Part shown: piece by piece, positions 1 to 64,000 of the stretch
Layout: each line of letters opens with the position of its first letter
Numbering within the stretch: position 1 is the first letter of the stretch
Origin: Verrucomicrobiales bacterium
Lineage (GTDB): Bacteria > Verrucomicrobiota > Verrucomicrobiia > Limisphaerales > UBA9464
Direction of reading: 5' to 3'
Length of the DNA stretch: 64,000 nt
Assembly (NCBI GenBank): GCA_027488845.1
Contig: JAIYBC010000055.1
Span: 43,191-107,190 of the forward strand
Translations under genes and position numbers: made by a program
Notes under the pieces: generated by a model
The model's database searches: none
What the model was told of the DNA's origin: nothing
What the model saw: the letters and a program-made list of their open reading frames with translations, nothing else

Positions 1-264
1 CTCAACCTCATGCCGGTCCTCTACCTGGCCAGCGCCTGGTGGCTCTCGTCGCTCACGCCGCCGTCCCCCCAGATGGATCCGACCCAGCAGAAGATCATGA
101 AGTACATGCCGGTCTTCTTCGGATTCATGTTCTACAGCTATTCCGCCGGCCTGACGCTGTACTGGACGACCCAGAACCTCATGTCCATCCTCCAGACCAA
201 GATCACCAAGGCGGGCGAGAAGGGCGACAAGGTCGTTCCCGTGCTGCCTGTCCGACGCAAGTGA
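1..264 (+). CDS. yidC: YidC/Oxa1-type membrane protein insertase, C-terminal end (5' part lies outside the window)
   Basis: The frame-1 reading frame runs off the left edge. The tail QQKIMKYMPVFFGFMFYSYSAGLTLYWTTQNLMSILQTK matches the conserved C-terminal TM region of YidC. It is followed directly by jag, the canonical neighbour. Confidence 0.8.
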   Translation, partial: LNLMPVLYLASAWWLSSLTPPSPQMDPTQQKIMKYMPVFFGFMFYSYSAGLTLYWTTQNLMSILQTKITKAGEKGDKVVPVLPVRRK

Positions 265-281
265 TCCGGCTCTCCCCTTTC

Positions 282-749
282 ATGCCCATGAACGCCAAAG
301 ACACCCTGGTCGAGATGCTCAAGCACCTCGGCTTCGAGGCCACGGTCACCGAGCAGGAGTACGACGACATGCTCCTGCTGGACATCCAGACCGAGGATTC
401 CGCCCGTCTGATCGGCCGGCAGGGTCAGACCCTCAGCGAGCTGCAGTACCTGCTGAACCGCATCCTGCACAAGGGTGACGACTCCGTTCCCCGCGTCATG
501 CTCGACGTCGGCGGCTACCGCCGTCAGGCCCGCGAGCAGTTGGCCAAGCGTGCCGTGGAACTCGCCGACAAGGTCCGCCGGTTCGGTGACATCATGGAGC
601 TCGAGCCGATGAACGCCTACGAACGGCGCATCGTCCATCAGGCCCTCAAGACCGATCCCGACATCGAGACCCACAGCGTCGAGGTCGACGGCAGCGACAA
701 GAAGGTCATCCTGCTCCGGCCGCGTCGGAACCAGCCCGCCGCCTCCTGA
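282..749 (+). CDS. jag: Jag/KhpB-type RNA-binding protein (Jag_N, KH-like, R3H)
   Basis: An internal ATG at 282 lies 18 nt after the yidC stop; the upstream part of ORF 39..749 overlaps yidC out of frame. The C-terminal R3H signature is LEPMNAYERRIVHQALK. The position after yidC is the conserved one. Confidence 0.8.
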   Translation: MPMNAKDTLVEMLKHLGFEATVTEQEYDDMLLLDIQTEDSARLIGRQGQTLSELQYLLNRILHKGDDSVPRVMLDVGGYRRQAREQLAKRAVELADKVRRFGDIMELEPMNAYERRIVHQALKTDPDIETHSVEVDGSDKKVILLRPRRNQPAAS

Positions 750-797
750 CGGGGCCGCGGATGGGACCACCGGTTCCCTTTGGATATCGGGTGAAAG

Positions 798-885
798 CCA
801 TCCGCAGATGACGCCGATGGCCGCAGATCCACAGGCGCACCGCATCAGGAGGAGATCTGCGTGAATCTGTGACATCTGCGGATGG
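798..885. repeat. Palindromic intergenic repeat element, copy 1
   Basis: It is bounded by a perfect 13-bp inverted repeat, ccatccgcagatg (798-810) and catctgcggatgg (873-885). A nested inverted repeat is cgcagatc (822-829) and gatctgcg (854-861). About 80 percent of positions are shared with copy 2. Confidence 0.7.
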
Positions 886-914
886 CTCTCCGGGGAGTCC
901 GCGGAAACCGTTCT

Positions 915-993
915 TCCGCAGATGATGCCGGTGGCCGCAGATCCAGGTTCTCATCGCATCAGGTGATCCATGCGGATCCGCGACATCTGCGGA
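915..993. repeat. Palindromic intergenic repeat element, copy 2
   Basis: The ends are tccgcagatg (915-924) and catctgcgga (984-993). The internal sequence gatgccggtggccgcagatcca...tcgcatcagg is collinear with copy 1. Confidence 0.7.
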
Positions 994-1208
994 CCATGGA
1001 AGCCAAGGAATCCGGTAGAGGTCGTACTCCGAATCTGCCGTTCCGATGAACGCGCGGTGACATTCTTCTTCTCCCCATGGATTTCGGCCGAATCCGGGGT
1101 TGAACCACGGTCGAAGACATTGACCGGATGACGGTGGCTGGACATTTGAGAGACCTGAACCGGAGGTCCCCCATCGTATCCGTGAAGATCCACATCAAGT
1201 TCCGGCGG

Positions 1209-1958
1209 ATGGTCGGCTCCGGATCCCGCTGCCGTCGGGCCTTCACACTGATCGAACTGCTGGTGGTGATCGCCATCATCGTGATCCTCGCCGGCATGCT
1301 CCTGCCGGCGCTGGGGCGGGCCAAGGAACAGGCCAGGCGATCCGAATGCCTGAACAACCTCCGGCAACTGGGCATCGCCATGACGATCTATGCCGACGAC
1401 CACAAGGGGACCCTGTTGCAGGCCCGCGGAGGGGCGGTGCAGATCGCGCTGAATCCACCGGAACGGTTGGCGGCGGCCACGGTGGGGTTGGCCATCCAGA
1501 CCAACTCCCAGGCTTCGACGATCTGGTCCTGTCCCACGCGGCCGTGATTTCCGACCTTCGAGGCGGACTTCGACCAGTGGATCATCGGGTACCAGTACCT
1601 GGGCGGCACCGAGACCTGGATCAATCCCGCCGGCAGCTTCCCGTCGCGCAGTCCGGTGAAGTCGACCACCGCCCAGCCGGGCTGGGTGTTGGCGGCGGAC
1701 GCGGTGATGAAGGTCGACAACCAGTGGGGCGGGGGACGCGACAGTGCCTTCAAGGGCATGCCGGGTCACAGGAACGGACGGCTGCCGGCCGGCGGAAACC
1801 AGCTCTACATGGACGGCTCCGCCAGTTGGGTGCGCTTCGAGAAGCTGCTGTTCCTCCACAGCTGGGATGCCGGCGGCAGCCGTGATTCCTACATCTACCA
1901 GGACGACGTCGGCGAACGGCTCCAGCTCCAACTGGCGAGACTCCGAAGCCGCTACTGA
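1209..1958 (+). pseudogene. Prepilin-type N-terminal cleavage/methylation domain protein (PVC-type pseudopilin-like) interrupted by one in-frame TGA at 1545..1547
   Basis: The N-terminus [47 protein letters not shown] is the class III signal/methylation motif. ORFs 1128..1547 and 1656..1958 are in the same frame. The codons between them read FPTFEADFDQWIIGYQYLGGTETW with no other stop. The C-terminal PAGGNQLYMDGSASWVRFEKL motif is typical of this family. Confidence 0.6.
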
Positions 1959-2130
1959 GCCGCAGGAATGTGCCCACGGGGCAGGACGCGGCCGGTTCGG
2001 GCCAACTCGGCCTTGGCAGCGGCCGGGTCGCGAGGCAAGGTTTTCGTCGACGGAACCGCGGGGGAGGGAAGGGAAGCTCCGGTGCAGAGCCGGACAACCA
2101 TGTCCCCACCGATGCGGTGCCGACCCCGGG

Positions 2131-2205
2131 GCCAGCTTAGCTCAGCGGCAGAGCAGCGGTTTTGTAAACCGTTGGTCGTCGGTTCAATCCCGACAGCTGG
2201 CTCCA
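2131..2205 (+). tRNA. tRNA-Thr (anticodon UGU), CCA encoded
   Basis: The cloverleaf was folded by hand. Acceptor is GCCAGCT/AGCTGGC and D stem is GCTC/GAGC. Anticodon stem is GCGGT/ACCGT with loop TTTGTAA. T arm is GTCGG-TTCAATC-CCGAC, followed by discriminator T and CCA. Confidence 0.9.
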
Positions 2206-2253
2206 ACTCCGACCCATTCCCTCCGGGAATGGCCACGGCCAGGGCGGGGCGTC

Positions 2254-2976
2254 CTATTCGGACTCCGACATCGTCTTGCCCCAGTGCTGCATGAAGAAGC
2301 GCTTCTCCGTCGGCAGGAGCGTCTCGGCGGTGCCCACGAGCGGACGCAGGGTGGTCATCATCTGCAGGGAAACGAGCAGGAACAGGGCGCACCAGACATG
2401 CAGCGCGGGATTGTTGCGTCCGGGCGCGCCGGGTAGTGCGCGTGTCAGCAGGCGGAATCCGAAGCCGCTCGCCACAAACCACAGCACGAGGTGGATGAAG
2501 CCCATCGCCGCGACCGATGAGGTCGACTGGGAGAAGATCCACGCGATCGGCGCGAGGCTGGCGAGGAGGACGACGTCGAGCGCCAACATTCCGGCCACCA
2601 CGCTGGAGAGGTCGCGGATGCGTATCTCCTGTCCTGTGAGGCAGGAGAACACATAGAGGCTCGGCAGGCACAGGATCGCGGAGAGGGACAGGCCGGCGGC
2701 GATCTTCAACGGGGCCGCCCACCACTGGACGCCGCCCGCGAAGCTGCCGACCACCAGTCCATAGAGGACCGCTCCGAGGAGGGCTGTCGCCAGAAGGGCA
2801 GTCATCAGCGATGAGCTTCCCGAACCCTCCAGGCTGCGTCCGAACCGCTCGGGCTGGCCGAGAAGCAGACGGAACCGGTCACCGATTCCCTCGGGACCGC
2901 TGTGGGACCCGGCGCCGGCAGGCGGCGGGTTGGGAGTGGCGTTCTGACCGCTCGGAGGCACGGGTGGCGGGGTCAT
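2254..2976 (-). CDS. Multi-pass membrane protein of unknown function (paralog-like to the upstream gene)
   Basis: The start at MTPPPVPPSG (2976) overlaps the upstream stop as ATGA. After a Pro/Gly-rich N-terminus there are 5-6 hydrophobic helices (LLATALLGAVLYGLVVGSF..., IAAGLSLSAILCLPSLYVF...). The architecture matches gene 2973..3722. Confidence 0.6.
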   Translation of the reverse strand: MTPPPVPPSGQNATPNPPPAGAGSHSGPEGIGDRFRLLLGQPERFGRSLEGSGSSSLMTALLATALLGAVLYGLVVGSFAGGVQWWAAPLKIAAGLSLSAILCLPSLYVFSCLTGQEIRIRDLSSVVAGMLALDVVLLASLAPIAWIFSQSTSSVAAMGFIHLVLWFVASGFGFRLLTRALPGAPGRNNPALHVWCALFLLVSLQMMTTLRPLVGTAETLLPTEKRFFMQHWGKTMSESE

Positions 2977-3722
2977 GGCGAATGGGGCGTTGTTTTGTCG
3001 TCGGATCGGAAGAGTCGCGAGGTGCTCAGGAAGAACGCCTCGAAGAAGTTCCCGCGGAGGGCGTCGTCGCGCAGGAACTGGACGGCCTGGTTGGGGCGGC
3101 CGAAGAACGGGCGCGCGATCCAGCTCAGTTGGGTGCCCATCACGAGGTTGGCGGCGAGCCACGCGATGAGCAGGCGCCTCGCCGGGGCCGGTGATCCCGC
3201 GAGTGAAGTCAGCACGCGCAGCAGGTGCAGGTTGGCGACGATCCCGGCGAAGGCGATCAGCACCGACTGCGATACCAGGATGGTGGCGTAGGCGTCCTGC
3301 GTCGCGTTCCAGCCCGAATCCGGTCCCGGCAGGTTCCAGACGAGGAACAGCGTCAGCGGACTGAACGCGGCCAGGATGGCGGAGAGCAGGTTGAAGCTCA
3401 GGAGCACCGAGGCGAGGGATTCACGCCAACCGATCTGGATCCCCAACAACGGCGCGAGCAGGGCGTTGAAGAACGAGTTGCCCACCGCGGTGAGCAGGAG
3501 GATCAGGGGGAACTTGATCCCGTTGAAGACGGCCTGCATCGGCGCCCGCCACGTTCCCAACGCGGCGCCGTAGAGCCCGGCGCCGACGCCGATCCATAGC
3601 AGGCTGGTCAGTAGCCAGACCTTCGGGCCGGCAGCCATCCATTGCCTTGCCGCGGCCGGATCCCCGCCCAGGAGCCGGGGAAGCCGCCCGAGATGCTCGG
3701 CAAGGCTGGTTGGCGGGTTCAT
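2973..3722 (-). CDS. Multi-pass membrane protein of unknown function
   Basis: The start at MNPPTSLAEH (3722) lies 29 nt downstream of the ispH stop. The N-terminal 168 codons of ORF 2973..4226 overlap ispH antisense-frame and are Arg/Ser/Pro junk. Helices include VWLLTSLLWIGVGAGLYGAALG and FPLILLLTAVGNSFFNALLAPLL. Confidence 0.65.
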   Translation of the reverse strand: MNPPTSLAEHLGRLPRLLGGDPAAARQWMAAGPKVWLLTSLLWIGVGAGLYGAALGTWRAPMQAVFNGIKFPLILLLTAVGNSFFNALLAPLLGIQIGWRESLASVLLSFNLLSAILAAFSPLTLFLVWNLPGPDSGWNATQDAYATILVSQSVLIAFAGIVANLHLLRVLTSLAGSPAPARRLLIAWLAANLVMGTQLSWIARPFFGRPNQAVQFLRDDALRGNFFEAFFLSTSRLFRSDDKTTPHSP

Positions 3723-3750
3723 GGAGCCGACGTCCGGTGTGTGGCTGGCC

Positions 3751-4629
3751 TCAGGCGGCCTTGCGATGCATTCCCACCGCGGCGGGCATCGCATTTGCGG
3801 AATGTTCTCGGACCGCATTCTCCACCGCCTGGATGGCGGAGTCCGGAGTCGATGTGCCCGCGGTGATGCCGACCGTGTCGGTTTCGAGGAACCAGGCCGG
3901 ATCGATCTCGGAGGCGTCCAAGACGACGTGCACCCGGGAGCATGTCTTCCGGCAGGTGTCGGCGAGACGGCGGGTGTTGTTGCTGTGTGGACCGCCGACC
4001 ACGACCACCACATCGCATCGTTGAGCGAGGTCTTCCGCGGCCTTCTGGCGGTCCTTGGTCGGTTGGCAGACCGTGTCGGTGAAGCGGACCTCGCTGTCCG
4101 GGAAGCGTCGACGGATCCTTTCCACCAGGAGACGGACCCAGGCGATGGGCTGGGTGGTCTGCGCCACCACCCCGAAACGATCCCGGCGGGGCAGGGCGTC
4201 GACGTCTTCCTCCGAGAGCACGACATCGCAGCCCGGGTGGTCCTCGGTCAGTCCTCGGACCTCGACGTGGTTGGCCTGGCCGACCACGACGGGGTGGAAA
4301 CCGGCCGCGACCAGGCGGTCCAGGGCCTGGTGGGCGCGATGGACCAGCGGGCAGGTGGCCTCGGTGACTTGGAAACCCCGATCCCGGAGCGATTGGATCC
4401 GGCGTCCGGAGGCGCCATGGGCGGTGATGATGACCTCGGGTGTGGTGACGTCGCCCGGATCGTGTCGGGTGAGGACTCCCTGTTCCTTCAACCGGTCCAA
4501 CACGGTTTCGTTGTGCACCAGTTCCCCCAGGACCGTCACCGGTCCGTCACCGGCCCTCCGGGCAGCCAGGTTGATGGCATCCCTCACGCCGAAACACATC
4601 CCCATCGATTCCGCCTTCAGGATTCTCAT
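3751..4629 (-). CDS. ispH: 4-hydroxy-3-methylbut-2-enyl diphosphate reductase
   Basis: Supporting motifs are MRILKAESMGMCFGVRDAI, ITAHGAS, ATCPLVHRAH, AQTTQ, DTVCQPTKDRQ and VVVVGGPHSNNTRRL, including the three cluster-ligand Cys. The start was chosen at MRIL (4629); the ORF allows 4680. Confidence 0.9.
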   Translation of the reverse strand: MRILKAESMGMCFGVRDAINLAARRAGDGPVTVLGELVHNETVLDRLKEQGVLTRHDPGDVTTPEVIITAHGASGRRIQSLRDRGFQVTEATCPLVHRAHQALDRLVAAGFHPVVVGQANHVEVRGLTEDHPGCDVVLSEEDVDALPRRDRFGVVAQTTQPIAWVRLLVERIRRRFPDSEVRFTDTVCQPTKDRQKAAEDLAQRCDVVVVVGGPHSNNTRRLADTCRKTCSRVHVVLDASEIDPAWFLETDTVGITAGTSTPDSAIQAVENAVREHSANAMPAAVGMHRKAA

Positions 4630-4688
4630 AAGCACTTTGTGATACAAAGCGGAGATGTCGGCAAGTCGGATCCTGTTCAAAGAACGGA

Positions 4689-4997
4689 TCAGGATTTTCG
4701 GGCTTCGCGGACGATGCGTTCGAGGAGGTCGATGTATTCGACGAAAGCCTTCCTGCCGGCCGGGGTGAGGGAGCAGGTGGTGAGGGGGCGGTTGTCCTTC
4801 TGGGATTTCGCGACGGCGAGGAAACCGGCCTCCTGGAGTGTGCGGAGGTGCGTGGTGAGGTTGCCGTCGGTCATGCCGAGCAGGCCCCGCAGCTCGGTGA
4901 AGGAGAGTTCCGGGGAGGCGGAGAGGGCGGAGACGATGGCGAGGCGTCCCCGTTCGTGGATGACCCGGTCGAGTTGGAGGAACGGCTCCGGGTTCAC
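4689..4997 (-). CDS. Winged-helix transcriptional regulator (ArsR/MarR-like)
   Basis: Only the last ~100 codons of ORF 4689..7226 look real: LDRVIHERGRLAIVSALSASPELSFTELRGLLGMTDGNLTTHLRTLQEAGFLAVAK. A GTG start at 4997 overlaps the upstream stop as GTGA. Confidence 0.7.
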   Translation of the reverse strand: MNPEPFLQLDRVIHERGRLAIVSALSASPELSFTELRGLLGMTDGNLTTHLRTLQEAGFLAVAKSQKDNRPLTTCSLTPAGRKAFVEYIDLLERIVREARKS

Positions 4998-5656
4998 GGA
5001 CTCGGCTTCGTTTCGGTGAGGTGGAGGTAGGCGCCGTAGGCGAGGTGGCCGAGGCCGAAGGTGAGCGTCATCAGGAGGTGGGCGGTCCGGATCGACGGTT
5101 CGACGAACTGCGGATTGGTGGCGGTGAGCGCGCTGAGGAGTCCGGCCACGACGAAGGCCCAACCGAAGAGCCGGATTCCCCGGACCATGAAGAATCCCGC
5201 CGAATGGAGGGCGCAGCCATAGAGCACGAGCCACAGCGGGGGGAGCGACACGGCGATCATGGAGCCTTCCGAGTGGATGTTGACCAGGGGGCCGACGACG
5301 GCGGCGCCGGCGAACACCGGGGGAAGCAGCGCCGAGGTGATCCTCCGGGTGGGAGGCGACCAGAACGGCTCCTGGGAGGCGAACGCCTGACGTCGGACCA
5401 GGGAGAACGCGGTCGCCACGCACAGGATGGCGATGGAGAGCCAGTAGAAGGCGAAGGCACGCGCGTTTTCGGGCACCCAGAAGAGTGCCGCGACGCCGCC
5501 GGCGGTCCCGAGGACGCCCACGGAAGTCATCACCGGCGCCAAGGCCCGGCGGTAGACCGCCGCCCGTTCCATGAGGGTCCGGATCGTGTTCAACTGCGCT
5601 TGTGCCGCGTTCTCGTCCACGGGGGATGACAGTCCGTCTCCCGGACACGCCGTCAA
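4994..5656 (-). CDS. Integral membrane protein of unknown function, translationally coupled to the wHTH regulator
   Basis: There are six predicted hydrophobic segments (VMTSVGVLGTAGGVAALFWV, FAFYWLSIAILCVATAFSLV, and others). The stop overlaps the regulator start codon. Confidence 0.6.
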   Translation of the reverse strand: MTACPGDGLSSPVDENAAQAQLNTIRTLMERAAVYRRALAPVMTSVGVLGTAGGVAALFWVPENARAFAFYWLSIAILCVATAFSLVRRQAFASQEPFWSPPTRRITSALLPPVFAGAAVVGPLVNIHSEGSMIAVSLPPLWLVLYGCALHSAGFFMVRGIRLFGWAFVVAGLLSALTATNPQFVEPSIRTAHLLMTLTFGLGHLAYGAYLHLTETKPSP

Positions 5657-5771
5657 TCACCGACTGGAAAACCCCTAGTGTCACCGGGTTTCCGCGGGAT
5701 TCGGACCTTGACGGGTTGGGTAGGCGATCCCTACCGTCCGCGACCGTAAGGATTTTTCCCGCCGGCAACTG

Positions 5772-5808
5772 GCCGGTACGCGAGAGTCGGTGAACAACCG
5801 GCTTTTTT
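5772..5808 (+). terminator. Weak terminator-like hairpin plus T6 in the nusA leader (possible attenuator)
   Basis: GCCGGT (5772-5777) pairs with ACCGGC (5797-5802) and is followed by TTTTTT (5803-5808). An alternative hairpin, ccggc (5762-5766) with gccgg (5772-5776), competes for the same left arm. It lies 33 nt upstream of the nusA ATG. Confidence 0.25.
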
Positions 5809-5840
5809 GTTACCCCGGTTTTCGGAGGCGAGTGACGACT

Positions 5841-7124
5841 ATGAATGCGGAAATCTTGGCTGTCGTGGAGTATTGGGAGCGGGAGAAGGGCATCGCAAAG
5901 GATGTCCTGCTCGGTGCCATCCAGGAGGCGTTGATGCAGGCCGCGAAGAAGGCGGTCGGCCCGGCGCGCGAACTCCGCGTGTCCATCGACGCCAAATCCG
6001 GCGACATCAAGGCCTGGGCCAAGCTCATGGTCGCCGACCGCGTCATCTCGAAGCACGACCAGATCAGCGTCTTCGACGCCCGCCGCGCCGGCTTCCCGGA
6101 GGCCAAGATGGGCGACGAGATCGAGGTCGAGGTCACGCCGACCGGCTTTGGACGGATCGCCGCCCAGTACGCCAAGCAGGCGTTGGCCGCCCAGCTTCGC
6201 AAGGCGGAGAAGGCCATGGTCTACGAGGAGTTCAAGGACCGCGTCGGCGACATCGTCAACGGCACCGTCCGGCGGTTTGAACGCTCCGACGTGATCATGG
6301 ACCTCGGCAAGTTCGAGGCGATCATGCCCAACCGGGAACGCGTCCCGACCGAGGAGTACCAGATCGGCGAACGGATCCGCTGCTACGTCAAGGCGGTCGA
6401 ACAGACCCCGCGCGGTCCCGAGATCATCCTCTCCCGCGCCGATCCCAATTTCGTCATCAAGCTGTTCAAGGTCGAGGTTTCCGAGATCGGGGACGGGACG
6501 ATCGAGATCAAGGGCATCGCCCGCGAACCCGGTTTCCGCACCAAGCTGGCGGTCTACTCCCGCGATTCGAAGGTGGACCCCGTCGGCGCGTGCGTCGGTC
6601 TTCGCGGCCAGCGCGTGAAGAACATCGTCCGCGAGCTGAACAACGAGAAGGTGGACATCATCCCGTGGTCTCCGGACATCCGGCGCTATGTGGAAAACGC
6701 CCTCGCCCCGGCCAAGCTGAAGACCTTCGAGGTCGACGAGGCCCGGAAGCGCGTGCTGGTCCACACGTCGACGGACCAGTTGTCCTTGGCCATCGGCAAG
6801 CGGGGCCAGAACGCGAGGCTGACTTCGCGCCTGACCGGCTGGAACATCGACATCGAGGCCGAGCAGTCGGTTCTGCCCGGTTTCGACCAGAAGGTGGCCG
6901 TGGCCGTGCGCGATTTCGCGTCCGTTCCCGGAATCACCGAGGCACAGGCCTTGATCCTGGTGACGACGGGTTTCCACAGCCTCGAAGACGTGATCCAGCA
7001 GGCTTCTGCCGAGGATCTGGCCGGAATGGACGGGATCGGCGAAGCCGCCGGGACCATCCTGGAGGCGATCCGCGGCGAGCTGGCGCGGAGGGCGGCCACC
7101 GGCGAGGTGCCGGCGGGGGCCTGA
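5841..7124 (+). CDS. nusA: Transcription termination/antitermination factor NusA
   Basis: The start is MNAEILAVVEYWEREKGIAKDVL. An S1 domain (GDIVNGTVRRFERSDVIMDLG) and KH domains (RTKLAVYSRDSKVDPVGACVGLRGQRVKNIVREL, SLAIGKRGQNARLTSRLTGWNIDI) are present. It is followed by infB. Confidence 0.95.
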   Translation: MNAEILAVVEYWEREKGIAKDVLLGAIQEALMQAAKKAVGPARELRVSIDAKSGDIKAWAKLMVADRVISKHDQISVFDARRAGFPEAKMGDEIEVEVTPTGFGRIAAQYAKQALAAQLRKAEKAMVYEEFKDRVGDIVNGTVRRFERSDVIMDLGKFEAIMPNRERVPTEEYQIGERIRCYVKAVEQTPRGPEIILSRADPNFVIKLFKVEVSEIGDGTIEIKGIAREPGFRTKLAVYSRDSKVDPVGACVGLRGQRVKNIVRELNNEKVDIIPWSPDIRRYVENALAPAKLKTFEVDEARKRVLVHTSTDQLSLAIGKRGQNARLTSRLTGWNIDIEAEQSVLPGFDQKVAVAVRDFASVPGITEAQALILVTTGFHSLEDVIQQASAEDLAGMDGIGEAAGTILEAIRGELARRAATGEVPAGA

Positions 7125-7212
7125 TCGGGAATGGACCGCGGATGTTCCGCGGTCCACTGCGGTGTCGGCGACGCCCTGCGCGCCGGAAGTCGGGTTTGAA
7201 TCATCCATCAGT

Positions 7213-10065
7213 ATGCCGGTTCGCATTTACGAGATCGCCAAGAAGCTGAACCTCGAGAGCAAGTTCGTGCTCACGAAGGCCAAGGAGCTCGGCATCGCCG
7301 CCGCGAAGGTCCCGTCGAGCACGCTCGACAAGATCACCGCCGAATTCCTCGAGGAGCAGCTGGCGCCGCTGGCCAAGCCCGCCGAAGCGCCAAAGCCGGC
7401 CGTGGAGCCGACGCCGGTTCTGATCATCAGCACCCCGGAACCGCCTCCCCCGGCGCCCGCCCCGGCACCGGCGGCGGCCCGCGTCCCCGAGGAGCCGGTT
7501 CGGCCCGCGCCGGCCGCTCCCGTTTCCGCCGTGGTCCCGGAGCCGGCTCCGGCGCCAAAGCCGACGGTCCAGACCCCGGTGGAACCTCCGCCGACGGCGG
7601 CCGCTCCTTCCGCCCCGGCGCCCGCCCCGGCCGTCATGGTTGCCGTCGAGCCCCCGGCCCGCGTCGAGGCGACAGCCCCGACTCCGCCGGAGCCGGCCGT
7701 CGTCGCAACGGTCCGTCCTCCGGCACCGGAGCCGACGGCGAAGCCCCCTGTCGAAGCGGTGGTTCCGCCGGCCGCGCCTGCGGCCGCAGCACCGGTGGTT
7801 CCTCCGGCGGCCATGGCCCCGAGCCCGACCACTCCTCCCGCCGCAGTGACCTCGTCCGCGCCTGCCGTACCGGCCGCGCCGGCCGCGCCAGTGGTCCCGC
7901 CGGCTCCGCCGACGCCGCCGACGCCGCCGCCTACCCAGACCGGCCAGTTGGTCGGCCGCATCGACCTCACCCAGTTCGGTTATGGCGGTCGCACCACCCG
8001 TGGCGTTTCGGGCAACCTGCCCGCCTCCCGGACCCCGGCCCCGGCCAATCCGCCGCCGCCGCGCAACCAGCCGCCTTCACCGGTGCGTCCCCTCGATGCA
8101 CGGGATCCGCGCAATCGCCCCGGTCAAATCCCGGGCTATCAGCGCCCTCCCTACCGTCCCGGCGGCCAACGTCCCGGCCAGTTCCAGGGCATCCGCCAAG
8201 CCGCTGGTCAGCCGCCCTCGACGCGGCCGTCCCAGCCCGTTCGTCCCCAGGTCGCCGCCGACGCGCCGACCATCATCATGCGTCCGCCGATCCTCGTCCG
8301 CGAACTGGCGGAGAAGATGGGCAAGAAGCCGTTCCAGATCATCGGCGACCTGATGCAGATGGGGGTGTTCGCCACGGTCACCCAGACCATCGAGACCGAG
8401 GCGGCGATCAAGATCTGCGCGAAGCACGGCATCCGCTTCGAGACCGAGAAGCGCGACAAGGCCGCCCACGTCGTCAACGTCCCCAAGGAGGACAAGATCG
8501 AACTCGACACCGAGGACACCGAGGAAAGCCTCAAGTCCCGTCCGCCGGTGGTCACGATCATGGGCCACGTCGACCACGGCAAGACCTCGCTCCTCGACGT
8601 CATCCGCAAGGCCAACGTCGTCAGCGGCGAGGCGGGTGGCATCACCCAGCACATCGGCGCCTACACCATCACCTACCCGCACCCGAACACCGGGAAGCTG
8701 GAGAGCCTCACGTTCCTCGACACCCCCGGCCACGCGGCCTTCGCCGCCATGCGCGCCCGCGGTGCCAACGTGACCGACATCGTGGTCCTCGTGGTCGCCG
8801 CCAACGACGGCGTGATGCCGCAGACGCTGGAGGCGCTTTCCCACGCCCGCGCCGCCAAGGTCCCCATCATCGTCGCGGTCAACAAGTGCGACCATCCGGC
8901 CTCCAATCCGATGAAGGTCCGCCAGCAGCTCCAGGACAAGGGGTTGGTTCCCGACGACTGGGGTGGCGACACGCTCTTCGTGGAGTGTTCCGCCCACACG
9001 AAGCAGGGGATCGACACGCTCATCGATTCCATCCTGCTCCAGGCCGAGCTGCTCGAGCTCAAGGCCAACCCGGACCGCAACGCCAAGGGCAACGTCATCG
9101 AGTCCGGCGTCGAGGCCGGCGGTTCCGTCGCCACCGTGCTGGTCCGCAAGGGCACGTTGCGCATCGGCGACGTCATCATCTGCGGCGAGTACTACGGCAA
9201 GGTCCGCGCCATGATGAACGAGGAAGGGCAGCGCCTGAAGGAGGCCTCCCCGTCCGTCGCCGTCCGTGTGCTCGGACTCAACGGCGTCCCCGAGGCCGGC
9301 TCGGAGTTCAGCGCCGTCGAGAACGAACGCGCCGCACGCGACCTCGCCGAGGAACGGGCCGACAGCCGGAAGAAGTCGGAGCTCGACGGCGACCGCGCCA
9401 AGGGCCGGACGTCCCTCTCCGACCTGTTCGGCCGCATCGGCGACCTCACCGCCAAGGTGCTCAAGGTCATCGTCAAGGCCGACACCCAGGGTTCCGTCGA
9501 GGCCATCGTCGGAGCCCTGCGCGAGATCAAGTCCGCCAAGGTCTCCCTCGAGGTCGTCCACAGCGCGGTCGGCGCGGTGAACGTCTCGGACATCAACCTC
9601 GCCCGCGGCTCCAAGGCGGTGGTGCTCGCCTTCCACACCCGCGTCGACAACAACGCGGCCGAGGAGGCCAAGCGCCACGCCGTCGAGATCCGCCTTTACG
9701 CGATCATCTACGAGTTGGTCGACCAGGTCCGTGACGCGATGGCGGGTCTCCTCGATCCGCTGCTCAAGGACACCGTCATCGGCCAGGCCGAGATCCGGAA
9801 GGTGTTCGACCTCTCCAAGGGTGGTCGTGTCGCCGGATGTTCCGTCACCACCGGCCGTCTGGTCCGTGGCAAGATGCGCCTGCGGCGCCGTGGCAACCTC
9901 GTCTACGAGGGAGTCTCGCTCACGCTCAAGCGCTTCCAGGACGAGGTCAACGAGGTCCGCTCGGGCATGGAGTGCGGTGTCCGTCTCGACGGTTTCGACG
10001 AGTACGAGGAAGGCGACATCATCGAGTGCTACGTGGTCGAGAAGGTCGCCGCGAAGCTCGAATGA
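7213..10065 (+). CDS. infB: Translation initiation factor IF-2
   Basis: The N-terminal domain is [20 protein letters not shown], followed by a long Pro/Ala-rich linker. The G domain has [22 protein letters not shown] and NKCD. The C-terminal region is IF2-like. Confidence 0.95.
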
Positions 10066-10078
10066 TCCTCGGCCAGCC

Positions 10079-10459
10079 GTGAACTACCAGGAACCACGTC
10101 CGCCCAGCCGGAGACTCCAGCGGGTCTCCGAGCTGCTCCGCCGGGAGCTCAGCGAACTCCTCCGCCGCGAGTTCTCCGTGGAGCAGGTGGGCCTGCTCAC
10201 CGTCAACGAGGTCAAGGTCGCGCCGGACATCAAGACCGCCACGGTCTACGTCAGCTTCGTCGGCACACGGGGCCAGCGCTCGGCCGCCGAGGAGAAGCTC
10301 TCGGCCAACGGCAAGCGGATCCAGGCCCTGCTTGGACCGCACCTGAGCATGAAGTGGACGCCCGTGCTGACCTTCCTGCTCGACGACTCGATCGAGAAGG
10401 GCAACCGCGTCCTCGCCATCCTCGACGAATTGGAGCAGGGGCAGAAGCCCCGCCCCTGA
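10079..10459 (+). CDS. rbfA: Ribosome-binding factor A
   Basis: A GTG start lies 14 nt after the infB stop. Supporting sequence is RRLQRVSELLRRELSELLRREF...LLTVNEVKVAPDIKTATVYVS. The position after infB is the conserved one. Confidence 0.85.
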   Translation: MNYQEPRPPSRRLQRVSELLRRELSELLRREFSVEQVGLLTVNEVKVAPDIKTATVYVSFVGTRGQRSAAEEKLSANGKRIQALLGPHLSMKWTPVLTFLLDDSIEKGNRVLAILDELEQGQKPRP

Positions 10460-10463
10460 CGCC

Positions 10464-11459
10464 ATGGCGCAGAAGGAAGCTCCCAAGGCGGTCGAGAACA
10501 TCCTGGAGGCCATCCGCCAGGCGAAATCCATCCTCGTCGTCGGCCATATCCGGCCGGACGGCGACTGCATCGGCAGCCAGGTCGGCCTGGCCTTGGCCCT
10601 CGAGTCCGCCGGCAAGGAGGTCACGGTCTGGAACCAGGATCCCGTGCCCGACAAGCTGCGCTTCATGGATCCGGAGAAACGGGTCCGCAAGCCCTCGTCC
10701 GGACACCGCTTCGACCTGGTCATCGCCACCGACTGCGCCGCCTTGGACCGCCTCGGCAAGGTCGCCGGCTATCTCCCGGACGGCGTGCCGTTGGTCAACA
10801 TCGACCACCACGCCTCGAACACGCGGTATGGGAAGTTCAACTGGGTTTCCCCCCGTGAGCCGAGCACCGGCGAGCTGATCTTCGACCTCTGCAAGTGGGC
10901 CGGCTGGAAGATCACCCAGCCGATCGCCGACTGCCTCTTCACCGCGGTCAGCACGGACACGGGAAGCTTCCAGTATCCGAGCACGACGCCGGACACCCTC
11001 CAGACCGCGGCGGAACTCGTCGAACGCGGGGCCAACCTCGGGCAGATCTGCCAGGAGGTCTACCAGAGCTATCCGCTCACCCGCATCCGGCTGCTGCGCC
11101 ACGTCTACTCGAACTTCCGTCTCTCGGACGACGGCCGCACCGCCTACTTCTGGCTGCGCAAGCGCGACTATGCCCGCGCCGGGGCCGGCACCGAGGAGGC
11201 CGAGGGCCTCATCGACCACATCCGCGCCATCGAGGGCGTCGTCGTGGCGATGGTCTTCGAGGAGGCCGAACCCGACGTCACCCGGGTCAGTTGGAGGTCC
11301 AAGACCCCGAACGTCGACGTCGCCGCCATCGCCCAGCAGTTCGGGGGCGGCGGTCACAAGGCGGCTGCCGGCGCCCGCATCCCGGGCAGTCCCCTCGGGG
11401 TCCAGAGAAGGGTCCTCACGGCGGTCCGGAAGGCCTTCAAGGCCGCCAAATCCGCCTGA
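10464..11459 (+). CDS. nrnA: DHH/DHHA1 phosphoesterase (NrnA-like oligoribonuclease/pAp phosphatase)
   Basis: Motifs are VVGHIRPDGDCIGS, DLVIATDC, VNIDHH, TDTGSFQY and a C-terminal GGGGHKAAAG. It sits between rbfA and truB, as in many bacteria. Confidence 0.85.
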   Translation: MAQKEAPKAVENILEAIRQAKSILVVGHIRPDGDCIGSQVGLALALESAGKEVTVWNQDPVPDKLRFMDPEKRVRKPSSGHRFDLVIATDCAALDRLGKVAGYLPDGVPLVNIDHHASNTRYGKFNWVSPREPSTGELIFDLCKWAGWKITQPIADCLFTAVSTDTGSFQYPSTTPDTLQTAAELVERGANLGQICQEVYQSYPLTRIRLLRHVYSNFRLSDDGRTAYFWLRKRDYARAGAGTEEAEGLIDHIRAIEGVVVAMVFEEAEPDVTRVSWRSKTPNVDVAAIAQQFGGGGHKAAAGARIPGSPLGVQRRVLTAVRKAFKAAKSA

Positions 11460-11511
11460 TCCGGATCCCGGATCCCGGTTTTCCCCTCATCCGTCAGCGA
11501 CAGACGACACG

Positions 11512-12234
11512 ATGGCCATCCCCTCCATAACGCCCCTCGACGGCGCCCTGCTGGTCGACAAGCCCTCCACTTGGACCTCGCACGACGTCGTGGCGAAGCT
11601 CCGCAACCATTTCCGCCTCGAGAAGGTGGGCCACTGCGGGACGCTCGATCCCATGGCCACGGGACTGCTGATCCTCGTCCTCGGCAAGGCCACCCGCTAT
11701 TCCGAGCGGTTCATGTCCTCGGACAAGGTGTACGAGGGCGTGATGCGCCTGGGGGAGACCACCGATTCCTACGATGCCGACGGCGAGTTGACCGGTTCAC
11801 TGCCGGTGCCGCCGTTGTCCCTCGCCGACCTCAACGAGGCGGCGGCCCAATTCACCGGCGACCAGTTGCAGACCCCGCCGATGGTGAGCGCGATCAAGAT
11901 CGGCGGCACCCCCCTGTACAAGCTGGCGCGCAAGGGGCAGGAGGTGCATCGCGAGCCGCGGCTTGTCCACGTCTACACCTACCAGTTCGACGAGTACGAG
12001 GAGCCGTTCGCCTACTTCCGGGTCAGCTGCACGAAGGGCACCTACGTCCGGAGCCTCGCCCACGACCTGGGACAGAAGGTCGGCTGCGGCGCGCATCTGA
12101 CCCGGCTCCGCCGTGTGACCAGCGGGAGGTTCGACATCGCGGACGCCGCGCCCCTGGCCGATATCCTCAAGTGGGACTCCGCGGAGCTGGAGAAGCACGT
12201 CATCCCGTTCCTCAAGCTGAAGTCCTTCGAGTAG
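11512..12234 (+). CDS. truB: tRNA pseudouridine(55) synthase
   Basis: Supporting motifs are GALLVDKPSTWTSHDVV, KVGHCGTLDPMATGLLIL (catalytic Asp), PPMVSAIKIGG and TKGTYVRSLAHDLG. The true ATG is at 11512 inside the longer ORF 11170..12234. Confidence 0.9.
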   Translation: MAIPSITPLDGALLVDKPSTWTSHDVVAKLRNHFRLEKVGHCGTLDPMATGLLILVLGKATRYSERFMSSDKVYEGVMRLGETTDSYDADGELTGSLPVPPLSLADLNEAAAQFTGDQLQTPPMVSAIKIGGTPLYKLARKGQEVHREPRLVHVYTYQFDEYEEPFAYFRVSCTKGTYVRSLAHDLGQKVGCGAHLTRLRRVTSGRFDIADAAPLADILKWDSAELEKHVIPFLKLKSFE

Positions 12235-12322
12235 CCCCTTAGGTCCGGCTCCTCGGATTCCGGCCCGATTTTCCGGGAGATTCCCACGACATTTCCGCCG
12301 TGTTTTCGCCGGCGCTCCCGCG

Positions 12323-13471
12323 TCACTCGTCGTCGTCGCTGACGCCCTGGATACGCTTCATCGGACAGCCGGCGCGGAGCCAGCCGTTCACGAACGGGTC
12401 GAGTGAGCCGTCCATGACGCCCTGCACGTCGCTGGTCTGAACGCCGGTCCGCAGGTCCTTCACCATGCGGTAGGGCTGGAAGACGTAGCTCCGGATCTGG
12501 TTGCCCCAGCTGACGCTGCCCTTGTCGCCATAGAACTTGTCCATGTCGGACTTCGCCTGGTCCAGCTTCAGCGCGAAGATCTTCGAGATCAGCATGGTCA
12601 TGGCGGTCGCCTCGTTCTGGGCCTGGCTGCGCTGGGCCTGCGAGGCGGCGACGATGCCGGTCGGGATGTGTGTCAGGCGGACCGCCGTCTCGACCTTGTT
12701 CACGTTCTGGCCGCCCTTGCCGCCGGAGCGGAAGGTGTCGCGTTGGATCTCGCTCTTCGGGATGACGATGTCGCTCTCCGAGATGTCGTCGATCTCCGCG
12801 ATGACGTCGATGCTGGCGAAGCTGGTGTGGCGCCGCTTGTTGGAGTCGAAGGGGGAGATGCGGACGAGCCGGTGGACGCCGCGTTCCGCCTTGCAGAAAC
12901 CGTAGGCGTTCTCGCCCTCGACACGGAAGGTGACGCTCTTGATGCCGGCCTGTTCGCCGGGCAGCGCATCGGTGGCCTCGTACTTCCATCCGCGCGACTC
13001 GAACCAGCGTTCGTACATCCGGGACAGCATCTGTGCCCAGTCCTGGGCCTCGGTGCCGCCGGCGCCGGCCTGGATCGAGAAGATCGCCGTCCGGTGGTCG
13101 TGGGGACCGGTCAGGAGGATCTCGAGTTCGTACCGCTCCAGTTCCCGGCCCAGTCGCGCGATCTCCACGTCCGCCTCGGCCTGCACGGCGTCCTGGCCGG
13201 CCTGGGGCTCCGCCTCGCCCAGCTCCAGGAGCACGCCGATGTCGTCGCAACGGCGGCCGAATCCGATCAGCGGCTCGGCCTTCTTCTTCAGCGTGTTGGT
13301 CTCCTCGATGACCTTCTTCGCCAGTTCCTGGTTGTTCCAGAAGCTGTCGGAAGCCATCTGCGCCTCCAGCTCCGCCAGGCGCTTCTGGGCGGCGGGCAGG
13401 TCGATGAACCGGCGCATCTGCCCGATCTTGGACGAGATGCCGTCCAGATTGGACCGTGTGACTTCGAACAT
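12323..13471 (-). CDS. prfB: Peptide chain release factor 2, encoded in a single frame
   Basis: The SPF tripeptide (RISPFDSNKRRHTSF) and the GGQ motif (SGGKGGQNVNK) are present, and the N-terminus MFEV...RRFIDLPAAQKRLAELE is RF2-like. No internal UGA frameshift site is present. Confidence 0.9.
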   Translation of the reverse strand: MFEVTRSNLDGISSKIGQMRRFIDLPAAQKRLAELEAQMASDSFWNNQELAKKVIEETNTLKKKAEPLIGFGRRCDDIGVLLELGEAEPQAGQDAVQAEADVEIARLGRELERYELEILLTGPHDHRTAIFSIQAGAGGTEAQDWAQMLSRMYERWFESRGWKYEATDALPGEQAGIKSVTFRVEGENAYGFCKAERGVHRLVRISPFDSNKRRHTSFASIDVIAEIDDISESDIVIPKSEIQRDTFRSGGKGGQNVNKVETAVRLTHIPTGIVAASQAQRSQAQNEATAMTMLISKIFALKLDQAKSDMDKFYGDKGSVSWGNQIRSYVFQPYRMVKDLRTGVQTSDVQGVMDGSLDPFVNGWLRAGCPMKRIQGVSDDDE

Positions 13472-13648
13472 AGAGGGGTCAGCGTAACGGGAAACCGCGC
13501 GGGGTGTCGAATCGCGAATCCCGGTCCGTGCAGGGTGACGGCACCGGGTCCGGTCGGAGGAAATGCGTCCACCTGGGCCTGTCCGAATCGGTTGCGCCCA
13601 GAACCGAATGGCGTCGGGGATGGGATCGGTTCATGCTTGGAAGATCCC

Positions 13649-16600
13649 ATGAATCGTCACCTGGCCATCCTCCTGGCGACCCTTTTCGTCTCCGTGCGCG
13701 TCGCAGCGCAGGTCACGCTGACGGAGTTCCTGACCGCCAACACGCGAGGACTGAGGGACGAGAACCTCGAGTTCAGCGACTGGATCGAAATCCGGAACGA
13801 AGGTTCCACGCCTGTGAACCTGCTGGACTGGACGCTGACCGACGATCCGGCGCGCCCGGATCTTTGGAGTCTGCCGTCGACGAACCTGCCGGCCGGCGGG
13901 TTCCTGCTGGTCTTCGCCTCGGGAAAGGACCGGTCCCTGGCGGGAAGGGAGCTGCATGCGTCGTTCTCGCTTTCCGCTGCGGGCGGCTATCTGGCGCTTT
14001 TCCCGCCCGAGTCGCCGGTGGCGGCGACCGAATACGTGGACTATCCGCAGCAGACGCCGGACGTGTCGTTCGGGCTTGTGGCGGAAGGGCGCAACTTCTT
14101 CAACCCGCCGACGCCGCGCGCCGTGAACGGGGCGGGTCTTCAGGACCGGGTGGCGGACACCCGGTTCAGCCGTGACCGTGGGTTCCATTCGGCCCCCTTC
14201 GACCTGGTGATCAGCACGGCGACGCCGGGTGCGGTCATCCGCTATACCACCAACGGGGCGACGCCGACCGTGACCGTCGGGACCCCCTACACGGGACCCA
14301 TCCGCATCGTGGGAACGACCGTCGTGCGGGCGGCAGCCTTCCGGGACGGCTTCCAGCCCTCCGACGTCGACACGCAGAGCTACCTGTTCATCGGGGACAT
14401 CCTGAGGCAGTCGCCGGACGGCAGGGCCCCGGCGGGCTGGCCGACCAGTTGGGGCAACGGCCAGGTGACCGACTACGGCATGGATCCCGACATCGTGAAC
14501 TCGGCGGCCTACCGGAACCTCATGACCAACGCCCTGTTGGCCTTGCCGACCTTCTGTCTGGTCACCGACCAGGCGAACCTCTTCAGCACCTCCACGGGCA
14601 TCTACGCGAATCCCGGTGCGGACGGCCGGGCCTGGGAGCGGCCGGCATCCCTGGAGCTGATCCACCCCGACGGCCGGGCGGGTTTCCAGGAGAACTGCGG
14701 CGTCCGGATCCGCGGCGGATTCTCGAGGAGCACGGACAATCCGAAGCACGCTTTCCGATTCTATTTCCGGGAGCAGTACGGGAAGTCGCGGCTGGCCTAT
14801 CCGGTCTTCGGCACGGCCGGGCCGCAGGAGCTGGAGCAGTTCGACCTCCGAACCTTCCAGAACTACTCCTGGAGCTTCGGCGGGGACCCGGTCGGGGTCT
14901 TCTTCCGCGACCTCTTCTCCAGGGACACTCAGGTCGCGATGGGCCGCAACGGCGAGCGCGGCGACTATTTCCACCTGTATGTGAACGGCATGTACTTCGG
15001 CGTCTTCAACAGCTGCGAGCGTCCCGAGGCCAGCTTCGGGGAGCACTACTACGGCGGCTCCAAGGACGACTACGACGTGGTCAAGGTCGAGCCGGACGCG
15101 GGGTATGTGGTGGAGGCGACCGACGGCAACCTCGCCGCCTGGACCCGGTTGTACAACGCGGCCAGGGCGGGCCTGACCAACAACGCGGACTACTTCCGGA
15201 TCCAGGGGCGCGACGCCACGGGTGCGGAGGATCCGGGTGCCGAGGTGTTGGTGAACGTCCCCGACCTGATCGACTACATGCTGGTGGCCTTCTACACCGG
15301 CAACTTCGACGCGCCGGTGTCGCGGTTCCTGGGCGAGAGTTCGCCCAACAACTTCTTCGCGTTGCGGAGCCGGTCCAACCGCATGGGCTTCCACTTCGTC
15401 TCCCATGACGCGGAACACACGCTGAAGGCGGACGAGCCCTCGATCGACCGGACCGGTCCCTTCTCGGCGGGAACCACCTCCGTCACGAAGAGCAATCCCT
15501 ACCACTTCTTCCGCCAGATGACGGCCAACGCGGAGTTCCGGCTGACCTTCGCGGACCATGTCCAGCGGCACTTCTTCAACGGAGGCACCCTGACCACGGA
15601 GTCGGTCTTGGCCCGCATCGCACGTCGGACCAACGAACTGTTCCTGCCGGTCGTGGCGGAGTCGGCGAGGTGGGGCGATTCCAAGCGGCCGACATCGCCG
15701 CTCACCCGCGACGCCCACTGGATCCCGGCGGTGCGTGCGGTGCAGCAGCAGTTCGTCGGCCCGAGGACGGCGACGGTCCTGCAGCAGTTCCGGAACAAGG
15801 GCTGGCTTCCGACCCTGGTGGCCCCTTCGTTCAGCCAGCATGGCGGCCCGGTCACGACGGGGCAGGGGATCGTGCTCAGCGCACCGGCCGGGACGGTGAT
15901 GTACACCGTGGACGGTTCGGATCCGCGGCTGGTCGGGGGCGCGGTCGCGCCGGCGGCGAGGACGTCCAGGTCCGGCGACGCGCTCCGTTTCACCGATCCC
16001 ACCACGGTGAAGGCCCGGGCGCTCAACGGAACCAATTGGAGCGCGCTCACCGAGGCGCGTTTCATCCCGGTCTACACCTTCGACGGCTCGAGCCTGATGT
16101 TCTCCGAGATCCAGTACCGCCCGATCGGCGGACCCGGGGTCTCGAGCGAGGACTTCGAGTTCGTCGAACTCAAGAACGTCGGCAACACCGAGCTGAACCT
16201 CTCCGGCCTCCGTTTCTCCGAGGGCATCACCTACGTCTTCCCAGACGGAAGCCGCCTGGCACCCGGGCGTTTCGTGGTGCTGGTCGGCAATCCCTCGACC
16301 TTCACCAACCGCAATCCCGGCGTGCGTTTCGACGGCGCCTTCACCGGGCGGCTGTCCGACGGCGGCGAGCGTCTGACACTCGAGCACGCCGCGGGCGGGG
16401 TGGTCACCTCGGTGCGCTACGACAACTCGGCCCCTTGGCCGACGACGCCCGACGGTCTCGGCTTCTCGCTGGTGCCGGTGAATCCCGACGCCAACCCGGA
16501 TCCGGATTCGGCCTCCGGCTGGCGGGCCAGCTCCGCCATCGGCGGGTCTCCTGGCCGGGACGATCCCGCCTTCCAGGCGGTGCCGGTGGTGGTCAACGAA

Positions 16601-18877
16601 GTCCTCACCCACACCGACCTGCCACAACTCGATTTCATCGAACTCCACAACCCCACGGCGAACATCGCCGACGTCTCCGGTTGGTATCTTTCCGACGACC
16701 GGACGCGGCCGCGGAAGTTCCGAATCCCTGCGGGGACACGGATTCCGGCAGGTGGATTCCTCGTGTTCGACGAACAGGCCTTCGGGTCGGCGGCGAACGG
16801 CACCAACGCCTTCCGACTCGGATCACATGGCGAGGAGGTTCATCTCTACTCGGCGGATTCGGCCGGAGTCCTGACGGGATACTCGGACGGCGCCGCGTTC
16901 GGCGCCGCCGCAAACGGGGTGTCCTTCGGCCGCCATACCAACTCCATCGGTGACGTTTCGTGGCCGGCCCAGGTGGCGGTTACCGCCGGCGGAGCCAATG
17001 CGGGGCCACGGATGCCGATGGTGGTCATCAACGAGATCCTCCATTCGCCGGTCGCCGGGGAAGCGGAGTTCGTCGAGTTGAGGAACACCACGGACCGCGA
17101 CATCGCGCTCCACGATCCGTTGTTTCCCACCAACTCCTGGCGGCTGGCCGGCGTCGACTTCGATTTCCCCGCCGGTGCCGTGATCCCGGCGAACGGGCTC
17201 GCGCTGGTGACTTCATCGACCCCGGAGGCGGCCCGCGTCCGGCTGGGGCTGCCGGCCACGTTCCCGGTGTTCGGTCCGTTCGACGGATCCCTTTCCGACG
17301 AGGGAGAGAGGGTTGAGCTGTCGCGTCCCGACTCCCCCGACCGGGTGACCAACGGACTCGGGGCGGTGTCGGTGGTGGTGCCGATGATCGTCGTCGACTC
17401 CGTCCGTTACGACCGGGCGGCGCCGTGGCCGGTCCAGGCCGCCGTGGGTGGCACCTCGCTCGAACGGCGGCCGACCCCGGTCCATTCGGACGATCCTGCC
17501 GCCTGGTTCGCGGTCCCGGGCGAATCCACCCCGGGATCGGAGTCCGGCGGCAACCGCCCGCCGCGTGTCGACGCCGGGGCGGACCTCGCGGTGACCGCGG
17601 CCTCCTTCCCGGCGACCCTCCGGCTCAGCGGCACCGTGGTCGACGACGGGCGGCCCGGTCCGACGTCGCTCCGATGGACCCGTGTCTCGGGTCCTCCGTT
17701 GGCGGAGTTGGTCTCGCCGGAATCCGCGTCCACGGACCTTCGCCTGCCCGGTGTCGGCACCTGGGTCTATCGGCTGACCGCCCACGACGGGGAACGCACC
17801 GTCTCCGACGACGTCACGGTCCAGTTGACCCGTCCCTTGCCGGGGAGCGTCACGCTGCTTCCGTCCGGCGCCACGTGGCGCTACCTGGACTCGGCCGTGG
17901 CGCCTTCGGGCTGGGAAATGCCGGACTTCAACGATTCCGGCTGGTCGTCCGGGACCGCGGAACTGGGTTACGGCGACGGCGACGAGACCACGACCCTTTC
18001 CTTCGGACCCAACGCGTCGAGCAAACGGATCACCTACTACTTCCGCCATGCGTTCCAGGTTGCGGGTGCACGGGACCTGGTGGAGTCGGTCCTGCGTCTG
18101 GTGCGGGATGACGGGGCCCTGGTCTACCTGAACGGGAACGCCATTTCCCGGCAGAACCTACCCGAGGGCCCGGTGGGTCCGGACACACTGGCGGTGACGG
18201 CGGTCGGCGGCGCGGACGAGAGCACCTTCTTCGAGTCGCCGTTCGACCCGACGTTGCTCCGGGAGGGACGCAACGTGGTCGCCGTCGAACTCCACCAGAA
18301 CTCCGGATCCAGCAGCGACCTCAGCTTCAACCTCGCGCTGACCGGTCGGGCCGAGGTCACAAACCGGCCTCCCACGGTCGAGGTCGCCTTGGCGGATGCG
18401 GAAGCCAGGGTGGGGGTTCCGGTGAGGCTTTCGAACCGTGTTGCCGACGACGGCCTTCCTTCCACGCCGGGAGTTCCCACGGTGACCTGGACCTTGGTTG
18501 GGGGTCCCGGTGCCATGACGGTCGTCGGGCAGGAGGGGACGATCACCTCGGTCCGCTTCGACCAGGCTGGGGAGCATCGCCTCCGGGCGTCGGTGACCGA
18601 TGGTGTGTTCACCCGGACGGCGGACCTTTCGGTGGCCGTGATGGCCTCCGTGACGCCGCCCGACGGACAGGTCGTCCGGACTCCGAATGGACTGCAACTG
18701 CGGTTCACCCGGGAATCGGGGCGGTCGTATGCGGTCCAGCGGCGGGACGACCTGGTCGCGGGGGGGTGGATGCTTGTGGAGGCGTTCCCTGCGACGTCGG
18801 TGCAATCGACGGTGGAGGTTGCGCTGACCGTGGAGTCCGCAAGCCGGTTCTACCGCATCGTGACGCCGGCCCCGTGA
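13649..18877 (+). CDS. Very large secreted CotH kinase-family protein with multiple lamin-tail (LTD) domains
   Basis: The signal peptide is MNRHLAILLATLFVSVRVAAQ. Four LTD-like modules are present (EFSDWIEIRNEGSTPVNL, FEFVELKNVGNTELNL, LDFIELHNPTANIADV, AEFVELRNTTDRDIAL). The CotH core is ENCGVRIRGGFSR...KHAFRFYF...YVNGMYFGVFNSCERP. Two chitobiase-C-like Ig modules are also present. The upstream 327 codons of ORF 12668.. are antisense to prfB. Confidence 0.85.
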   Translation: MNRHLAILLATLFVSVRVAAQVTLTEFLTANTRGLRDENLEFSDWIEIRNEGSTPVNLLDWTLTDDPARPDLWSLPSTNLPAGGFLLVFASGKDRSLAGRELHASFSLSAAGGYLALFPPESPVAATEYVDYPQQTPDVSFGLVAEGRNFFNPPTPRAVNGAGLQDRVADTRFSRDRGFHSAPFDLVISTATPGAVIRYTTNGATPTVTVGTPYTGPIRIVGTTVVRAAAFRDGFQPSDVDTQSYLFIGDILRQSPDGRAPAGWPTSWGNGQVTDYGMDPDIVNSAAYRNLMTNALLALPTFCLVTDQANLFSTSTGIYANPGADGRAWERPASLELIHPDGRAGFQENCGVRIRGGFSRSTDNPKHAFRFYFREQYGKSRLAYPVFGTAGPQELEQFDLRTFQNYSWSFGGDPVGVFFRDLFSRDTQVAMGRNGERGDYFHLYVNGMYFGVFNSCERPEASFGEHYYGGSKDDYDVVKVEPDAGYVVEATDGNLAAWTRLYNAARAGLTNNADYFRIQGRDATGAEDPGAEVLVNVPDLIDYMLVAFYTGNFDAPVSRFLGESSPNNFFALRSRSNRMGFHFVSHDAEHTLKADEPSIDRTGPFSAGTTSVTKSNPYHFFRQMTANAEFRLTFADHVQRHFFNGGTLTTESVLARIARRTNELFLPVVAESARWGDSKRPTSPLTRDAHWIPAVRAVQQQFVGPRTATVLQQFRNKGWLPTLVAPSFSQHGGPVTTGQGIVLSAPAGTVMYTVDGSDPRLVGGAVAPAARTSRSGDALRFTDPTTVKARALNGTNWSALTEARFIPVYTFDGSSLMFSEIQYRPIGGPGVSSEDFEFVELKNVGNTELNLSGLRFSEGITYVFPDGSRLAPGRFVVLVGNPSTFTNRNPGVRFDGAFTGRLSDGGERLTLEHAAGGVVTSVRYDNSAPWPTTPDGLGFSLVPVNPDANPDPDSASGWRASSAIGGSPGRDDPAFQAVPVVVNEVLTHTDLPQLDFIELHNPTANIADVSGWYLSDDRTRPRKFRIPAGTRIPAGGFLVFDEQAFGSAANGTNAFRLGSHGEEVHLYSADSAGVLTGYSDGAAFGAAANGVSFGRHTNSIGDVSWPAQVAVTAGGANAGPRMPMVVINEILHSPVAGEAEFVELRNTTDRDIALHDPLFPTNSWRLAGVDFDFPAGAVIPANGLALVTSSTPEAARVRLGLPATFPVFGPFDGSLSDEGERVELSRPDSPDRVTNGLGAVSVVVPMIVVDSVRYDRAAPWPVQAAVGGTSLERRPTPVHSDDPAAWFAVPGESTPGSESGGNRPPRVDAGADLAVTAASFPATLRLSGTVVDDGRPGPTSLRWTRVSGPPLAELVSPESASTDLRLPGVGTWVYRLTAHDGERTVSDDVTVQLTRPLPGSVTLLPSGATWRYLDSAVAPSGWEMPDFNDSGWSSGTAELGYGDGDETTTLSFGPNASSKRITYYFRHAFQVAGARDLVESVLRLVRDDGALVYLNGNAISRQNLPEGPVGPDTLAVTAVGGADESTFFESPFDPTLLREGRNVVAVELHQNSGSSSDLSFNLALTGRAEVTNRPPTVEVALADAEARVGVPVRLSNRVADDGLPSTPGVPTVTWTLVGGPGAMTVVGQEGTITSVRFDQAGEHRLRASVTDGVFTRTADLSVAVMASVTPPDGQVVRTPNGLQLRFTRESGRSYAVQRRDDLVAGGWMLVEAFPATSVQSTVEVALTVESASRFYRIVTPAP

Positions 18878-18947
18878 TTCCATGCGGCCCTGGTGGGCCG
18901 GGGAACCCGAATCCTCCCGAGGGTGCGGCGAACCGGCCCAGCCGGGG

Positions 18948-19877
18948 TCAGGCGGCTTCGCGGTCGCCGGAGGCGAAGAGGGCCTCGGCGAACTGCTTGG
19001 CGTTGAACGGTTGCAGGTCCTCGGGCTGTTCACCCACACCGATGAACTTCACCGGGATGCCGAGTTCGCGCTGGATGGCGACGACGGCGCCGCCCTTGCT
19101 GGTGCCGTCGAGCTTGGTGATGACGAGGCCGGTGAGGCGGACGGCCTTGTGGAACTCACGCGCCTGGACCATGGCGTTCATGCCGGTGGAGCCGTCCAGC
19201 ACGAGCAGGACCTCATGGGGTGCGCCGGGAAGCTTCTTGTCCACCACGCGGTGCACCTTCTGCAGCTCCTGCATGAGGTTGTGCTTGGTGTGGAGTCGGC
19301 CGGCGGTGTCGATGAAGAGCCAGCGCGCGCCGCGGGCCTGGGCGGCGCCGACGGCGTCATGGGCGACCGAGGCGGGATCGGCCTGGTAGGCTCCGGCGAC
19401 GACCGGGACGTCGAGCCGCGTGCCCCAGAGCTGGAGCTGCTCGATCGCGGCGGCGCGGAAGGTGTCGCAGGCGGCGAGGATCGCAGGTTGTCCCCGTTGG
19501 GCCATGAGGTGCGCGAGCTTGGCGGTCGTGGTCGTCTTGCCTGTGCCGTTGACCCCGACGATGGAGACCACGGTCACGCCTTCGGGGCGGGGATCGAGGG
19601 CGGGATTGAACCCCGAGAGGCTCCGTTCCACCTCGCGGGCGGCGATCTCGACCAGGTCGAGTCCGGAGCGGCCCTGCGTCTCGAAGGCATGCCGGACCGC
19701 GGCAAGGATCTGCTGGGTCATCGGCATGCCCAGGTCCGCACCGAGCAGCGCGGCTTCCAGTTCCTCGGTGCTCGAGGCGGTCAGCCTTGGGGACCGGGTG
19801 ACGATGCGCTTGAACTCGTGGGCGAGGGAGGTGGTGGCCTTGGTGAAGGCGGACTTGAGCTTGTCGAAGAACCCCAT
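18948..19877 (-). CDS. ftsY: Signal recognition particle receptor FtsY
   Basis: Supporting motifs are GVNGTGKTTTTAKLA, ACDTFRAAAIEQL, DTAGRLH, TKLDGTSKGG and IKFIGVGE. Confidence 0.95.
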   Translation of the reverse strand: MGFFDKLKSAFTKATTSLAHEFKRIVTRSPRLTASSTEELEAALLGADLGMPMTQQILAAVRHAFETQGRSGLDLVEIAAREVERSLSGFNPALDPRPEGVTVVSIVGVNGTGKTTTTAKLAHLMAQRGQPAILAACDTFRAAAIEQLQLWGTRLDVPVVAGAYQADPASVAHDAVGAAQARGARWLFIDTAGRLHTKHNLMQELQKVHRVVDKKLPGAPHEVLLVLDGSTGMNAMVQAREFHKAVRLTGLVITKLDGTSKGGAVVAIQRELGIPVKFIGVGEQPEDLQPFNAKQFAEALFASGDREAA

Positions 19878-19920
19878 GGGTGGACGTGCGGTGTGCGAGG
19901 TGGAAGCGGGGATCCGGTGA

Positions 19921-20742
19921 TCAGGCGACGGAGCGACGGGCGCGGAGGGCCTCGACCTGGGCGTACGGCAGGCGGACCTTGCCGATCAGGGGGCGGCCCT
20001 TCGCCATGCCGTGGCAGTCGGATCCACCGGTGGCGACGAGGTCCAGTTCCGCGGCGCGTCGGGCATAGCCGGCCCCATCCTCCTCGGAATGCTTGGTGTG
20101 CCAGCATTCCAGTCCGTCGATGCCGGCCTCCTTGAGCCGCGGGATCAGTCCGTCGTTCCGGTACAGACCCGGGTGGGCGAGGACGGCGACGCCGCCTGCG
20201 GCATGGATCAGGGCGACGGAATCGTTGGCGGACATCCGGGCCTTGGGGACGAACCCGGGGCGCCCGCGGCGGAGGAAGCGTTCGAAGGCGTGGTCGTGGT
20301 CCTTCGCATAACCCTGCTGGACCAAGGCCCGCGCGACGTGCAGTCGGCCGGGCGCCTCGCAGTCCGCGATCGAGCGGACGAGTTCCGCGCTGAGGCCCAC
20401 GCCGTTCTCGTTCAGGCGGGTCACCATCTCGTGGATCCGACGCTGGCGCACCGCCTGGAAACGGTGCAGCTCGCCGAGAAGGGGTTCCGAGCCAAGGTCC
20501 AGCCAGTAGCCGAGGATGTGGACCTCCTGTCCGTCCACCTCCGCCGTGAGCTCGGCGCCGGGGATGAACTCGATGCCCCGCGCCCCGCAGGCCGCGGCCA
20601 TGCGGGGGCAGCCCTCGACGCTGTCGTGGTCGGTCAACGCCACGGCGTCGAGGCCCTGCTCGGCGGCGTGGCCGGCCAATTCCTCAGGGGACCAGGTCCC
20701 GTCCGAGAAGTGGGTGTGGAGGTGGAGATCGGCGAGTTTCAC
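19921..20742 (-). CDS. PHP-domain metal-dependent phosphoesterase (TrpH/YciV-like)
   Basis: MKLADLHLHTHFSDGTWSPEEL, ALTDHDSV, VLAHPG and GGSDCHG are the PHP His/Asp motifs. Confidence 0.85.
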   Translation of the reverse strand: MKLADLHLHTHFSDGTWSPEELAGHAAEQGLDAVALTDHDSVEGCPRMAAACGARGIEFIPGAELTAEVDGQEVHILGYWLDLGSEPLLGELHRFQAVRQRRIHEMVTRLNENGVGLSAELVRSIADCEAPGRLHVARALVQQGYAKDHDHAFERFLRRGRPGFVPKARMSANDSVALIHAAGGVAVLAHPGLYRNDGLIPRLKEAGIDGLECWHTKHSEEDGAGYARRAAELDLVATGGSDCHGMAKGRPLIGKVRLPYAQVEALRARRSVA

Positions 20743-20749
20743 TCCGGGA

Positions 20750-21262
20750 TCAGGTGGCCGGGGTGTCCTTGGCGGTACGCGCCGGACGCAGGATCTCGTC
20801 CTTCACCTTGTCGAGGATCCCGTTCACGAACTTGCCGCTGTCCGCGGTCGAGAACTTCTTCGCCACGTCGACCGCCTCGTTGATGCTGACCACAGGGGGG
20901 ATGTCGTCCCGGTGGAGGATCTCGTAGACGCCCAGGCGCATGACGTTGCGGTCGACGATCGCCATGCGGTGCAGGTCCCAGTTCTTGGCATGGCGCCGGA
21001 TCACGTCGTCGATGGAGGTCAGGTTTTCGAGGACGCCTCGGATCAGGGCGTCCGCGAAGATCCGCGTGGCGGCCTCCTCGGCGCTGGGGGGAGGAACGGC
21101 GATGCGTTCACCCCAGGTCGGCCCCTGGTTCTCCGAGAACGCGCTGGCCCGCTGGGTTTCCCAGAACTGGTTCAGTGCCGTCTCGATGTTCTCGGGCGGA
21201 TTGAGGTCGTGCTGGAACAGGAACTGGATGGCCCGTTCGCGGGCCTCGCGACGCTTGCGCAT
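20750..21262 (-). CDS. nusB: Transcription antitermination factor NusB
   Basis: Supporting sequence is RREARERAIQFLFQHD, W.LHRMAIVDRNVMRLGVYEIL and INEAVDVAKKFSTADSGKFVNGILDKV. Confidence 0.9.
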   Translation of the reverse strand: MRKRREARERAIQFLFQHDLNPPENIETALNQFWETQRASAFSENQGPTWGERIAVPPPSAEEAATRIFADALIRGVLENLTSIDDVIRRHAKNWDLHRMAIVDRNVMRLGVYEILHRDDIPPVVSINEAVDVAKKFSTADSGKFVNGILDKVKDEILRPARTAKDTPAT

Positions 21263-21351
21263 GAGGGCACCCTAGCGGGAATCGGGCGTGTGAAGAACCA
21301 TTTCTTGGCGCAGACGCCGTGGAAGGCGGTCCGGGCTCGGTTCCGAATCCC

Positions 21352-22572
21352 TCACACCTTCAGGAAGATCCGGCGTCGGTACAGCCAAAGGCACATCCAC
21401 CAGAAGATCCCGAGGACCACCGCACCTTCCAACGTGGGGGCGTACACCCCGCCCAGGCGGGTCCAGATGTCCTGACCCAGGTGGATCCGGAGGTTTTGCC
21501 GCACGAAACCTTCCCAGAGGTGGACGGTGACGTAGGTGAAGATGGAGTTCATGCCCACCACCTGCAGCGGGAAGGACCAGGCCCGGAGGTTCCAGGTGTC
21601 GATCAACAGGTGGAATCCGGCGAGGAACAGGCATGCCCAACCGCCGCTGAACAGCACCCAGGAAGGCGTCCAGATGCGTTTGACCACCGGGGCGATGCCG
21701 GAGACGTCCAGCAGCCATCCGGCGCCGAGTCCGGCGAGTCCGGCGACGGCGAGGATGCCGAGGCGACGCCCGATCGGGGTCTCCTCGCGCCGGAGCCAAC
21801 CGCCGGCGATGAGCCCGCAGATCATCGTTCCCAAGGTGGGGATGAAGCTCAGGGTCAGATATCCGCCGCCGTTGTAGAGGAACGTCTTCGACCGCGGGAA
21901 GAGGTTGAGGAACCACACGTCGAAGTGGTGTGCCGGATTGGCGTTCTTGTTCCAGTGGGCGGCGAATCCGTCGAGCCCATGTTGTTTCATCCAATCCGCG
22001 GAGACCCCCACCGTGGCCGGGTCGAACCCGGCGGCTGGTAGCGGTGCCGCCGCGAACCAGGCCCAGTAGCCGATCAGGATCGCCGCCAGCGCCAGCGCCT
22101 GGGTGCGGAAGCCGCGCCAGGCCAGCAGCCACAGGAAGGTGTAGCCCAAACCGATCTGGGTGAGGGTGTCCTCGAAGGTGAAGTTGGTCTGCGAGGCATG
22201 CGTGGAGCGCAGGAAAATGCCGAGGGCGGCAAGGGCGAAGCCGCGCCAGACGGTGTGGAGGAACATCCGCAGGAACGATTCGCCGCGGCCTTGGCGGCTG
22301 GAGATCGACCATGGCAGGGCGACGCCGACGAGGAACGAGAACGACGGCTGGATGAGGTCGTGAAGCGTGCAGCCCCGCCATTCGACATGGTCCTGGTTCC
22401 GCGCCAGGAGGCTCCAGAATCCGTTGCCCGGCAGCTTCTCCGCAACGGCTCCGAAACGGAGCACCTCGCCGGCCATCAGGAGCATCACCAGTCCGCGGTA
22501 GGCGTCCATCGAGGCCAATCGCTGCGGCTTCGTCTCGGTCTTCTCGTGGGAGGCCGGGGCAGGGGTGGACAT
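21352..22572 (-). CDS. Membrane acyltransferase-like protein (DUF5009/DUF1624, heparan-alpha-glucosaminide N-acetyltransferase-like)
   Basis: The N-terminal motif is RLASMDAYRGLVMLLMAGE...HVEWRGCTLHDLIQPSFSFLVGVA. About 10 further TM helices follow. Confidence 0.7.
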   Translation of the reverse strand: MSTPAPASHEKTETKPQRLASMDAYRGLVMLLMAGEVLRFGAVAEKLPGNGFWSLLARNQDHVEWRGCTLHDLIQPSFSFLVGVALPWSISSRQGRGESFLRMFLHTVWRGFALAALGIFLRSTHASQTNFTFEDTLTQIGLGYTFLWLLAWRGFRTQALALAAILIGYWAWFAAAPLPAAGFDPATVGVSADWMKQHGLDGFAAHWNKNANPAHHFDVWFLNLFPRSKTFLYNGGGYLTLSFIPTLGTMICGLIAGGWLRREETPIGRRLGILAVAGLAGLGAGWLLDVSGIAPVVKRIWTPSWVLFSGGWACLFLAGFHLLIDTWNLRAWSFPLQVVGMNSIFTYVTVHLWEGFVRQNLRIHLGQDIWTRLGGVYAPTLEGAVVLGIFWWMCLWLYRRRIFLKV

Positions 22573-22688
22573 GCCGCCGTTGTCGCAGCCGACGGCGGCG
22601 GGTGCAATGGCGTTGGTGGGGAAACAGGTCCGGAAGCCCCCGCCATTCCTGGATTGGCCCGCGGTGTCCCTGCGGACAGGATGCCCGG

Positions 22689-23519
22689 GTGAAACCGGTC
22701 GAGCTTCCCCCGTTGCTGGAGCGTCTCTTCGGCGCCGACCGCTACGCCTTCCAGTTCGGCATGCACCGCGCGGGCGGGGACTGGTTCGATCCGGCCGGAA
22801 GCGATCCCGCGGCGCTGGAGGAGCGGGCGCGTCTGCTGCGCGAGTCCCCGGAGACCTGCCGGGTCTGGGCTCCCGGCTCGGAGGAGGTCTTCGCCGACGC
22901 GGCCTCGCTGTTCACCGGCTTCGAAGCCGGGGCGTCGGATCCCGAGTCCCTTTCCCGGTTGTCGTCCATCTGGGAACCGGACTTCGTGCTCCTGCGCCGT
23001 GCCGACGACGGCGATTTCCGCCTCGTGGGCGGGGCGGTGTGCTTCCCGTCATCGTGGGACGTCCGGGAGAAGGTCGGTCTCGACGTCACCGCGATCCACG
23101 GGGTGGTGCCCGGGCTCAACGCGGCGTTGGGCGCCCGGATCCGGACTTTCCTGGGGCGGTTGCCGTCGGAAGGGGTGTTCGAACGGGAGAACTGGGGCCT
23201 CGCCGCGCACGGCGAGAGGAACGCCCATCCGGAACTGGGCCGACCCCGTCTCGGCCCGCACAGCCGCGTCGACAACACCTGGCTGCGCCTTGAGCACCAG
23301 GCCTTCCGCGCCTTGCCCGCCAGCGGAGGCATCCTCTTCGTCATCCGCCTGACGGTGCATCCGTTGTCCGAGGTGCTGGCGATCCCGGGCGTGTGCGGAA
23401 ACCTGCTGAGGCAATTGGAGACGATGCCCGATGAGGTGGCCGTGTACAAAGGCATCGAACCCGGCCGGGCGTCCTTGGTTGAGGCCCTCCGCCATCGGAA
23501 CGACGGGTCCGGGTCCTGA
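22689..23519 (+). CDS. DUF3445-like protein (heme-dependent oxidative N-demethylase alpha-subunit-like fold)
   Basis: Supporting sequence is LVGGAVCFPSSWDVREKVG...IHGVVPGLN...ENWGL...NTWLRLEHQAFRALPASGGILFVIR. The start is uncertain: GTG at 22689 was chosen, and the ORF opens at 22602. Confidence 0.55.
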   Translation: MKPVELPPLLERLFGADRYAFQFGMHRAGGDWFDPAGSDPAALEERARLLRESPETCRVWAPGSEEVFADAASLFTGFEAGASDPESLSRLSSIWEPDFVLLRRADDGDFRLVGGAVCFPSSWDVREKVGLDVTAIHGVVPGLNAALGARIRTFLGRLPSEGVFERENWGLAAHGERNAHPELGRPRLGPHSRVDNTWLRLEHQAFRALPASGGILFVIRLTVHPLSEVLAIPGVCGNLLRQLETMPDEVAVYKGIEPGRASLVEALRHRNDGSGS

Positions 23520-23618
23520 GCCGCGCGCGCATTCCGTTTCGATTGGCCTTGGAATGGAGATGACGTCTCCCGTCCGGCGTGCTTGATCGCCGGGGTGTCG
23601 AGGCTAGCTTCGCCGCCC

Positions 23619-24821
23619 ATGAGTTTCGTCGAGGCGTTCAACAACCTGCCGTTCGAGGCGCTGCTTTCGCGGGCGGCCACCACCGACGGCGCCGCGCCGC
23701 GGGCGGTTCTGGACCGTGGCGTCTCGTCCTTGGCCGACTTCGCGACGCTCCTTTCGCCCGCCGCCTCCGGGCACCTGGAGGAACTGTGCCGCCGCTCCCA
23801 GACGCTCACGCGCCAGCGCTTCGGCCGCACCATCCGCCTCTTCGCGCCGCTCTACCTCAGCAACGAGTGCATCAACAACTGCGCCTACTGCGGCTTCTCC
23901 CGGGACAACCCGATCCTGCGGGTGACGCTCTCCGTGGAGGAGGTCGAACGGGAGGCCCGCGCGCTCGCGGAGCAGGGGTTCCGCAACATCCTGCTCGTGG
24001 CCGGAGAACATCCGAAGTTCGTCTCGTCGGGCTACATGGCGGACTGCGTCCGTCGTCTGCATCCGTTCGTGCCCTCGATCTCGCTCGAGGTCGGGCCGAT
24101 GGAAACCCCGGAGTATGTGCCCTTGGTGGCGGCCGGTGCGGAGGGCCTGGTGGTGTACCAGGAGACCTACGACCGCGCGGTGTACTCGAAGATGCACACC
24201 CTCGGGCCCAAGCGGGACTTCGACTGGCGCCTGGCCACGCCCGAGCGGGCCTACGAGGCGGGTTTCCGCCGATTGGGCATCGCGGCCCTCTACGGCCTGT
24301 CAGACTGGCGTCGCGAGGCGCTGTCGGTGGCCGCGCATGCGTCGTGGCTGCTGAAGCATTGCTGGAAGGCCCAGGTGACGGTTTCGCTCCCGCGGTTGCG
24401 TCCCTGCGCTGGGGAGTTCCAGCCGCTCACGTCGTTCGCGGACCGGGACCTCGTTCAGGTCATCGCGGCGATGCGCCTGTTCCTTCCCGACGTCGGCATC
24501 GTGCTTTCCACCCGTGAGAACGCGGCTCTCCGGGACCGCTTGCTGCCCCTGGGGATCACCCACGCGAGCGCGGGCAGCCACACCGAGCCCGGGGGCTACA
24601 CGGGCGCCGGCAAGGACTCGCTCCACCACACGGTGCGGGGACGCATCGTGGAATTGGCGTCCGGGGCCGCTGGGATGACGCCGGCCGAGGGCCGGGCGAC
24701 CGGGGCGACCGGGCAGTTCGACATCGCCGACGACCGTCCTCCCGAGGTCGTCGCGGAGCAGATCCGTCGGCTCGGCTACGAACCGGTCTGGAAGGACTGG
24801 GACGCGGCGTTGAGCGCCTGA
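23619..24821 (+). CDS. thiH: 2-iminoacetate synthase (radical SAM, thiamine biosynthesis)
   Basis: The radical-SAM cluster motif is YLSNECINNCAYCGF. Also present are LLVAGEHP, the ThiH-type C-terminus THASAGSHTEPGGY and LGYEPVWKDW. The start is at MSFVEAFN. Confidence 0.85.
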   Translation: MSFVEAFNNLPFEALLSRAATTDGAAPRAVLDRGVSSLADFATLLSPAASGHLEELCRRSQTLTRQRFGRTIRLFAPLYLSNECINNCAYCGFSRDNPILRVTLSVEEVEREARALAEQGFRNILLVAGEHPKFVSSGYMADCVRRLHPFVPSISLEVGPMETPEYVPLVAAGAEGLVVYQETYDRAVYSKMHTLGPKRDFDWRLATPERAYEAGFRRLGIAALYGLSDWRREALSVAAHASWLLKHCWKAQVTVSLPRLRPCAGEFQPLTSFADRDLVQVIAAMRLFLPDVGIVLSTRENAALRDRLLPLGITHASAGSHTEPGGYTGAGKDSLHHTVRGRIVELASGAAGMTPAEGRATGATGQFDIADDRPPEVVAEQIRRLGYEPVWKDWDAALSA

Positions 24822-25024
24822 GCGGTGGGACCGTCACGCTGCGGAACGGTGCAGAAGGGATCGGCACGCCAGGCCGCAAAGCCGCTGGAGGAGCGGGAGT
24901 AGGCCGCTGGATTCCCGTCGCCGAACCGTACGCCGCGTGGTGACTGCGGTTTCGAACCGGAATCCTCCACTTCGTTGGCGGCTTGGCGATTTTGCGTGAG
25001 TCCCTTCCTCGGTTCCCGCGGCTT

Positions 25025-26992
25025 TCAACGGCGCGGGAGCGAACCGACCCAGCGGTCCAGCTTCTCGGCCGAGGCCGTCGCCTCGCGCAGGACCGGCTTG
25101 GGACCTGCCGCGACGAGCGCGCCCTCGGCATCTCCGAGCAGGTGGATGCCGGGCACGAAGTCCTCGGGCCGGATCCACTCGGCGTCGGTCCGGCCGAGCC
25201 CCGCGGGATCCACGACCAACGCGTCGGTCATCGGGGCGGCGAGGGCGGCCCAGAGCGCGGCGCGGCCGGCTCCGAGCAGGACCACCGGGGCGTCCGGCTT
25301 CGCCAACCGCGCGAAGGTGGCGGCGCTCGCCACGTCCCGAACCCGCTGCTGCATCACCGTCCGGTTGTAGCCGGCGAAGAAGTCCTGGAACGGCGACCGG
25401 CCCACGACCGAGCCGTCCGTTCCGGGACCGCATTGGAAGGGCGTGATGGCGAGCACCGCGTGGCCGCGGGCGACCAGGCCTTCCATCCGGGCCCGTTCCG
25501 CGCCGCCCTTCTCGGCGGCCTGCGCGCCGTCGGGATGCACCAACACCACCACGCTCCGGGTGTCGCCGGCCTTCGCGGGGATCCAGAGCACGCCCGGGAC
25601 GCGATCTCCCTTGCCAGGTCGTCCGAAGGCCACCTCGGAGCGGACGATTCCGTCGTCGCGGGTCGATTCCGCGGATTCGCCGACCACCGGTTCCGAAGGA
25701 TCGATGAGCAGCGTGTGGCGCCACACCCGCAGCGATTCCGCGGAGGCGTCCTTCGAACGCAGGCGCTTCTCGACGACACCCCGGCGTTCGGCGATCCAGG
25801 CGCTGGTGAACTCGGCCTCGCCGATCGCGTCGGCCGGCATGCGCCCGTCGGGAAACGCCTTCAGGTCCTCCGGCCTCTCCGCGGTGTAGGGAATCTCCGG
25901 GATCCGATCGGCGGCCGGCTTGCCGAGGAGGTGCTGTGCGAAGAACGCATAGACCGCCTCGCGTGTGGTCTGGTTGTAGTTGTGCGGGAAGTCGAACCGC
26001 GTGTAGCGGAGCCGGTCCTTGGCCCCGAACAGCGTGTACACGCCCTCGATGGCAGGGCCTTCGACGGTCATCGTCTCCTTGGTCCAATCGCCGCTGGCCG
26101 CGACGAGGATCTGGGGCTTCGGCGCGAAGGCCGCGGCGTACTCCATGTTCGAGTGGTCCACGCGGAGCGCCGGGGCGTTCTCGCACCAGCAGCCTCCCTG
26201 CATCGAGCAGGACACCATCACGATCGGCGCGCTCACGGCGATGCGGTCGTCCACCGCGGCGAGCAGGAACGTCTGCGAACCGCCCCCGGACGCCCCGGTG
26301 CAGCCGATGCGCTTCGGGTCCACGTCGGGCAGCGAGGCCACGAAGTCGAGGGCGCGCACCGAGTTCCACGTCTGGACGCCCAGCAGCGTGAAGTTCCACA
26401 GCTGGTTCGTCTCCGCGCGGAAGAGCTTCTGCTGGAGCGTGTGGTAGTTCGCCACCCGGATGGCGCCGTCGGCGTCCTTCGGTCCGAACTGGATCGTGTC
26501 CACGTAGCCGGTCATGTCGTAGGCGAAGGCCACGATGCCCATGCGCGCGAACTGGATGCATCGGGCGACGACGGATCCCGTGGGAGTGTCGGCGAGACGG
26601 CCGGCGTCCCAGTGTCCGTGGGGATTCAGGATCGCGGGGAAGGGGCCGGCGCCCTGGCCGAGAGGTCGGTAGAGGTTGCCCCCGAGATAGAAGCCGGGTC
26701 GTGGCTGGATGAGGACCTTCTCCACCGAGTAGCCGTCGCGTTCGATGCGCCCGAAGACGCGCGGGCGGAGGTCGTTCTTCTCCGGCAACGGAAGGATCCC
26801 AGACGATGCGAGCGTCTGGTGGCGGAGATCCTCGGCACGGTCGCGCCAGGCACCCGCGTTGGGGATTCCCGGGAAGGTCCGCCGCGTGTTCAGGGTCACG
26901 GCGGGTCCGGACCGCTGGTCGGATCCGGGCAGGTTCGCCGCGTGGAGGACCGGTGCAAAGAGGCCCACGAGAAGCCAGCGGGGGAGGAACAT
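25025..26992 (-). CDS. Secreted alpha/beta hydrolase (acetylxylan-esterase/dienelactone-hydrolase-like)
   Basis: The signal peptide is MFLPRWLLVGLFAPVLHA. The nucleophile elbow is RIGCTGASGGGSQT. A second alpha/beta-like half carries VVVLVHPDG. Confidence 0.75.
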   Translation of the reverse strand: MFLPRWLLVGLFAPVLHAANLPGSDQRSGPAVTLNTRRTFPGIPNAGAWRDRAEDLRHQTLASSGILPLPEKNDLRPRVFGRIERDGYSVEKVLIQPRPGFYLGGNLYRPLGQGAGPFPAILNPHGHWDAGRLADTPTGSVVARCIQFARMGIVAFAYDMTGYVDTIQFGPKDADGAIRVANYHTLQQKLFRAETNQLWNFTLLGVQTWNSVRALDFVASLPDVDPKRIGCTGASGGGSQTFLLAAVDDRIAVSAPIVMVSCSMQGGCWCENAPALRVDHSNMEYAAAFAPKPQILVAASGDWTKETMTVEGPAIEGVYTLFGAKDRLRYTRFDFPHNYNQTTREAVYAFFAQHLLGKPAADRIPEIPYTAERPEDLKAFPDGRMPADAIGEAEFTSAWIAERRGVVEKRLRSKDASAESLRVWRHTLLIDPSEPVVGESAESTRDDGIVRSEVAFGRPGKGDRVPGVLWIPAKAGDTRSVVVLVHPDGAQAAEKGGAERARMEGLVARGHAVLAITPFQCGPGTDGSVVGRSPFQDFFAGYNRTVMQQRVRDVASAATFARLAKPDAPVVLLGAGRAALWAALAAPMTDALVVDPAGLGRTDAEWIRPEDFVPGIHLLGDAEGALVAAGPKPVLREATASAEKLDRWVGSLPRR

Positions 26993-27072
26993 GGCCTCAG
27001 CCTACCGGCGATGGCGCGACGACGGAAGCGTGTTGGAATATGCCGATGACGCGGTCGCGGTCGGCTGGAGGT

Positions 27073-27870
27073 TCAGAGGATCTCACCGGTCCAGACGGTC
27101 ACCGCGGAACCCGACAGGACGACCCGGTCGCCGAGCAATTCCACGCCGACCGTGCCTCCGCGCCGGCTTTCCTGGCGGCCGGTCATGCGGTTCCGGCCGA
27201 GTCGGGACGCCCAGTATGGGGCGAGCGTGCAATGGGCGGAGCCGGTGACCGGATCCTCGGGAACGCCCGCGGCCGGCGCGAAGAAACGGCTGACGAAGTC
27301 GAATTCCGGCGAGTCCGAGGCCGCGGTCACGATGACGCCACGGACCGGCAGCTGTGCCAGTGCGGCGAGGTCGGGCCGGAGTGTGCGCACCGTGGTGGCG
27401 TCGGCGACCTGCACGAGCAGGTCGTCCTCGCCGCGTCCGCACCAGGCCAACGCGGTTCCCAACGCTTCCGCAAGGCCCGCGGGAGCGGTCACCTCGGGTG
27501 CGGGGCGCGCGGGGAAATCCATCTCGACGCGCTGCGTCCCGGGGTTGCGTCGGCAGACGAGCCGGCCGCTGCGGGTGTGGAAGCGGACGGCTTCCCCGGA
27601 TGGCGCCAAGCCGCATTCCCAGAGGCGATGGGCGGTGGCCAGGGTGGCATGACCGCACAGCCGGACCTCGATCGTGGGAGTGAACCATCGGAGGTCCCAG
27701 TCGCCGTCGGAGCGGCGGACGGGGAAGGCCGTCTCCGAAAGGTTCATTTCGGCGGCCACGGATGCCATCCAGGATTCCGTGGAACCGGACGGGGCGAGAC
27801 AGACCGCCGCCGGATTGCCCTCGAACGGGCGGGAGGCGAAGGCGTCGACGACGCTGATCGGTGTCGGCAT
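27073..27870 (-). CDS. PhzF-family isomerase
   Basis: Supporting sequence is VVDAFASRPFEGNPAAVC, MNLSETAF, WFTPTIEVRLCGHATLA and EDPVTGSAHCTLAPYW. Confidence 0.85.
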   Translation of the reverse strand: MPTPISVVDAFASRPFEGNPAAVCLAPSGSTESWMASVAAEMNLSETAFPVRRSDGDWDLRWFTPTIEVRLCGHATLATAHRLWECGLAPSGEAVRFHTRSGRLVCRRNPGTQRVEMDFPARPAPEVTAPAGLAEALGTALAWCGRGEDDLLVQVADATTVRTLRPDLAALAQLPVRGVIVTAASDSPEFDFVSRFFAPAAGVPEDPVTGSAHCTLAPYWASRLGRNRMTGRQESRRGGTVGVELLGDRVVLSGSAVTVWTGEIL

Positions 27871-27881
27871 GGCCGGCGGGA

Positions 27882-28868
27882 TCAGGGCACGGGCAATTCG
27901 TCGAAGATCCGCTTCACGACGTCCTCGGAGGTCTTCTCCTCGGCCTCGGCCTCGTAGGTGACGGTGACGCGGTGGCGGAGGACGTCCATGCCGACGCTCT
28001 TCACGTCCTGGGGCGTCACGTAGCCGCGGCCCCGGAGGAAGGCGTGGGCCTTGGAGGCGAGGGCGAGGGCGATGGTGGCGCGCGGGCTGGCGCCCATCTG
28101 GATCAGGTCCTTGACCTGGATCTTGTAGGTCGCGGGCTCCCGGGTGGCGCAGACCACGTCGACGATGTAGTCCTTCACCTTGTCGTCGACGTAGATGTCG
28201 TTGATGACCTCGCGGGCGCGGAGGATCGTGGCGGCCTCGACGACGGGATTGGCGACCGGGTGGCCGTTGGTGCGGGCCATGAGGTCGAGGATCAGGCGTT
28301 CCTCGTCGCGGGTGGGGTATCCCACCTTGAGCTTGAGCATGAAGCGGTCGACCTGGGCCTCGGGCAGGGCGTAGGTGCCTTCCTGTTCGATCGGGTTCTG
28401 CGTGGCCAAGACGAGGAACGGCTCGGGAAGCCTGTAGGTCTGGTCGCCGATGGTGACCTGGCGTTCCTGCATGGCCTCGAGCAGCGCGGACTGGACCTTG
28501 GCCGGGGCTCGGTTGATCTCGTCGGCGAGCACGAGGTTGGCGAACACGGGACCCTGTCGGGTGGTGAAGCCGCCGGCGGGATTGTAGATCTGGGTGCCGA
28601 CGACGTCCGCCGGGAGCATGTCCGGCGTGAACTGGAGACGTGAGAACTTCACGTGGAGCGCGGTCGCCAGGGTCTTGACGGAAAGCGTCTTGGCGAGGCC
28701 GGGGACGCCTTCGAGCAGGACGTGGCCGTTGGCGAGCAGGCCGATGATCAGGCGTTCGACGAGGTATTTCTGTCCCACGACGCAGCGGTTGATCTCCCCC
28801 ATGAGGGGATTGAGGAAGGCGCTCGACTCCTGGACCGCGGCGTTCAGGGCGCTGACTCCGGAATTCAT
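27882..28868 (-). CDS. MoxR-family AAA+ ATPase
   Basis: The start is at MNSGVSALN (28868). Motifs are Walker A LLEGVPGLAKT, Walker B LVLADEINRAPAKVQSALLEAMQE and LVLATQNPIEQEGTYALPEAQVDRF. No DUF58 or VWA partner is adjacent. Confidence 0.9.
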   Translation of the reverse strand: MNSGVSALNAAVQESSAFLNPLMGEINRCVVGQKYLVERLIIGLLANGHVLLEGVPGLAKTLSVKTLATALHVKFSRLQFTPDMLPADVVGTQIYNPAGGFTTRQGPVFANLVLADEINRAPAKVQSALLEAMQERQVTIGDQTYRLPEPFLVLATQNPIEQEGTYALPEAQVDRFMLKLKVGYPTRDEERLILDLMARTNGHPVANPVVEAATILRAREVINDIYVDDKVKDYIVDVVCATREPATYKIQVKDLIQMGASPRATIALALASKAHAFLRGRGYVTPQDVKSVGMDVLRHRVTVTYEAEAEEKTSEDVVKRIFDELPVP

Positions 28869-28986
28869 GTCCGGGATGGATGGCACAACCGCCCCCGGGG
28901 TAGCAAGGGGCGCCCTGTGGAATGAGCCGAAAGGGGACGGCCCCACCCCGTGGCGGGAGTGGGGCCGTGGAATTCGGGATACGGCG

Positions 28987-30564
28987 TCAGGCCCTGTGGC
29001 CGGCAAGGAGGACCAGGTCGCCGACCGCGGAGCGCAGGCCGGCGGACCGTTCCTTGAGAAGGCCCGAGTCGCGGGCGCTGAGGTCCGCCTCGCCGGCGGT
29101 GGTCTGGGTGGCGCGGTCGATCTCTCCCATCGAGCCGTTGATCACCTCGATGCCCCGGGCCTGTTCGCCGGAGGCCAAGGCGATCTGGGCGACGAGGTTG
29201 TCCACCTCGCGGGCCTTGCCGACGATGTTGCCGAGGCTTTCCACGACTCGTCCGGAGATGGCCACTCCGGCCATCGCGCGCTGGAGGGATTTGGAGATGC
29301 TGGCCTCCGATTCGCGTGAGGCGACGGCGCAGCGTTGGGCGAGGTTGCGCACCTCGTCCGCGACCACGGCGAATCCGAGCCCGGCCTCGCCGGCGCGGGC
29401 GGCTTCGACCGCGGCGTTCAAGGCGAGGATGTTCGTCTGGAAGGCGATCTCGTTGATGCTCTGGAGCACCTTCGAGATCTCGTCCGACGACTGCTTGATC
29501 TCCTGGATCGCAATGGAGAGCTCGGACATGTCCTTTGAGCCGTTCTCGGCCGCGGTGCGCGCCTCGTTGGCGAGGCCCTTCGCCGAGGAGGCGTGTTCGG
29601 AGTTTCGGAGTATCATGCTGCGGATCTCCTCCATCGAGGCGCTGGTCTCCTCGACCGATGCGGCCTGCTTGGAGCTGGACCGGGCCAGGCTCTCGCTGAC
29701 GGAGGAGAGGCGTCCGGCGGCCGCGGTGACGTCGTTGGCGTCGGTCTCGAGGCGGGAAACGATCCCGGACATGGCGCGACCGGTCCGGAGCGCGACGAGC
29801 GTCACGAGCAGCATCGCCGCCAGGGAGACGGCGACCGACGAGACGCCGAAGCCGACGGCGCTTTGCCGGATCTGGCCGAAGCCGGTGACGGTGCGGTCGA
29901 CGCGCTCGTTGGCGGAGGCGAGGCACTGTTCCTTGAGTCGGGCGGTCGCCTCGGAAAGCGTGGCGACCCGCGCCGGAACCTCGCCGTCGAGCAGCTTCAT
30001 GGCCCCGGCGAAGTCGGCCTCGACCATGCCCTTCACCTGGGCGAAGGAGGCCACCAGCTGGTTGAAGGCCGTCTCGACCTCCTGCACCTGGGCGGGAATC
30101 GGACCGTCCTTGAAGACCTCCCGGAGCCGGACGATCCGCTGCTGGCCCTGCAGGCGGTACTCCTCCGACCGCTTCGCCTTGACCGGCTTGTCCGCGTCCT
30201 GGGCGAAGAGCCATTCGTAGGAGTGCAGTCGGAACAGCGCCAGGTCCTCCTGCAGTGCGGTGACCTCCTTCAGGCCGGGCAGCCCCTCCTGCTGCAGGGT
30301 GTTCAGGGCCGCCGTCCCGCGTTCGCAGACCTGTCGCAGGACGAGCCCTTGGACCAGGGCCATCACGAGCAGGAAGGCGACGGCGAACCGGATGTTGCGG
30401 AAGCTGGCGCGGATCGATGCCGGGCGGGAGATCCTGGCGGATTCCGGCCCGGAACCGGAGGTGGACGAGGGGGGGCGGCCGTCGGTCGGAACTCCGGCCG
30501 TCGGGATCATCTGGCCCGCTTCCCGGCCCACGCGGTTCGAGCCCGCCTGAAGGGTCAAGGTCAT
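28987..30564 (-). CDS. Methyl-accepting chemotaxis protein (two TM helices, 4-helix-bundle-like periplasmic domain)
   Basis: The signalling hairpin is [50 protein letters not shown]. The ATG at 30564 overlaps the upstream stop as ATGA. Confidence 0.85.
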
Positions 30565-30974
30565 TGGATTGCGAGTGACTTGGCCCCCTTGGTGTCGGAC
30601 CCCGCCGGAAGGATGGCGATGGCGCCCTTGGTGGAGGCCACGAGGGCCAGCGCCTTGGCGGCGTCGTCCGCCTTCTTCGGCGGCTGGCCGCGTCCGGAGA
30701 ACGCCAGCCGCTGCCAGTGGGTCTTGAAGGCGCTGGGGGTCATGCCCGAGGCCTGTTCCAGCGCGGCGTCGGCCTTCTCGCCGGCGGTGACGATGTTGAT
30801 GGCGGCGCCGCCGTCCCAATACATGGTCTTTCCGGTGAGGATGTCCTTGAGGGCCCCGGCGGTGAGCTGGGTCGCAGGAACCGCCTCGTTCACCACCACG
30901 ACGCCGTCGAGCGCGACGCAGCTGAGGACCGAAAGCAGGGCGAAGAGCCCGGGGAAGAGGATGTGCCGTTTCAT
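30561..30974 (-). CDS. Small secreted PstS-like (PBP_like_2-type) substrate-binding domain protein
   Basis: The signal peptide is [21 protein letters not shown]. It is followed by [31 protein letters not shown]...[12 protein letters not shown]...GAIAILP, the pattern of short phosphate-binding-like domains. Total length is 137 aa. Confidence 0.65.
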
Positions 30975-30996
30975 GGTCTCGCGGGTTGGGGGCCGT

Positions 30997-32211
30997 TCAG
31001 AACGAAAGGGTCGTCTTGGCCGCGAAGAGCCACCAGCCGTCGTCGTTGCGCACCGGGTTGAGGGTGCTGCTGTGCAGGAGGCCCGTGCCCCGGATGTAAT
31101 GGCCCTCGAGCTTGAAGATCCACCAGTCGGTGATGTCGAAGCGGGCCGAAAGCGCGGCGTCCTTCTGGAAGGCGTCCGATGGGACCGCGGTTCCGACACC
31201 GCCACGGTTGTCCACGTCGGTGAAGTACTCGGTGTAGTAGCTGCCGAGCTCGAGCCAGGGCGTCAGGCGCTTCGAGAGACCCACATACCAGACGTCGGGC
31301 TGGCTGCTGGTGGGGGCGAGGATCATGCCGTTCTCGAGCATGTCGAACCCGGTGGTCTTGTAGGAGTAGTACTCGGTCTGGAAGGTCCAGCCGTCCTTCT
31401 GGTACTCGAGCGAGACCTGTCCGAACGGGATGTCGACCTCGGTCTTCATGCCGCCGGGGCCGAAGGGCGGTGCGACGGAGATGTGCCAGGTGAAGTCGAA
31501 GACCTGTCCGCCGGAAACCCCGAATCGAAGTCCGTCGACGGGGGTGTTCCACCAGAGTTGGGCGCCGGCGATGAGGCTCTTGTCGATGCCGCTGAATCCG
31601 CCGATCGGCGCCGGAGGCAGCCCGTTCTCGAGGATCCTGGCAACGCCGCCTTCCTTGGAGAGGTTCATGTAGCCGGCGTAGGCCTCGTAGGAGAGCGCCC
31701 CGCCGCTTCCGAGGGAAAAGCTCCCGAAGACCAGTCCGCCGTCGATCGAGGTGGAGAAGTCCCGCCAACGGGCGTCGTACATCCCCTGGGGAAGCAGGAT
31801 CGCGGTGCGGGCGAGGTCGACGTCCTGGATGTGGTTGTAGATGCCCCCGGGGCGGCGGACGCGGCCGCCGCGGAAACCGACGTGGTCGTTGACCGTGTAC
31901 TCGATCGAGGCGTAGTCGAGGATCAGCTCGTAGTTGCCGACGTTGCCGACGTCGAAGGTGAACGCCTGGGCGGTGATCCGGGTGCGGTTGAAGGGGGAGA
32001 TCGAGGTGTTCAGGCCGAATTCGTTGAACTCGAACGACCCGTCACGGCTGCGACCGAGGTAGTCGTAGTCGGTGGATGCGAGGAATCCCTGGCTGGCGAA
32101 GCCGTGGAAAGAGGCGGTCTTCTCGCCCAGCTTCAGGTCCCACGCGGTCGCGGTGGAGCCGGCCAGGAGGGCGAGGCAAACGGCGGAGATCCGAGGATTT
32201 TGGGGCGTCAT
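30997..32211 (-). CDS. Outer-membrane beta-barrel porin-like protein
   Basis: The signal peptide is ISAVCLALLAGSTATA. Alternating amphipathic strands run throughout. The aromatic-rich C-terminus ends ...WWLFAAKTTLSF, with a terminal Phe. Confidence 0.6.
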   Translation of the reverse strand: MTPQNPRISAVCLALLAGSTATAWDLKLGEKTASFHGFASQGFLASTDYDYLGRSRDGSFEFNEFGLNTSISPFNRTRITAQAFTFDVGNVGNYELILDYASIEYTVNDHVGFRGGRVRRPGGIYNHIQDVDLARTAILLPQGMYDARWRDFSTSIDGGLVFGSFSLGSGGALSYEAYAGYMNLSKEGGVARILENGLPPAPIGGFSGIDKSLIAGAQLWWNTPVDGLRFGVSGGQVFDFTWHISVAPPFGPGGMKTEVDIPFGQVSLEYQKDGWTFQTEYYSYKTTGFDMLENGMILAPTSSQPDVWYVGLSKRLTPWLELGSYYTEYFTDVDNRGGVGTAVPSDAFQKDAALSARFDITDWWIFKLEGHYIRGTGLLHSSTLNPVRNDDGWWLFAAKTTLSF

Positions 32212-32398
32212 CTGGTAACGGATGGTTGTCGAAGGTTCCGGTTTCGCCGGTCGGTCACCGGCTGGGACTGTAAAGAGTGCAGTGTCCGCTCCCGAGATGA
32301 TCGGCTACCGGTGGAGACGCCTTGAGCCGGTTTTCCCGGACCGAACCCGCGGGAATCCAATTGCCCTGCATTCGTCGTCCCGGGGACTGTTCCGCCCG

Positions 32399-33397
32399 AT
32401 GCATCAGGAACGCGCATTGGTCACCGGCGCAGCGGGCTTCATCGGTTCGCATGTCGCGCGACACTGCCGCGACCTCGGGATGCAGGTGATCGGCGCCGAC
32501 AACCTCAGCGGAGGTGATCCCGCGAATGTCCCCGACGGCGTGCCCCTCGAAGTGGGCGACCTGACCGATCCCGCCTTCGTCGACGGCCTCTGGGAGCGTC
32601 ACGGAGGTTTCGACTACGTGTACCATCTCGCCGCCTACGCAGCGGAAGGCCTCTCCCATTTCGTGCGCCGGTTCAACTACCAGACGAACCTCGTCGCCTC
32701 GGTGAACCTCATCAACGCCTCGGTGCGTGGCCGGGTCCGCCGCTTCGTCTTCACCAGTTCCATCGCCGTTTATGGAACCGGTCAGCTTCCGTTGGGCGAA
32801 TCCACGATCCCGCATCCGGAGGATCCGTACGGCATCTCCAAGTACGCCGTGGAACTCGATCTCAGGGCCGCCGAGGCGATGTTCGGGCTGCCCTTCACCG
32901 TCTTCCGGCCCCACAACGTCTACGGCGAGGCGCAGAACATCGCCGACCGCTACCGGAACGTGGTGGGCATCTTCATGAACCGGCTTCTCCAGGGACAATC
33001 CATGCCGGTGTTCGGCGACGGTCTCCAGAGCCGCGCCTTCAGCCATGTCGACGACGTGGCCCCGTACATCGCCGCCGCGCCCCGGGTCCCGGCGAGCGTG
33101 AACGCGACCTACAACATCGGATCGGACACCGTGACCACCGTGCGGGACCTCGCGCACCTCATCGCCGCGGCGTTCGGGCGTCCTCCGGTGCTGGAGCATC
33201 TCGAGGCCCGCAACGAGGTGGTCCATGCCCACGCGGACCACTCCCGGTTCCGCGCCGACTTCCATCCCCGCTCGGAGGTCCCCCTGGAGGTGGGACTCCG
33301 CCGCATGGCGGACTGGGTCCGTTCGCGCGGTCCCGCGGTCCCGACCGTCTTCAAGGGAATCGAGATCCACGACAAGCTGCCCGCCTCCTGGCGTTGA
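32399..33397 (+). CDS. NAD-dependent epimerase/dehydratase (SDR family)
   Basis: Supporting motifs are ALVTGAAGFIGSHV, the catalytic YGISK and the extended-SDR layout. The ATG is at 32399 inside ORF 32222..33397. Confidence 0.85.
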   Translation: MHQERALVTGAAGFIGSHVARHCRDLGMQVIGADNLSGGDPANVPDGVPLEVGDLTDPAFVDGLWERHGGFDYVYHLAAYAAEGLSHFVRRFNYQTNLVASVNLINASVRGRVRRFVFTSSIAVYGTGQLPLGESTIPHPEDPYGISKYAVELDLRAAEAMFGLPFTVFRPHNVYGEAQNIADRYRNVVGIFMNRLLQGQSMPVFGDGLQSRAFSHVDDVAPYIAAAPRVPASVNATYNIGSDTVTTVRDLAHLIAAAFGRPPVLEHLEARNEVVHAHADHSRFRADFHPRSEVPLEVGLRRMADWVRSRGPAVPTVFKGIEIHDKLPASWR

Positions 33398-33400
33398 ACG

Positions 33401-34411
33401 ATGCAGGTCACGGCGATCATCTCGAACTTCAACGGCGCCCGGTTCCTGCCCAGGCTGATCGCCTCGCTCCAGGCGCAGGAGGGGGTCGAACTGGAGATCG
33501 TGGTCGTGGACCGCCAGAGCACCGACGGTTCGGCGGAGATCCTGGCGCGGCATCCGGGGATCCGGGTGGTCTCCGAGCCACCCGAGACGGGACTCGTTGC
33601 CGGATACCACAAGGGCTTCGCTTCGGCCCGTTCCGACCTCGTCTTCTTCAGCAACGAGGACATGTGGTTCGAGCCGGGTTGCCTCGCCCGTTTGGCCGCG
33701 GCGATCGACCTGCCCCGCCGCGTCGCCGCGTCGGACGGTTGGCATTTCGGATACGACCACGACGCCTTCCTCCATGGCGCCACGCGGTTCCAAAAGGTGC
33801 CGTGGGCGATCAATTCGCCCTATCCGCGCCGTTCCGCGGACTTCGAGGTGCCGCTGCCGGCCGGCTCCGAGGTTCCGTTTCCCTGCGCGGGCGCCTTCAT
33901 GATCCACCGCAGCGTCTACGAGGAGTTGGGGGGGTGGGACACCGGCTTCTTCCTCGACCACGAGGACATCGACCTCTTCATCCGGGCCTGGCAACGCGGC
34001 TGGATGACGGTCTCCGTCCCGGAGGCCCGGATCCACCACGCGATCAACGCGTCGAACAACCATTCGCTTTCGAAGCTCAACGTGTCGGTCAGCGAACGCC
34101 GGTACATCTCGCAGCGGTCCAACCTGTCCGTCATCGCGTTGAAGTACTTCTCGATCCGGGCGCTGCCCCTCGCGGCCTTCGTCTGGCCCGTGGTGTTCCT
34201 CAACAACCTCAAGTCGGGTCGGTGGTCGGTGTTGCGCCGCGACTTCCAGTCCCTGGCCGAGATTTTCCGCAGGGCTCCCGCGGCGATCCGATTCCGCCGT
34301 TCCAACACGGCTTGGAACCGCAGCCATCCCGGCGAGGAATTCTTCCGGGAGGCGCGCTTCCAGCGGAGCGTGCCGGTGGATCCCTCCGCGACCGCCCGTC
34401 CCGCCGCTTGA
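33401..34411 (+). CDS. Family 2 glycosyltransferase
   Basis: Supporting sequence is VTAIISNFNGARFLPRLIASL, VVVDRQSTDGS and FFSNEDMWFEPG (DxD-like). The start is 4 nt after the epimerase stop. Confidence 0.8.
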   Translation: MQVTAIISNFNGARFLPRLIASLQAQEGVELEIVVVDRQSTDGSAEILARHPGIRVVSEPPETGLVAGYHKGFASARSDLVFFSNEDMWFEPGCLARLAAAIDLPRRVAASDGWHFGYDHDAFLHGATRFQKVPWAINSPYPRRSADFEVPLPAGSEVPFPCAGAFMIHRSVYEELGGWDTGFFLDHEDIDLFIRAWQRGWMTVSVPEARIHHAINASNNHSLSKLNVSVSERRYISQRSNLSVIALKYFSIRALPLAAFVWPVVFLNNLKSGRWSVLRRDFQSLAEIFRRAPAAIRFRRSNTAWNRSHPGEEFFREARFQRSVPVDPSATARPAA

Positions 34412-34444
34412 CCGCCCGGGGCTTCCCGCCGATAGATCTTCGCG

Positions 34445-34903
34445 TTGTCGCTCCCGGTTCCATCTGGTTCCCACAGGTTCGGTCTCCGTTTCTTCGCGGG
34501 GATCCTCGCCTTGCTGTGGGTGCTTTCAGGATCCCTGTGCGCCTACCATTGCAGTCACTCCGAACGCGGTGCCCAGATCGACAACGGGTCGGTCCAGACG
34601 GCCCACGGATGCTGTCACAAGGGCGGGGATCCAAGGGATCCGTCTCCCGGCAACGGCGGTGATTCCGAGGCCTCCTGCGTGATCCTGGCGCTGGCCGCGG
34701 GTTCACCGACCGGTCCGGCCGAAGGAGTCGCCTGGATTCCGTCCTCCGCGGTTCACTTCGAGCTCGTCTCCTCCATCCGCCTGGCTTCTCCGGGTTCGGT
34801 CGACGCGGCCATCTCCCCGGCACGCGCATCGGACAGGCCTTCGCTCCCGGCGGAGTTCCTCGGGCCGGCATTCCGTTCGCTGGCTCCTCCTTCGGTTTCC
34901 TGA
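34445..34903 (+). CDS. Small Cys/His-rich membrane-anchored protein upstream of the metal efflux genes (hypothetical)
   Basis: It has a TTG start and one hydrophobic helix, FFAGILALLWVLSGSL. That is followed by CAYHCSH...HGCCHKG...C and a C-terminal ...FRSLAPPSVS. Coding status is not proven. Confidence 0.4.
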   Translation: MSLPVPSGSHRFGLRFFAGILALLWVLSGSLCAYHCSHSERGAQIDNGSVQTAHGCCHKGGDPRDPSPGNGGDSEASCVILALAAGSPTGPAEGVAWIPSSAVHFELVSSIRLASPGSVDAAISPARASDRPSLPAEFLGPAFRSLAPPSVS

Positions 34904-35064
34904 CCCGGCCCGGGTGCCCCTGGCCCCGGGATCGGTTCGCGCTGCCTCCGCCCTCCCGTGGCGCGCGTCCACGGATTCCACGGCTACCGCTCCCGGCGGG
35001 CCGCCTTCCTCCCCATCCCGTTCCGTTTTCATCGGGTCCCCCGAAGGACCCATCCGTTCGTGTC

Positions 35065-36378
35065 ATGAAGAATTCCTTACCGAGAGTTGCGGTAGTGGCC
35101 GCCGTCGTCGCGGTCCTGTCGGCGGGTTCCATCCCCGCGGACGCCGAGCCGTTGTCCCCGGCCTTGGTGACCCGCCTGGCCGAGCCGCTGCGGACCGGGC
35201 ATCCCGGCCTACGCGCCCTGGCCCGGCACAGCGACGCCGCGCAGTCCGCCGCCGCATCCGTCCGCATCTGGGCGGATCCCACGCTCAAGGCCGGGGGCGC
35301 CGCGATGGGATCGCGCGGACCCATGGCCACCCAGGACGGCGACCTCGTGCTGGGCCTGAGCCAGGACCTCCCTTGGATGGGTAAGGAGACCGCGCGCAGA
35401 TCCGTCGCCCGGGAGGAAGCCCGTTCCGCCCAGGTCATGGAGGAGGCCCGGTGGATCGAGTTGCGACGGGACCTCTCAGCGGCACTGGCGAACGCCGCCC
35501 TCTCGGACCGCCTGTTGGGGTTGGCGAAGGACGAGGCCGCGTGGCTGCGGCGCATGGAGGAGGAGGCCGCGTCCCGGCACGCCTCCGGGACGGGGGAGGC
35601 GGTGGCGCTGCTCCGGATCGCCAACGAACGTTCCCGGGCTGCGCTCTCGGTCACCAACGGAGAGGGGTTCCGGCTCGATGCGCGCGCGACGTTGGAGCGA
35701 TTGCTCGGACGTCCCGCGGCCGAGGGCCTTCCGACCCTGGAGCTGCCCCCGCCGCTGTCCGAGATCCGGTTCGCGCCCGAACTGGTCGCGGTCGCGATGA
35801 ACGCCGAGCCGCGTCTCCGGAGGGCGCGGCGCCGGACCAAGGAGGCCGCGGTCCGGATCGAGTCGGCACGCCGCGCGGGGCGCCCGGACCTCTCGCTGGG
35901 TGTCGACTCCCGCCAGTACTCCGGGGACGCCGGCCTGCGCGAGGCGATGGTCACCCTCAGCATGAGCCTTCCCTGGTTCAACCGGTCCCGGTACCGCGGC
36001 GAACTCGATCGGGAACGCTTCTCCGCCGAGGCGGCGAGGCTCGAACAGGTGGACCTGGAAACCGAGGTCGCCGCCGAGGTCCACCACCTGGTCACCGCCA
36101 TCAACTCCGCCGGACGCGAACAGCGTCTCCATCGCGAGACGCTCCTGCCCCGGATCCGCGCCGCGCTCGAGATCGAGCTGGGTCGCTGGTCCACGGGCCG
36201 GGGTGAATTCCGCGACCTCCTCGACCTCCACCGCATGCAGGTCGACGCCGAGGTCCGGCTCGCCCGCGCCGCCGCCGAACAGTGGAACGCGATCGGCGAA
36301 CTGCTGCTCTGCTGTGGCCTCGACGATCTCGAGGCCTTCGTCGTCCCCGCTCCCCTGGCCGCCTCCGCCAAGCCATGA
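35065..36378 (+). CDS. cusC: TolC-family outer membrane efflux protein (CusC-like)
   Basis: A signal peptide and two OEP-type coiled-coil repeats are present. The stop overlaps the adaptor ATG as ATGA. Confidence 0.8.
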   Translation: MKNSLPRVAVVAAVVAVLSAGSIPADAEPLSPALVTRLAEPLRTGHPGLRALARHSDAAQSAAASVRIWADPTLKAGGAAMGSRGPMATQDGDLVLGLSQDLPWMGKETARRSVAREEARSAQVMEEARWIELRRDLSAALANAALSDRLLGLAKDEAAWLRRMEEEAASRHASGTGEAVALLRIANERSRAALSVTNGEGFRLDARATLERLLGRPAAEGLPTLELPPPLSEIRFAPELVAVAMNAEPRLRRARRRTKEAAVRIESARRAGRPDLSLGVDSRQYSGDAGLREAMVTLSMSLPWFNRSRYRGELDRERFSAEAARLEQVDLETEVAAEVHHLVTAINSAGREQRLHRETLLPRIRAALEIELGRWSTGRGEFRDLLDLHRMQVDAEVRLARAAAEQWNAIGELLLCCGLDDLEAFVVPAPLAASAKP

Positions 36379-38135
36379 AACCGCTCCCCCTTTCCGCCCT
36401 CTGCCTCCTCCTCGGCGCCGCCGCCGGCGCGTTCCTCCACGACCGGCTCGGGCACGCCCCGACCAAGGCCGCCACACCCGACCCAGGCACGCCGGGAGGA
36501 CGCCGAATCCGGTTCTACCAGTCCCCGATGCACCCGTGGATCAAGTCCGACAAACCCGGACGCTGCACGATCTGCGGAATGGACCTCGCCCCCGTCTACG
36601 AGGGGGATGCGGGCATTGCCGACCTCCCCGGACGGGTGACGCTTGGCACCAATTCGATCCAGGTCCTGCACGTCGCCTCCGTTCCGGCGGCCACCAACCC
36701 GGTGGCCCGACGTCTCGCGCTTTCCGGCACGGTGGACGACGACGAGTCCGCCCATCGGGTCGTCGCCGCCCCCTTCGATGCGCGGATCGAGCGCCTGGAC
36801 GTCCAGGCCGTGGGCGAGGAGTTGGAGGCGGGCCGGAGGATCGCCGTGGTCTACTCGCCGACGCTGCTCGCCGCCGAACGCGAGTACCTGTCGCTGTTCC
36901 GGGCCGGTGCCACCGGGGCTTCCGGCAGCCCGGGAACCGGCGTGGACCGGCTTCTTCCCGCGGCGCGCCGAAGGCTTCTCCAGATGGGCCTGCTTCCGGC
37001 CCAGATCGACGCCCTTCCTTCCAAGGATCCCAGCCTGGACACCTCCGAGCTTCTGGCCGCCGTCGGCGGGACGGTGGTGATGAAGACGGCCTTCGCGGGT
37101 CAGTACGTGAAGGAAGGGGATCCGCTTTTCGAGACGGCCGACCTCGGCACGATGTGGGTCCAGCTCGTGGCCTACGAATCCGACCTCCCGTGGATCCGGC
37201 CCGGACAGTCCGTCTCGCTGCGCGTGGATTCGGTCCCGGCCCGCGTCTTCGAAGGCCGCGTCGACTTCATCGATCCCAACCTGGATCCCGCCACCCGCAG
37301 CACCCGTGTCCGGGTCGTGGTGGCGAATCCCGTGGTTCCCACCGGAGAAGGACCGCGCCGGCTCCTTCGTCACCGCGTCACCGCGACCGCGCGGATCGAG
37401 GCGGGTTTCGAAGCCCTGTCCGTGCCCCGTTCCGCGGTGTTGCGCGGTGGCGGCCCTGCCGTGGTGTACGTCGACCATGGAGGCGGATCGTTCGAGCGCC
37501 GTGAGGTCCGGGTGGGACGGATCGGCGACCAACGCCTTGAGGTCCTCGCAGGGCTCGAGGAAGGGGAACGGGTGGTCGTCGAGGGCGCCTTGATGATCGA
37601 CGCCCAGACGCAGCTGAACCGGCCCGCGGATTCCGCGGGCGATTCGCCGGCCACGTCGAAGGCGGGTTCCGGATCCTCCGAGGCGTTGCCGCCCGGACTG
37701 CTCGCCTGGCTCGGATTCTCGGACCGGATCGCGGCTTCGCTCGCCGGCTCGGACATGTCCGCCTTCCGGAAGGAGGTCGCACATCATGGCCCTATCCGGG
37801 CCGATGCCGTGGCTTCGCTGGCAGGGCGGTCGGACGCCCTGAAGGGGGCGGTGGATTCGCTTCCCGCCCCGCCCGATGCGCAGGCGCTGTCGGGGATCGA
37901 GGAGGCGCGGCGATGGTTCGTCGGATTCGGCCGCGCTTCCGCGGTGGTGGTCGGCGCGGCCCGTTCACTCGGGATCGAGGTGCCGTTCCGCATCTACCAG
38001 TGCCCGATGGTTTCGACGGCCTTCCCGGGGGCTCCCAAGCGGGCCGTGTGGATCCAGTCGGGTGCCGAGGTCCGCAATCCCTACTTCGGTGCGGCGATGC
38101 CCGACTGCGGCACCGAACTCCGGGAGGTCCGGTGA
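36375..38135 (+). CDS. cusB: Efflux RND periplasmic adaptor (CusB-like) with N-terminal heavy-metal-binding domain and C-terminal DUF3347-like domain
   Basis: The HMBD motif is FYQSPMHPWIKSDKPGRCTICGMDL and the MFP barrel/lipoyl core is present. The C-terminal extension ends YQCPMVSTAFPGAPKRAVWIQSGAEVRNPYFGAAMPDCG. Confidence 0.85.
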   Translation: MKPLPLSALCLLLGAAAGAFLHDRLGHAPTKAATPDPGTPGGRRIRFYQSPMHPWIKSDKPGRCTICGMDLAPVYEGDAGIADLPGRVTLGTNSIQVLHVASVPAATNPVARRLALSGTVDDDESAHRVVAAPFDARIERLDVQAVGEELEAGRRIAVVYSPTLLAAEREYLSLFRAGATGASGSPGTGVDRLLPAARRRLLQMGLLPAQIDALPSKDPSLDTSELLAAVGGTVVMKTAFAGQYVKEGDPLFETADLGTMWVQLVAYESDLPWIRPGQSVSLRVDSVPARVFEGRVDFIDPNLDPATRSTRVRVVVANPVVPTGEGPRRLLRHRVTATARIEAGFEALSVPRSAVLRGGGPAVVYVDHGGGSFERREVRVGRIGDQRLEVLAGLEEGERVVVEGALMIDAQTQLNRPADSAGDSPATSKAGSGSSEALPPGLLAWLGFSDRIAASLAGSDMSAFRKEVAHHGPIRADAVASLAGRSDALKGAVDSLPAPPDAQALSGIEEARRWFVGFGRASAVVVGAARSLGIEVPFRIYQCPMVSTAFPGAPKRAVWIQSGAEVRNPYFGAAMPDCGTELREVR

Positions 38136-41100
38136 TCTCCGCCCTCATCCGTTGGTCGCTCGCGAACCGCTTCCTGGTGCTGTGCGCCGCGTTGGCCGTC
38201 GCCGGCTTTGGCGTACGCGCGGTCCGGGACACGCCGGTCGACGCCATTCCCGACCTGAGCGAAAACCAGGTGATCGTGTACGCCGACTGGGCCGGCCGCA
38301 GCCCGAGGGAGGTGGAGGACCAGGTCACGTTCCCGTTGTCTTCGGGGCTCCGCGGCCTCGCCGGCGTCCGCGGCGTCCGGGCCACCAGCATGTTCGGGTT
38401 CTCGGTGATCACGGCGATCTTCGAGGACTCCATGGACAACTACTTCGCCCGGACCCGCGTGCTCGAGCGGCTCAGCCAGCTGACGGGGCAGCTGCCGGCG
38501 GGCGTGGTGCCCCAGATGGGGCCGGATGCCACGGGTCTCGGATGGGTCTTCCAATACCATCTCACCGTGGACCCGACGAAGGCTCCCGATGGCGGATACG
38601 ACCTGGGACGCCTCCGGGCGATCCAGGACTGGTTCGTGCGATTCGAGCTCGGTTCCGTTCCCGGAGTGGCCGAGGTGGGTTCCATCGGCGGCTTCGTCCG
38701 GCAATACCAGGTCGAGGCCTCCTCGAGCCGGCTCCGCGAACGGGGACTCGCCCTCGGCGACGTGCTCGCCGCGGTCGGTCGGGCGAACCTGAACGTGGGC
38801 GGCAAGGTGATCGAGGAGAACGGCCTCGAGCTGGTCGTCCGCGGCGTGGGACTGGTGCGTTCGGTCGACGACCTGGAGCGGATCGTGGTCGGTTCCGGGA
38901 CGTCCGCGCCGGTCTACCTCCGCGACGTGGCCACGGTCCGGATCGGAGGGGAGTTCCGGCGGGGGACCCTGGACGTGGACGGACAGGAAGCGGTGGGTGG
39001 TGTCGTCGTGATGCGCAACGGCGAGAACGCGCGCGAGGTCATCCGACGTGTCCAGGAGCGGATCGCGAAGATCCGCCCCAGCCTGCCGGAAGGTGTCGGC
39101 ATCGAGCCGTTCTACGACCGTTCCGACCTCATCGACCGCACGCTCGACACCCTCCGGCACGCGCTTTGGGAGGAGGTGCTCCTGGTCACCCTGGCCCACA
39201 TCCTCTTCCTCTGGCATTTCCGCAGCATCCTGATCGTCACCCTGCCGCTGCCCCTCTCGATCCTCGTGGCGTTCGTTCTGATGCAGGTCTTCGGCATCTC
39301 CTCGAACATCATGTCGCTGACCGGCATCGCCATCGCGATCGGCGTGCTGGTGGACGCCGCGATCGTCATGACCGAGAACGTGCTCCGGCACTGTGAACGC
39401 GCGGAGGCGGAATCCCTCGCCCGCGGCGGAGGGCCCCTGGACGCGGCGACGCGCCTGCGGCTCACCCTGGAGGCTTCGGTCCAGGTGGGACGTCCGGTGT
39501 TCTTCGCGATGGCGATCATCCTCCTCGCGTTCGTGCCGGTCTTCTCGCTGTCGGGTCGGGAAGGGAAGCTCTTCCACCCGCTGGCCTTCACCAAGACCTT
39601 CGCGATGCTGGGTTCGACGGTGTTCGCCGTGACGTTGGTCCCGGTGCTGTGCTCGTTCTTGGTCCGGGGGCCGTTCCACCGCGAGGAGGACAACCTCGTG
39701 ATGCGGTTCCTGCTGCGGCTCTACGACCCGGTCCTGGATGCGGCACTCCGCTGGCGCAGGACCGTCCTGGGCCTTGCCGGCCTGATGCTCGCGGCGGCGT
39801 TGGTCGTGGCCTTCGGCTTGCCGAGGCCGCTGCAGCAACGCGTGGAATCCGTCATGCCCCGTGGACTGGCCTCGCTGACCCGCGGCATGGGAAGCGAGTT
39901 CATGCCGCCTTTGGACGAGGGTTCGCTGCTCTTCATGCCGGTGCTGGCGCCGGGCACGTCGCTCACCCAGGTGAAGGAGATCCTCGCCTGGCAGGACCGC
40001 GAGATCCGGCAGCTGCCCGAGGTCGCGAAGGTCGGCGGCAAGCTGGGACGCTTCGAGACCGCGACCGACCCGGCCCCGGTGGAGATGATCGAGACGACCA
40101 TCCTGCTGAAGCCCGAATGGATCGCCACGAACCGTCTCTGGCTGGGCTTCATCCCGGTCCCGTCGACGGTCCGCAACCCGGAGTGGCGGCCCGGTATCAC
40201 CCGCAGGGAGATCGTCGACGAGCTGAGTCGCCGGCTTTCGGCGGTGCCGGGCTACGTCCCGGGATTCCTCCAGCCGATCGAGAACCGGCTGCTCATGCTC
40301 AGCACCGGCATCCGCGCACAGCTTGGGGTCAAGGTGCTCGGCGACGACCTCGACGCCCTGCAGCGCATGGCCTTCGAGGTCGAGCGGGTGGTGCGGACGG
40401 TGCCGGGAGCCGTCGGCGTCGCGCCCAGCCGCGTCCAAGGCAAACCGTATCTCGAGATCGAGGTCGACCGCGTCCGCGCCGGCCGCTTCGGACTCGATGT
40501 CCAGGACGTGTTGGAGGTGGTGGAGACCGGCATCGGTGGCACCACCGTGGGAAACACCATCGAAGGCCGTGAACGGTATCCCATCCAGGTCCGGCTCGAG
40601 GCGTCCGAACGCGGCGACATCGACCGTCTCGGCGAACTGCTCATCCCGACCCGTGAAGGGGCCGCGATCCCGCTGGCCCTGGTGGCGGACATCCGCCGTG
40701 TGCCGGGGCCGGGCGAGATCGCCAGCGAGAACGGCCGGCTGCGGGTCTTCGTCCAGGCCAACGTCCAGGACCGCGACCTCGCCGGCTTCGTCGAGGAGGT
40801 CCAGGAACGGCTCGAACGGGAGATCGTTCCGCGGCTGGGGAAGGGGATGACGCTCGAGTATTCCGGGGAACATGAGAACCAGATCCGCGCCGCCCGGACG
40901 CTGCGCTGGATGGTGCCGGTCGTGATCGGAGTGATCTTCGTGCTGCTCCGGATGGTCTACAATTCCACCCGCGAAGCCGCCCATGTGCTGCTCGCCGTCC
41001 CCTTCGCCCTTTCCGGAGGGGTCTTCCTCCAATGGTGGCTCGGCTGGAACTTCAGCGTCGCGGTCTGGGTCGGCTACATCGCCCTTTTCGGGACCGCGAT

Positions 41101-41431
41101 CCAGACCGGCGTCGTGATGGTGGTCTACCTCGACGAACAGGTCGAAGCCGCCCGCGCACGGCTCGGTTCGGCGTTCAACCGCGAGGACCTGCGGCAGGCG
41201 GTCAAGGACGGCGCCCGGCTGCGGCTGCGTCCGAAGGTGATGACCGTGGCCACGATCGTGGCCTCGCTCCTGCCGATCTTCTGGAGCCACCGCACCGGGG
41301 CCGAGGTCATGCAACCGATCGCCACCCCGGTCGTCGGCGGCATGGTCAGCAGCCTCCTGCACATCCTCGTGGTCACGCCGGTGATCTTCCTCTGGCTCCG
41401 CGAGCGCGACCTCGGCAAGGCCGGTCACTGA
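38132..41431 (+). CDS. cusA: CusA/CzcA-family heavy-metal efflux RND permease
   Basis: The GTG start overlaps the cusB stop as GTGA. The N-terminus ISALIRWSLANRFLVLCAALAVAGFGVRAVRDTPVDAIPDLSENQVIVYADW aligns residue-for-residue with E. coli CusA as I recall it. Length is 1099 aa. Confidence 0.9.
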   Translation: MISALIRWSLANRFLVLCAALAVAGFGVRAVRDTPVDAIPDLSENQVIVYADWAGRSPREVEDQVTFPLSSGLRGLAGVRGVRATSMFGFSVITAIFEDSMDNYFARTRVLERLSQLTGQLPAGVVPQMGPDATGLGWVFQYHLTVDPTKAPDGGYDLGRLRAIQDWFVRFELGSVPGVAEVGSIGGFVRQYQVEASSSRLRERGLALGDVLAAVGRANLNVGGKVIEENGLELVVRGVGLVRSVDDLERIVVGSGTSAPVYLRDVATVRIGGEFRRGTLDVDGQEAVGGVVVMRNGENAREVIRRVQERIAKIRPSLPEGVGIEPFYDRSDLIDRTLDTLRHALWEEVLLVTLAHILFLWHFRSILIVTLPLPLSILVAFVLMQVFGISSNIMSLTGIAIAIGVLVDAAIVMTENVLRHCERAEAESLARGGGPLDAATRLRLTLEASVQVGRPVFFAMAIILLAFVPVFSLSGREGKLFHPLAFTKTFAMLGSTVFAVTLVPVLCSFLVRGPFHREEDNLVMRFLLRLYDPVLDAALRWRRTVLGLAGLMLAAALVVAFGLPRPLQQRVESVMPRGLASLTRGMGSEFMPPLDEGSLLFMPVLAPGTSLTQVKEILAWQDREIRQLPEVAKVGGKLGRFETATDPAPVEMIETTILLKPEWIATNRLWLGFIPVPSTVRNPEWRPGITRREIVDELSRRLSAVPGYVPGFLQPIENRLLMLSTGIRAQLGVKVLGDDLDALQRMAFEVERVVRTVPGAVGVAPSRVQGKPYLEIEVDRVRAGRFGLDVQDVLEVVETGIGGTTVGNTIEGRERYPIQVRLEASERGDIDRLGELLIPTREGAAIPLALVADIRRVPGPGEIASENGRLRVFVQANVQDRDLAGFVEEVQERLEREIVPRLGKGMTLEYSGEHENQIRAARTLRWMVPVVIGVIFVLLRMVYNSTREAAHVLLAVPFALSGGVFLQWWLGWNFSVAVWVGYIALFGTAIQTGVVMVVYLDEQVEAARARLGSAFNREDLRQAVKDGARLRLRPKVMTVATIVASLLPIFWSHRTGAEVMQPIATPVVGGMVSSLLHILVVTPVIFLWLRERDLGKAGH

Positions 41432-41749
41432 GGAGACGGCTGCGTTTCGATGGTCCGAGGCGGGTTGCGCGCAGGTCGGTGGGGCGGGCCGTGAGGCCGT
41501 GTCGGAGGAAGCAGGAACCGGAATTCTCAGCGGTCCGCCCTCCGGAGCTGGCAGAAAGGTGGATGCCGGTGGCAGAACGTCCGGGTGCGCCGGAATGGTG
41601 GTGCTCCGTGGTGTTGGTCGTTGAGCCCGGCACGTCGGTGCGCAGACTCGCGGGGTTCCAGTGGCAAATGAGAGTCCGCTCCGGTTGGAGACGGCGATGG
41701 GACGCTCGGCGATGGTCGGAATGAGCCCTGGTGCAGAAAGCCGAAACAG

Positions 41750-43090
41750 ATGCAGACACGGATCCACAACTTGAAGAACGCGCTCCTTGCCTTCGTGTCC
41801 GGCGTCCTCGTCGTCGCCGCGGCGTCGGCCGTGGTTTCCGCGATGACGACGGAGGGCCTCGCCGATGGCGCCACCGCCGGCGACGCGGCCTCCGCTTCGG
41901 ATCCGCGGTCGCTCGGTGACTCGACGGTCTCGTTGGAGAACCCGTCGAAGTCCGGCACTTCGCCCCGGCAAGGCGCGCCGCCGACTCGGGCGGAGCTGCG
42001 TGCCGCCATCGAGCGGGGGTTGGTGTTCCTGCAAAAGGCGCAGAACACGAACGGCTGGTGGTCCACGCCGGACCAGCCCGCGATCACGGCCCTGGTCCTG
42101 ACCGCCATGAACCTGGAACCGACCCGGAGATTCCAGCGGAGCCGGACCTCCGAGATGAGCCGGGCGTTCGACTACATCCTCTCCTGCGTGAAGGAGGATG
42201 GTTCCATCCACCGGATCGGCTTGGCGAACTACAACACCTCGCTCTCGCTGATGGCGCTGATCTCGGCCGCCGACACCAACTTCCTGCCGGTCATCCTGAA
42301 GGCCCGCGGGTTCATCGCCGCCGGCCAGATCGACATGGGGGTCAAGGGGACGAACGACACGCCGTTCGACGGTGGTGTGGGCTACGGCAGCAAGTACCAG
42401 CACTCCGACATGAACAACACGCTCGTGGCGATCGAGGCGATGCGTGCTTCCGAGGCGCTTCTGCAGAGGGAGTACCCATCGGCCGTTCAGCCATCGCCGG
42501 ACTCCGACCTGAGGAACGTGCCGTTGCCGGACCTGGATTGGAAGGCGGTGGCGCGCTTCCTGGCGAACTGCCAGAACCTTCCCGGAACCAATGCCTCCGA
42601 GCGGGTGTCGAACGACCCGAAGGACCGGGGCGGCTTCTTCTATTATCCCGGTCACAGCATGGCCGGCGCGGTCACCAACCCGGTCACGGGGAAGGTGGCC
42701 CTTCGAAGCTACGGCAGCATGAGCTACGGCGGTCTGTTGAGCTTCATCCACGCCCGGATGAGCCAGGATGATCCGAGGGTGCTCGCCGTCCGGGACTGGC
42801 TTCGGTCGAACTACACGATCGAGGAGAACCCCGGAATGGGGCAGCAGGGCTACTTCTACTACCTGCACCTGATGACCAAGGCGCTGGCGATCGCGGAGGA
42901 AGGGAGCCTCCGGTTGTCCGATGGCACGGAGGTTCCCTGGCAGTCCCAGGTCGCCGGGCGACTCCTGCGGCTTCAGGGGGCTGACGGCTCGTGGGTGAAT
43001 CCGGAGCCGCGCTGGTGGGAGGCCGATCGCGTCCTCGCCACCTGCTACGCCGTGATGACGTTGGAGACGCTGGACCGGAGGATGCCCTAG
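41750..43090 (+). CDS. Secreted prenyltransferase/squalene-cyclase-repeat (alpha/alpha-toroid) protein
   Basis: The signal/anchor is LLAFVSGVLVVAAASAVVSA. Repeated QxxxGxW-type motifs are present (QNTNGWWS, KEDGSIH, QGADGSWVN). Confidence 0.7.
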   Translation: MQTRIHNLKNALLAFVSGVLVVAAASAVVSAMTTEGLADGATAGDAASASDPRSLGDSTVSLENPSKSGTSPRQGAPPTRAELRAAIERGLVFLQKAQNTNGWWSTPDQPAITALVLTAMNLEPTRRFQRSRTSEMSRAFDYILSCVKEDGSIHRIGLANYNTSLSLMALISAADTNFLPVILKARGFIAAGQIDMGVKGTNDTPFDGGVGYGSKYQHSDMNNTLVAIEAMRASEALLQREYPSAVQPSPDSDLRNVPLPDLDWKAVARFLANCQNLPGTNASERVSNDPKDRGGFFYYPGHSMAGAVTNPVTGKVALRSYGSMSYGGLLSFIHARMSQDDPRVLAVRDWLRSNYTIEENPGMGQQGYFYYLHLMTKALAIAEEGSLRLSDGTEVPWQSQVAGRLLRLQGADGSWVNPEPRWWEADRVLATCYAVMTLETLDRRMP

Positions 43091-43092
43091 TC

Positions 43093-44010
43093 GTGCCCGC
43101 CTCCCCGCCAGATTCACGTTGGCTGACACCGGCTGAGGTCGGGCCTTTGCCGGCCGGATTCGCCGGGCGTGTGTTGGCGCTGCTGGTGACCTGCGTCGGG
43201 TTGAACGCGGCCGGGTTACGCGCCGACGGCCTCCCGGCCAAACCACCCGAAGCCGCCTCGGGTGCGACAAACCCGGCCACTCCGGCGGCCCTCGAGAAGC
43301 TCCGGTTTCCTGGGGTGAACATCAACGTCGAGGAGCGGTGCGTGGATCTGGAGGGGGCGGTCTGCCTTCATCGGGGCGCGCTGGAGCTGGTGGCGTGCAG
43401 CAAGGGAACCAAGGAGCACGAGTCCATCGTCGCGATTGCGGCCAAGCCCATGCATGTGCACGCCGCCCTCCTGCTGCTGGGGGCCAAGCCGGGCAGCCCG
43501 GCCACCCGCGAGCCGCTGGGTGATCCGCCCGTACGGTGGTTGGATGTTCCACCCAAGGGGGGGCCGGTGGATGTCTTTCTGGTGCTCCAGGGCGATGGAG
43601 GGAAGTGGGTCGAGCATCCCATCAGCGCCTTCATCGTCCCGGCCCGCAGCAGGTCCGGCGATGCCGCCGAAGGGAACCCCAAGCATCGGTTCCCGACGGA
43701 CACGTTCGTCTTCGCGGGATCGGTGTTGCAGGACAACGGGCCGGGTCCCCGCCGCTACCTTTGCGACCAAAGCGGGAACCTGATCTCCCTCTCCACCTTC
43801 GGCGACGAGGTGCTTTGCCTGCCTGCGATCCACAGCCAGGAGAACGAGGCGCTGCCGTGGCAGGTCGACCCGACGCTCCTGCCTCCCGTCGGCTCGAACG
43901 TGATCCTCCGTCTACGTCCACAACCGGTTCCCACCGCCAAGCCTCCGAAGTCCAACCCGTCAACCCCGACTCCCGGCCCGGAGGGAGTGCAGAGCCGACC
44001 GATCCCATGA
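43093..44010 (+). CDS. YdjY-domain-like secreted protein
   Basis: The GTG start is 3 nt after the upstream stop. Supporting sequence is VDLEGAVCLHRGALELVACSKGTKEHESIVAIAAKPMHVHAALLLLGAKPGSP...TFVFAGS. The family name is from memory. Confidence 0.55.
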   Translation: MPASPPDSRWLTPAEVGPLPAGFAGRVLALLVTCVGLNAAGLRADGLPAKPPEAASGATNPATPAALEKLRFPGVNINVEERCVDLEGAVCLHRGALELVACSKGTKEHESIVAIAAKPMHVHAALLLLGAKPGSPATREPLGDPPVRWLDVPPKGGPVDVFLVLQGDGGKWVEHPISAFIVPARSRSGDAAEGNPKHRFPTDTFVFAGSVLQDNGPGPRRYLCDQSGNLISLSTFGDEVLCLPAIHSQENEALPWQVDPTLLPPVGSNVILRLRPQPVPTAKPPKSNPSTPTPGPEGVQSRPIP

Positions 44011-46457
44011 AGCGGACCCTCCCATTCCATTCCCTGACCTCGTTCGTCGTCGCCGCGCTGCTGGCGGTTCCCCACGGCGTCGTCGCCGCGGCGCCGAAAG
44101 GGCGTCCATCCATCCCCGATTTCACCCGGAACGAGCCCATTCCCGCCGGCGCAAGGCATGACTGGAACCTCGGGCCCACCGGGCTGAGGGGCTGGATGTA
44201 CTGCGACCGGATGGTGACCACCGAGGCGCGGCAGATCTCCGTCACCCGGGTGGAGAAGGGGTCCCCCGCCGAGGGCTCCTTCGTTGTCGGCGACGTTCTC
44301 CTCGGGGTCGGGGGCAAATCGTTCTCCCGCGACCCGCGCACCGAGTTCGGCAAGGCGATCACCGCCGCCGAAACGGAGGCGGGTGGCGGCAATCTGACAG
44401 TGACCCGCTGGCGGGCGGGCAAGACGGAAGAGGTCGTCGTGAAGCTGCCGGTTCTCGGAAGCTATGCGGCCACGGCGCCCTTCGACTGCCCGAAGTCGAA
44501 ACGCATCCTGGATCAGGGGTACAAGGCGTTGGCGGCAAAGGTGGCGAAGCCTCGGTCGCAAGACGATCCCATCGTCCGTTCCATCAATTCGCTGGCCCTT
44601 CTCGCCAGCGGCGACCCCGCCTTTCTCCCGCTGGTCCGGAAGGAGGCGCAGTGGGCGGCCTCCTTCTCCGAAACCTCGATGCAGACCTGGTATTACGGCT
44701 ACGTCATGCTGCTGCTCTCCGAGTATGTCCAGGCCACCGGAGACGTGTCGGTGATGCCGGGCCTGAGGCGTCTCGCGCTGGAAGCCGCCAACGGTCAGAG
44801 CGCCGTGGGTTCCTGGGGACACGGCTTCGCGAAACCCGACGGCCGCCTGGGCGGCTACGGGATGATGAATTCCCCGGGCTTGCCGCTGACCATTTCCCTG
44901 GTCTTGGCGCGCGAGGCCGGCGTGAAGGATCCCGAGCTGCCCCGCGCCATCGAACTCAGCGCCCGCCTGCTGCGGTTCTACATCGGCAAGGGTGCGATCC
45001 CCTACGGCGACCACCACCCTTGGATTGAGAACCACGAGGACAACGGCAAGTGCGGCATGGCCGCCGTCCTCTTCAACCTGCTCGGCGAAGCCGAAGGCGC
45101 GGAGTTCTTCTCCCGTATGGGCGTCGCCTCCCACGGACCCGAGCGCGACACGGGTCACACCGGCAACTTCTTCAACATCCTCTGGGCGATGCCGGGAGTC
45201 GCCCAGTCCGGGCCGGACGCGACGGGAGCCTGGATGCAGGAGTTCGGATCCTGGTACTTCGACCTCGCCCGCCGCTGGGATGGAACGTTCTCCCATCAGG
45301 GTCCTCCGGAACCGGACAACGACAGCTACGAAGGCTGGGACGCGACGGGCGCCTACCTGCTGGCGTACTCGATGCCCTTGAAGAAGATCAACCTGACCGG
45401 CAAACGCCCGGGAATCGTCCCGCGGCTCGACGCCGCCGGGGCCGAGGCGCTCATCCTCGACGGCCGCGGCTGGGACAACAAGGACCGCTACAGCGCCTAC
45501 GACAGACTGGACGAGGCTCAACTTGTGGAGCGTCTCGGCAGCTGGTCGCCGGTGGTCCGCGAGCGGGCCGCGATGGCGTTGGGACGGCGCAAGGAAGTTT
45601 CCATCGAACCCCTCGTGAAGCTGCTCGGGTCCCCGTCCTTGGAGTCCCGCTATGGCGCCTGCCAGGCCCTGACCGCCCTGCGGGGACGAGGGGCGCCGGC
45701 CATCGAAGCCCTGGCTCGGTGTCTCACCGAGAAGGACCTCTGGCTGCGCATCAAGGCCGCAGAGGCGCTCGCGGCGATGGGGCGCCCGGCCATGAAGACG
45801 GTTCCCAGGCTGCTGGAACTGCTGGCCGAGGTGGATCCGAAGGGGGACCCACGCGGCATGCAGCAGCGGTACCTTTCCTTCGCCCTCTTCGACAGTGGCG
45901 GAATGCTGGGACGATCGCTCGAGGGCGTGGACCGCAAGGCGCTCTACGAGGCCGTGCGGGCCGGGCTCAAGAACCAGGACGGACGCGCCCGTGGCAGCAT
46001 CGGATCGGTCTATCGGATCCTTTCGGCCGAGGAGATCCAGCCGCTGCTGCCGGCCATCTACCAGGCGATCGTCGAGCCGGCTCCGAGCGGTGAGATGTTC
46101 GCCGACACCATCCGCGTGGAGGGGCTTCGCCTCTTGGCCAAACATCGGATCGAGGAGGGGATCGACGCCTGCGTGCGATACACGCGCGACCAGAATCCCT
46201 GGGCGAGCGAGCATCGGACGCCGGAATTGATGGAGATCCTCCTCAGCTACGGCACCCACGCCCAGGCGGTGATCCCGGAGCTGACACGGATCGGCAACTA
46301 CTTCGAGAAGGAGGAGAAGGACTTCCCGAGGAACCTGATGCTCCAGAAGGCGAAGAGCGTTCGCGAAACGATACGGGCGATCGAGGCTTCGACGAACACT
46401 CCGGTCCTCGGTCGCATCCGGAAGGACTCCGACCGCGACAAGGAAACGGTCAGGTGA
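44007..46457 (+). CDS. Large secreted protein with a DUF6288-like N-terminal region (PDZ-like insert) and C-terminal HEAT repeats
   Basis: The ATG overlaps the upstream stop as ATGA. The signal peptide is LTSFVVAALLAVPHGVVAAAP. The N-terminal region carries WNLGPTGLRGWMY...VEKGSPAEG. HEAT-like repeats include VRERAAMALG, ESRYGACQALTAL and WLRIKAAEALAAMG. Confidence 0.7.
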   Translation: MKRTLPFHSLTSFVVAALLAVPHGVVAAAPKGRPSIPDFTRNEPIPAGARHDWNLGPTGLRGWMYCDRMVTTEARQISVTRVEKGSPAEGSFVVGDVLLGVGGKSFSRDPRTEFGKAITAAETEAGGGNLTVTRWRAGKTEEVVVKLPVLGSYAATAPFDCPKSKRILDQGYKALAAKVAKPRSQDDPIVRSINSLALLASGDPAFLPLVRKEAQWAASFSETSMQTWYYGYVMLLLSEYVQATGDVSVMPGLRRLALEAANGQSAVGSWGHGFAKPDGRLGGYGMMNSPGLPLTISLVLAREAGVKDPELPRAIELSARLLRFYIGKGAIPYGDHHPWIENHEDNGKCGMAAVLFNLLGEAEGAEFFSRMGVASHGPERDTGHTGNFFNILWAMPGVAQSGPDATGAWMQEFGSWYFDLARRWDGTFSHQGPPEPDNDSYEGWDATGAYLLAYSMPLKKINLTGKRPGIVPRLDAAGAEALILDGRGWDNKDRYSAYDRLDEAQLVERLGSWSPVVRERAAMALGRRKEVSIEPLVKLLGSPSLESRYGACQALTALRGRGAPAIEALARCLTEKDLWLRIKAAEALAAMGRPAMKTVPRLLELLAEVDPKGDPRGMQQRYLSFALFDSGGMLGRSLEGVDRKALYEAVRAGLKNQDGRARGSIGSVYRILSAEEIQPLLPAIYQAIVEPAPSGEMFADTIRVEGLRLLAKHRIEEGIDACVRYTRDQNPWASEHRTPELMEILLSYGTHAQAVIPELTRIGNYFEKEEKDFPRNLMLQKAKSVRETIRAIEASTNTPVLGRIRKDSDRDKETVR

Positions 46458-46501
46458 ACACGGTCTGGGGAACCGACAGGGGAAGCTCCGAAAGGGGGAA
46501 T

Positions 46502-46589
<88 letters not shown>

Positions 46590-46621
46590 CGCCGCGGCCC
46601 GCGGAGAGTGGAGGAACCGCC

Positions 46622-46671
46622 GGGCAGACCGCAACGGGTTTTTGTGACGGGCCTTCCGGCGGTCTGCCCGC
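46622..46671. other. Perfect 11-bp inverted repeat (cgggcagaccg / cggtctgcccg) with a 28-nt loop
   Basis: It was read directly from the sequence. It lies between the stop of the small gene 46677..46943 (-) and tRNA-Ser. It may be a terminator or processing hairpin, but no U-tract follows. Confidence 0.4.
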
Positions 46672-46676
46672 GGGGC

Positions 46677-46943
46677 TCAGTTCTGCGGCGTCCAGGCGCC
46701 AACCGCACCCTTGCCCGGGGCCTTGGCGATGGGTTCGTCGGTCGGATCGCTCAAGGACCGGAGCACGGCTTCCGCACGGGCCGATTGGCCTTCGCCGAGA
46801 TGCCGGAGCGCCGACCGGAAGGCGTCCAAGCGGAAATCCGCGTCGCCCTCCGCCCGGTCGACGCGGTCGAGGAACGCGGCGATCTCGATCAGCTTGCAAC
46901 GGGCGTCCATGAAGTAGAGGTCGAGCACCTGCTGGCGTGTCAT
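46677..46943 (-). CDS. Small hypothetical protein (88 aa)
   Basis: The start is at MTRQQVLDLYFMDARCKLIEIAAFLDRVDRAEG. It is divergent from proC, and its composition is coding-like compared with the upstream part of ORF 46677..47072. Confidence 0.45.
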   Translation of the reverse strand: MTRQQVLDLYFMDARCKLIEIAAFLDRVDRAEGDADFRLDAFRSALRHLGEGQSARAEAVLRSLSDPTDEPIAKAPGKGAVGAWTPQN

Positions 46944-47080
46944 GGGGTCAGGATAGGCCGGGACGGACCGGTTTGGAAGGGGACGCCTTCGCCGTGGGTG
47001 TCGCGGAAGGGGCGGCATGGAATGGCGGCGGGGATTTTCCGGTGTCGCCGACGCGGTGCCGCTGCTAGACACCCCGTGCT

Positions 47081-47890
47081 ATGTCCGGACTCTCCATTGG
47101 ATTCCTCGGTGCAGGGAAGATGGCCACCGCCTTGGGCAAGGGTTTCGTGGCCGCCGGCCTTGTCGGTCCGGACCGCCTGCTCGCCAGCGACCCGATCAAG
47201 GCCGCCCGGGATGCGTTCGCCCGGGACACCGGCGGCAAGGTCAGCAATTCCAACTTCGACATCGTCGCCGCCGCGGACGTCCTTTTCCTCGCGGTGAAGC
47301 CGGATCAGGTCGCCGGGCTTCTCAACGAACTGCGCCCGAACATCGACGTGAAGAAGCACCTGGTGGTCTCGATCGCGGCGGGTGTGACCCTTGCACGCAT
47401 GGAGGCGGCGGCGGCTCCCGGAACGCGGATCGTCCGCGTGATGCCCAACACGCCGGCGCTGGTCGGCGCGAGCGCCTCGGCCTTCGCCACCGGTTCCGCC
47501 GCCACGCGGGCCGACGCCGAGACCGCCCAAAGGCTGCTCGGATCCGTCGGACTCGCCATGGAGGTGAAGGAGAAGCTGCTCGACGCCGTGACCGGTGTCA
47601 GCGGAAGCGGACCGGCCTACGCCTTCATGATGATCGAGGCGTTGGCGGATGGCGGCGTCGCGGCAGGGCTTCCCCGGGACATCGCGCAGCGGTTGGCCGC
47701 CCAGACGTTGCTCGGCGCGGCCAAGATGGTGCTCGAGACCGGTCAGCATCCCGGTGCGCTGAAGGACGCGGTCTGCAGCCCCGGAGGAACCACCATCGAG
47801 GCGGTGCATGAGCTGGAGAAGGGCGGTCTGCGGGCCACCTTGATCTCCGCCGTCCGGGTCGCCTCGGAGAAGGCCGCCCGGCTCGCCTGA
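47081..47890 (+). CDS. proC: Pyrroline-5-carboxylate reductase
   Basis: Supporting motifs are IGFLGAGKMATAL, LAVKPD, RVMPNTPALVG, SGSGPAYAFMMIEALADGGV and SPGGTTIEAV. Confidence 0.9.
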   Translation: MSGLSIGFLGAGKMATALGKGFVAAGLVGPDRLLASDPIKAARDAFARDTGGKVSNSNFDIVAAADVLFLAVKPDQVAGLLNELRPNIDVKKHLVVSIAAGVTLARMEAAAAPGTRIVRVMPNTPALVGASASAFATGSAATRADAETAQRLLGSVGLAMEVKEKLLDAVTGVSGSGPAYAFMMIEALADGGVAAGLPRDIAQRLAAQTLLGAAKMVLETGQHPGALKDAVCSPGGTTIEAVHELEKGGLRATLISAVRVASEKAARLA

Positions 47891-47922
47891 GCCCGGTCCG
47901 CGACCCGACTTCCGCGTTTCCC

Positions 47923-49218
47923 ATGCTTCCTCCACCGACCGAGACCCAGTCCAGGATCCTCTGGTTCGCCTTCACGTCGGTCGCCGTCGCCGCGATCCTG
48001 GCGCTGCTCGGCGGCGTGGTGTGGAGCCTCGGCGTGCTGCTGCGCCTGCTCTCCCCGGTGCTCTGGCCCCTAGCGGTGGCCGGTGTGCTGGCCTACCTGC
48101 TCGATCCCCTGGTCGACCTGCTCGGCCGACGCGGCATCCCCAGGGCCCGGGCCATCCTGCTCGTCTTCGTCACCGCGCTTGCATTGATGGTGGGCGCCTT
48201 GGCCAGCGTCGTTCCCCAGATCTACCGGGAGACCCAGCAGTTCGCGGAACGGGTTCCCGGCTACAGCCAGAAGGTGCAACAGCAGGTCAACTCCTGGGCC
48301 ACCAACCCGCCGGTGCTGGTGCGGAAGGCGCTCGACCTCCGCTCGCGCTTCCTTCCCGGCGCCTTGAAGGACACCAACGCCGCGGCCGCGAACGGCACCG
48401 ACGCGGCGCCGAGGGATTCCTCACCGCACAATTCCGAAGGCGGCCCGGCCATCGATCCTGGGACCCTGAAGTCCGCCACCGCCTGGCTGGCGAACCTCCT
48501 GCCCGAGGCCGGGGCCTGGGCCTTCGGCCAGGTCAGCAAGGTGTCCGGCTGGTTCGGCATCCTCGCCGGCCTCGCGCTGATCCCGGTCTACGCGTTCTAC
48601 TTCCTCCTGGAAAAGGACGGCATCGAACGCCGCTGGACCGACTACCTCCCGGTCCGCCACTCGGAGTTCAAGGACGAGCTGGTGTTCGTGCTCCGGTCCA
48701 TCAACGACTACCTCATCGTCTACTTCCGGAGCCAGGTGCTCGTGGCCCTCTGCGACGGCGTCCTCTACACCATCGGCTTCCTCGTCATCGGGCTGCCCTA
48801 CGCGTTCCTCATCGGGCTCGTGGCCACGGTGATGACCATGATCCCGTTCCTCGGCGCGATCGTCACCTGCGGCGCCGCGGTGGTCATCGGCTTCGCCACC
48901 TCCGGCAGCTGGCAGCTGCCCGCGGGGGCGGTGGTCGTGTTCGCGGTCGTCCAGGTGGTCGAAGGACTCGTCATCTCCCCCAAGATCATGGGCGAACGGG
49001 TCGGCCTCCATCCGCTCACCATCATCATCGCCGTCATGGTCGGAACGAACGTCATGGGCGGCGTCCTCGGAGGCGTGCTCGCCATCCCGCTCACCGCCGC
49101 CCTGAGGGTGCTGATGTTCCGCTATGTCTGGCGCGTGCCGGCAAACGCGGGGAAGGGGGGCGCGAAGGCCGGGACCAAGCCGGCCAAGGGCTCCGCGAAG
49201 CCCGCGGCCGCGCGCTGA
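47923..49218 (+). CDS. AI-2E family (PerM/UPF0118) transporter
   Basis: There are eight TM helices. The family-typical stretch is IPVYAFYFLLEKD...MTMIPFLGAIV...VQVVEGLVISPKIMGERVGLHPLTIII. Confidence 0.85.
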   Translation: MLPPPTETQSRILWFAFTSVAVAAILALLGGVVWSLGVLLRLLSPVLWPLAVAGVLAYLLDPLVDLLGRRGIPRARAILLVFVTALALMVGALASVVPQIYRETQQFAERVPGYSQKVQQQVNSWATNPPVLVRKALDLRSRFLPGALKDTNAAAANGTDAAPRDSSPHNSEGGPAIDPGTLKSATAWLANLLPEAGAWAFGQVSKVSGWFGILAGLALIPVYAFYFLLEKDGIERRWTDYLPVRHSEFKDELVFVLRSINDYLIVYFRSQVLVALCDGVLYTIGFLVIGLPYAFLIGLVATVMTMIPFLGAIVTCGAAVVIGFATSGSWQLPAGAVVVFAVVQVVEGLVISPKIMGERVGLHPLTIIIAVMVGTNVMGGVLGGVLAIPLTAALRVLMFRYVWRVPANAGKGGAKAGTKPAKGSAKPAAAR

Positions 49219-49347
49219 GGTTGAACATCCGTGGGTGTCCGCGAGTCGTTGACCCGGGGAACCCGGCCCGGAATCCGTGATCGTCCCGGAAGGACGATTC
49301 CGTTCCGAACTTCCGTTTGGCTTCCCACCCACCCCATTCCATAGTCC

Positions 49348-52023
49348 ATGTCCATGAAAGTCCGGATGTCGCGCTGGTCCGCCCTGCTGGCCTCGCTGCT
49401 GTCCCTGGCCGTCCTCGCGGACCAGCCCGGGGCCGCAACCAACCCTCCCGTCCACCTGGGGACATCGGACAGCGGGGTCCTGCCCTCGAAGTTCACGGCG
49501 CCCAAGACGCTGGCGCCCGAGGATTCCAACGGCGAGATCGCCAAGCTGGCCGCCCGGATGATCGAGCGCTCCCACTTCCTCCGGCGCGAGTTCGACGACG
49601 GCGTCTCCGAGCAGTTCTTCGAACGCTTCTTCGAGGCGCTCGACCCGCAGAAGCTCTATTTCCTGCAGTCCGACTACGAGGAGTTCCTCCCGCTGAAGAA
49701 GCAGCTGGACGACCTGACGGTCCGCCGCGGCGACACGCGTCCGGCCTATGACGTCTTCAACCGCTACCTGCAGCGCATCGACCAGCAGTACGCCCTGGTG
49801 ATGGAACAGCTGAAGGAGGAGCGCTTCGAGTTCGACCGCGACGTCCGGATCCTGCTGAACCGGAAGGATGCGCCGCGTCCGAAGTCGGTCGATGAGGCCC
49901 GTGGTCTTTGGAAGGAACGTCTGCGGTTCGAATACCTCTCCGAGAAGCTCAGCCGCGACTTCGACAGTCTTTCCACGAACCTGTGGACGAAGCTGACGAC
50001 CGAACCCGATCCGGAGCCCGAGGTGGAGCTCCCGGCGATCCCCGCGGCTGGCGACGCCCCGTCGACGGCCGCGACCAACAAGGTCGCCACCGCCAAGCCG
50101 GTGCCTGCCCCGGCGCCGAAGCCGTTGATGGTGGGTGGCAAGAAGGTGGCCGACCTGCATCTCGCCGGCCTGGAGAAGCGCCTCGGCGAACTGCTCAACA
50201 CCAACCGGGCCGCCGAGTTCGCACGCCTCGCCGAGCAGGGCCGTTTCACCTCCGTCTCCGACGTCCGGGCCTTCGTGGAGAAGAACCTCCCCGAGGACCG
50301 GCACCAGGACATCGTGAAGACCCTCACCCGCCGTTACAACCGGGTGATGCGGAACCTCAAGCAGTTCGAGCCCAAGGAGGTCCTCCAGTTCTACCTCGAC
50401 GCCCTCGCCCACTCCTACGATCCGCATTCCAACTACTTCGGACCGCGTGAGGAGGACGCCTTCGCGATGTCCATGACCCTGTCGTTCGTGGGCATCGGCG
50501 CGGTCCTGACCACCGAGGACGGCTATGCGATGATCAGCGAGATCAAGCCCGGCAGCCCGGCGGAGAAGTCCAAGTCGCTGAAGGCCGGCGACAAGATCGT
50601 CTCCGTGGCGCAGGACCGACAGCCCCCGGTCGACGTGATCGACGAGAAGCTGCAGAAGGTGGTGGAGCAGATCCGCGGGCCGAAGGGCACCAAGGTGACC
50701 CTGACCTACATCCCGAAGGGCGCGGATCCGAGCACCCGGAAGTCGGTGACGATCACCCGGGATACCATCCCGTTGGAGGACCAGGAGGCGAAGGCGAAGC
50801 TGGTGTTGCTGCCCGGCTTGGACGGCAAGACCAACCGCATCGGCGTGATCGACCTTCCCGCCTTCTACAGCGGTGCCATCGGCGGCGGCGGCGCGACCAA
50901 GAGCCCGACCGCGGACGTGGCCAAGCTGCTCCGGAAGCTCATGTCGGAGAACGTCGACGGCGTGGTGCTCGACCTGCGTCGCAACGGCGGCGGTTCCCTC
51001 GAGGAATGCGTCAACCTCACCGGCCTCTTCATCAAGACCGGCCCGGTGGTGCAGGTCGTGAACTCCCTCGGCCAGCACCGCATCCTCGAGGACGAGGATC
51101 CGGACGTGCTCTACGAGGGACCGCTGGTGGTGTTGACCAGCCGCTTCAGCGCCTCGGCTTCCGAGATCCTTGCGGGTGCGCTTCAGGACTACGGCCGCGC
51201 GATCGTGGTGGGTGACAGCGCGACCCACGGAAAGGGAACCGTGCAGAACCTGCAGGCGCTCGATCCCTACTACCGCGGCCAGGGCAAGCCCGGCCAGGTG
51301 AAGGTGACCATCAGCAAGTTCTACCGGCCTTCCGGTTCCTCCACGCAGCTCAAGGGCGTCGTCCCGGACATCGTCCTGCCGAGCGTGAACAACTACGCGG
51401 AGATCGGTGAATCCGCGATGAGCAACGCGCTGCCGTGGAACACCATCAGCCCGGTGCGCTACGACCACTACACCAGGGTCCCCGCGCTGCTTCCCGAGCT
51501 GCGTCGCCGATCGGACGAGCGGGTCGGTGCCGACCGTGACTTCTCCTACATCCGCGAGGACATCGAGCGCTTCCGCAAGCAGCTGGCCGACCGGACGGTT
51601 TCGTTGAACGAGTCGAGCCGGCTGGCCGAGATGCGGGCCGACAAGGAGCGTGCGGCCAAGCGGCGCGAGGAGATCGAATCCCGGAACGAACGGGAACCGC
51701 TCACCTACAAGCTCACCCTGAAGGACGCCGGCAAGCCGGGTCTGCCCGAGCCGGAGAACTCCAAGCCGTTGATCGCGGCGACCAAGCGCGACGAGCGGAC
51801 CCTTCGCAGCGGCGCGGGCCGCGAATCCGCCTCCGCCTCGGAGAACCGCAAGAAGGAGAAGACCGCGGAAGGTGAAGCCGAAGAGGATGCCGAAGAAGAG
51901 GGCGTGGCCGCGGACGTGAACCTCCGCGAGGCCCAGCGCATCCTCATCGACTTCGTGCAGCTGTCGCGCGGCCAGAAGGGGCTCGCCGGCGCGCCGAAGA
52001 CGGTCGATCCGAAGGCCAACTGA
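49348..52023 (+). CDS. prc: Tail-specific (C-terminal processing) protease, S41 family, Prc-like
   Basis: The signal peptide and Prc N-terminal helical domain are present (FFERFFEALDPQKLYFLQSD). The PDZ domain carries IKPGSPAEKSKSLKAGDKI. The S41 core carries GVVLDLRRNGGGSLEE and SRFSASASEILAGALQD. Confidence 0.85.
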   Translation: MSMKVRMSRWSALLASLLSLAVLADQPGAATNPPVHLGTSDSGVLPSKFTAPKTLAPEDSNGEIAKLAARMIERSHFLRREFDDGVSEQFFERFFEALDPQKLYFLQSDYEEFLPLKKQLDDLTVRRGDTRPAYDVFNRYLQRIDQQYALVMEQLKEERFEFDRDVRILLNRKDAPRPKSVDEARGLWKERLRFEYLSEKLSRDFDSLSTNLWTKLTTEPDPEPEVELPAIPAAGDAPSTAATNKVATAKPVPAPAPKPLMVGGKKVADLHLAGLEKRLGELLNTNRAAEFARLAEQGRFTSVSDVRAFVEKNLPEDRHQDIVKTLTRRYNRVMRNLKQFEPKEVLQFYLDALAHSYDPHSNYFGPREEDAFAMSMTLSFVGIGAVLTTEDGYAMISEIKPGSPAEKSKSLKAGDKIVSVAQDRQPPVDVIDEKLQKVVEQIRGPKGTKVTLTYIPKGADPSTRKSVTITRDTIPLEDQEAKAKLVLLPGLDGKTNRIGVIDLPAFYSGAIGGGGATKSPTADVAKLLRKLMSENVDGVVLDLRRNGGGSLEECVNLTGLFIKTGPVVQVVNSLGQHRILEDEDPDVLYEGPLVVLTSRFSASASEILAGALQDYGRAIVVGDSATHGKGTVQNLQALDPYYRGQGKPGQVKVTISKFYRPSGSSTQLKGVVPDIVLPSVNNYAEIGESAMSNALPWNTISPVRYDHYTRVPALLPELRRRSDERVGADRDFSYIREDIERFRKQLADRTVSLNESSRLAEMRADKERAAKRREEIESRNEREPLTYKLTLKDAGKPGLPEPENSKPLIAATKRDERTLRSGAGRESASASENRKKEKTAEGEAEEDAEEEGVAADVNLREAQRILIDFVQLSRGQKGLAGAPKTVDPKAN

Positions 52024-52318
52024 GCCGGATCCACGGAATGGGGCCTAGGAGGGACGGGGACCTCACGCCAATGCGCAAAGGCGCCAACGGGAAGCCGGAT
52101 CCGGATCCGGGGCTGGAATGGGTCAGCCCCGGTTGACGTGACGGTCGCATTTGCTGCAGAGGGACCCGCGTTTCGCCCCTCCGGTTCCTTCGCGGCTTGG
52201 TGTCTTCGCATGAGCCTCACTCCCTCTTGGGGCCGGTTGGGCCCGGAGGCCACGGCGCGCGTGCATTTCTGAAGCGCCCGGGCTTCACTCCGGGTTCCGT
52301 TTCGCATTTCGTCACCTC

Positions 52319-53299
52319 ATGAAACCACGCATCGCATTCGTCGGAGTCGGACGCATGGGGGCCAACATGGCCCGCCGTCTCCAGGAAACCGGATTCCGGG
52401 TCACCGCGGTCTTCGACGCCCGCCGCAAGACCGCCGAAGCCCTCGCCCAGGAACTCGGATGCGAGGCGCCCAAGCGCCTGGCCGACGTCGTGGCCGCCGC
52501 GGACGTGGTGGTTACGGTGGTGACCGACGACGCCGCCATGGAGCGGATCTTCGCCACGAAGGGCGACAGCCTGCTCCGCGGCGCCAAGGACCGTCTCTTC
52601 ATCAACTGCGCCACGGTTTCCCCCGCGGTCCACGTGATGGTGGAGAAACGGGCCCAGGCGGTCGGGGCTTCCTCCCTGGAGGCCTGCATGGCCTCGAGCA
52701 TCACCCAGGCACGTCAGGGGTCGCTCTACCTGATGCTGGGTGGCACCGACGCGGCCTTCGAGCAGGCGAAGCCGGTGTTGGAGCGGCTTGCCTCCTCCAG
52801 CCGCTACATCGGGCCGGCCGGCACCGCGGCGCAGGTGAAGGCGCTGGTCAACATGGTGATGAACATCAACACCGCCGGCCTCGCCGAAGGACTCGGACTC
52901 GGCGCCGCTCTGGGTCTTGATCTCGCGATGCTGCGGGAAGTGTTCTCGCAGACCGGCGCGAACTCGCGGGTGTTGCAGACCGACGGCGAGGACATGCAGA
53001 ACCGCGACCACTCCTGCTTCTTCAGCGCCGCCCACGCGGCCAAGGACTCGGGCATCGCCCTCGGACTGGCGAAGGCCGCGAAGTGCCGGACCCCGCTGGC
53101 CAAGGCCACGTTCGACCAGTATTCCAAGATGGTTGCCTCCGGGTTGGGTGAACTCGACAAGTCGGGTGTCGCCGAACTGACCTTCCCCGGCCGTGGACCC
53201 AAGCCGCCCGCCCGTGCCAAGGCTTCCGCCCGTGCCAAGGCTTCCGCCCCGGCCAGCAAGCCGGCCGCGGCCAAGTCGAAGCCGGCGAAACGCCGCTGA
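52319..53299 (+). CDS. NAD(P)-dependent oxidoreductase of the 3-hydroxyisobutyrate/6-phosphogluconate dehydrogenase family, with a Lys/Ala-rich basic tail
   Basis: Supporting sequence is IAFVGVGRMGANMARRL, GTAAQVKALVNMVM and the HIBADH-type C-domain. The tail PKPPARAKASARAKASAPASKPAAAKSKPAKRR contains an 18-bp tandem duplication (53212-53229 and 53230-53247). Confidence 0.85.
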   Translation: MKPRIAFVGVGRMGANMARRLQETGFRVTAVFDARRKTAEALAQELGCEAPKRLADVVAAADVVVTVVTDDAAMERIFATKGDSLLRGAKDRLFINCATVSPAVHVMVEKRAQAVGASSLEACMASSITQARQGSLYLMLGGTDAAFEQAKPVLERLASSSRYIGPAGTAAQVKALVNMVMNINTAGLAEGLGLGAALGLDLAMLREVFSQTGANSRVLQTDGEDMQNRDHSCFFSAAHAAKDSGIALGLAKAAKCRTPLAKATFDQYSKMVASGLGELDKSGVAELTFPGRGPKPPARAKASARAKASAPASKPAAAKSKPAKRR

Positions 53300-53723
53300 G
53301 CGGAGCCCTTGAGGCTTCCGCAATCGCTTGGGCGCCGGATGCAGGCAGAGGGGACCGGCACGCAAAGAACCGACCCCAACCGATTGGGGTGTTTTGCTGC
53401 AATGAAGCGGCAGTCACCAAACTGTTTACATCGTTCAACGAGTTCGGCGTAAGTGGCTCGCAATCAACGTAACTGTCTTCACTTCATTGGTAGCCGCGAA
53501 GCCGCGGAATCGGAATCCGACAGGTTGCCACCGGCCGGGATTTGGATCCGATGACCCGTTCGCGTCTTGGCATTTTTGCGTGAGGTCCCCTTCGCTCCTT
53601 TTGAATGGTTCAGGCGAAGCGGCGAGCTGGCGCTGGAGCGGGGAACTCGAGCGGAACCGGACGCAGCCTACGGCGGCCGAAGTGCGGGCCTGAGCCGGAG
53701 ACCGGGCCGAATTGGACCTCCGG

Positions 53724-54581
53724 TCAGGCGGCGAGGGCTGCGGTCCGCCCGCGCGGCGACGGCGAGAAGTGGAGGAAGCTGTCGAGCAGCAGCTGGACGC
53801 CGAAGTTGTTCACGCCGGATCCGAAGAACACCGGGGTGAGCTTGCCGGCGAGGACCGCGGAATGGTCGAACTCCGCGCCCGCCATCTCGACCATCTCAAT
53901 CTGCTCGCGGACGGTCGCATAGGTCTGGTCGTCGAGCTTCGAGCGGACGAGGGGATCGTCGAGGCCGGTCACGTTCACCGGTGCGCGGTACATGCCGCCG
54001 ACCACCCGTTCGAAGAGGTGCACCCGCTTTTCCGCCCGGTCGTAGATGCCGCGGAAGTCGGTGCCGCTGCCGAGGGGCCAGTTCATCGCGCAGGAGCGGA
54101 TGCCCAGCACGGCCTCGAGTTCGTCCATGAGCCGGATCGGATCCTGGGCGGGCCGGTCGAGCTTGTTCATGAAGGTGAAGATCGGGACGCCACGGCGGGC
54201 GCAGACCTCGAACAGCTTCCGCGTCTGCGATTCCACGCCCTTGCCGGCGTCGATCACCATGATCACCGAGTCCACCGCGGTCAGCACCCGGTAGGTGTCC
54301 TCGGAGAAGTCCTTGTGACCCGGGGTGTCGAGCAGGTTGATCCGGTAGCCGAGGTACTCGAACTGCAGCACGGTCGAACTGATCGAGATGCCGCGCTTCT
54401 TCTCCAGCTCCATCCAGTCGGAGGTGGTCGCACGCTGGTTCTTGCGGGCGGTCACCGATCCCGCGAGCTGCACCGCGCCGCCGTAGAGCAGGAGCTTCTC
54501 GGTCAGCGTGGTCTTGCCCGCGTCGGGATGGGAGATGATGGCAAACGTCCGCCGTCGCCGGATTTCTTCCTGCAAAGTCAC
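53724..54581 (-). pseudogene. prfC: Peptide chain release factor 3, truncated after the GTPase domain (285 codons, against roughly 530 expected)
   Basis: RRTFAIISHPDAGKTTLTEKLLL, DTPGHKDFSEDTYR and NKLD align colinearly with E. coli RF3 up to ...FFGSGVNNFGVQLLLDSFLHFSPSP. The frame then stops. None of the three downstream frames continues RF3 domains II-IV. Confidence 0.75.
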
Positions 54582-54675
54582 GAGGCGGGCAGCCTAGTCC
54601 GGCCCACGGGGGAGGGGAATTCCCAAAAGGCCTTGGGTCGGGTCGGCGTGCGGCCAGCCTGGCGGGTACGGACCA

Positions 54676-55983
54676 TCAGCCGTTGTCCGGTCGCCCTTCG
54701 TTCCGCAGGTAGACGGTCTGGGTGGGGAAGGCGAACTCGAGACCGGCTTCGTCGAAGCGTTGTTTCACCTGGAGATTCAGATTCTCCAAGGCCTCGGTGA
54801 AGACCTTCCAGTCGGTTGTGCCCACCAGGAGAATCACCTCGATGTTCAGGCTGGAAGCGTCATACCGGTTGAAGGTGACGAAGACGTCCTTGGTCAATGG
54901 GTGCCCGCCGAAGATCCCGCGGAGCAGCGCGGTCGCGGACTTCATGCGGTCGGCGGTGGTGCCGTAGGTCAGCCCGTAGTTGAGGACCGTCCGGATGAAC
55001 GGGCGGGCCGAAATGTTGATGACCGTGTTGTTGCCCACGGACTTGTTGGGGACGGTGATGAGGTGTCCGTCGAGGTTGCGGACCCGCGTGGCCCTCAGGC
55101 CCATCTCCTCGACCGTTCCGTCCACGCCGGCGAGCTGGATCCGGTCGCCGACCTTGAACGGCTTGTCGACGAAGACCGCGACGGTGCCGAAGAGGTTGGA
55201 CACGGTGTCCTGCGCCGCGAGGCCGAGCGCGAGGCCGAGCACGGACACGGATCCGAGCAGGGCCGTGATGTTCACGCCCACGTTGCTCAGGAGCGTCAGC
55301 ACCGCGACGGTGACGAGGACCGCCTTGGTCAGCTTGCCGACGAGCAGGAGGAACTGGTCGTTGAAGGCCTTGTCGCCGGACGGACGGGGCTGTTCCCGCC
55401 AGAAGCCGATGACGAAGTCGATGACCCTGAGGCAGACCACGATCAGGGCGACGGCCAGTGCGATGAGGGCCAGCTTGGAGAGCGCCCCTTCCAGCCATTC
55501 GGGCCAGTCGAAGACCTGGAGCCCGATGTGGAAGAGCACGACGAAGGTCACCATCTTCACGGGGCCGTCCGCGAGGGCGACGAGCACGTCGTCCCAACGG
55601 GTCGGCGTCTTCTCGGCCCAGGCCTTGAGGCGGCCCTTGATCAGCCAGTCGAGGCACCGGGAGGCGTAGAAGGCGAGGAGGATGTAGATCAGCGACGCCA
55701 GGTATTCCCACCTGGGAACCCCCATGAGCGGCGGCTGCAGGACCGAGACTCCGTCGAGTCCGAAGGACAGCTCGGAGCGGTGGGTCTCGATGAAGTCGCG
55801 GCTGACCAGCTGCTGGGCGAGTTCCGTGGCCTGGGTCGCGGCCCGGACGACGTTGGTGCCCGCGACCGGCGCGGCCGGTGCGTCGGCGGCGAGGGCTCCC
55901 GACCAGATGCACCAGACCAGCAGCGAGGCGAACCCGGCGGTCCAGGCGAACAGGGCGTGTTGGGGACGAATGCGAAGTCTCAT
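54676..55983 (-). CDS. Mechanosensitive ion channel (MscS family)
   Basis: The pore helix and beta domain are LLGSVSVLGLALGLAAQDTVSNLFGTVAVFVDKPFKVGDRIQLAGVDGTVEEMGLRATRVRNLDGHLITVPN. Confidence 0.85.
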   Translation of the reverse strand: MRLRIRPQHALFAWTAGFASLLVWCIWSGALAADAPAAPVAGTNVVRAATQATELAQQLVSRDFIETHRSELSFGLDGVSVLQPPLMGVPRWEYLASLIYILLAFYASRCLDWLIKGRLKAWAEKTPTRWDDVLVALADGPVKMVTFVVLFHIGLQVFDWPEWLEGALSKLALIALAVALIVVCLRVIDFVIGFWREQPRPSGDKAFNDQFLLLVGKLTKAVLVTVAVLTLLSNVGVNITALLGSVSVLGLALGLAAQDTVSNLFGTVAVFVDKPFKVGDRIQLAGVDGTVEEMGLRATRVRNLDGHLITVPNKSVGNNTVINISARPFIRTVLNYGLTYGTTADRMKSATALLRGIFGGHPLTKDVFVTFNRYDASSLNIEVILLVGTTDWKVFTEALENLNLQVKQRFDEAGLEFAFPTQTVYLRNEGRPDNG

Positions 55984-56057
55984 CGGCGGTCGGGGAATAA
56001 GTCAGGAAGGGCCGCGGGCGCAAGGGCTCGATGGCCGGAGGTGGTCCATCGAACAGC

Positions 56058-59000
56058 TCAATGGGCGGCCAGGGCCGCACCGTCCCATCCGCCTCCCAGC
56101 GCCTTCACCAACTGCACGGTCGCGACGCGGCGTTGGCCTTGGATCCGCGCGCTCTCCCGTCGGACGGCCAGCGCGGTGCGGTCGGCGTCGATGACCTCCA
56201 GTTGGCTCGAGGCCCCCGCGTCGTGGCGTGCCCGGGCCAGTTCCACGGCACGTCCCGCGGCCTTGTCCGCGGCCTCGGCCGCGACGGCCTGGTCCTGGAG
56301 GGATTTCAGGCCGGACAGGTTCTCCTGCACCTCGGCGAAGGCGACGAGGACCTGTTGGCGGTAGGCGCTGACCGCCTCGTCGTAGCCGGCCCGCGCTCGG
56401 GCGAGGTCGCTCCGGTTCCGGCCGCCCTGGAAGAGCGGCAGCGTGAGGGTCGGTCCGATCGCCCACGTCCGGCTGTCCCACTTGAAGAGGGTGTCCATGT
56501 CGGCGCTCAGCACCCCACCCGAGCCGGTCAGGCGGAGGGAAGGGAAGAAGGACGCCTTGGCGATTCCGATGCGGCTGTTCGCCGCGGCAAGCCGCCGCTC
56601 GGCGCGGGCGACGTCGGGGCGTCGCTCGAGCAGGTCCGAGGGCAGGCCTGCGGGAACGGCCGGAACCTCCGGGTGGTAGTGGCCCGTGTCCGCGATGTGG
56701 AATCCCGGCGCCGGCACGCCGACCAGGACCGCGATGGCGGTTTCCAGCGAAGCGCGCGAGCGGTCGAGTCCGGCCAATTCCACCTCCGCGGAGGCCCGTT
56801 CCGTCTCCGCCCGCGCCAGGTCGAGCTCCGTGGCGGAACCGGCGTCGAGCCGTGACCGGACGATGGCCAGGGCCTCGGTGCGCAGGCGGAGCGTGTCGCG
56901 GACGATCCCCCGCTGGTTGTCGGTGCTGCGCAGGGTGAAGTAGGTCTGGGCGAGTTCCGACTGCACGGAGAGCAGCACGTTGGCGAAGTCCGCCACCCCC
57001 GCCTGCGCCTCCGACCGGGCTCCCTCGAAGGAGCGGCGGACGCGTCCCCAGAGGTCGATCTCGTAGCTGAGGTCCACGGGCACGCGCAGGGTGTTGAACG
57101 ACGGCGAGCCGAAGTTGGGGAACTGGTTCGGCGAAAGCCGTTCGCGCCGCCAGGAGGGATCGAAGCTCAACGCCGGGAAGAACTCGCTGCGGGCGAGCCG
57201 GGCGTAGGCGCGGGCCTGGTCGATGCGCGCCAGCGCCCCGAGGACCTGCTGGTTGTTGGTGTTGGCGGCCGCCATGAGGCGGTCCAGCTCGGCATCGGCG
57301 AACAGCGTCCACCAGGCGCCCTTGGGCAGCGTGTCTTTCGGTTCGCCCGCCTTCCAGGAGCCCGTGTTCTCGAAGGCGGCTGGAACGGAGTTGGTCGGAC
57401 GCCGGTAATCGGGTCCGACGGTGAGCGAGCCGGCCTCGGCGCGGTCGGGGAAACCGGCAAGCAGCAGGGCCAGGGTCGTCGCGGCGGCGACGGCCTTGGC
57501 AGCGGGACCGACCGCTGCCGATTTGCGTTGGAGCCGGGCGGTCATCTTCATGATCACCACGTAGAAGACCGGCGTCAGGAAGAGCCCGAAGAAGGTCACG
57601 CCGATCATGCCGGCGAACACGGCCACGCCCATCGCCTGGCGCATCTCCGATCCGGCACCGGTGGAGACCACCAGCGGATAGACGCCGGCGATGAAGGCGA
57701 TGGAGGTCATCAGGATCGGGCGCAGGCGGAGCTTGCAGGCCTCGAGCGCGGCCTCGACCGGTCCGAGTCCCTCGTGCTGCTTCTCGCGGGCGAACTCGAC
57801 GATCAGGATCGCGTTCTTGCAGGCGAGTCCCACGAGAACGATCAGGCCGATCTGGGTGAAGATGTTGTTGTCCGAACCCTTGAGCAGCACGCCGACCATG
57901 GCGCTGAGCAGGGTCATCGGGACGATGAGGATGATCGCCAGGGGAAGGCTGAGGCTTTCGTACTGCGCGGCGAGGACGAGGAACACGAGCAGGATGCAGA
58001 GCGGGAAGATGTAGGCCGCGGTGTTGCCGGCGATCCGCTGCTGGTAGGTGAGCTCGGTCCATTCGTAGGCCATGCCCGGGGGCAGGGACTTGCGGACGAG
58101 GTCCTCGATGAACCGTTCGGCCTGGCCGGAGCTGTATCCCGGTGCCGGCGCGCCGTTGATCTCGGCGGCGGGGTAGCCGTTGTAGCGCATGACCCGGTCG
58201 GGACCGAACGAGTCGCGGACCTTCACCAGCGTGCCGAGCGGGACCATCCGGCCCTGTTCGTTGCGGACGCGCAGGCGGCTGATGTCGTCGGCTCCGTCGC
58301 GGAACGGGGCGTCCGCCTGGGCCACGACCTGGAAGGTGCGGCCGAAGCGGTTGAAGTCGTTCACGTACAGCGAGCCGAGGTAGATCTGCATCGTCTCGAA
58401 CAGCGACCCGAGCGGCACGCCGAGCGACTTGGCCTTCACGCGGTCCACGTCGAGGTCGATCTGGGGGACGTTGATCTGGTAGGTGGAATAGACGCCCTGG
58501 AGGACGTTGGTCTGGTAGGCTTGGCCGATGGCGCCCCAGGTCGCTCCGAAGAGCGCCTCGGGTCCGAGGTTGGCGCGGTCCTCGACGAACAGCTTGAAGC
58601 CGCCGCCGGTGCTGAGGCCGTTCACGGCCGGCGCGCCGATCACGATCATCCGCGCCTCCTGGATCTCGGCGAGGGCCTGGTAGAGCTTGCCGATGATGGC
58701 GTCGGCGCTCTTGTCGGGCGTCGTGCGCTTCTCGAAGTCCTCGAGCGTGATGAACGCGATGCCGGAGTTGGGGCTGGCGGTGAAGCCGTTGGGCGAGAGG
58801 CCTGGGAAGGCCACCGAGGCGGCCACGCCGGGAACCTTCAGCGCGAGGTCGCTCATGCGGCGGATCACGGCGTCGGTGCGGTCGAGCGACGCGGCGTCGG
58901 GCAGCTGGGCCACGCAGATGAGGAACTGCTTGTCCTGGTTCGGTATGAAGCCCGCGGGAACCGCCTGGAAGACGCGTCCGGTGAGGACGACGAGACCGGC

Positions 59001-60659
59001 GTAGACGAAGAGGGCCACGGCGCTGACGCGGATGACGCGGGCGACGGCGGCCGAATAGCGGCGCGAGGCCCAGTCGAAGAAGCGGTTGAACGGACGGAAG
59101 AACCAGCCGAACACGGCGTCGAGCACGCGCGTGGGGGCGTCCTTCGGGGCGTGGTGGTCGCGGAGCAGCAGCGCGGACAGCGCGGGGGAGAGCGTCAGGG
59201 AGTTGAAGGCCGAGATCACCGTCGAGATGGCGATGGTGATGGCGAACTGCTTGTAGAACATGCCGCTGAGGCCGGAGATGAAGGCGGTCGGGATGAACAC
59301 CGCGCAGAGCACCAGGGCCGTCGCCACGATCGGACCGGTCACCTCGTTCATCGCCTTCCGCGTGGCGTCCACGGGCGAGAGGCCGAGGGCGATGTTCCGC
59401 TCGACGTTCTCCACCACCACGATGGCGTCGTCGACGACGATGCCGATGGCCAGCACCAGGCCGAAGAGCGAGAGCGCGTTGATCGTGAACCCGAGCCACG
59501 CCATCACCGCGAAGGTGCCGACCAGCGAGACCGGCACCGCCGCCAGCGGGATGATCGAGGCGCGCCAGGTCTGGAGGAACACCAGCACCACGACCACCAC
59601 CAGGGCGATCGCCTCGAACAGCGTGTGGATCACGGCGTCGATGGACTTGTCCACGAAGACCGTCGGATCGTAGACGACGGCGTAGTCCAGTCCGGCCGGG
59701 AAGTTGCGCTTGAGCGTCTCCATGGCCTCGCGGACGTCGCGGGAGAGCTTGAGGGCGTTGCTGCCGGGCTGCTGGAAGACGGGGATGGCGACGGCGGACC
59801 TGTTGTTGAGCAGCGAGCGCAGGGCGAACTCGCCGGCGCCGAGCTCGATGCGGGCGACGTCGCGCAGCTGCACGGTTTCGCCGTGGGCACCGCGCTTCAC
59901 GATGATGTCGCCGAACTCGGCCTCGGTCACGAGGCGGCCCCGGGTGTTGATCTGGAGTTCGAACGCGGCCGGGGAGGACACCGGCTGCTGGCCGATGGCG
60001 CCGGCGGCGACCTGCACGTTCTGTTCGCGGATCGCGTTCACCACGTCGCCCGGCGTGAGCCCCTTGGAGGCGACCTTGTCGGGATCGAGCCACACCCGCA
60101 TGGCGTAGTCGCCCGATCCGAAGATCTGCACCTGGCCGACGCCGTCGACGCGGGCCAGGACGTCCTTCACCTGGAGCGTGGCGTAGTTGCGGATGAAGAT
60201 GTCGTCGTAGGAGGCGTCGGGGGAGAACAGGTGCACCACCATGGTGAGGTCCGGCGTGGACTTGATGGTGAGCACGCCGAGGCGGCGGACCTCCTCGGGC
60301 AGCTTCGGCAAGGCCTGGGAGACGCGGTTTTGGACCAGCACCTGGGCCTGGTCGATGTCGGTGCCGAGCTTGAAGGTCACCGTGAGCGTCATCACGCCGT
60401 CGCTGGTGGCCTGGGAGAAGGTGTAGAGCGAGTTCTCGACGCCGTTGAGCTGCTGTTCCAGCGGGACGGCGACGGTCTCGGAGATGGTCTTCGGATTGGC
60501 GCCGGGATAGACGGCGCGGACGACGATCTGGGGCGGGACCACCTCGGGGTACTCGCTGATCGGCAGCCGGTACATCGAGATGAGGCCGACGATGAAGATC
60601 AGGATCGAGAGGACCCCGGCGAAGATGGGTCTCTTGATGAAGAAGTGGGAGAAGTTCAT
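56058..60659 (-). CDS. Multidrug (HAE1/AcrB-like) RND permease fused in frame to a NodT-type outer membrane factor
   Basis: Residues 1-1036 form a full RND permease, from [22 protein letters not shown] to ...[12 protein letters not shown]. Residues 1037-1533 form a full OMF: a signal-peptide-like stretch [34 protein letters not shown], then GPDYRRP and two OEP repeats. No stop or frameshift lies between them. Confidence 0.8.
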
Positions 60660-60686
60660 GGGGGACCGGGGCGGGACGGCCTGGGA

Positions 60687-61862
60687 TCAGCGGGCGGGGG
60701 AATTGGTGGCCTGGACCGGGGCGACCGGTTGGCCCGGGAACTGGATGCGGAGCTGGCCGTTCACCACCACCCGGTCGGTCGGGGTGAGCCCGGAGGCGAC
60801 GAGGCGCTTGCCGCCGGAGAGCGGGCCGGTCGTGACGAACTTCTTCTCCACCGTGTTGGAGGCCGAGACGGTGTAGAGGAACTTGCGGCTCTGTTCGGTT
60901 CCCAGGACGTCGTCGGGAACGAACAGCGCGGTGGTCTTCGGTCCGGAGGGAAGGCTGACGCGGGCGAACAGGCCGGGGACGAAACGCTGGTCCGGATTCG
61001 CCAGCACGGCGCGCAGCACGAGGCTTCCGGTCGAGGGATCCAGTCGGTTGTCGAGCGACTCCACCGTGCCCACGTGGGGATATCCGGTCTCGTCGGCCAG
61101 ACCGACCCCGACCTCGATCCGCCCCTTGGCGTCGACGGGCAGGACGCCGTCGCGCCGGAAACGGTTCAGGCGGAGCAACACCGACTCGTCAAGGTCGGCG
61201 TACACGTACACCGGGTCGACCGAGACCACGGTGGTCAACAGGGTGGTGGCGCCGTCCACGCCGGAGACGTTGTTTCCGGGCGTGACCAGCGCGCGGCTGA
61301 CGCGACCGTCGATCGGAGACCGGATCTCGGCGTACTCGACGTTGAGCCGGGCCGTCACCAGCGCGGCCTCGGCCACGGCGACGGAGGCCTTCGCCTCGGA
61401 CAGGCGCGTGCGACGCTGGTCGGCCTCCTCCACGGAGATGGCCTTGGTCTTCAGCATCTGCTCGGCGCGCGCGGCATCGCGGTCCGCCTGCGCGGCCCGG
61501 GTCTTCGCCGACTCCAGGTCGGCCTCGGCGCGTTGGAGGGCCGCCTGGAAGGGGCGCGGATCGATCACGAACAGGACGTCCCCCTTGCGAACCGTCTGAC
61601 CGGCTTGGAACCGCACCTCGGCGAGGAAGCCTGAGACGCGCGCCCGGATCTCCACCGAGTCCACGGCGTCGATTCGGCCCGTGAGGGTCTCGGTCGGGAT
61701 GTACTCCCGTGATTCCGGGGCCGCGACCGTGACCGTGGCCGGAGGTGCTGCGGTGGGGGCCGATGCGGCCCCGGCGCCTTCCTTCGAACAACCGGCAAGC
61801 CCGATCAGGGCGGCGGTGATGGCGGTGGTGAACGGGGTTGGCAGGGGCTTGGGACGGTTCAC
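60687..61862 (-). CDS. Efflux RND periplasmic adaptor (AcrA/MexA-like lipoprotein)
   Basis: The lipobox is LIGLAGCS. The lipoyl/hairpin/barrel layout includes [36 protein letters not shown]. Confidence 0.9.
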
Positions 61863-61899
61863 GGCGGAAATGATGGAAAGGGTTTCGTGAAAGGGGGCT

Positions 61900-62172
61900 T
61901 CAGGCGGCGAAGGCGGAGGAATCCGCCCCCAACAGTCGTTGTTGTCGCAGATGCCAACGGCGCAGGCGCAGCAGCGTCTCCTCGAACAGGGACGGGAAGA
62001 CCAACTCCGGCACCTCGGTGCTCCAGGCGAGGGCTTCCGCCTCGGCCCGTGCGTGCCGCACCAGATCCTCGGGCAGCCCCGACCTCAGGGCGGGATCGCC
62101 CAAGGGGTGCAGCGCAAACGCCCTCGGACGACGCGATGACGGCACTTTCGGAAGGGAACGGAACGGGACCAT
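61900..62172 (-). CDS. Small hypothetical protein between tetR and the adaptor gene
   Basis: The start was chosen at MVPFRS (62172) because the first 21 codons of ORF 61900..62235 are occupied by an operator-like palindrome. The C-terminal half reads RHARAEAEALAWSTEVPELVFPSLFEETLLRLRRW. Coding status is uncertain. Confidence 0.35.
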   Translation of the reverse strand: MVPFRSLPKVPSSRRPRAFALHPLGDPALRSGLPEDLVRHARAEAEALAWSTEVPELVFPSLFEETLLRLRRWHLRQQRLLGADSSAFAA

Positions 62173-62206
62173 GGACTGCAGGAGATTCGAGGTGGAGAAC
62201 GTTGTT

Positions 62207-62221
62207 AACTGACTGGTCAAC
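62207..62221. promoter_or_regulatory. Operator-like palindrome ACTGACTGGTCAA (putative TetR site in front of the efflux genes)
   Basis: The core TGACTGGTCA (62210-62219) is a near-perfect palindrome. It shares 12 of 13 positions with the site at 62918-62932. It lies 56 nt downstream of the tetR stop and upstream of the adaptor gene. Confidence 0.4.
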
Positions 62222-62276
62222 ATCCTATCACCCAAATTTGCTCCCGCAAGGGGGCGTTGGGTGAAAAGTTCGCAGC

Positions 62277-62882
62277 CTATCGGGACGGTGGAAGGATTCC
62301 GCCGAGGCGACGAACGGATTCCTCAAGTGGATCGAGGACCGCCAGATCGTTGCGGATGCGGGCCTGCTGCAGCATGCCGATGGTCAGTGCCTGAAGGCTG
62401 GAGGCGACCTGATGCGGGTCACCCTGCGCGGCCAATCCCGACGATTGGGCCTCCCGGACGGTGGATTCCAGGTAACGGAGGTCGCGCTGGAAGATGTCCT
62501 CGCAGACATGGCGTAGCCTCTCATCGATTCCAGCCATCTCCGTTCCGATGCTGGAAATCGGGCAACCACATATCCTTCCGTACTTTGCGGCGATTTCCTG
62601 TTGGTGTTTCCGGATCAGGCCGCACCAGTCCATGAGGCGCTGGACGGGAGTGCTTTGGAGGGAAAAGACCGCGTCGTACTGGAGCTTCCATTCCTGCCAT
62701 CCCGCCTCGTAGGCGGCGACCGCCAACTCGGACTTCGACGGGAAGAAGTGGTAGAAGCTGCCCTTGTTGACGCCGGCCCGTTCGCAGATCTGGTCCACGC
62801 TGACGCCCTCGAAGCTTTGGGTCCAAATGAGGTCCAATGCGGCGTCGAGCAGACGTTGTCGGGAATCGCTGGGGCGGGCCAT
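62277..62882 (-). CDS. TetR/AcrR-family transcriptional regulator
   Basis: The N-terminal HTH is RQRLLDAALDLIWTQSFEGVSVDQICERAGVNKGSFYHFFPSKSEL. Confidence 0.9.
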   Translation of the reverse strand: MARPSDSRQRLLDAALDLIWTQSFEGVSVDQICERAGVNKGSFYHFFPSKSELAVAAYEAGWQEWKLQYDAVFSLQSTPVQRLMDWCGLIRKHQQEIAAKYGRICGCPISSIGTEMAGIDERLRHVCEDIFQRDLRYLESTVREAQSSGLAAQGDPHQVASSLQALTIGMLQQARIRNDLAVLDPLEESVRRLGGILPPSR

Positions 62883-62917
62883 GGTGAGGAGGAACGGAGA
62901 AACAGATGCCTCGAATA

Positions 62918-62932
62918 TACTGACCGGTCAAA
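62918..62932. promoter_or_regulatory. Operator-like perfect palindrome ACTGACCGGTCAA (putative TetR autoregulatory site)
   Basis: TGACCGGTCA (62921-62930) is a perfect 10-bp palindrome. It sits in a locally AT-rich stretch (cgaatatactgaccggtcaaatcatttg) 39 nt upstream of the tetR ATG. Confidence 0.45.
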
Positions 62933-63190
62933 TCATTTGCCTCGAAGGGACAAGGCTGAGGGGACGGAGACGAATTGGCGAACTACTCGGTTGTTCACCC
63001 GACAGCCGCAGAAGGGATCGGAACTCAAAGCCCGAATGCCGCGATGTGTTCGGCGATGGGAATCCCTCGCCGGCCATTGGTAGCCATTTCAGCCCCGGAT
63101 CCAGCCCCTCCGGCGTCTTCGCGGATTTTCCTGAGGTCGGTCCTCTCCCACACCCAATTGATCCGGCCGGGACCTTGCTCCGCGGGTGGG

Positions 63191-64000
63191 CTATCTTCCC
63201 TGCCGGATGCGGATCCGGCGGTACTCCATCTGGCCCATGTCGCCCTCGAGTCCGATCGGACCGGTGGCGGGCACCTTGAAGGCGGCCTCGATCACCTCGC
63301 CGTTGCAGGTGCAGCGGGCAGTGCCTCCGGTCACGACGACTTCCAGGTCGTTCCAATCCTGGGCGCGGTAGTTCTTCAGGTCCTTGTAGGGACCGGCAAT
63401 CGGGTAGTCGCGGCACTGCAGCTGGGGTCCACGCAGGAACACGCCGCTGTCCGCGTTCGGTGTCGCCCGGAACTGGAGCCGCAGCGTGAAGTCGCCGGTG
63501 AACTCGCGGGTCGTCCACATCTGCTGGATGCGTCGGGTCTCCGGCGGTTGGGTGACGATGATCCTTCCATGACGCGCCACGTAGCGGTGGTCCGGGCTCT
63601 TGGTCAGGCCGTCGAAGGCCTGCGCGCGGGTCACGATCGGCCAGTCCGGGGCGTTCGGATCGTTCTTCTTCCAGTTGGCGGCGCCCTGGATGTCGGCTTC
63701 CGGCGTCACCCGGACGCCCCAGCCGGTCAGGTCCCGGCCGTTGAAGAGGCTCTCGAATCCGGCCTCGGGCGTGAACGCTTCCGGCTCCCGTTCCAGGAAG
63801 CCCAAGGTGCCCAGCACCGGGCGGAGCGCGGCGGCCCACTTCGCGTAGCCGACGGCGTTCGGATGGAGCAGGTCGGGGAACTCCGACGCCTTGGCGTCAC
63901 CCTTGGCGTCCGCGAAGAGCGGCCACGTCTCCAGGAGGAAGGTGTTCCGGTCGCCCTTCTTGATCTCGGCGTACAGGCGGTTGATCTCGCGGATCTTGTC
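63191..64000 (-). CDS. SGNH/GDSL-hydrolase-like domain fused to a DUF1080 (3-keto-disaccharide hydrolase-like) domain; 5' end lies outside the window
   Basis: The frame is open from the right edge: DKIREINRLYAEIKK...FPDLLHPNAVGYAKWAAALRPVLGTL, which is SGNH block V (DxxH). It continues into FESLFNGRDLTGWG...SGVFLRG...IGLEGDMGQMEYRRIRI, the DUF1080 pattern. Confidence 0.7.
   Translation of the reverse strand, partial: DKIREINRLYAEIKKGDRNTFLLETWPLFADAKGDAKASEFPDLLHPNAVGYAKWAAALRPVLGTLGFLEREPEAFTPEAGFESLFNGRDLTGWGVRVTPEADIQGAANWKKNDPNAPDWPIVTRAQAFDGLTKSPDHRYVARHGRIIVTQPPETRRIQQMWTTREFTGDFTLRLQFRATPNADSGVFLRGPQLQCRDYPIAGPYKDLKNYRAQDWNDLEVVVTGGTARCTCNGEVIEAAFKVPATGPIGLEGDMGQMEYRRIRIRQGR

Follow-up and report, generated by a model that had tools for sequence, protein, structure and literature searches.

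A conserved reading frame joining an RND permease to an outer membrane factor, and its predicted processing at an internal signal peptide

In the textbook view, RND pumps and outer-membrane channels are separate gene products that belong to two different membranes. A locus from a Verrucomicrobiales bacterium raises the question of how a cell might use the two when they are encoded as a single chain. Within the window, by which we mean the whole 64,000-nucleotide stretch of contig JAIYBC010000055.1 (GCA_027488845.1) that was analysed, one open reading frame runs from an RND permease into an outer membrane factor (OMF) without a stop codon. Literature searches returned no published description of a natural RND-OMF fusion, in agreement with an earlier note on this DNA whose author knew of no described example. 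Here, we describe the composition of the reading frame, its conservation, and the anatomy of the junction, and we weigh the possible fates of the encoded chain.

Two complete modules in one efflux cluster

The fusion is encoded on the minus strand at 56058..60659 and comprises 1533 codons, from an ATG start to a stop at 56058..56060, with no internal stops in the 1533-aa translation. The earlier note had described an uninterrupted ORF containing a complete RND protein and a complete NodT-type OMF, and the ORF listing, the translation, and the Pfam and NCBIfam profiles all bear this description out. An exact-match look-up of the 1533-aa protein returned no record. Residues 1-1036 (57552..60659, minus strand) form an RND permease module of the HAE1 type that is MexF/OqxB-like and has 12 TM helices. 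The Pfam profile ACR_tran spans residues 3-1036 and is covered from position 1 to 1020 of 1021 with 1169 bits. Among the NCBIfam profiles, RND_permease_1 (NF000282) spans residues 4-1037 with 1433 bits against a cutoff of 1250, TIGR00915 scores 1147.6 against a cutoff of 940, and the best family matches are OqxB/RND_permease_1. The columns of D410, D411, and K948 are invariant among 67 homologues, and we take these residues to be the counterparts of the AcrB proton-relay residues D407, D408, and K940 on TM4 and TM10. No stop codon follows the tail of this module, and the ORF simply runs on into the OMF.

The predicted mature OMF, which would be non-lipidated, corresponds to residues 1077-1533 (56061..57431, minus strand). 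Two OEP repeats lie downstream of ACR_tran (Pfam), and the outer_NodT profile TIGR01845 spans residues 1081-1524 with 375.6 bits against a cutoff of 210. In searches of the PDB, the mature chains of OprJ, OprM, CusC, and OprN align with this part from one end to the other, the matches including OprJ at 3e-63 and OprM at 5e-60 over the whole mature chain. An AF2 prediction for residues 985-1533 gives long coiled helices and beta strands, with pLDDT values of 90-97 in the helical core. Both modules are conserved, with a mean column identity of 76% in the alignment of 67 homologues.

The neighboring genes, all on the minus strand, fit a pump of this kind. A TetR-family regulator (62277..62882; Pfam TetR_N and TetR_C_13) stands at the head of the cluster, and a TetR gene occupies the equivalent position in six related loci (L081, L082, L084, L087, L088, and L089). 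Between the regulator and the adaptor lies a small conserved ORF of 111 aa (61900..62235) that has no match in Pfam but aligns with ORFs of 103-107 aa at the equivalent position in L084, L087, L088, L090, and L091, all sharing the motif LALNEAEALAWxT.YP.L.F. The periplasmic adaptor (MFP; 60687..61862) is MexE/OqxA-like, scoring 252.7 bits against a TIGR01730 cutoff of 94.9 with MexE and OqxA as the best NCBIfam matches, and its translation carries the lipoprotein signal ..AALIGLAGC↓SKEG. Every locus examined has an adaptor gene ahead of the fusion. A tripartite RND efflux pump is the best explanation for a cluster that reads TetR, small ORF, adaptor, and RND::OMF.

Conservation of the fusion

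An unusual ORF in a metagenome assembly might be an assembly or sequencing artefact, or a nonfunctional pseudo-fusion left by the recent loss of a stop codon, and the separate genes found in the close relatives L079, L091, and L011 could be read in the same way. The comparative evidence makes this extremely improbable. A 1533-aa ORF with 99% identity and an unchanged gene order around it is present on an independent MAG contig (L081, GCA_027483345.1), and its cluster at 90% comprises six full-length members of 1533 aa, which come from NCBI, JGI, and ENA assemblies. Gene order is also kept on other independent contigs, and one family member is found on 14 contigs. The earlier note had proposed a search for single polypeptides that carry both ACR_tran and OEP domains. 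All of the best 120 database matches run the full length of the fusion and carry both domains (1533-1610 aa, 64-99% identity, 99-100% query coverage), and more divergent fusions were found as well. Few of these 120 records carry an organism name, and those that do are mostly from Verrucomicrobiota. Linkers in the family take 15 different lengths between 43 and 61 aa, all of them in frame. We regard the 1533-codon ORF as confirmed and the fused arrangement as conserved in many bacteria. The earlier suggestion that the fusion is adapted rather than a fresh error was sound, given the 120 fused matches and the divergent fusions in other phyla. The outcome that the note named as refuting, separate genes with a normal LAGC lipobox in all close homologs, is not what is seen: L091, L079, and L011 are indeed unfused, but this does not turn the fusion into a one-off.

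Unfused relatives are nevertheless instructive. Three of them (L001, L004, and L009) nest inside the fused clade, and the fusion is therefore dispensable. The RND module of the window is also 64-67% identical to unfused proteobacterial MexF-like pumps. A scan of GTDB species genomes gave, among the matches listed, mostly unfused proteobacterial operons and yields no fused-to-unfused ratio.

The divergent fusions extend the arrangement to other phyla. They include the P0146 cluster (Acidobacteriota, Bryobacteraceae), P0164 (Kiritimatiellota B12222, WFB35000.1), the P0181 cluster (Muribaculaceae), P0143, and P0144. Like the window protein, they possess a full ACR_tran domain, a basic tail, a hydrophobic segment, a processing site, and two OEP repeats; all six of the divergent proteins tested have the complete ACR_tran domain and both repeats. 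Unlike the window protein, they have a lipobox (..SGC, ..TGC, or ..GGC) as the processing site. In every divergent fusion inspected (P0142-P0146, P0162, P0164, P0181, P0202, and P0232), a lipobox ..[GS]C followed by GP.Y stands at the position of the predicted cleavage site of the window family, whereas the only members of that family with a lipobox Cys at this position are P0008, P0017, and L007. A lipobox is meaningful only when it is processed by Lgt and Lsp, and its presence in the divergent fusions implies signal peptidase II and a lipidated OMF. The RND parts of these proteins are only 29-52% identical to that of the window, which makes independent fusion events probable, and RND-OMF fusions have probably arisen more than once in different phyla. 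P0164 lies on a contig of 4.43 Mb; fusions of this kind thus also occur outside fragmentary assemblies, a point that speaks against an artefact.

The junction and the fate of the chain

The junction consists of a basic RND cytoplasmic tail, a hydrophobic segment, small-x-Ala↓Gly, and x-L-T-V-GPDY, in that order. The tail comprises residues 1037-1055 (57495..57551, minus strand). The RND module had been thought to end right after its last TM helix; instead, the RND family profiles reach residues 1043-1053, and unfused relatives have a tail of the form ..LMKLGxKKK.. before their stop codon, so an ordinary cytoplasmic tail has been kept. Its net charge is +5 in the window and a median of +4 across the family, and it would double as the n-region of the predicted internal signal. 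The hydrophobic segment, residues 1056-1070 (57450..57494, minus strand), is the h-region of that predicted signal and a potential 13th TM helix. Here, the highest Kyte-Doolittle score over 15 residues is 2.08, for a stretch ending 6 residues before the site AEA↓G, compared to a family median of 2.2 ending about 5 residues before the site. Across 121 homologues, the segment is poorly conserved in sequence yet always apolar. The c-region and predicted signal peptidase I site follow at residues 1071-1076 (PDRAEA; 57432..57449, minus strand), with the cut expected after A1076. The junction sequence is as the earlier note quoted it, AEA↓G falling at residues 1074-1076 and 1077, with A1074 at -3 and A1076 at -1. 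Ala occupies -1 in 116 of 121 sequences and Gly occupies +1 in 114 of 121, while -3 is A, S, T, V, L, or G. The sequence thus offers the charged n-region, apolar h-region, and small residues at -3 and -1 of a Sec signal peptide. The AF2 prediction confirmed the OMF fold and shows a disordered linker with a helix at 1056-1068, but confidence is low at the junction (pLDDT 41-57), including the coil at residues 1044-1055. The sole terminator-like match in the linker mRNA, a hairpin at 57496..57521, is on the antisense strand, falls below the shuffle expectation, and is absent in L081; we treated it as chance.

The predicted site can be placed relative to known mature OMFs. The GPDY motif of the window OMF aligns with residues 4-7 of mature OprM, and in solved lipoprotein OMFs, Cys1 of the mature chain is 2-3 residues before the (G)PDY motif. 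No Cys is found near the OMF site, where AEA↓G stands in place of a NodT-type lipobox. Phe1070 (codon TTC at 57450..57452) had been taken for a mutated lipobox Cys. This reading fails, since the position equivalent to the Cys is approximately L1079, nine residues downstream of F1070, and absence of the Cys is common in the nearest free-standing OMFs. Unfused verrucomicrobial OMFs commonly lack the Cys and have signal peptides of the signal peptidase I type. A motif rule assigns to at least 36 free-standing OMFs among the nearest relatives a short N-terminal signal peptide ending at A↓G-x-LTVGPDY (for example P0314, MKKLILNLAFVAAALPATA↓GLLTVGPDY). The rule may admit a few truncated gene calls, but more than a dozen of these proteins have classical MK-start n-regions. 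The internal AxA↓G site of the fusion is at the same position as the N-terminal cleavage site of these free-standing orthologues.

These features lead us to favor, with reasonable confidence, a polyprotein in which signal peptidase I cleaves an internal signal peptide and so releases a non-lipidated OMF. The 12-TM RND module would insert into the inner membrane with its basic C-terminal tail left in the cytoplasm. Segment 1056-1070 would then act as an internal Sec-type signal peptide in an N-in/C-out orientation, and the OMF moiety would be threaded into the periplasm. Cleavage after A-E-A1076 would free an OMF with the N-terminus GSLTVGPDY..., which would trimerise and insert into the outer membrane, while the tail and, as a 13th helix, the signal segment would stay with the RND protein. 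The advantage would likely lie in obligatory 1:1 synthesis of two homotrimeric partners, with the OMF delivered at the site of its pump. The earlier note had named three ways in which such a product might work, namely internal initiation, cleavage of an internal signal after export, and a 13th TM tether; the second appears to fit best, given the conserved AxA↓G and its coincidence with the site of the free-standing orthologues.

The tether would leave the chain uncleaved, with the hydrophobic segment holding the OMF to the pump as a 13th TM helix. The apolar run is TM-like in most family members, with a median of 25 residues in fusions compared to 16 in the window and 13 in free-standing signal peptides. 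This length resembles a TM anchor more than a cleaved signal and is a counterpoint to cleavage, the support for which comes from sequence. Long h-regions can also hinder signal peptidase I. We still consider an uncleaved chain highly improbable because of geometry and conservation. The site and GPDY are just 5 residues apart, too few to let an uncut chain occupy both membranes. OprM is anchored to the outer membrane by its N-terminal Cys (PMC4790312). In solved OMFs, the lipid anchor in that membrane lies 3-4 residues away from GPDY, and a tethered OMF could not reach the membrane. The sequence of the hydrophobic segment is not conserved, whereas the strict small-x-Ala↓Gly, or the lipobox Cys elsewhere, has no rationale unless the chain is processed.

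Internal initiation would have the OMF made separately from the ATG at 57551 (Met1037) as a precursor whose N-terminal signal peptide is long, and would reduce the fused chain arising by read-through to a minor or discarded product. Met1037 is nearly invariant in the family (at least 90% in the 67-homologue alignment), which leaves room for such a start, and precisely this start has been chosen in the NCBI annotation of L090 and of similar records. The earlier note had seen no obvious Shine-Dalgarno sequence here. That stands insofar as none is conserved across ten loci, but in the window GGTGATC, which is complementary to the 3' end of 16S rRNA, does precede the ATG. In the window clade, GGTGATC is accounted for by Val-Val-Ile codons, and the 9-12 nt upstream of the ATG are not conserved (GTCACCCTG in L082, GTCACGTTG in L087, and GTCGTGCTG in L007). 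An equivalent Met is present in the stop-terminated tails of the unfused RND genes L001, L004, L012, and L091, which makes Met1037 a feature of the RND tail. P0045 and P0067 have Leu at this position, and in P0143, P0144, and P0162 the stretch from TM12 to the lipobox lacks a Met. Such a start would also imply an n-region of 19-39 aa, and a sigma-70 consensus scan, a weak test for this phylum, found no promoter-like site inside the ORF. No stop codon separates the modules, so every ribosome that finishes the RND part makes the fused chain, and processing is needed regardless. On balance, separate synthesis of the OMF seems unlikely. OMFs that start with MKLGxKK looked like separate genes, but L090, the single case examined, proved to be a continuous fusion of 1553 aa, and its short gene call is an annotation choice.

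Under cleavage, the fusion might in addition be an assembly device, a rather unlikely extension. RND trimerisation would present three OMF moieties in cis, and cleavage would hand a pre-organised, dedicated trimer to its own pump, so that channel biogenesis would be templated by the inner-membrane partner. If so, the retained 13th helix might be a new element of the pump subunit.

Relation to known systems

A widespread natural RND-OMF polyprotein with several probable origins would add a new route of biogenesis to a machine that has been studied in depth. In such a natural system one could study how internal signal peptides act after a 12-TM protein, how pump and channel are coupled stoichiometrically, and how an OMF is targeted without a lipid anchor. 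Current annotation is inconsistent: some fusions are named only "RND permease", and at least one record, that of L090, starts its gene call at the internal Met, covers only the OMF, and leaves 3.1 kb without a call. Counts of OMFs and RND proteins in Verrucomicrobiota, Acidobacteriota, and related groups can be wrong as a result.

Among the closest systems are the free-standing, non-lipoprotein OMFs of Verrucomicrobiota such as P0314 in locus L091. These are 53-61% identical to the window OMF, share its predicted mature N-terminus G-x-L-T-V-GPDY, and occur in a matching operon context with the small ORF and the adaptor. They differ in being separate genes, each with a start of its own and a short signal peptide of classical type. 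In L091, the operon is truly unfused, and the stop of the RND gene is approximately 200 nt upstream of the OMF. The three-gene operons of the MexEF-OprN/OqxAB type have the same components in the same order, with a TetR-type regulator alongside. In the window, by contrast, a single ORF runs through RND and OMF without an intervening stop, the predicted OMF signal peptide is internal with the RND tail in place of an n-region, and AEA↓G replaces the lipobox Cys.

For the proposed mechanism, the nearest likeness is FbcH of Bradyrhizobium japonicum, reportedly described by Thony-Meyer and Hennecke in 1989-1991 as a cytochrome b-c1 polyprotein. In FbcH, a polytopic inner-membrane protein is followed in one ORF by an internal signal peptide, and cleavage frees a second, periplasm-facing protein of the same complex. 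The likeness would be one of mechanism and not of homology, as the proteins are unrelated, although the window protein has the sequence prerequisites for such processing. Both products of FbcH stay in the inner membrane, whereas the OMF of the window would have to travel to the outer membrane.

A single reading frame for pump and outer membrane factor

The fusion occupies 56058..60659 on the minus strand, where the ORF listing of the window gives 1533 codons beginning with ATG, and its translation contains no internal stops. Both the RND permease (RND) and the NodT-type outer membrane factor (OMF) are complete modules. The Pfam ACR_tran domain spans residues 3-1036, matching profile positions 1-1020 of 1021, and is followed by two OEP repeats. 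NCBIfam assigns the N-terminal part to RND_permease_1 (1433 bits against a cutoff of 1250), with OqxB closest, and the C-terminal part to outer_NodT (TIGR01845; residues 1081-1524; 375.6 bits against a cutoff of 210). The entire mature chains of OprJ, OprM, CusC, and OprN align with the OMF part, and an AF2 model of residues 985-1533 shows, as expected, long helices together with beta strands; its pLDDT is 90-97 for the helical core and falls to 41-57 across the linker. Two long ORFs in other frames run across the gene, at 56002..60093 (minus strand, 1363 aa) and 57528..61634 (plus strand, 1368 aa). These were rejected as genes and regarded as the usual stop-poor alternative frames, the DNA here being 65-73% G+C.

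Directly upstream lies the gene for a MexE/OqxA-like adaptor (60687..61862, minus strand; NCBIfam) whose translation carries a genuine lipobox, AALIGLAGC|SKEG. A TetR regulator gene (62277..62882, minus strand; Pfam) is furthest upstream in the cluster, and between it and the adaptor gene is a small conserved ORF (61900..62235, minus strand) for which no Pfam match was found. Counterparts of this ORF were located at homologous loci on other contigs (L084 3317..3637, L087 1397..1711, L088 1403..1714, L090 274..597, and L091 709..1023). At about 104-111 aa, with the common motif LALNEAEALAWxT.YP.L.F, they occur in fused and unfused operons alike, and the small ORF may belong to these efflux operons as a fourth component. 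The fusion is immediately followed downstream by a gene for an MscS-type mechanosensitive channel (54676..55983, minus strand; Pfam), which is syntenic in loci L081 and L089 but not in relatives further removed. A tail-specific protease of 891 aa (domains Peptidase_S41, PDZ, TSP_NTD, and DUF3340) is encoded at 49348..52023 (plus strand), some 4 kb away from the efflux cluster, with no evident link to the fusion.

Conservation and origins of the fusion

We have hardly any doubt that the fusion is real and conserved. An independent MAG contig (L081, GCA_027483345.1) carries a 1533-aa ORF that is 99% identical, with the order TetR-adaptor-fusion-MscS kept, and the 90% cluster of this relative has six full-length members originating from NCBI, JGI, and ENA. 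The earlier note had proposed a database search for single chains with both ACR_tran and OEP domains, and the outcome confirms that the fusion is not a one-off: the best 120 matches to the full-length protein are all fusions of 1533-1610 aa with both Pfam domains, 64-99% identity, and 99-100% query coverage. The few of these that carry organism names are mostly labeled Verrucomicrobiales, Verrucomicrobia, or Pedosphaera. The order regulator-small ORF-adaptor-fusion is repeated on long contigs of other loci. Across 121 sequences, the distance from TM12 (..TPVFY) to the OMF motif GPDY takes 15 distinct lengths of 43-61 aa and is in frame every time. Together, the independent assemblies, the full-length matches, and these in-frame linkers exclude an artefact or a recent accident. 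Gene tables do not always reflect the arrangement. At L090 (GCA_035765895.1, DASTWL010000023.1), the NCBI-derived table gives for the uninterrupted fused ORF of 1553 aa (1893..6554) only an 'efflux transporter outer membrane subunit' of 517 aa that starts at an internal Met, leaving about 3.1 kb that encode the RND without any product; P0361, P0363, P0370, and P0136 apparently follow the same pattern.

Profile-free HMMER, run with residues 900-1300 on 1.84 billion representatives, returned more full-length fusions of 1484-1541 aa, with 28-34% identity across the junction. Of these, all six that were tested carry two OEP repeats and a complete ACR_tran module. Named members belong to Acidobacteriota/Bryobacteraceae, Muribaculaceae, and Kiritimatiellota, the last through protein WFB35000.1 of bacterium B12222, encoded on a 4.43-Mb contig. 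The RND part from the window is nearer to unfused proteobacterial pumps (64-67% identity) than to the RND parts of these divergent fusions (29-52%), which argues that the fusions are polyphyletic; the divergent ones (P0142-P0146, P0162, P0164, P0181, P0202, and P0232) seem to have arrived at this architecture independently. Placed by their RND parts in a rough NJ tree, built with no support values, the fused proteins form one large Verrucomicrobial clade, within which the unfused loci L001, L004, and L009 are nested and near the base of which lie unfused Prosthecobacter and Chthoniobacteraceae loci. This pattern suggests that one old fusion in the Verrucomicrobial lineage was occasionally followed by fission or loss.

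The junction and the signal peptides of free-standing relatives

TM12 is followed by ..V-x-L-M-K-L-G-x-K-K-K.. and a variable Pro/Ala-rich stretch (net charge median +4). The earlier note quoted the junction in agreement with the window translation but ended the RND right after TM12. RND family profiles reach residues 1043-1053, and the segment after TM12 is therefore a normal RND tail rather than the start of an OMF precursor. After the basic tail comes an apolar segment (median of the best 15-residue hydropathy window, 2.2) that ends about five residues ahead of the predicted site. Counting back from GPDY in the 121 sequences, position -8 carries A, S, T, V, L, or G and position -7 a variable polar residue; Ala stands at -6 in 116 and Gly at -5 in 114, followed by x-L-T-V. 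Judged by sequence, this is a small-x-small pattern as in a signal peptidase I site, reading AEA|G in the window (residues 1074-1076|1077). A 10-bp inverted repeat in the linker-coding region (57496..57521, GGCAGCGG..CCGCTGCC) is not kept in the 99% relative and is probably a chance occurrence.

Key evidence for how this site may be used is the sequence comparison with unfused relatives. Searching with only the OMF part yielded free-standing genes whose OMFs are 53-61% identical to it. By a motif rule, at least 36 of these have short N-terminal signal peptides whose ends coincide with the predicted site of the fusion (for example, MKKLILNLAFVAAALPATA|GLLTVGPDY and MKAFTLNLFGLFAALPALA|GPLTVGPDY), a set in which a few may be truncated gene calls and more than 12 have classical MK-start n-regions. 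Because the signal peptides of orthologues end there, the predicted cut would fall where a real N-terminal signal peptide ends, and the RND tail would in effect take the place of the OMF's own Met-Lys n-region. Locus L091 is truly unfused, with an adaptor, a 1062-aa RND whose last codons before the stop encode ..LMKLSSKKKPAPEQG.., a gap of about 200 nt, and an OMF. The RND-OMF spacer of unfused relatives contains a recurring, putatively coding sequence, MKPIFKLQVDFAST..W..IRR.. (L091 5540..5737), which is also found at the N-termini of P0327, P0328, P0330, P0331, P0338, P0372, and P0392; gene calls present it either as an ORF of 65 aa or as an extension of 60-70 aa at the N-terminus of the OMF, and it has no Pfam match.

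Eleven other free-standing OMFs have a lipobox, ..GC|AVGPDY, and those at further unfused Verrucomicrobial loci (Prosthecobacter, Brevifollis, Akkermansiaceae, L009, and L079) have signal-peptidase-I-type signals without Cys. The earlier note had read F1070 as a mutated lipobox Cys and its loss as a sign of adaptation. Neither idea holds up. Mature Cys1 of solved lipoprotein OMFs sits 2-3 residues ahead of (G)PDY, its equivalent in the window is about L1079, and LAGF resembles LAGC by coincidence; among the nearest free-standing relatives, many have OMFs that are not lipoproteins. The organism does use lipoproteins, since its adaptor carries LAGC.

Processing of the fused chain

The best-supported reading, and one we consider fairly probable, is a polyprotein that is cleaved at an internal signal. 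The RND module would enter the inner membrane, the hydrophobic segment would export the OMF moiety, and signal peptidase I would cut after A1076, sending a non-lipidated OMF to the outer membrane and leaving a 13th helix with the RND. One caveat to cleavage is that the apolar run before the predicted site has a median of 25 residues in fusions versus 13 in free-standing signal peptides (16 in the window), and the longer run may be what an internal signal requires when it follows a TM helix. An uncleaved chain with a tethered OMF is contradicted by both geometry and the conserved site. The lipid anchor of OprM places the N-terminus of NodT-type OMFs at the outer membrane (PMC4790312), and only five residues separate the predicted site from GPDY; an uncut chain would therefore be unable to span both membranes.

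The inspected divergent fusions share this design but carry a lipobox where processing is expected (..FFSGC|TQGPNY, ..LLTGC|AAGPNY, ..LSGC|MMGPNY, and ..FLGGC|MSVGPDY), and a lipobox inside a chain would be pointless unless processing took place at it. Several of them have no Met at all from TM12 to the Cys, which counts against the earlier suggestion that internal initiation at ATG 57551 (Met1037) yields the OMF. That Met is at least 90% conserved and GGTGATC stands immediately 5' of the ATG in the window, but unfused RND tails have the same Met and the nucleotides upstream of it vary among ten loci. Records that start an OMF at the internal Met are annotation choices, as the continuous L090 ORF illustrates, and the fused chain would be made anyway because there is no stop codon.

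In the literature searched, which included a 2015 review of OprM and a large review on tripartite systems from 2021, we found no natural RND-OMF fusion described. Automated annotation has noted both domains, as in the JGI name 'HAE1 family protein/NodT family ... outer membrane factor'; the sequences are thus public, yet the arrangement appears to be undescribed. The nearest known mechanistic precedent is the Bradyrhizobium FbcH cytochrome b-c1 protein, which, like the proposed product of the fusion, is a polyprotein.
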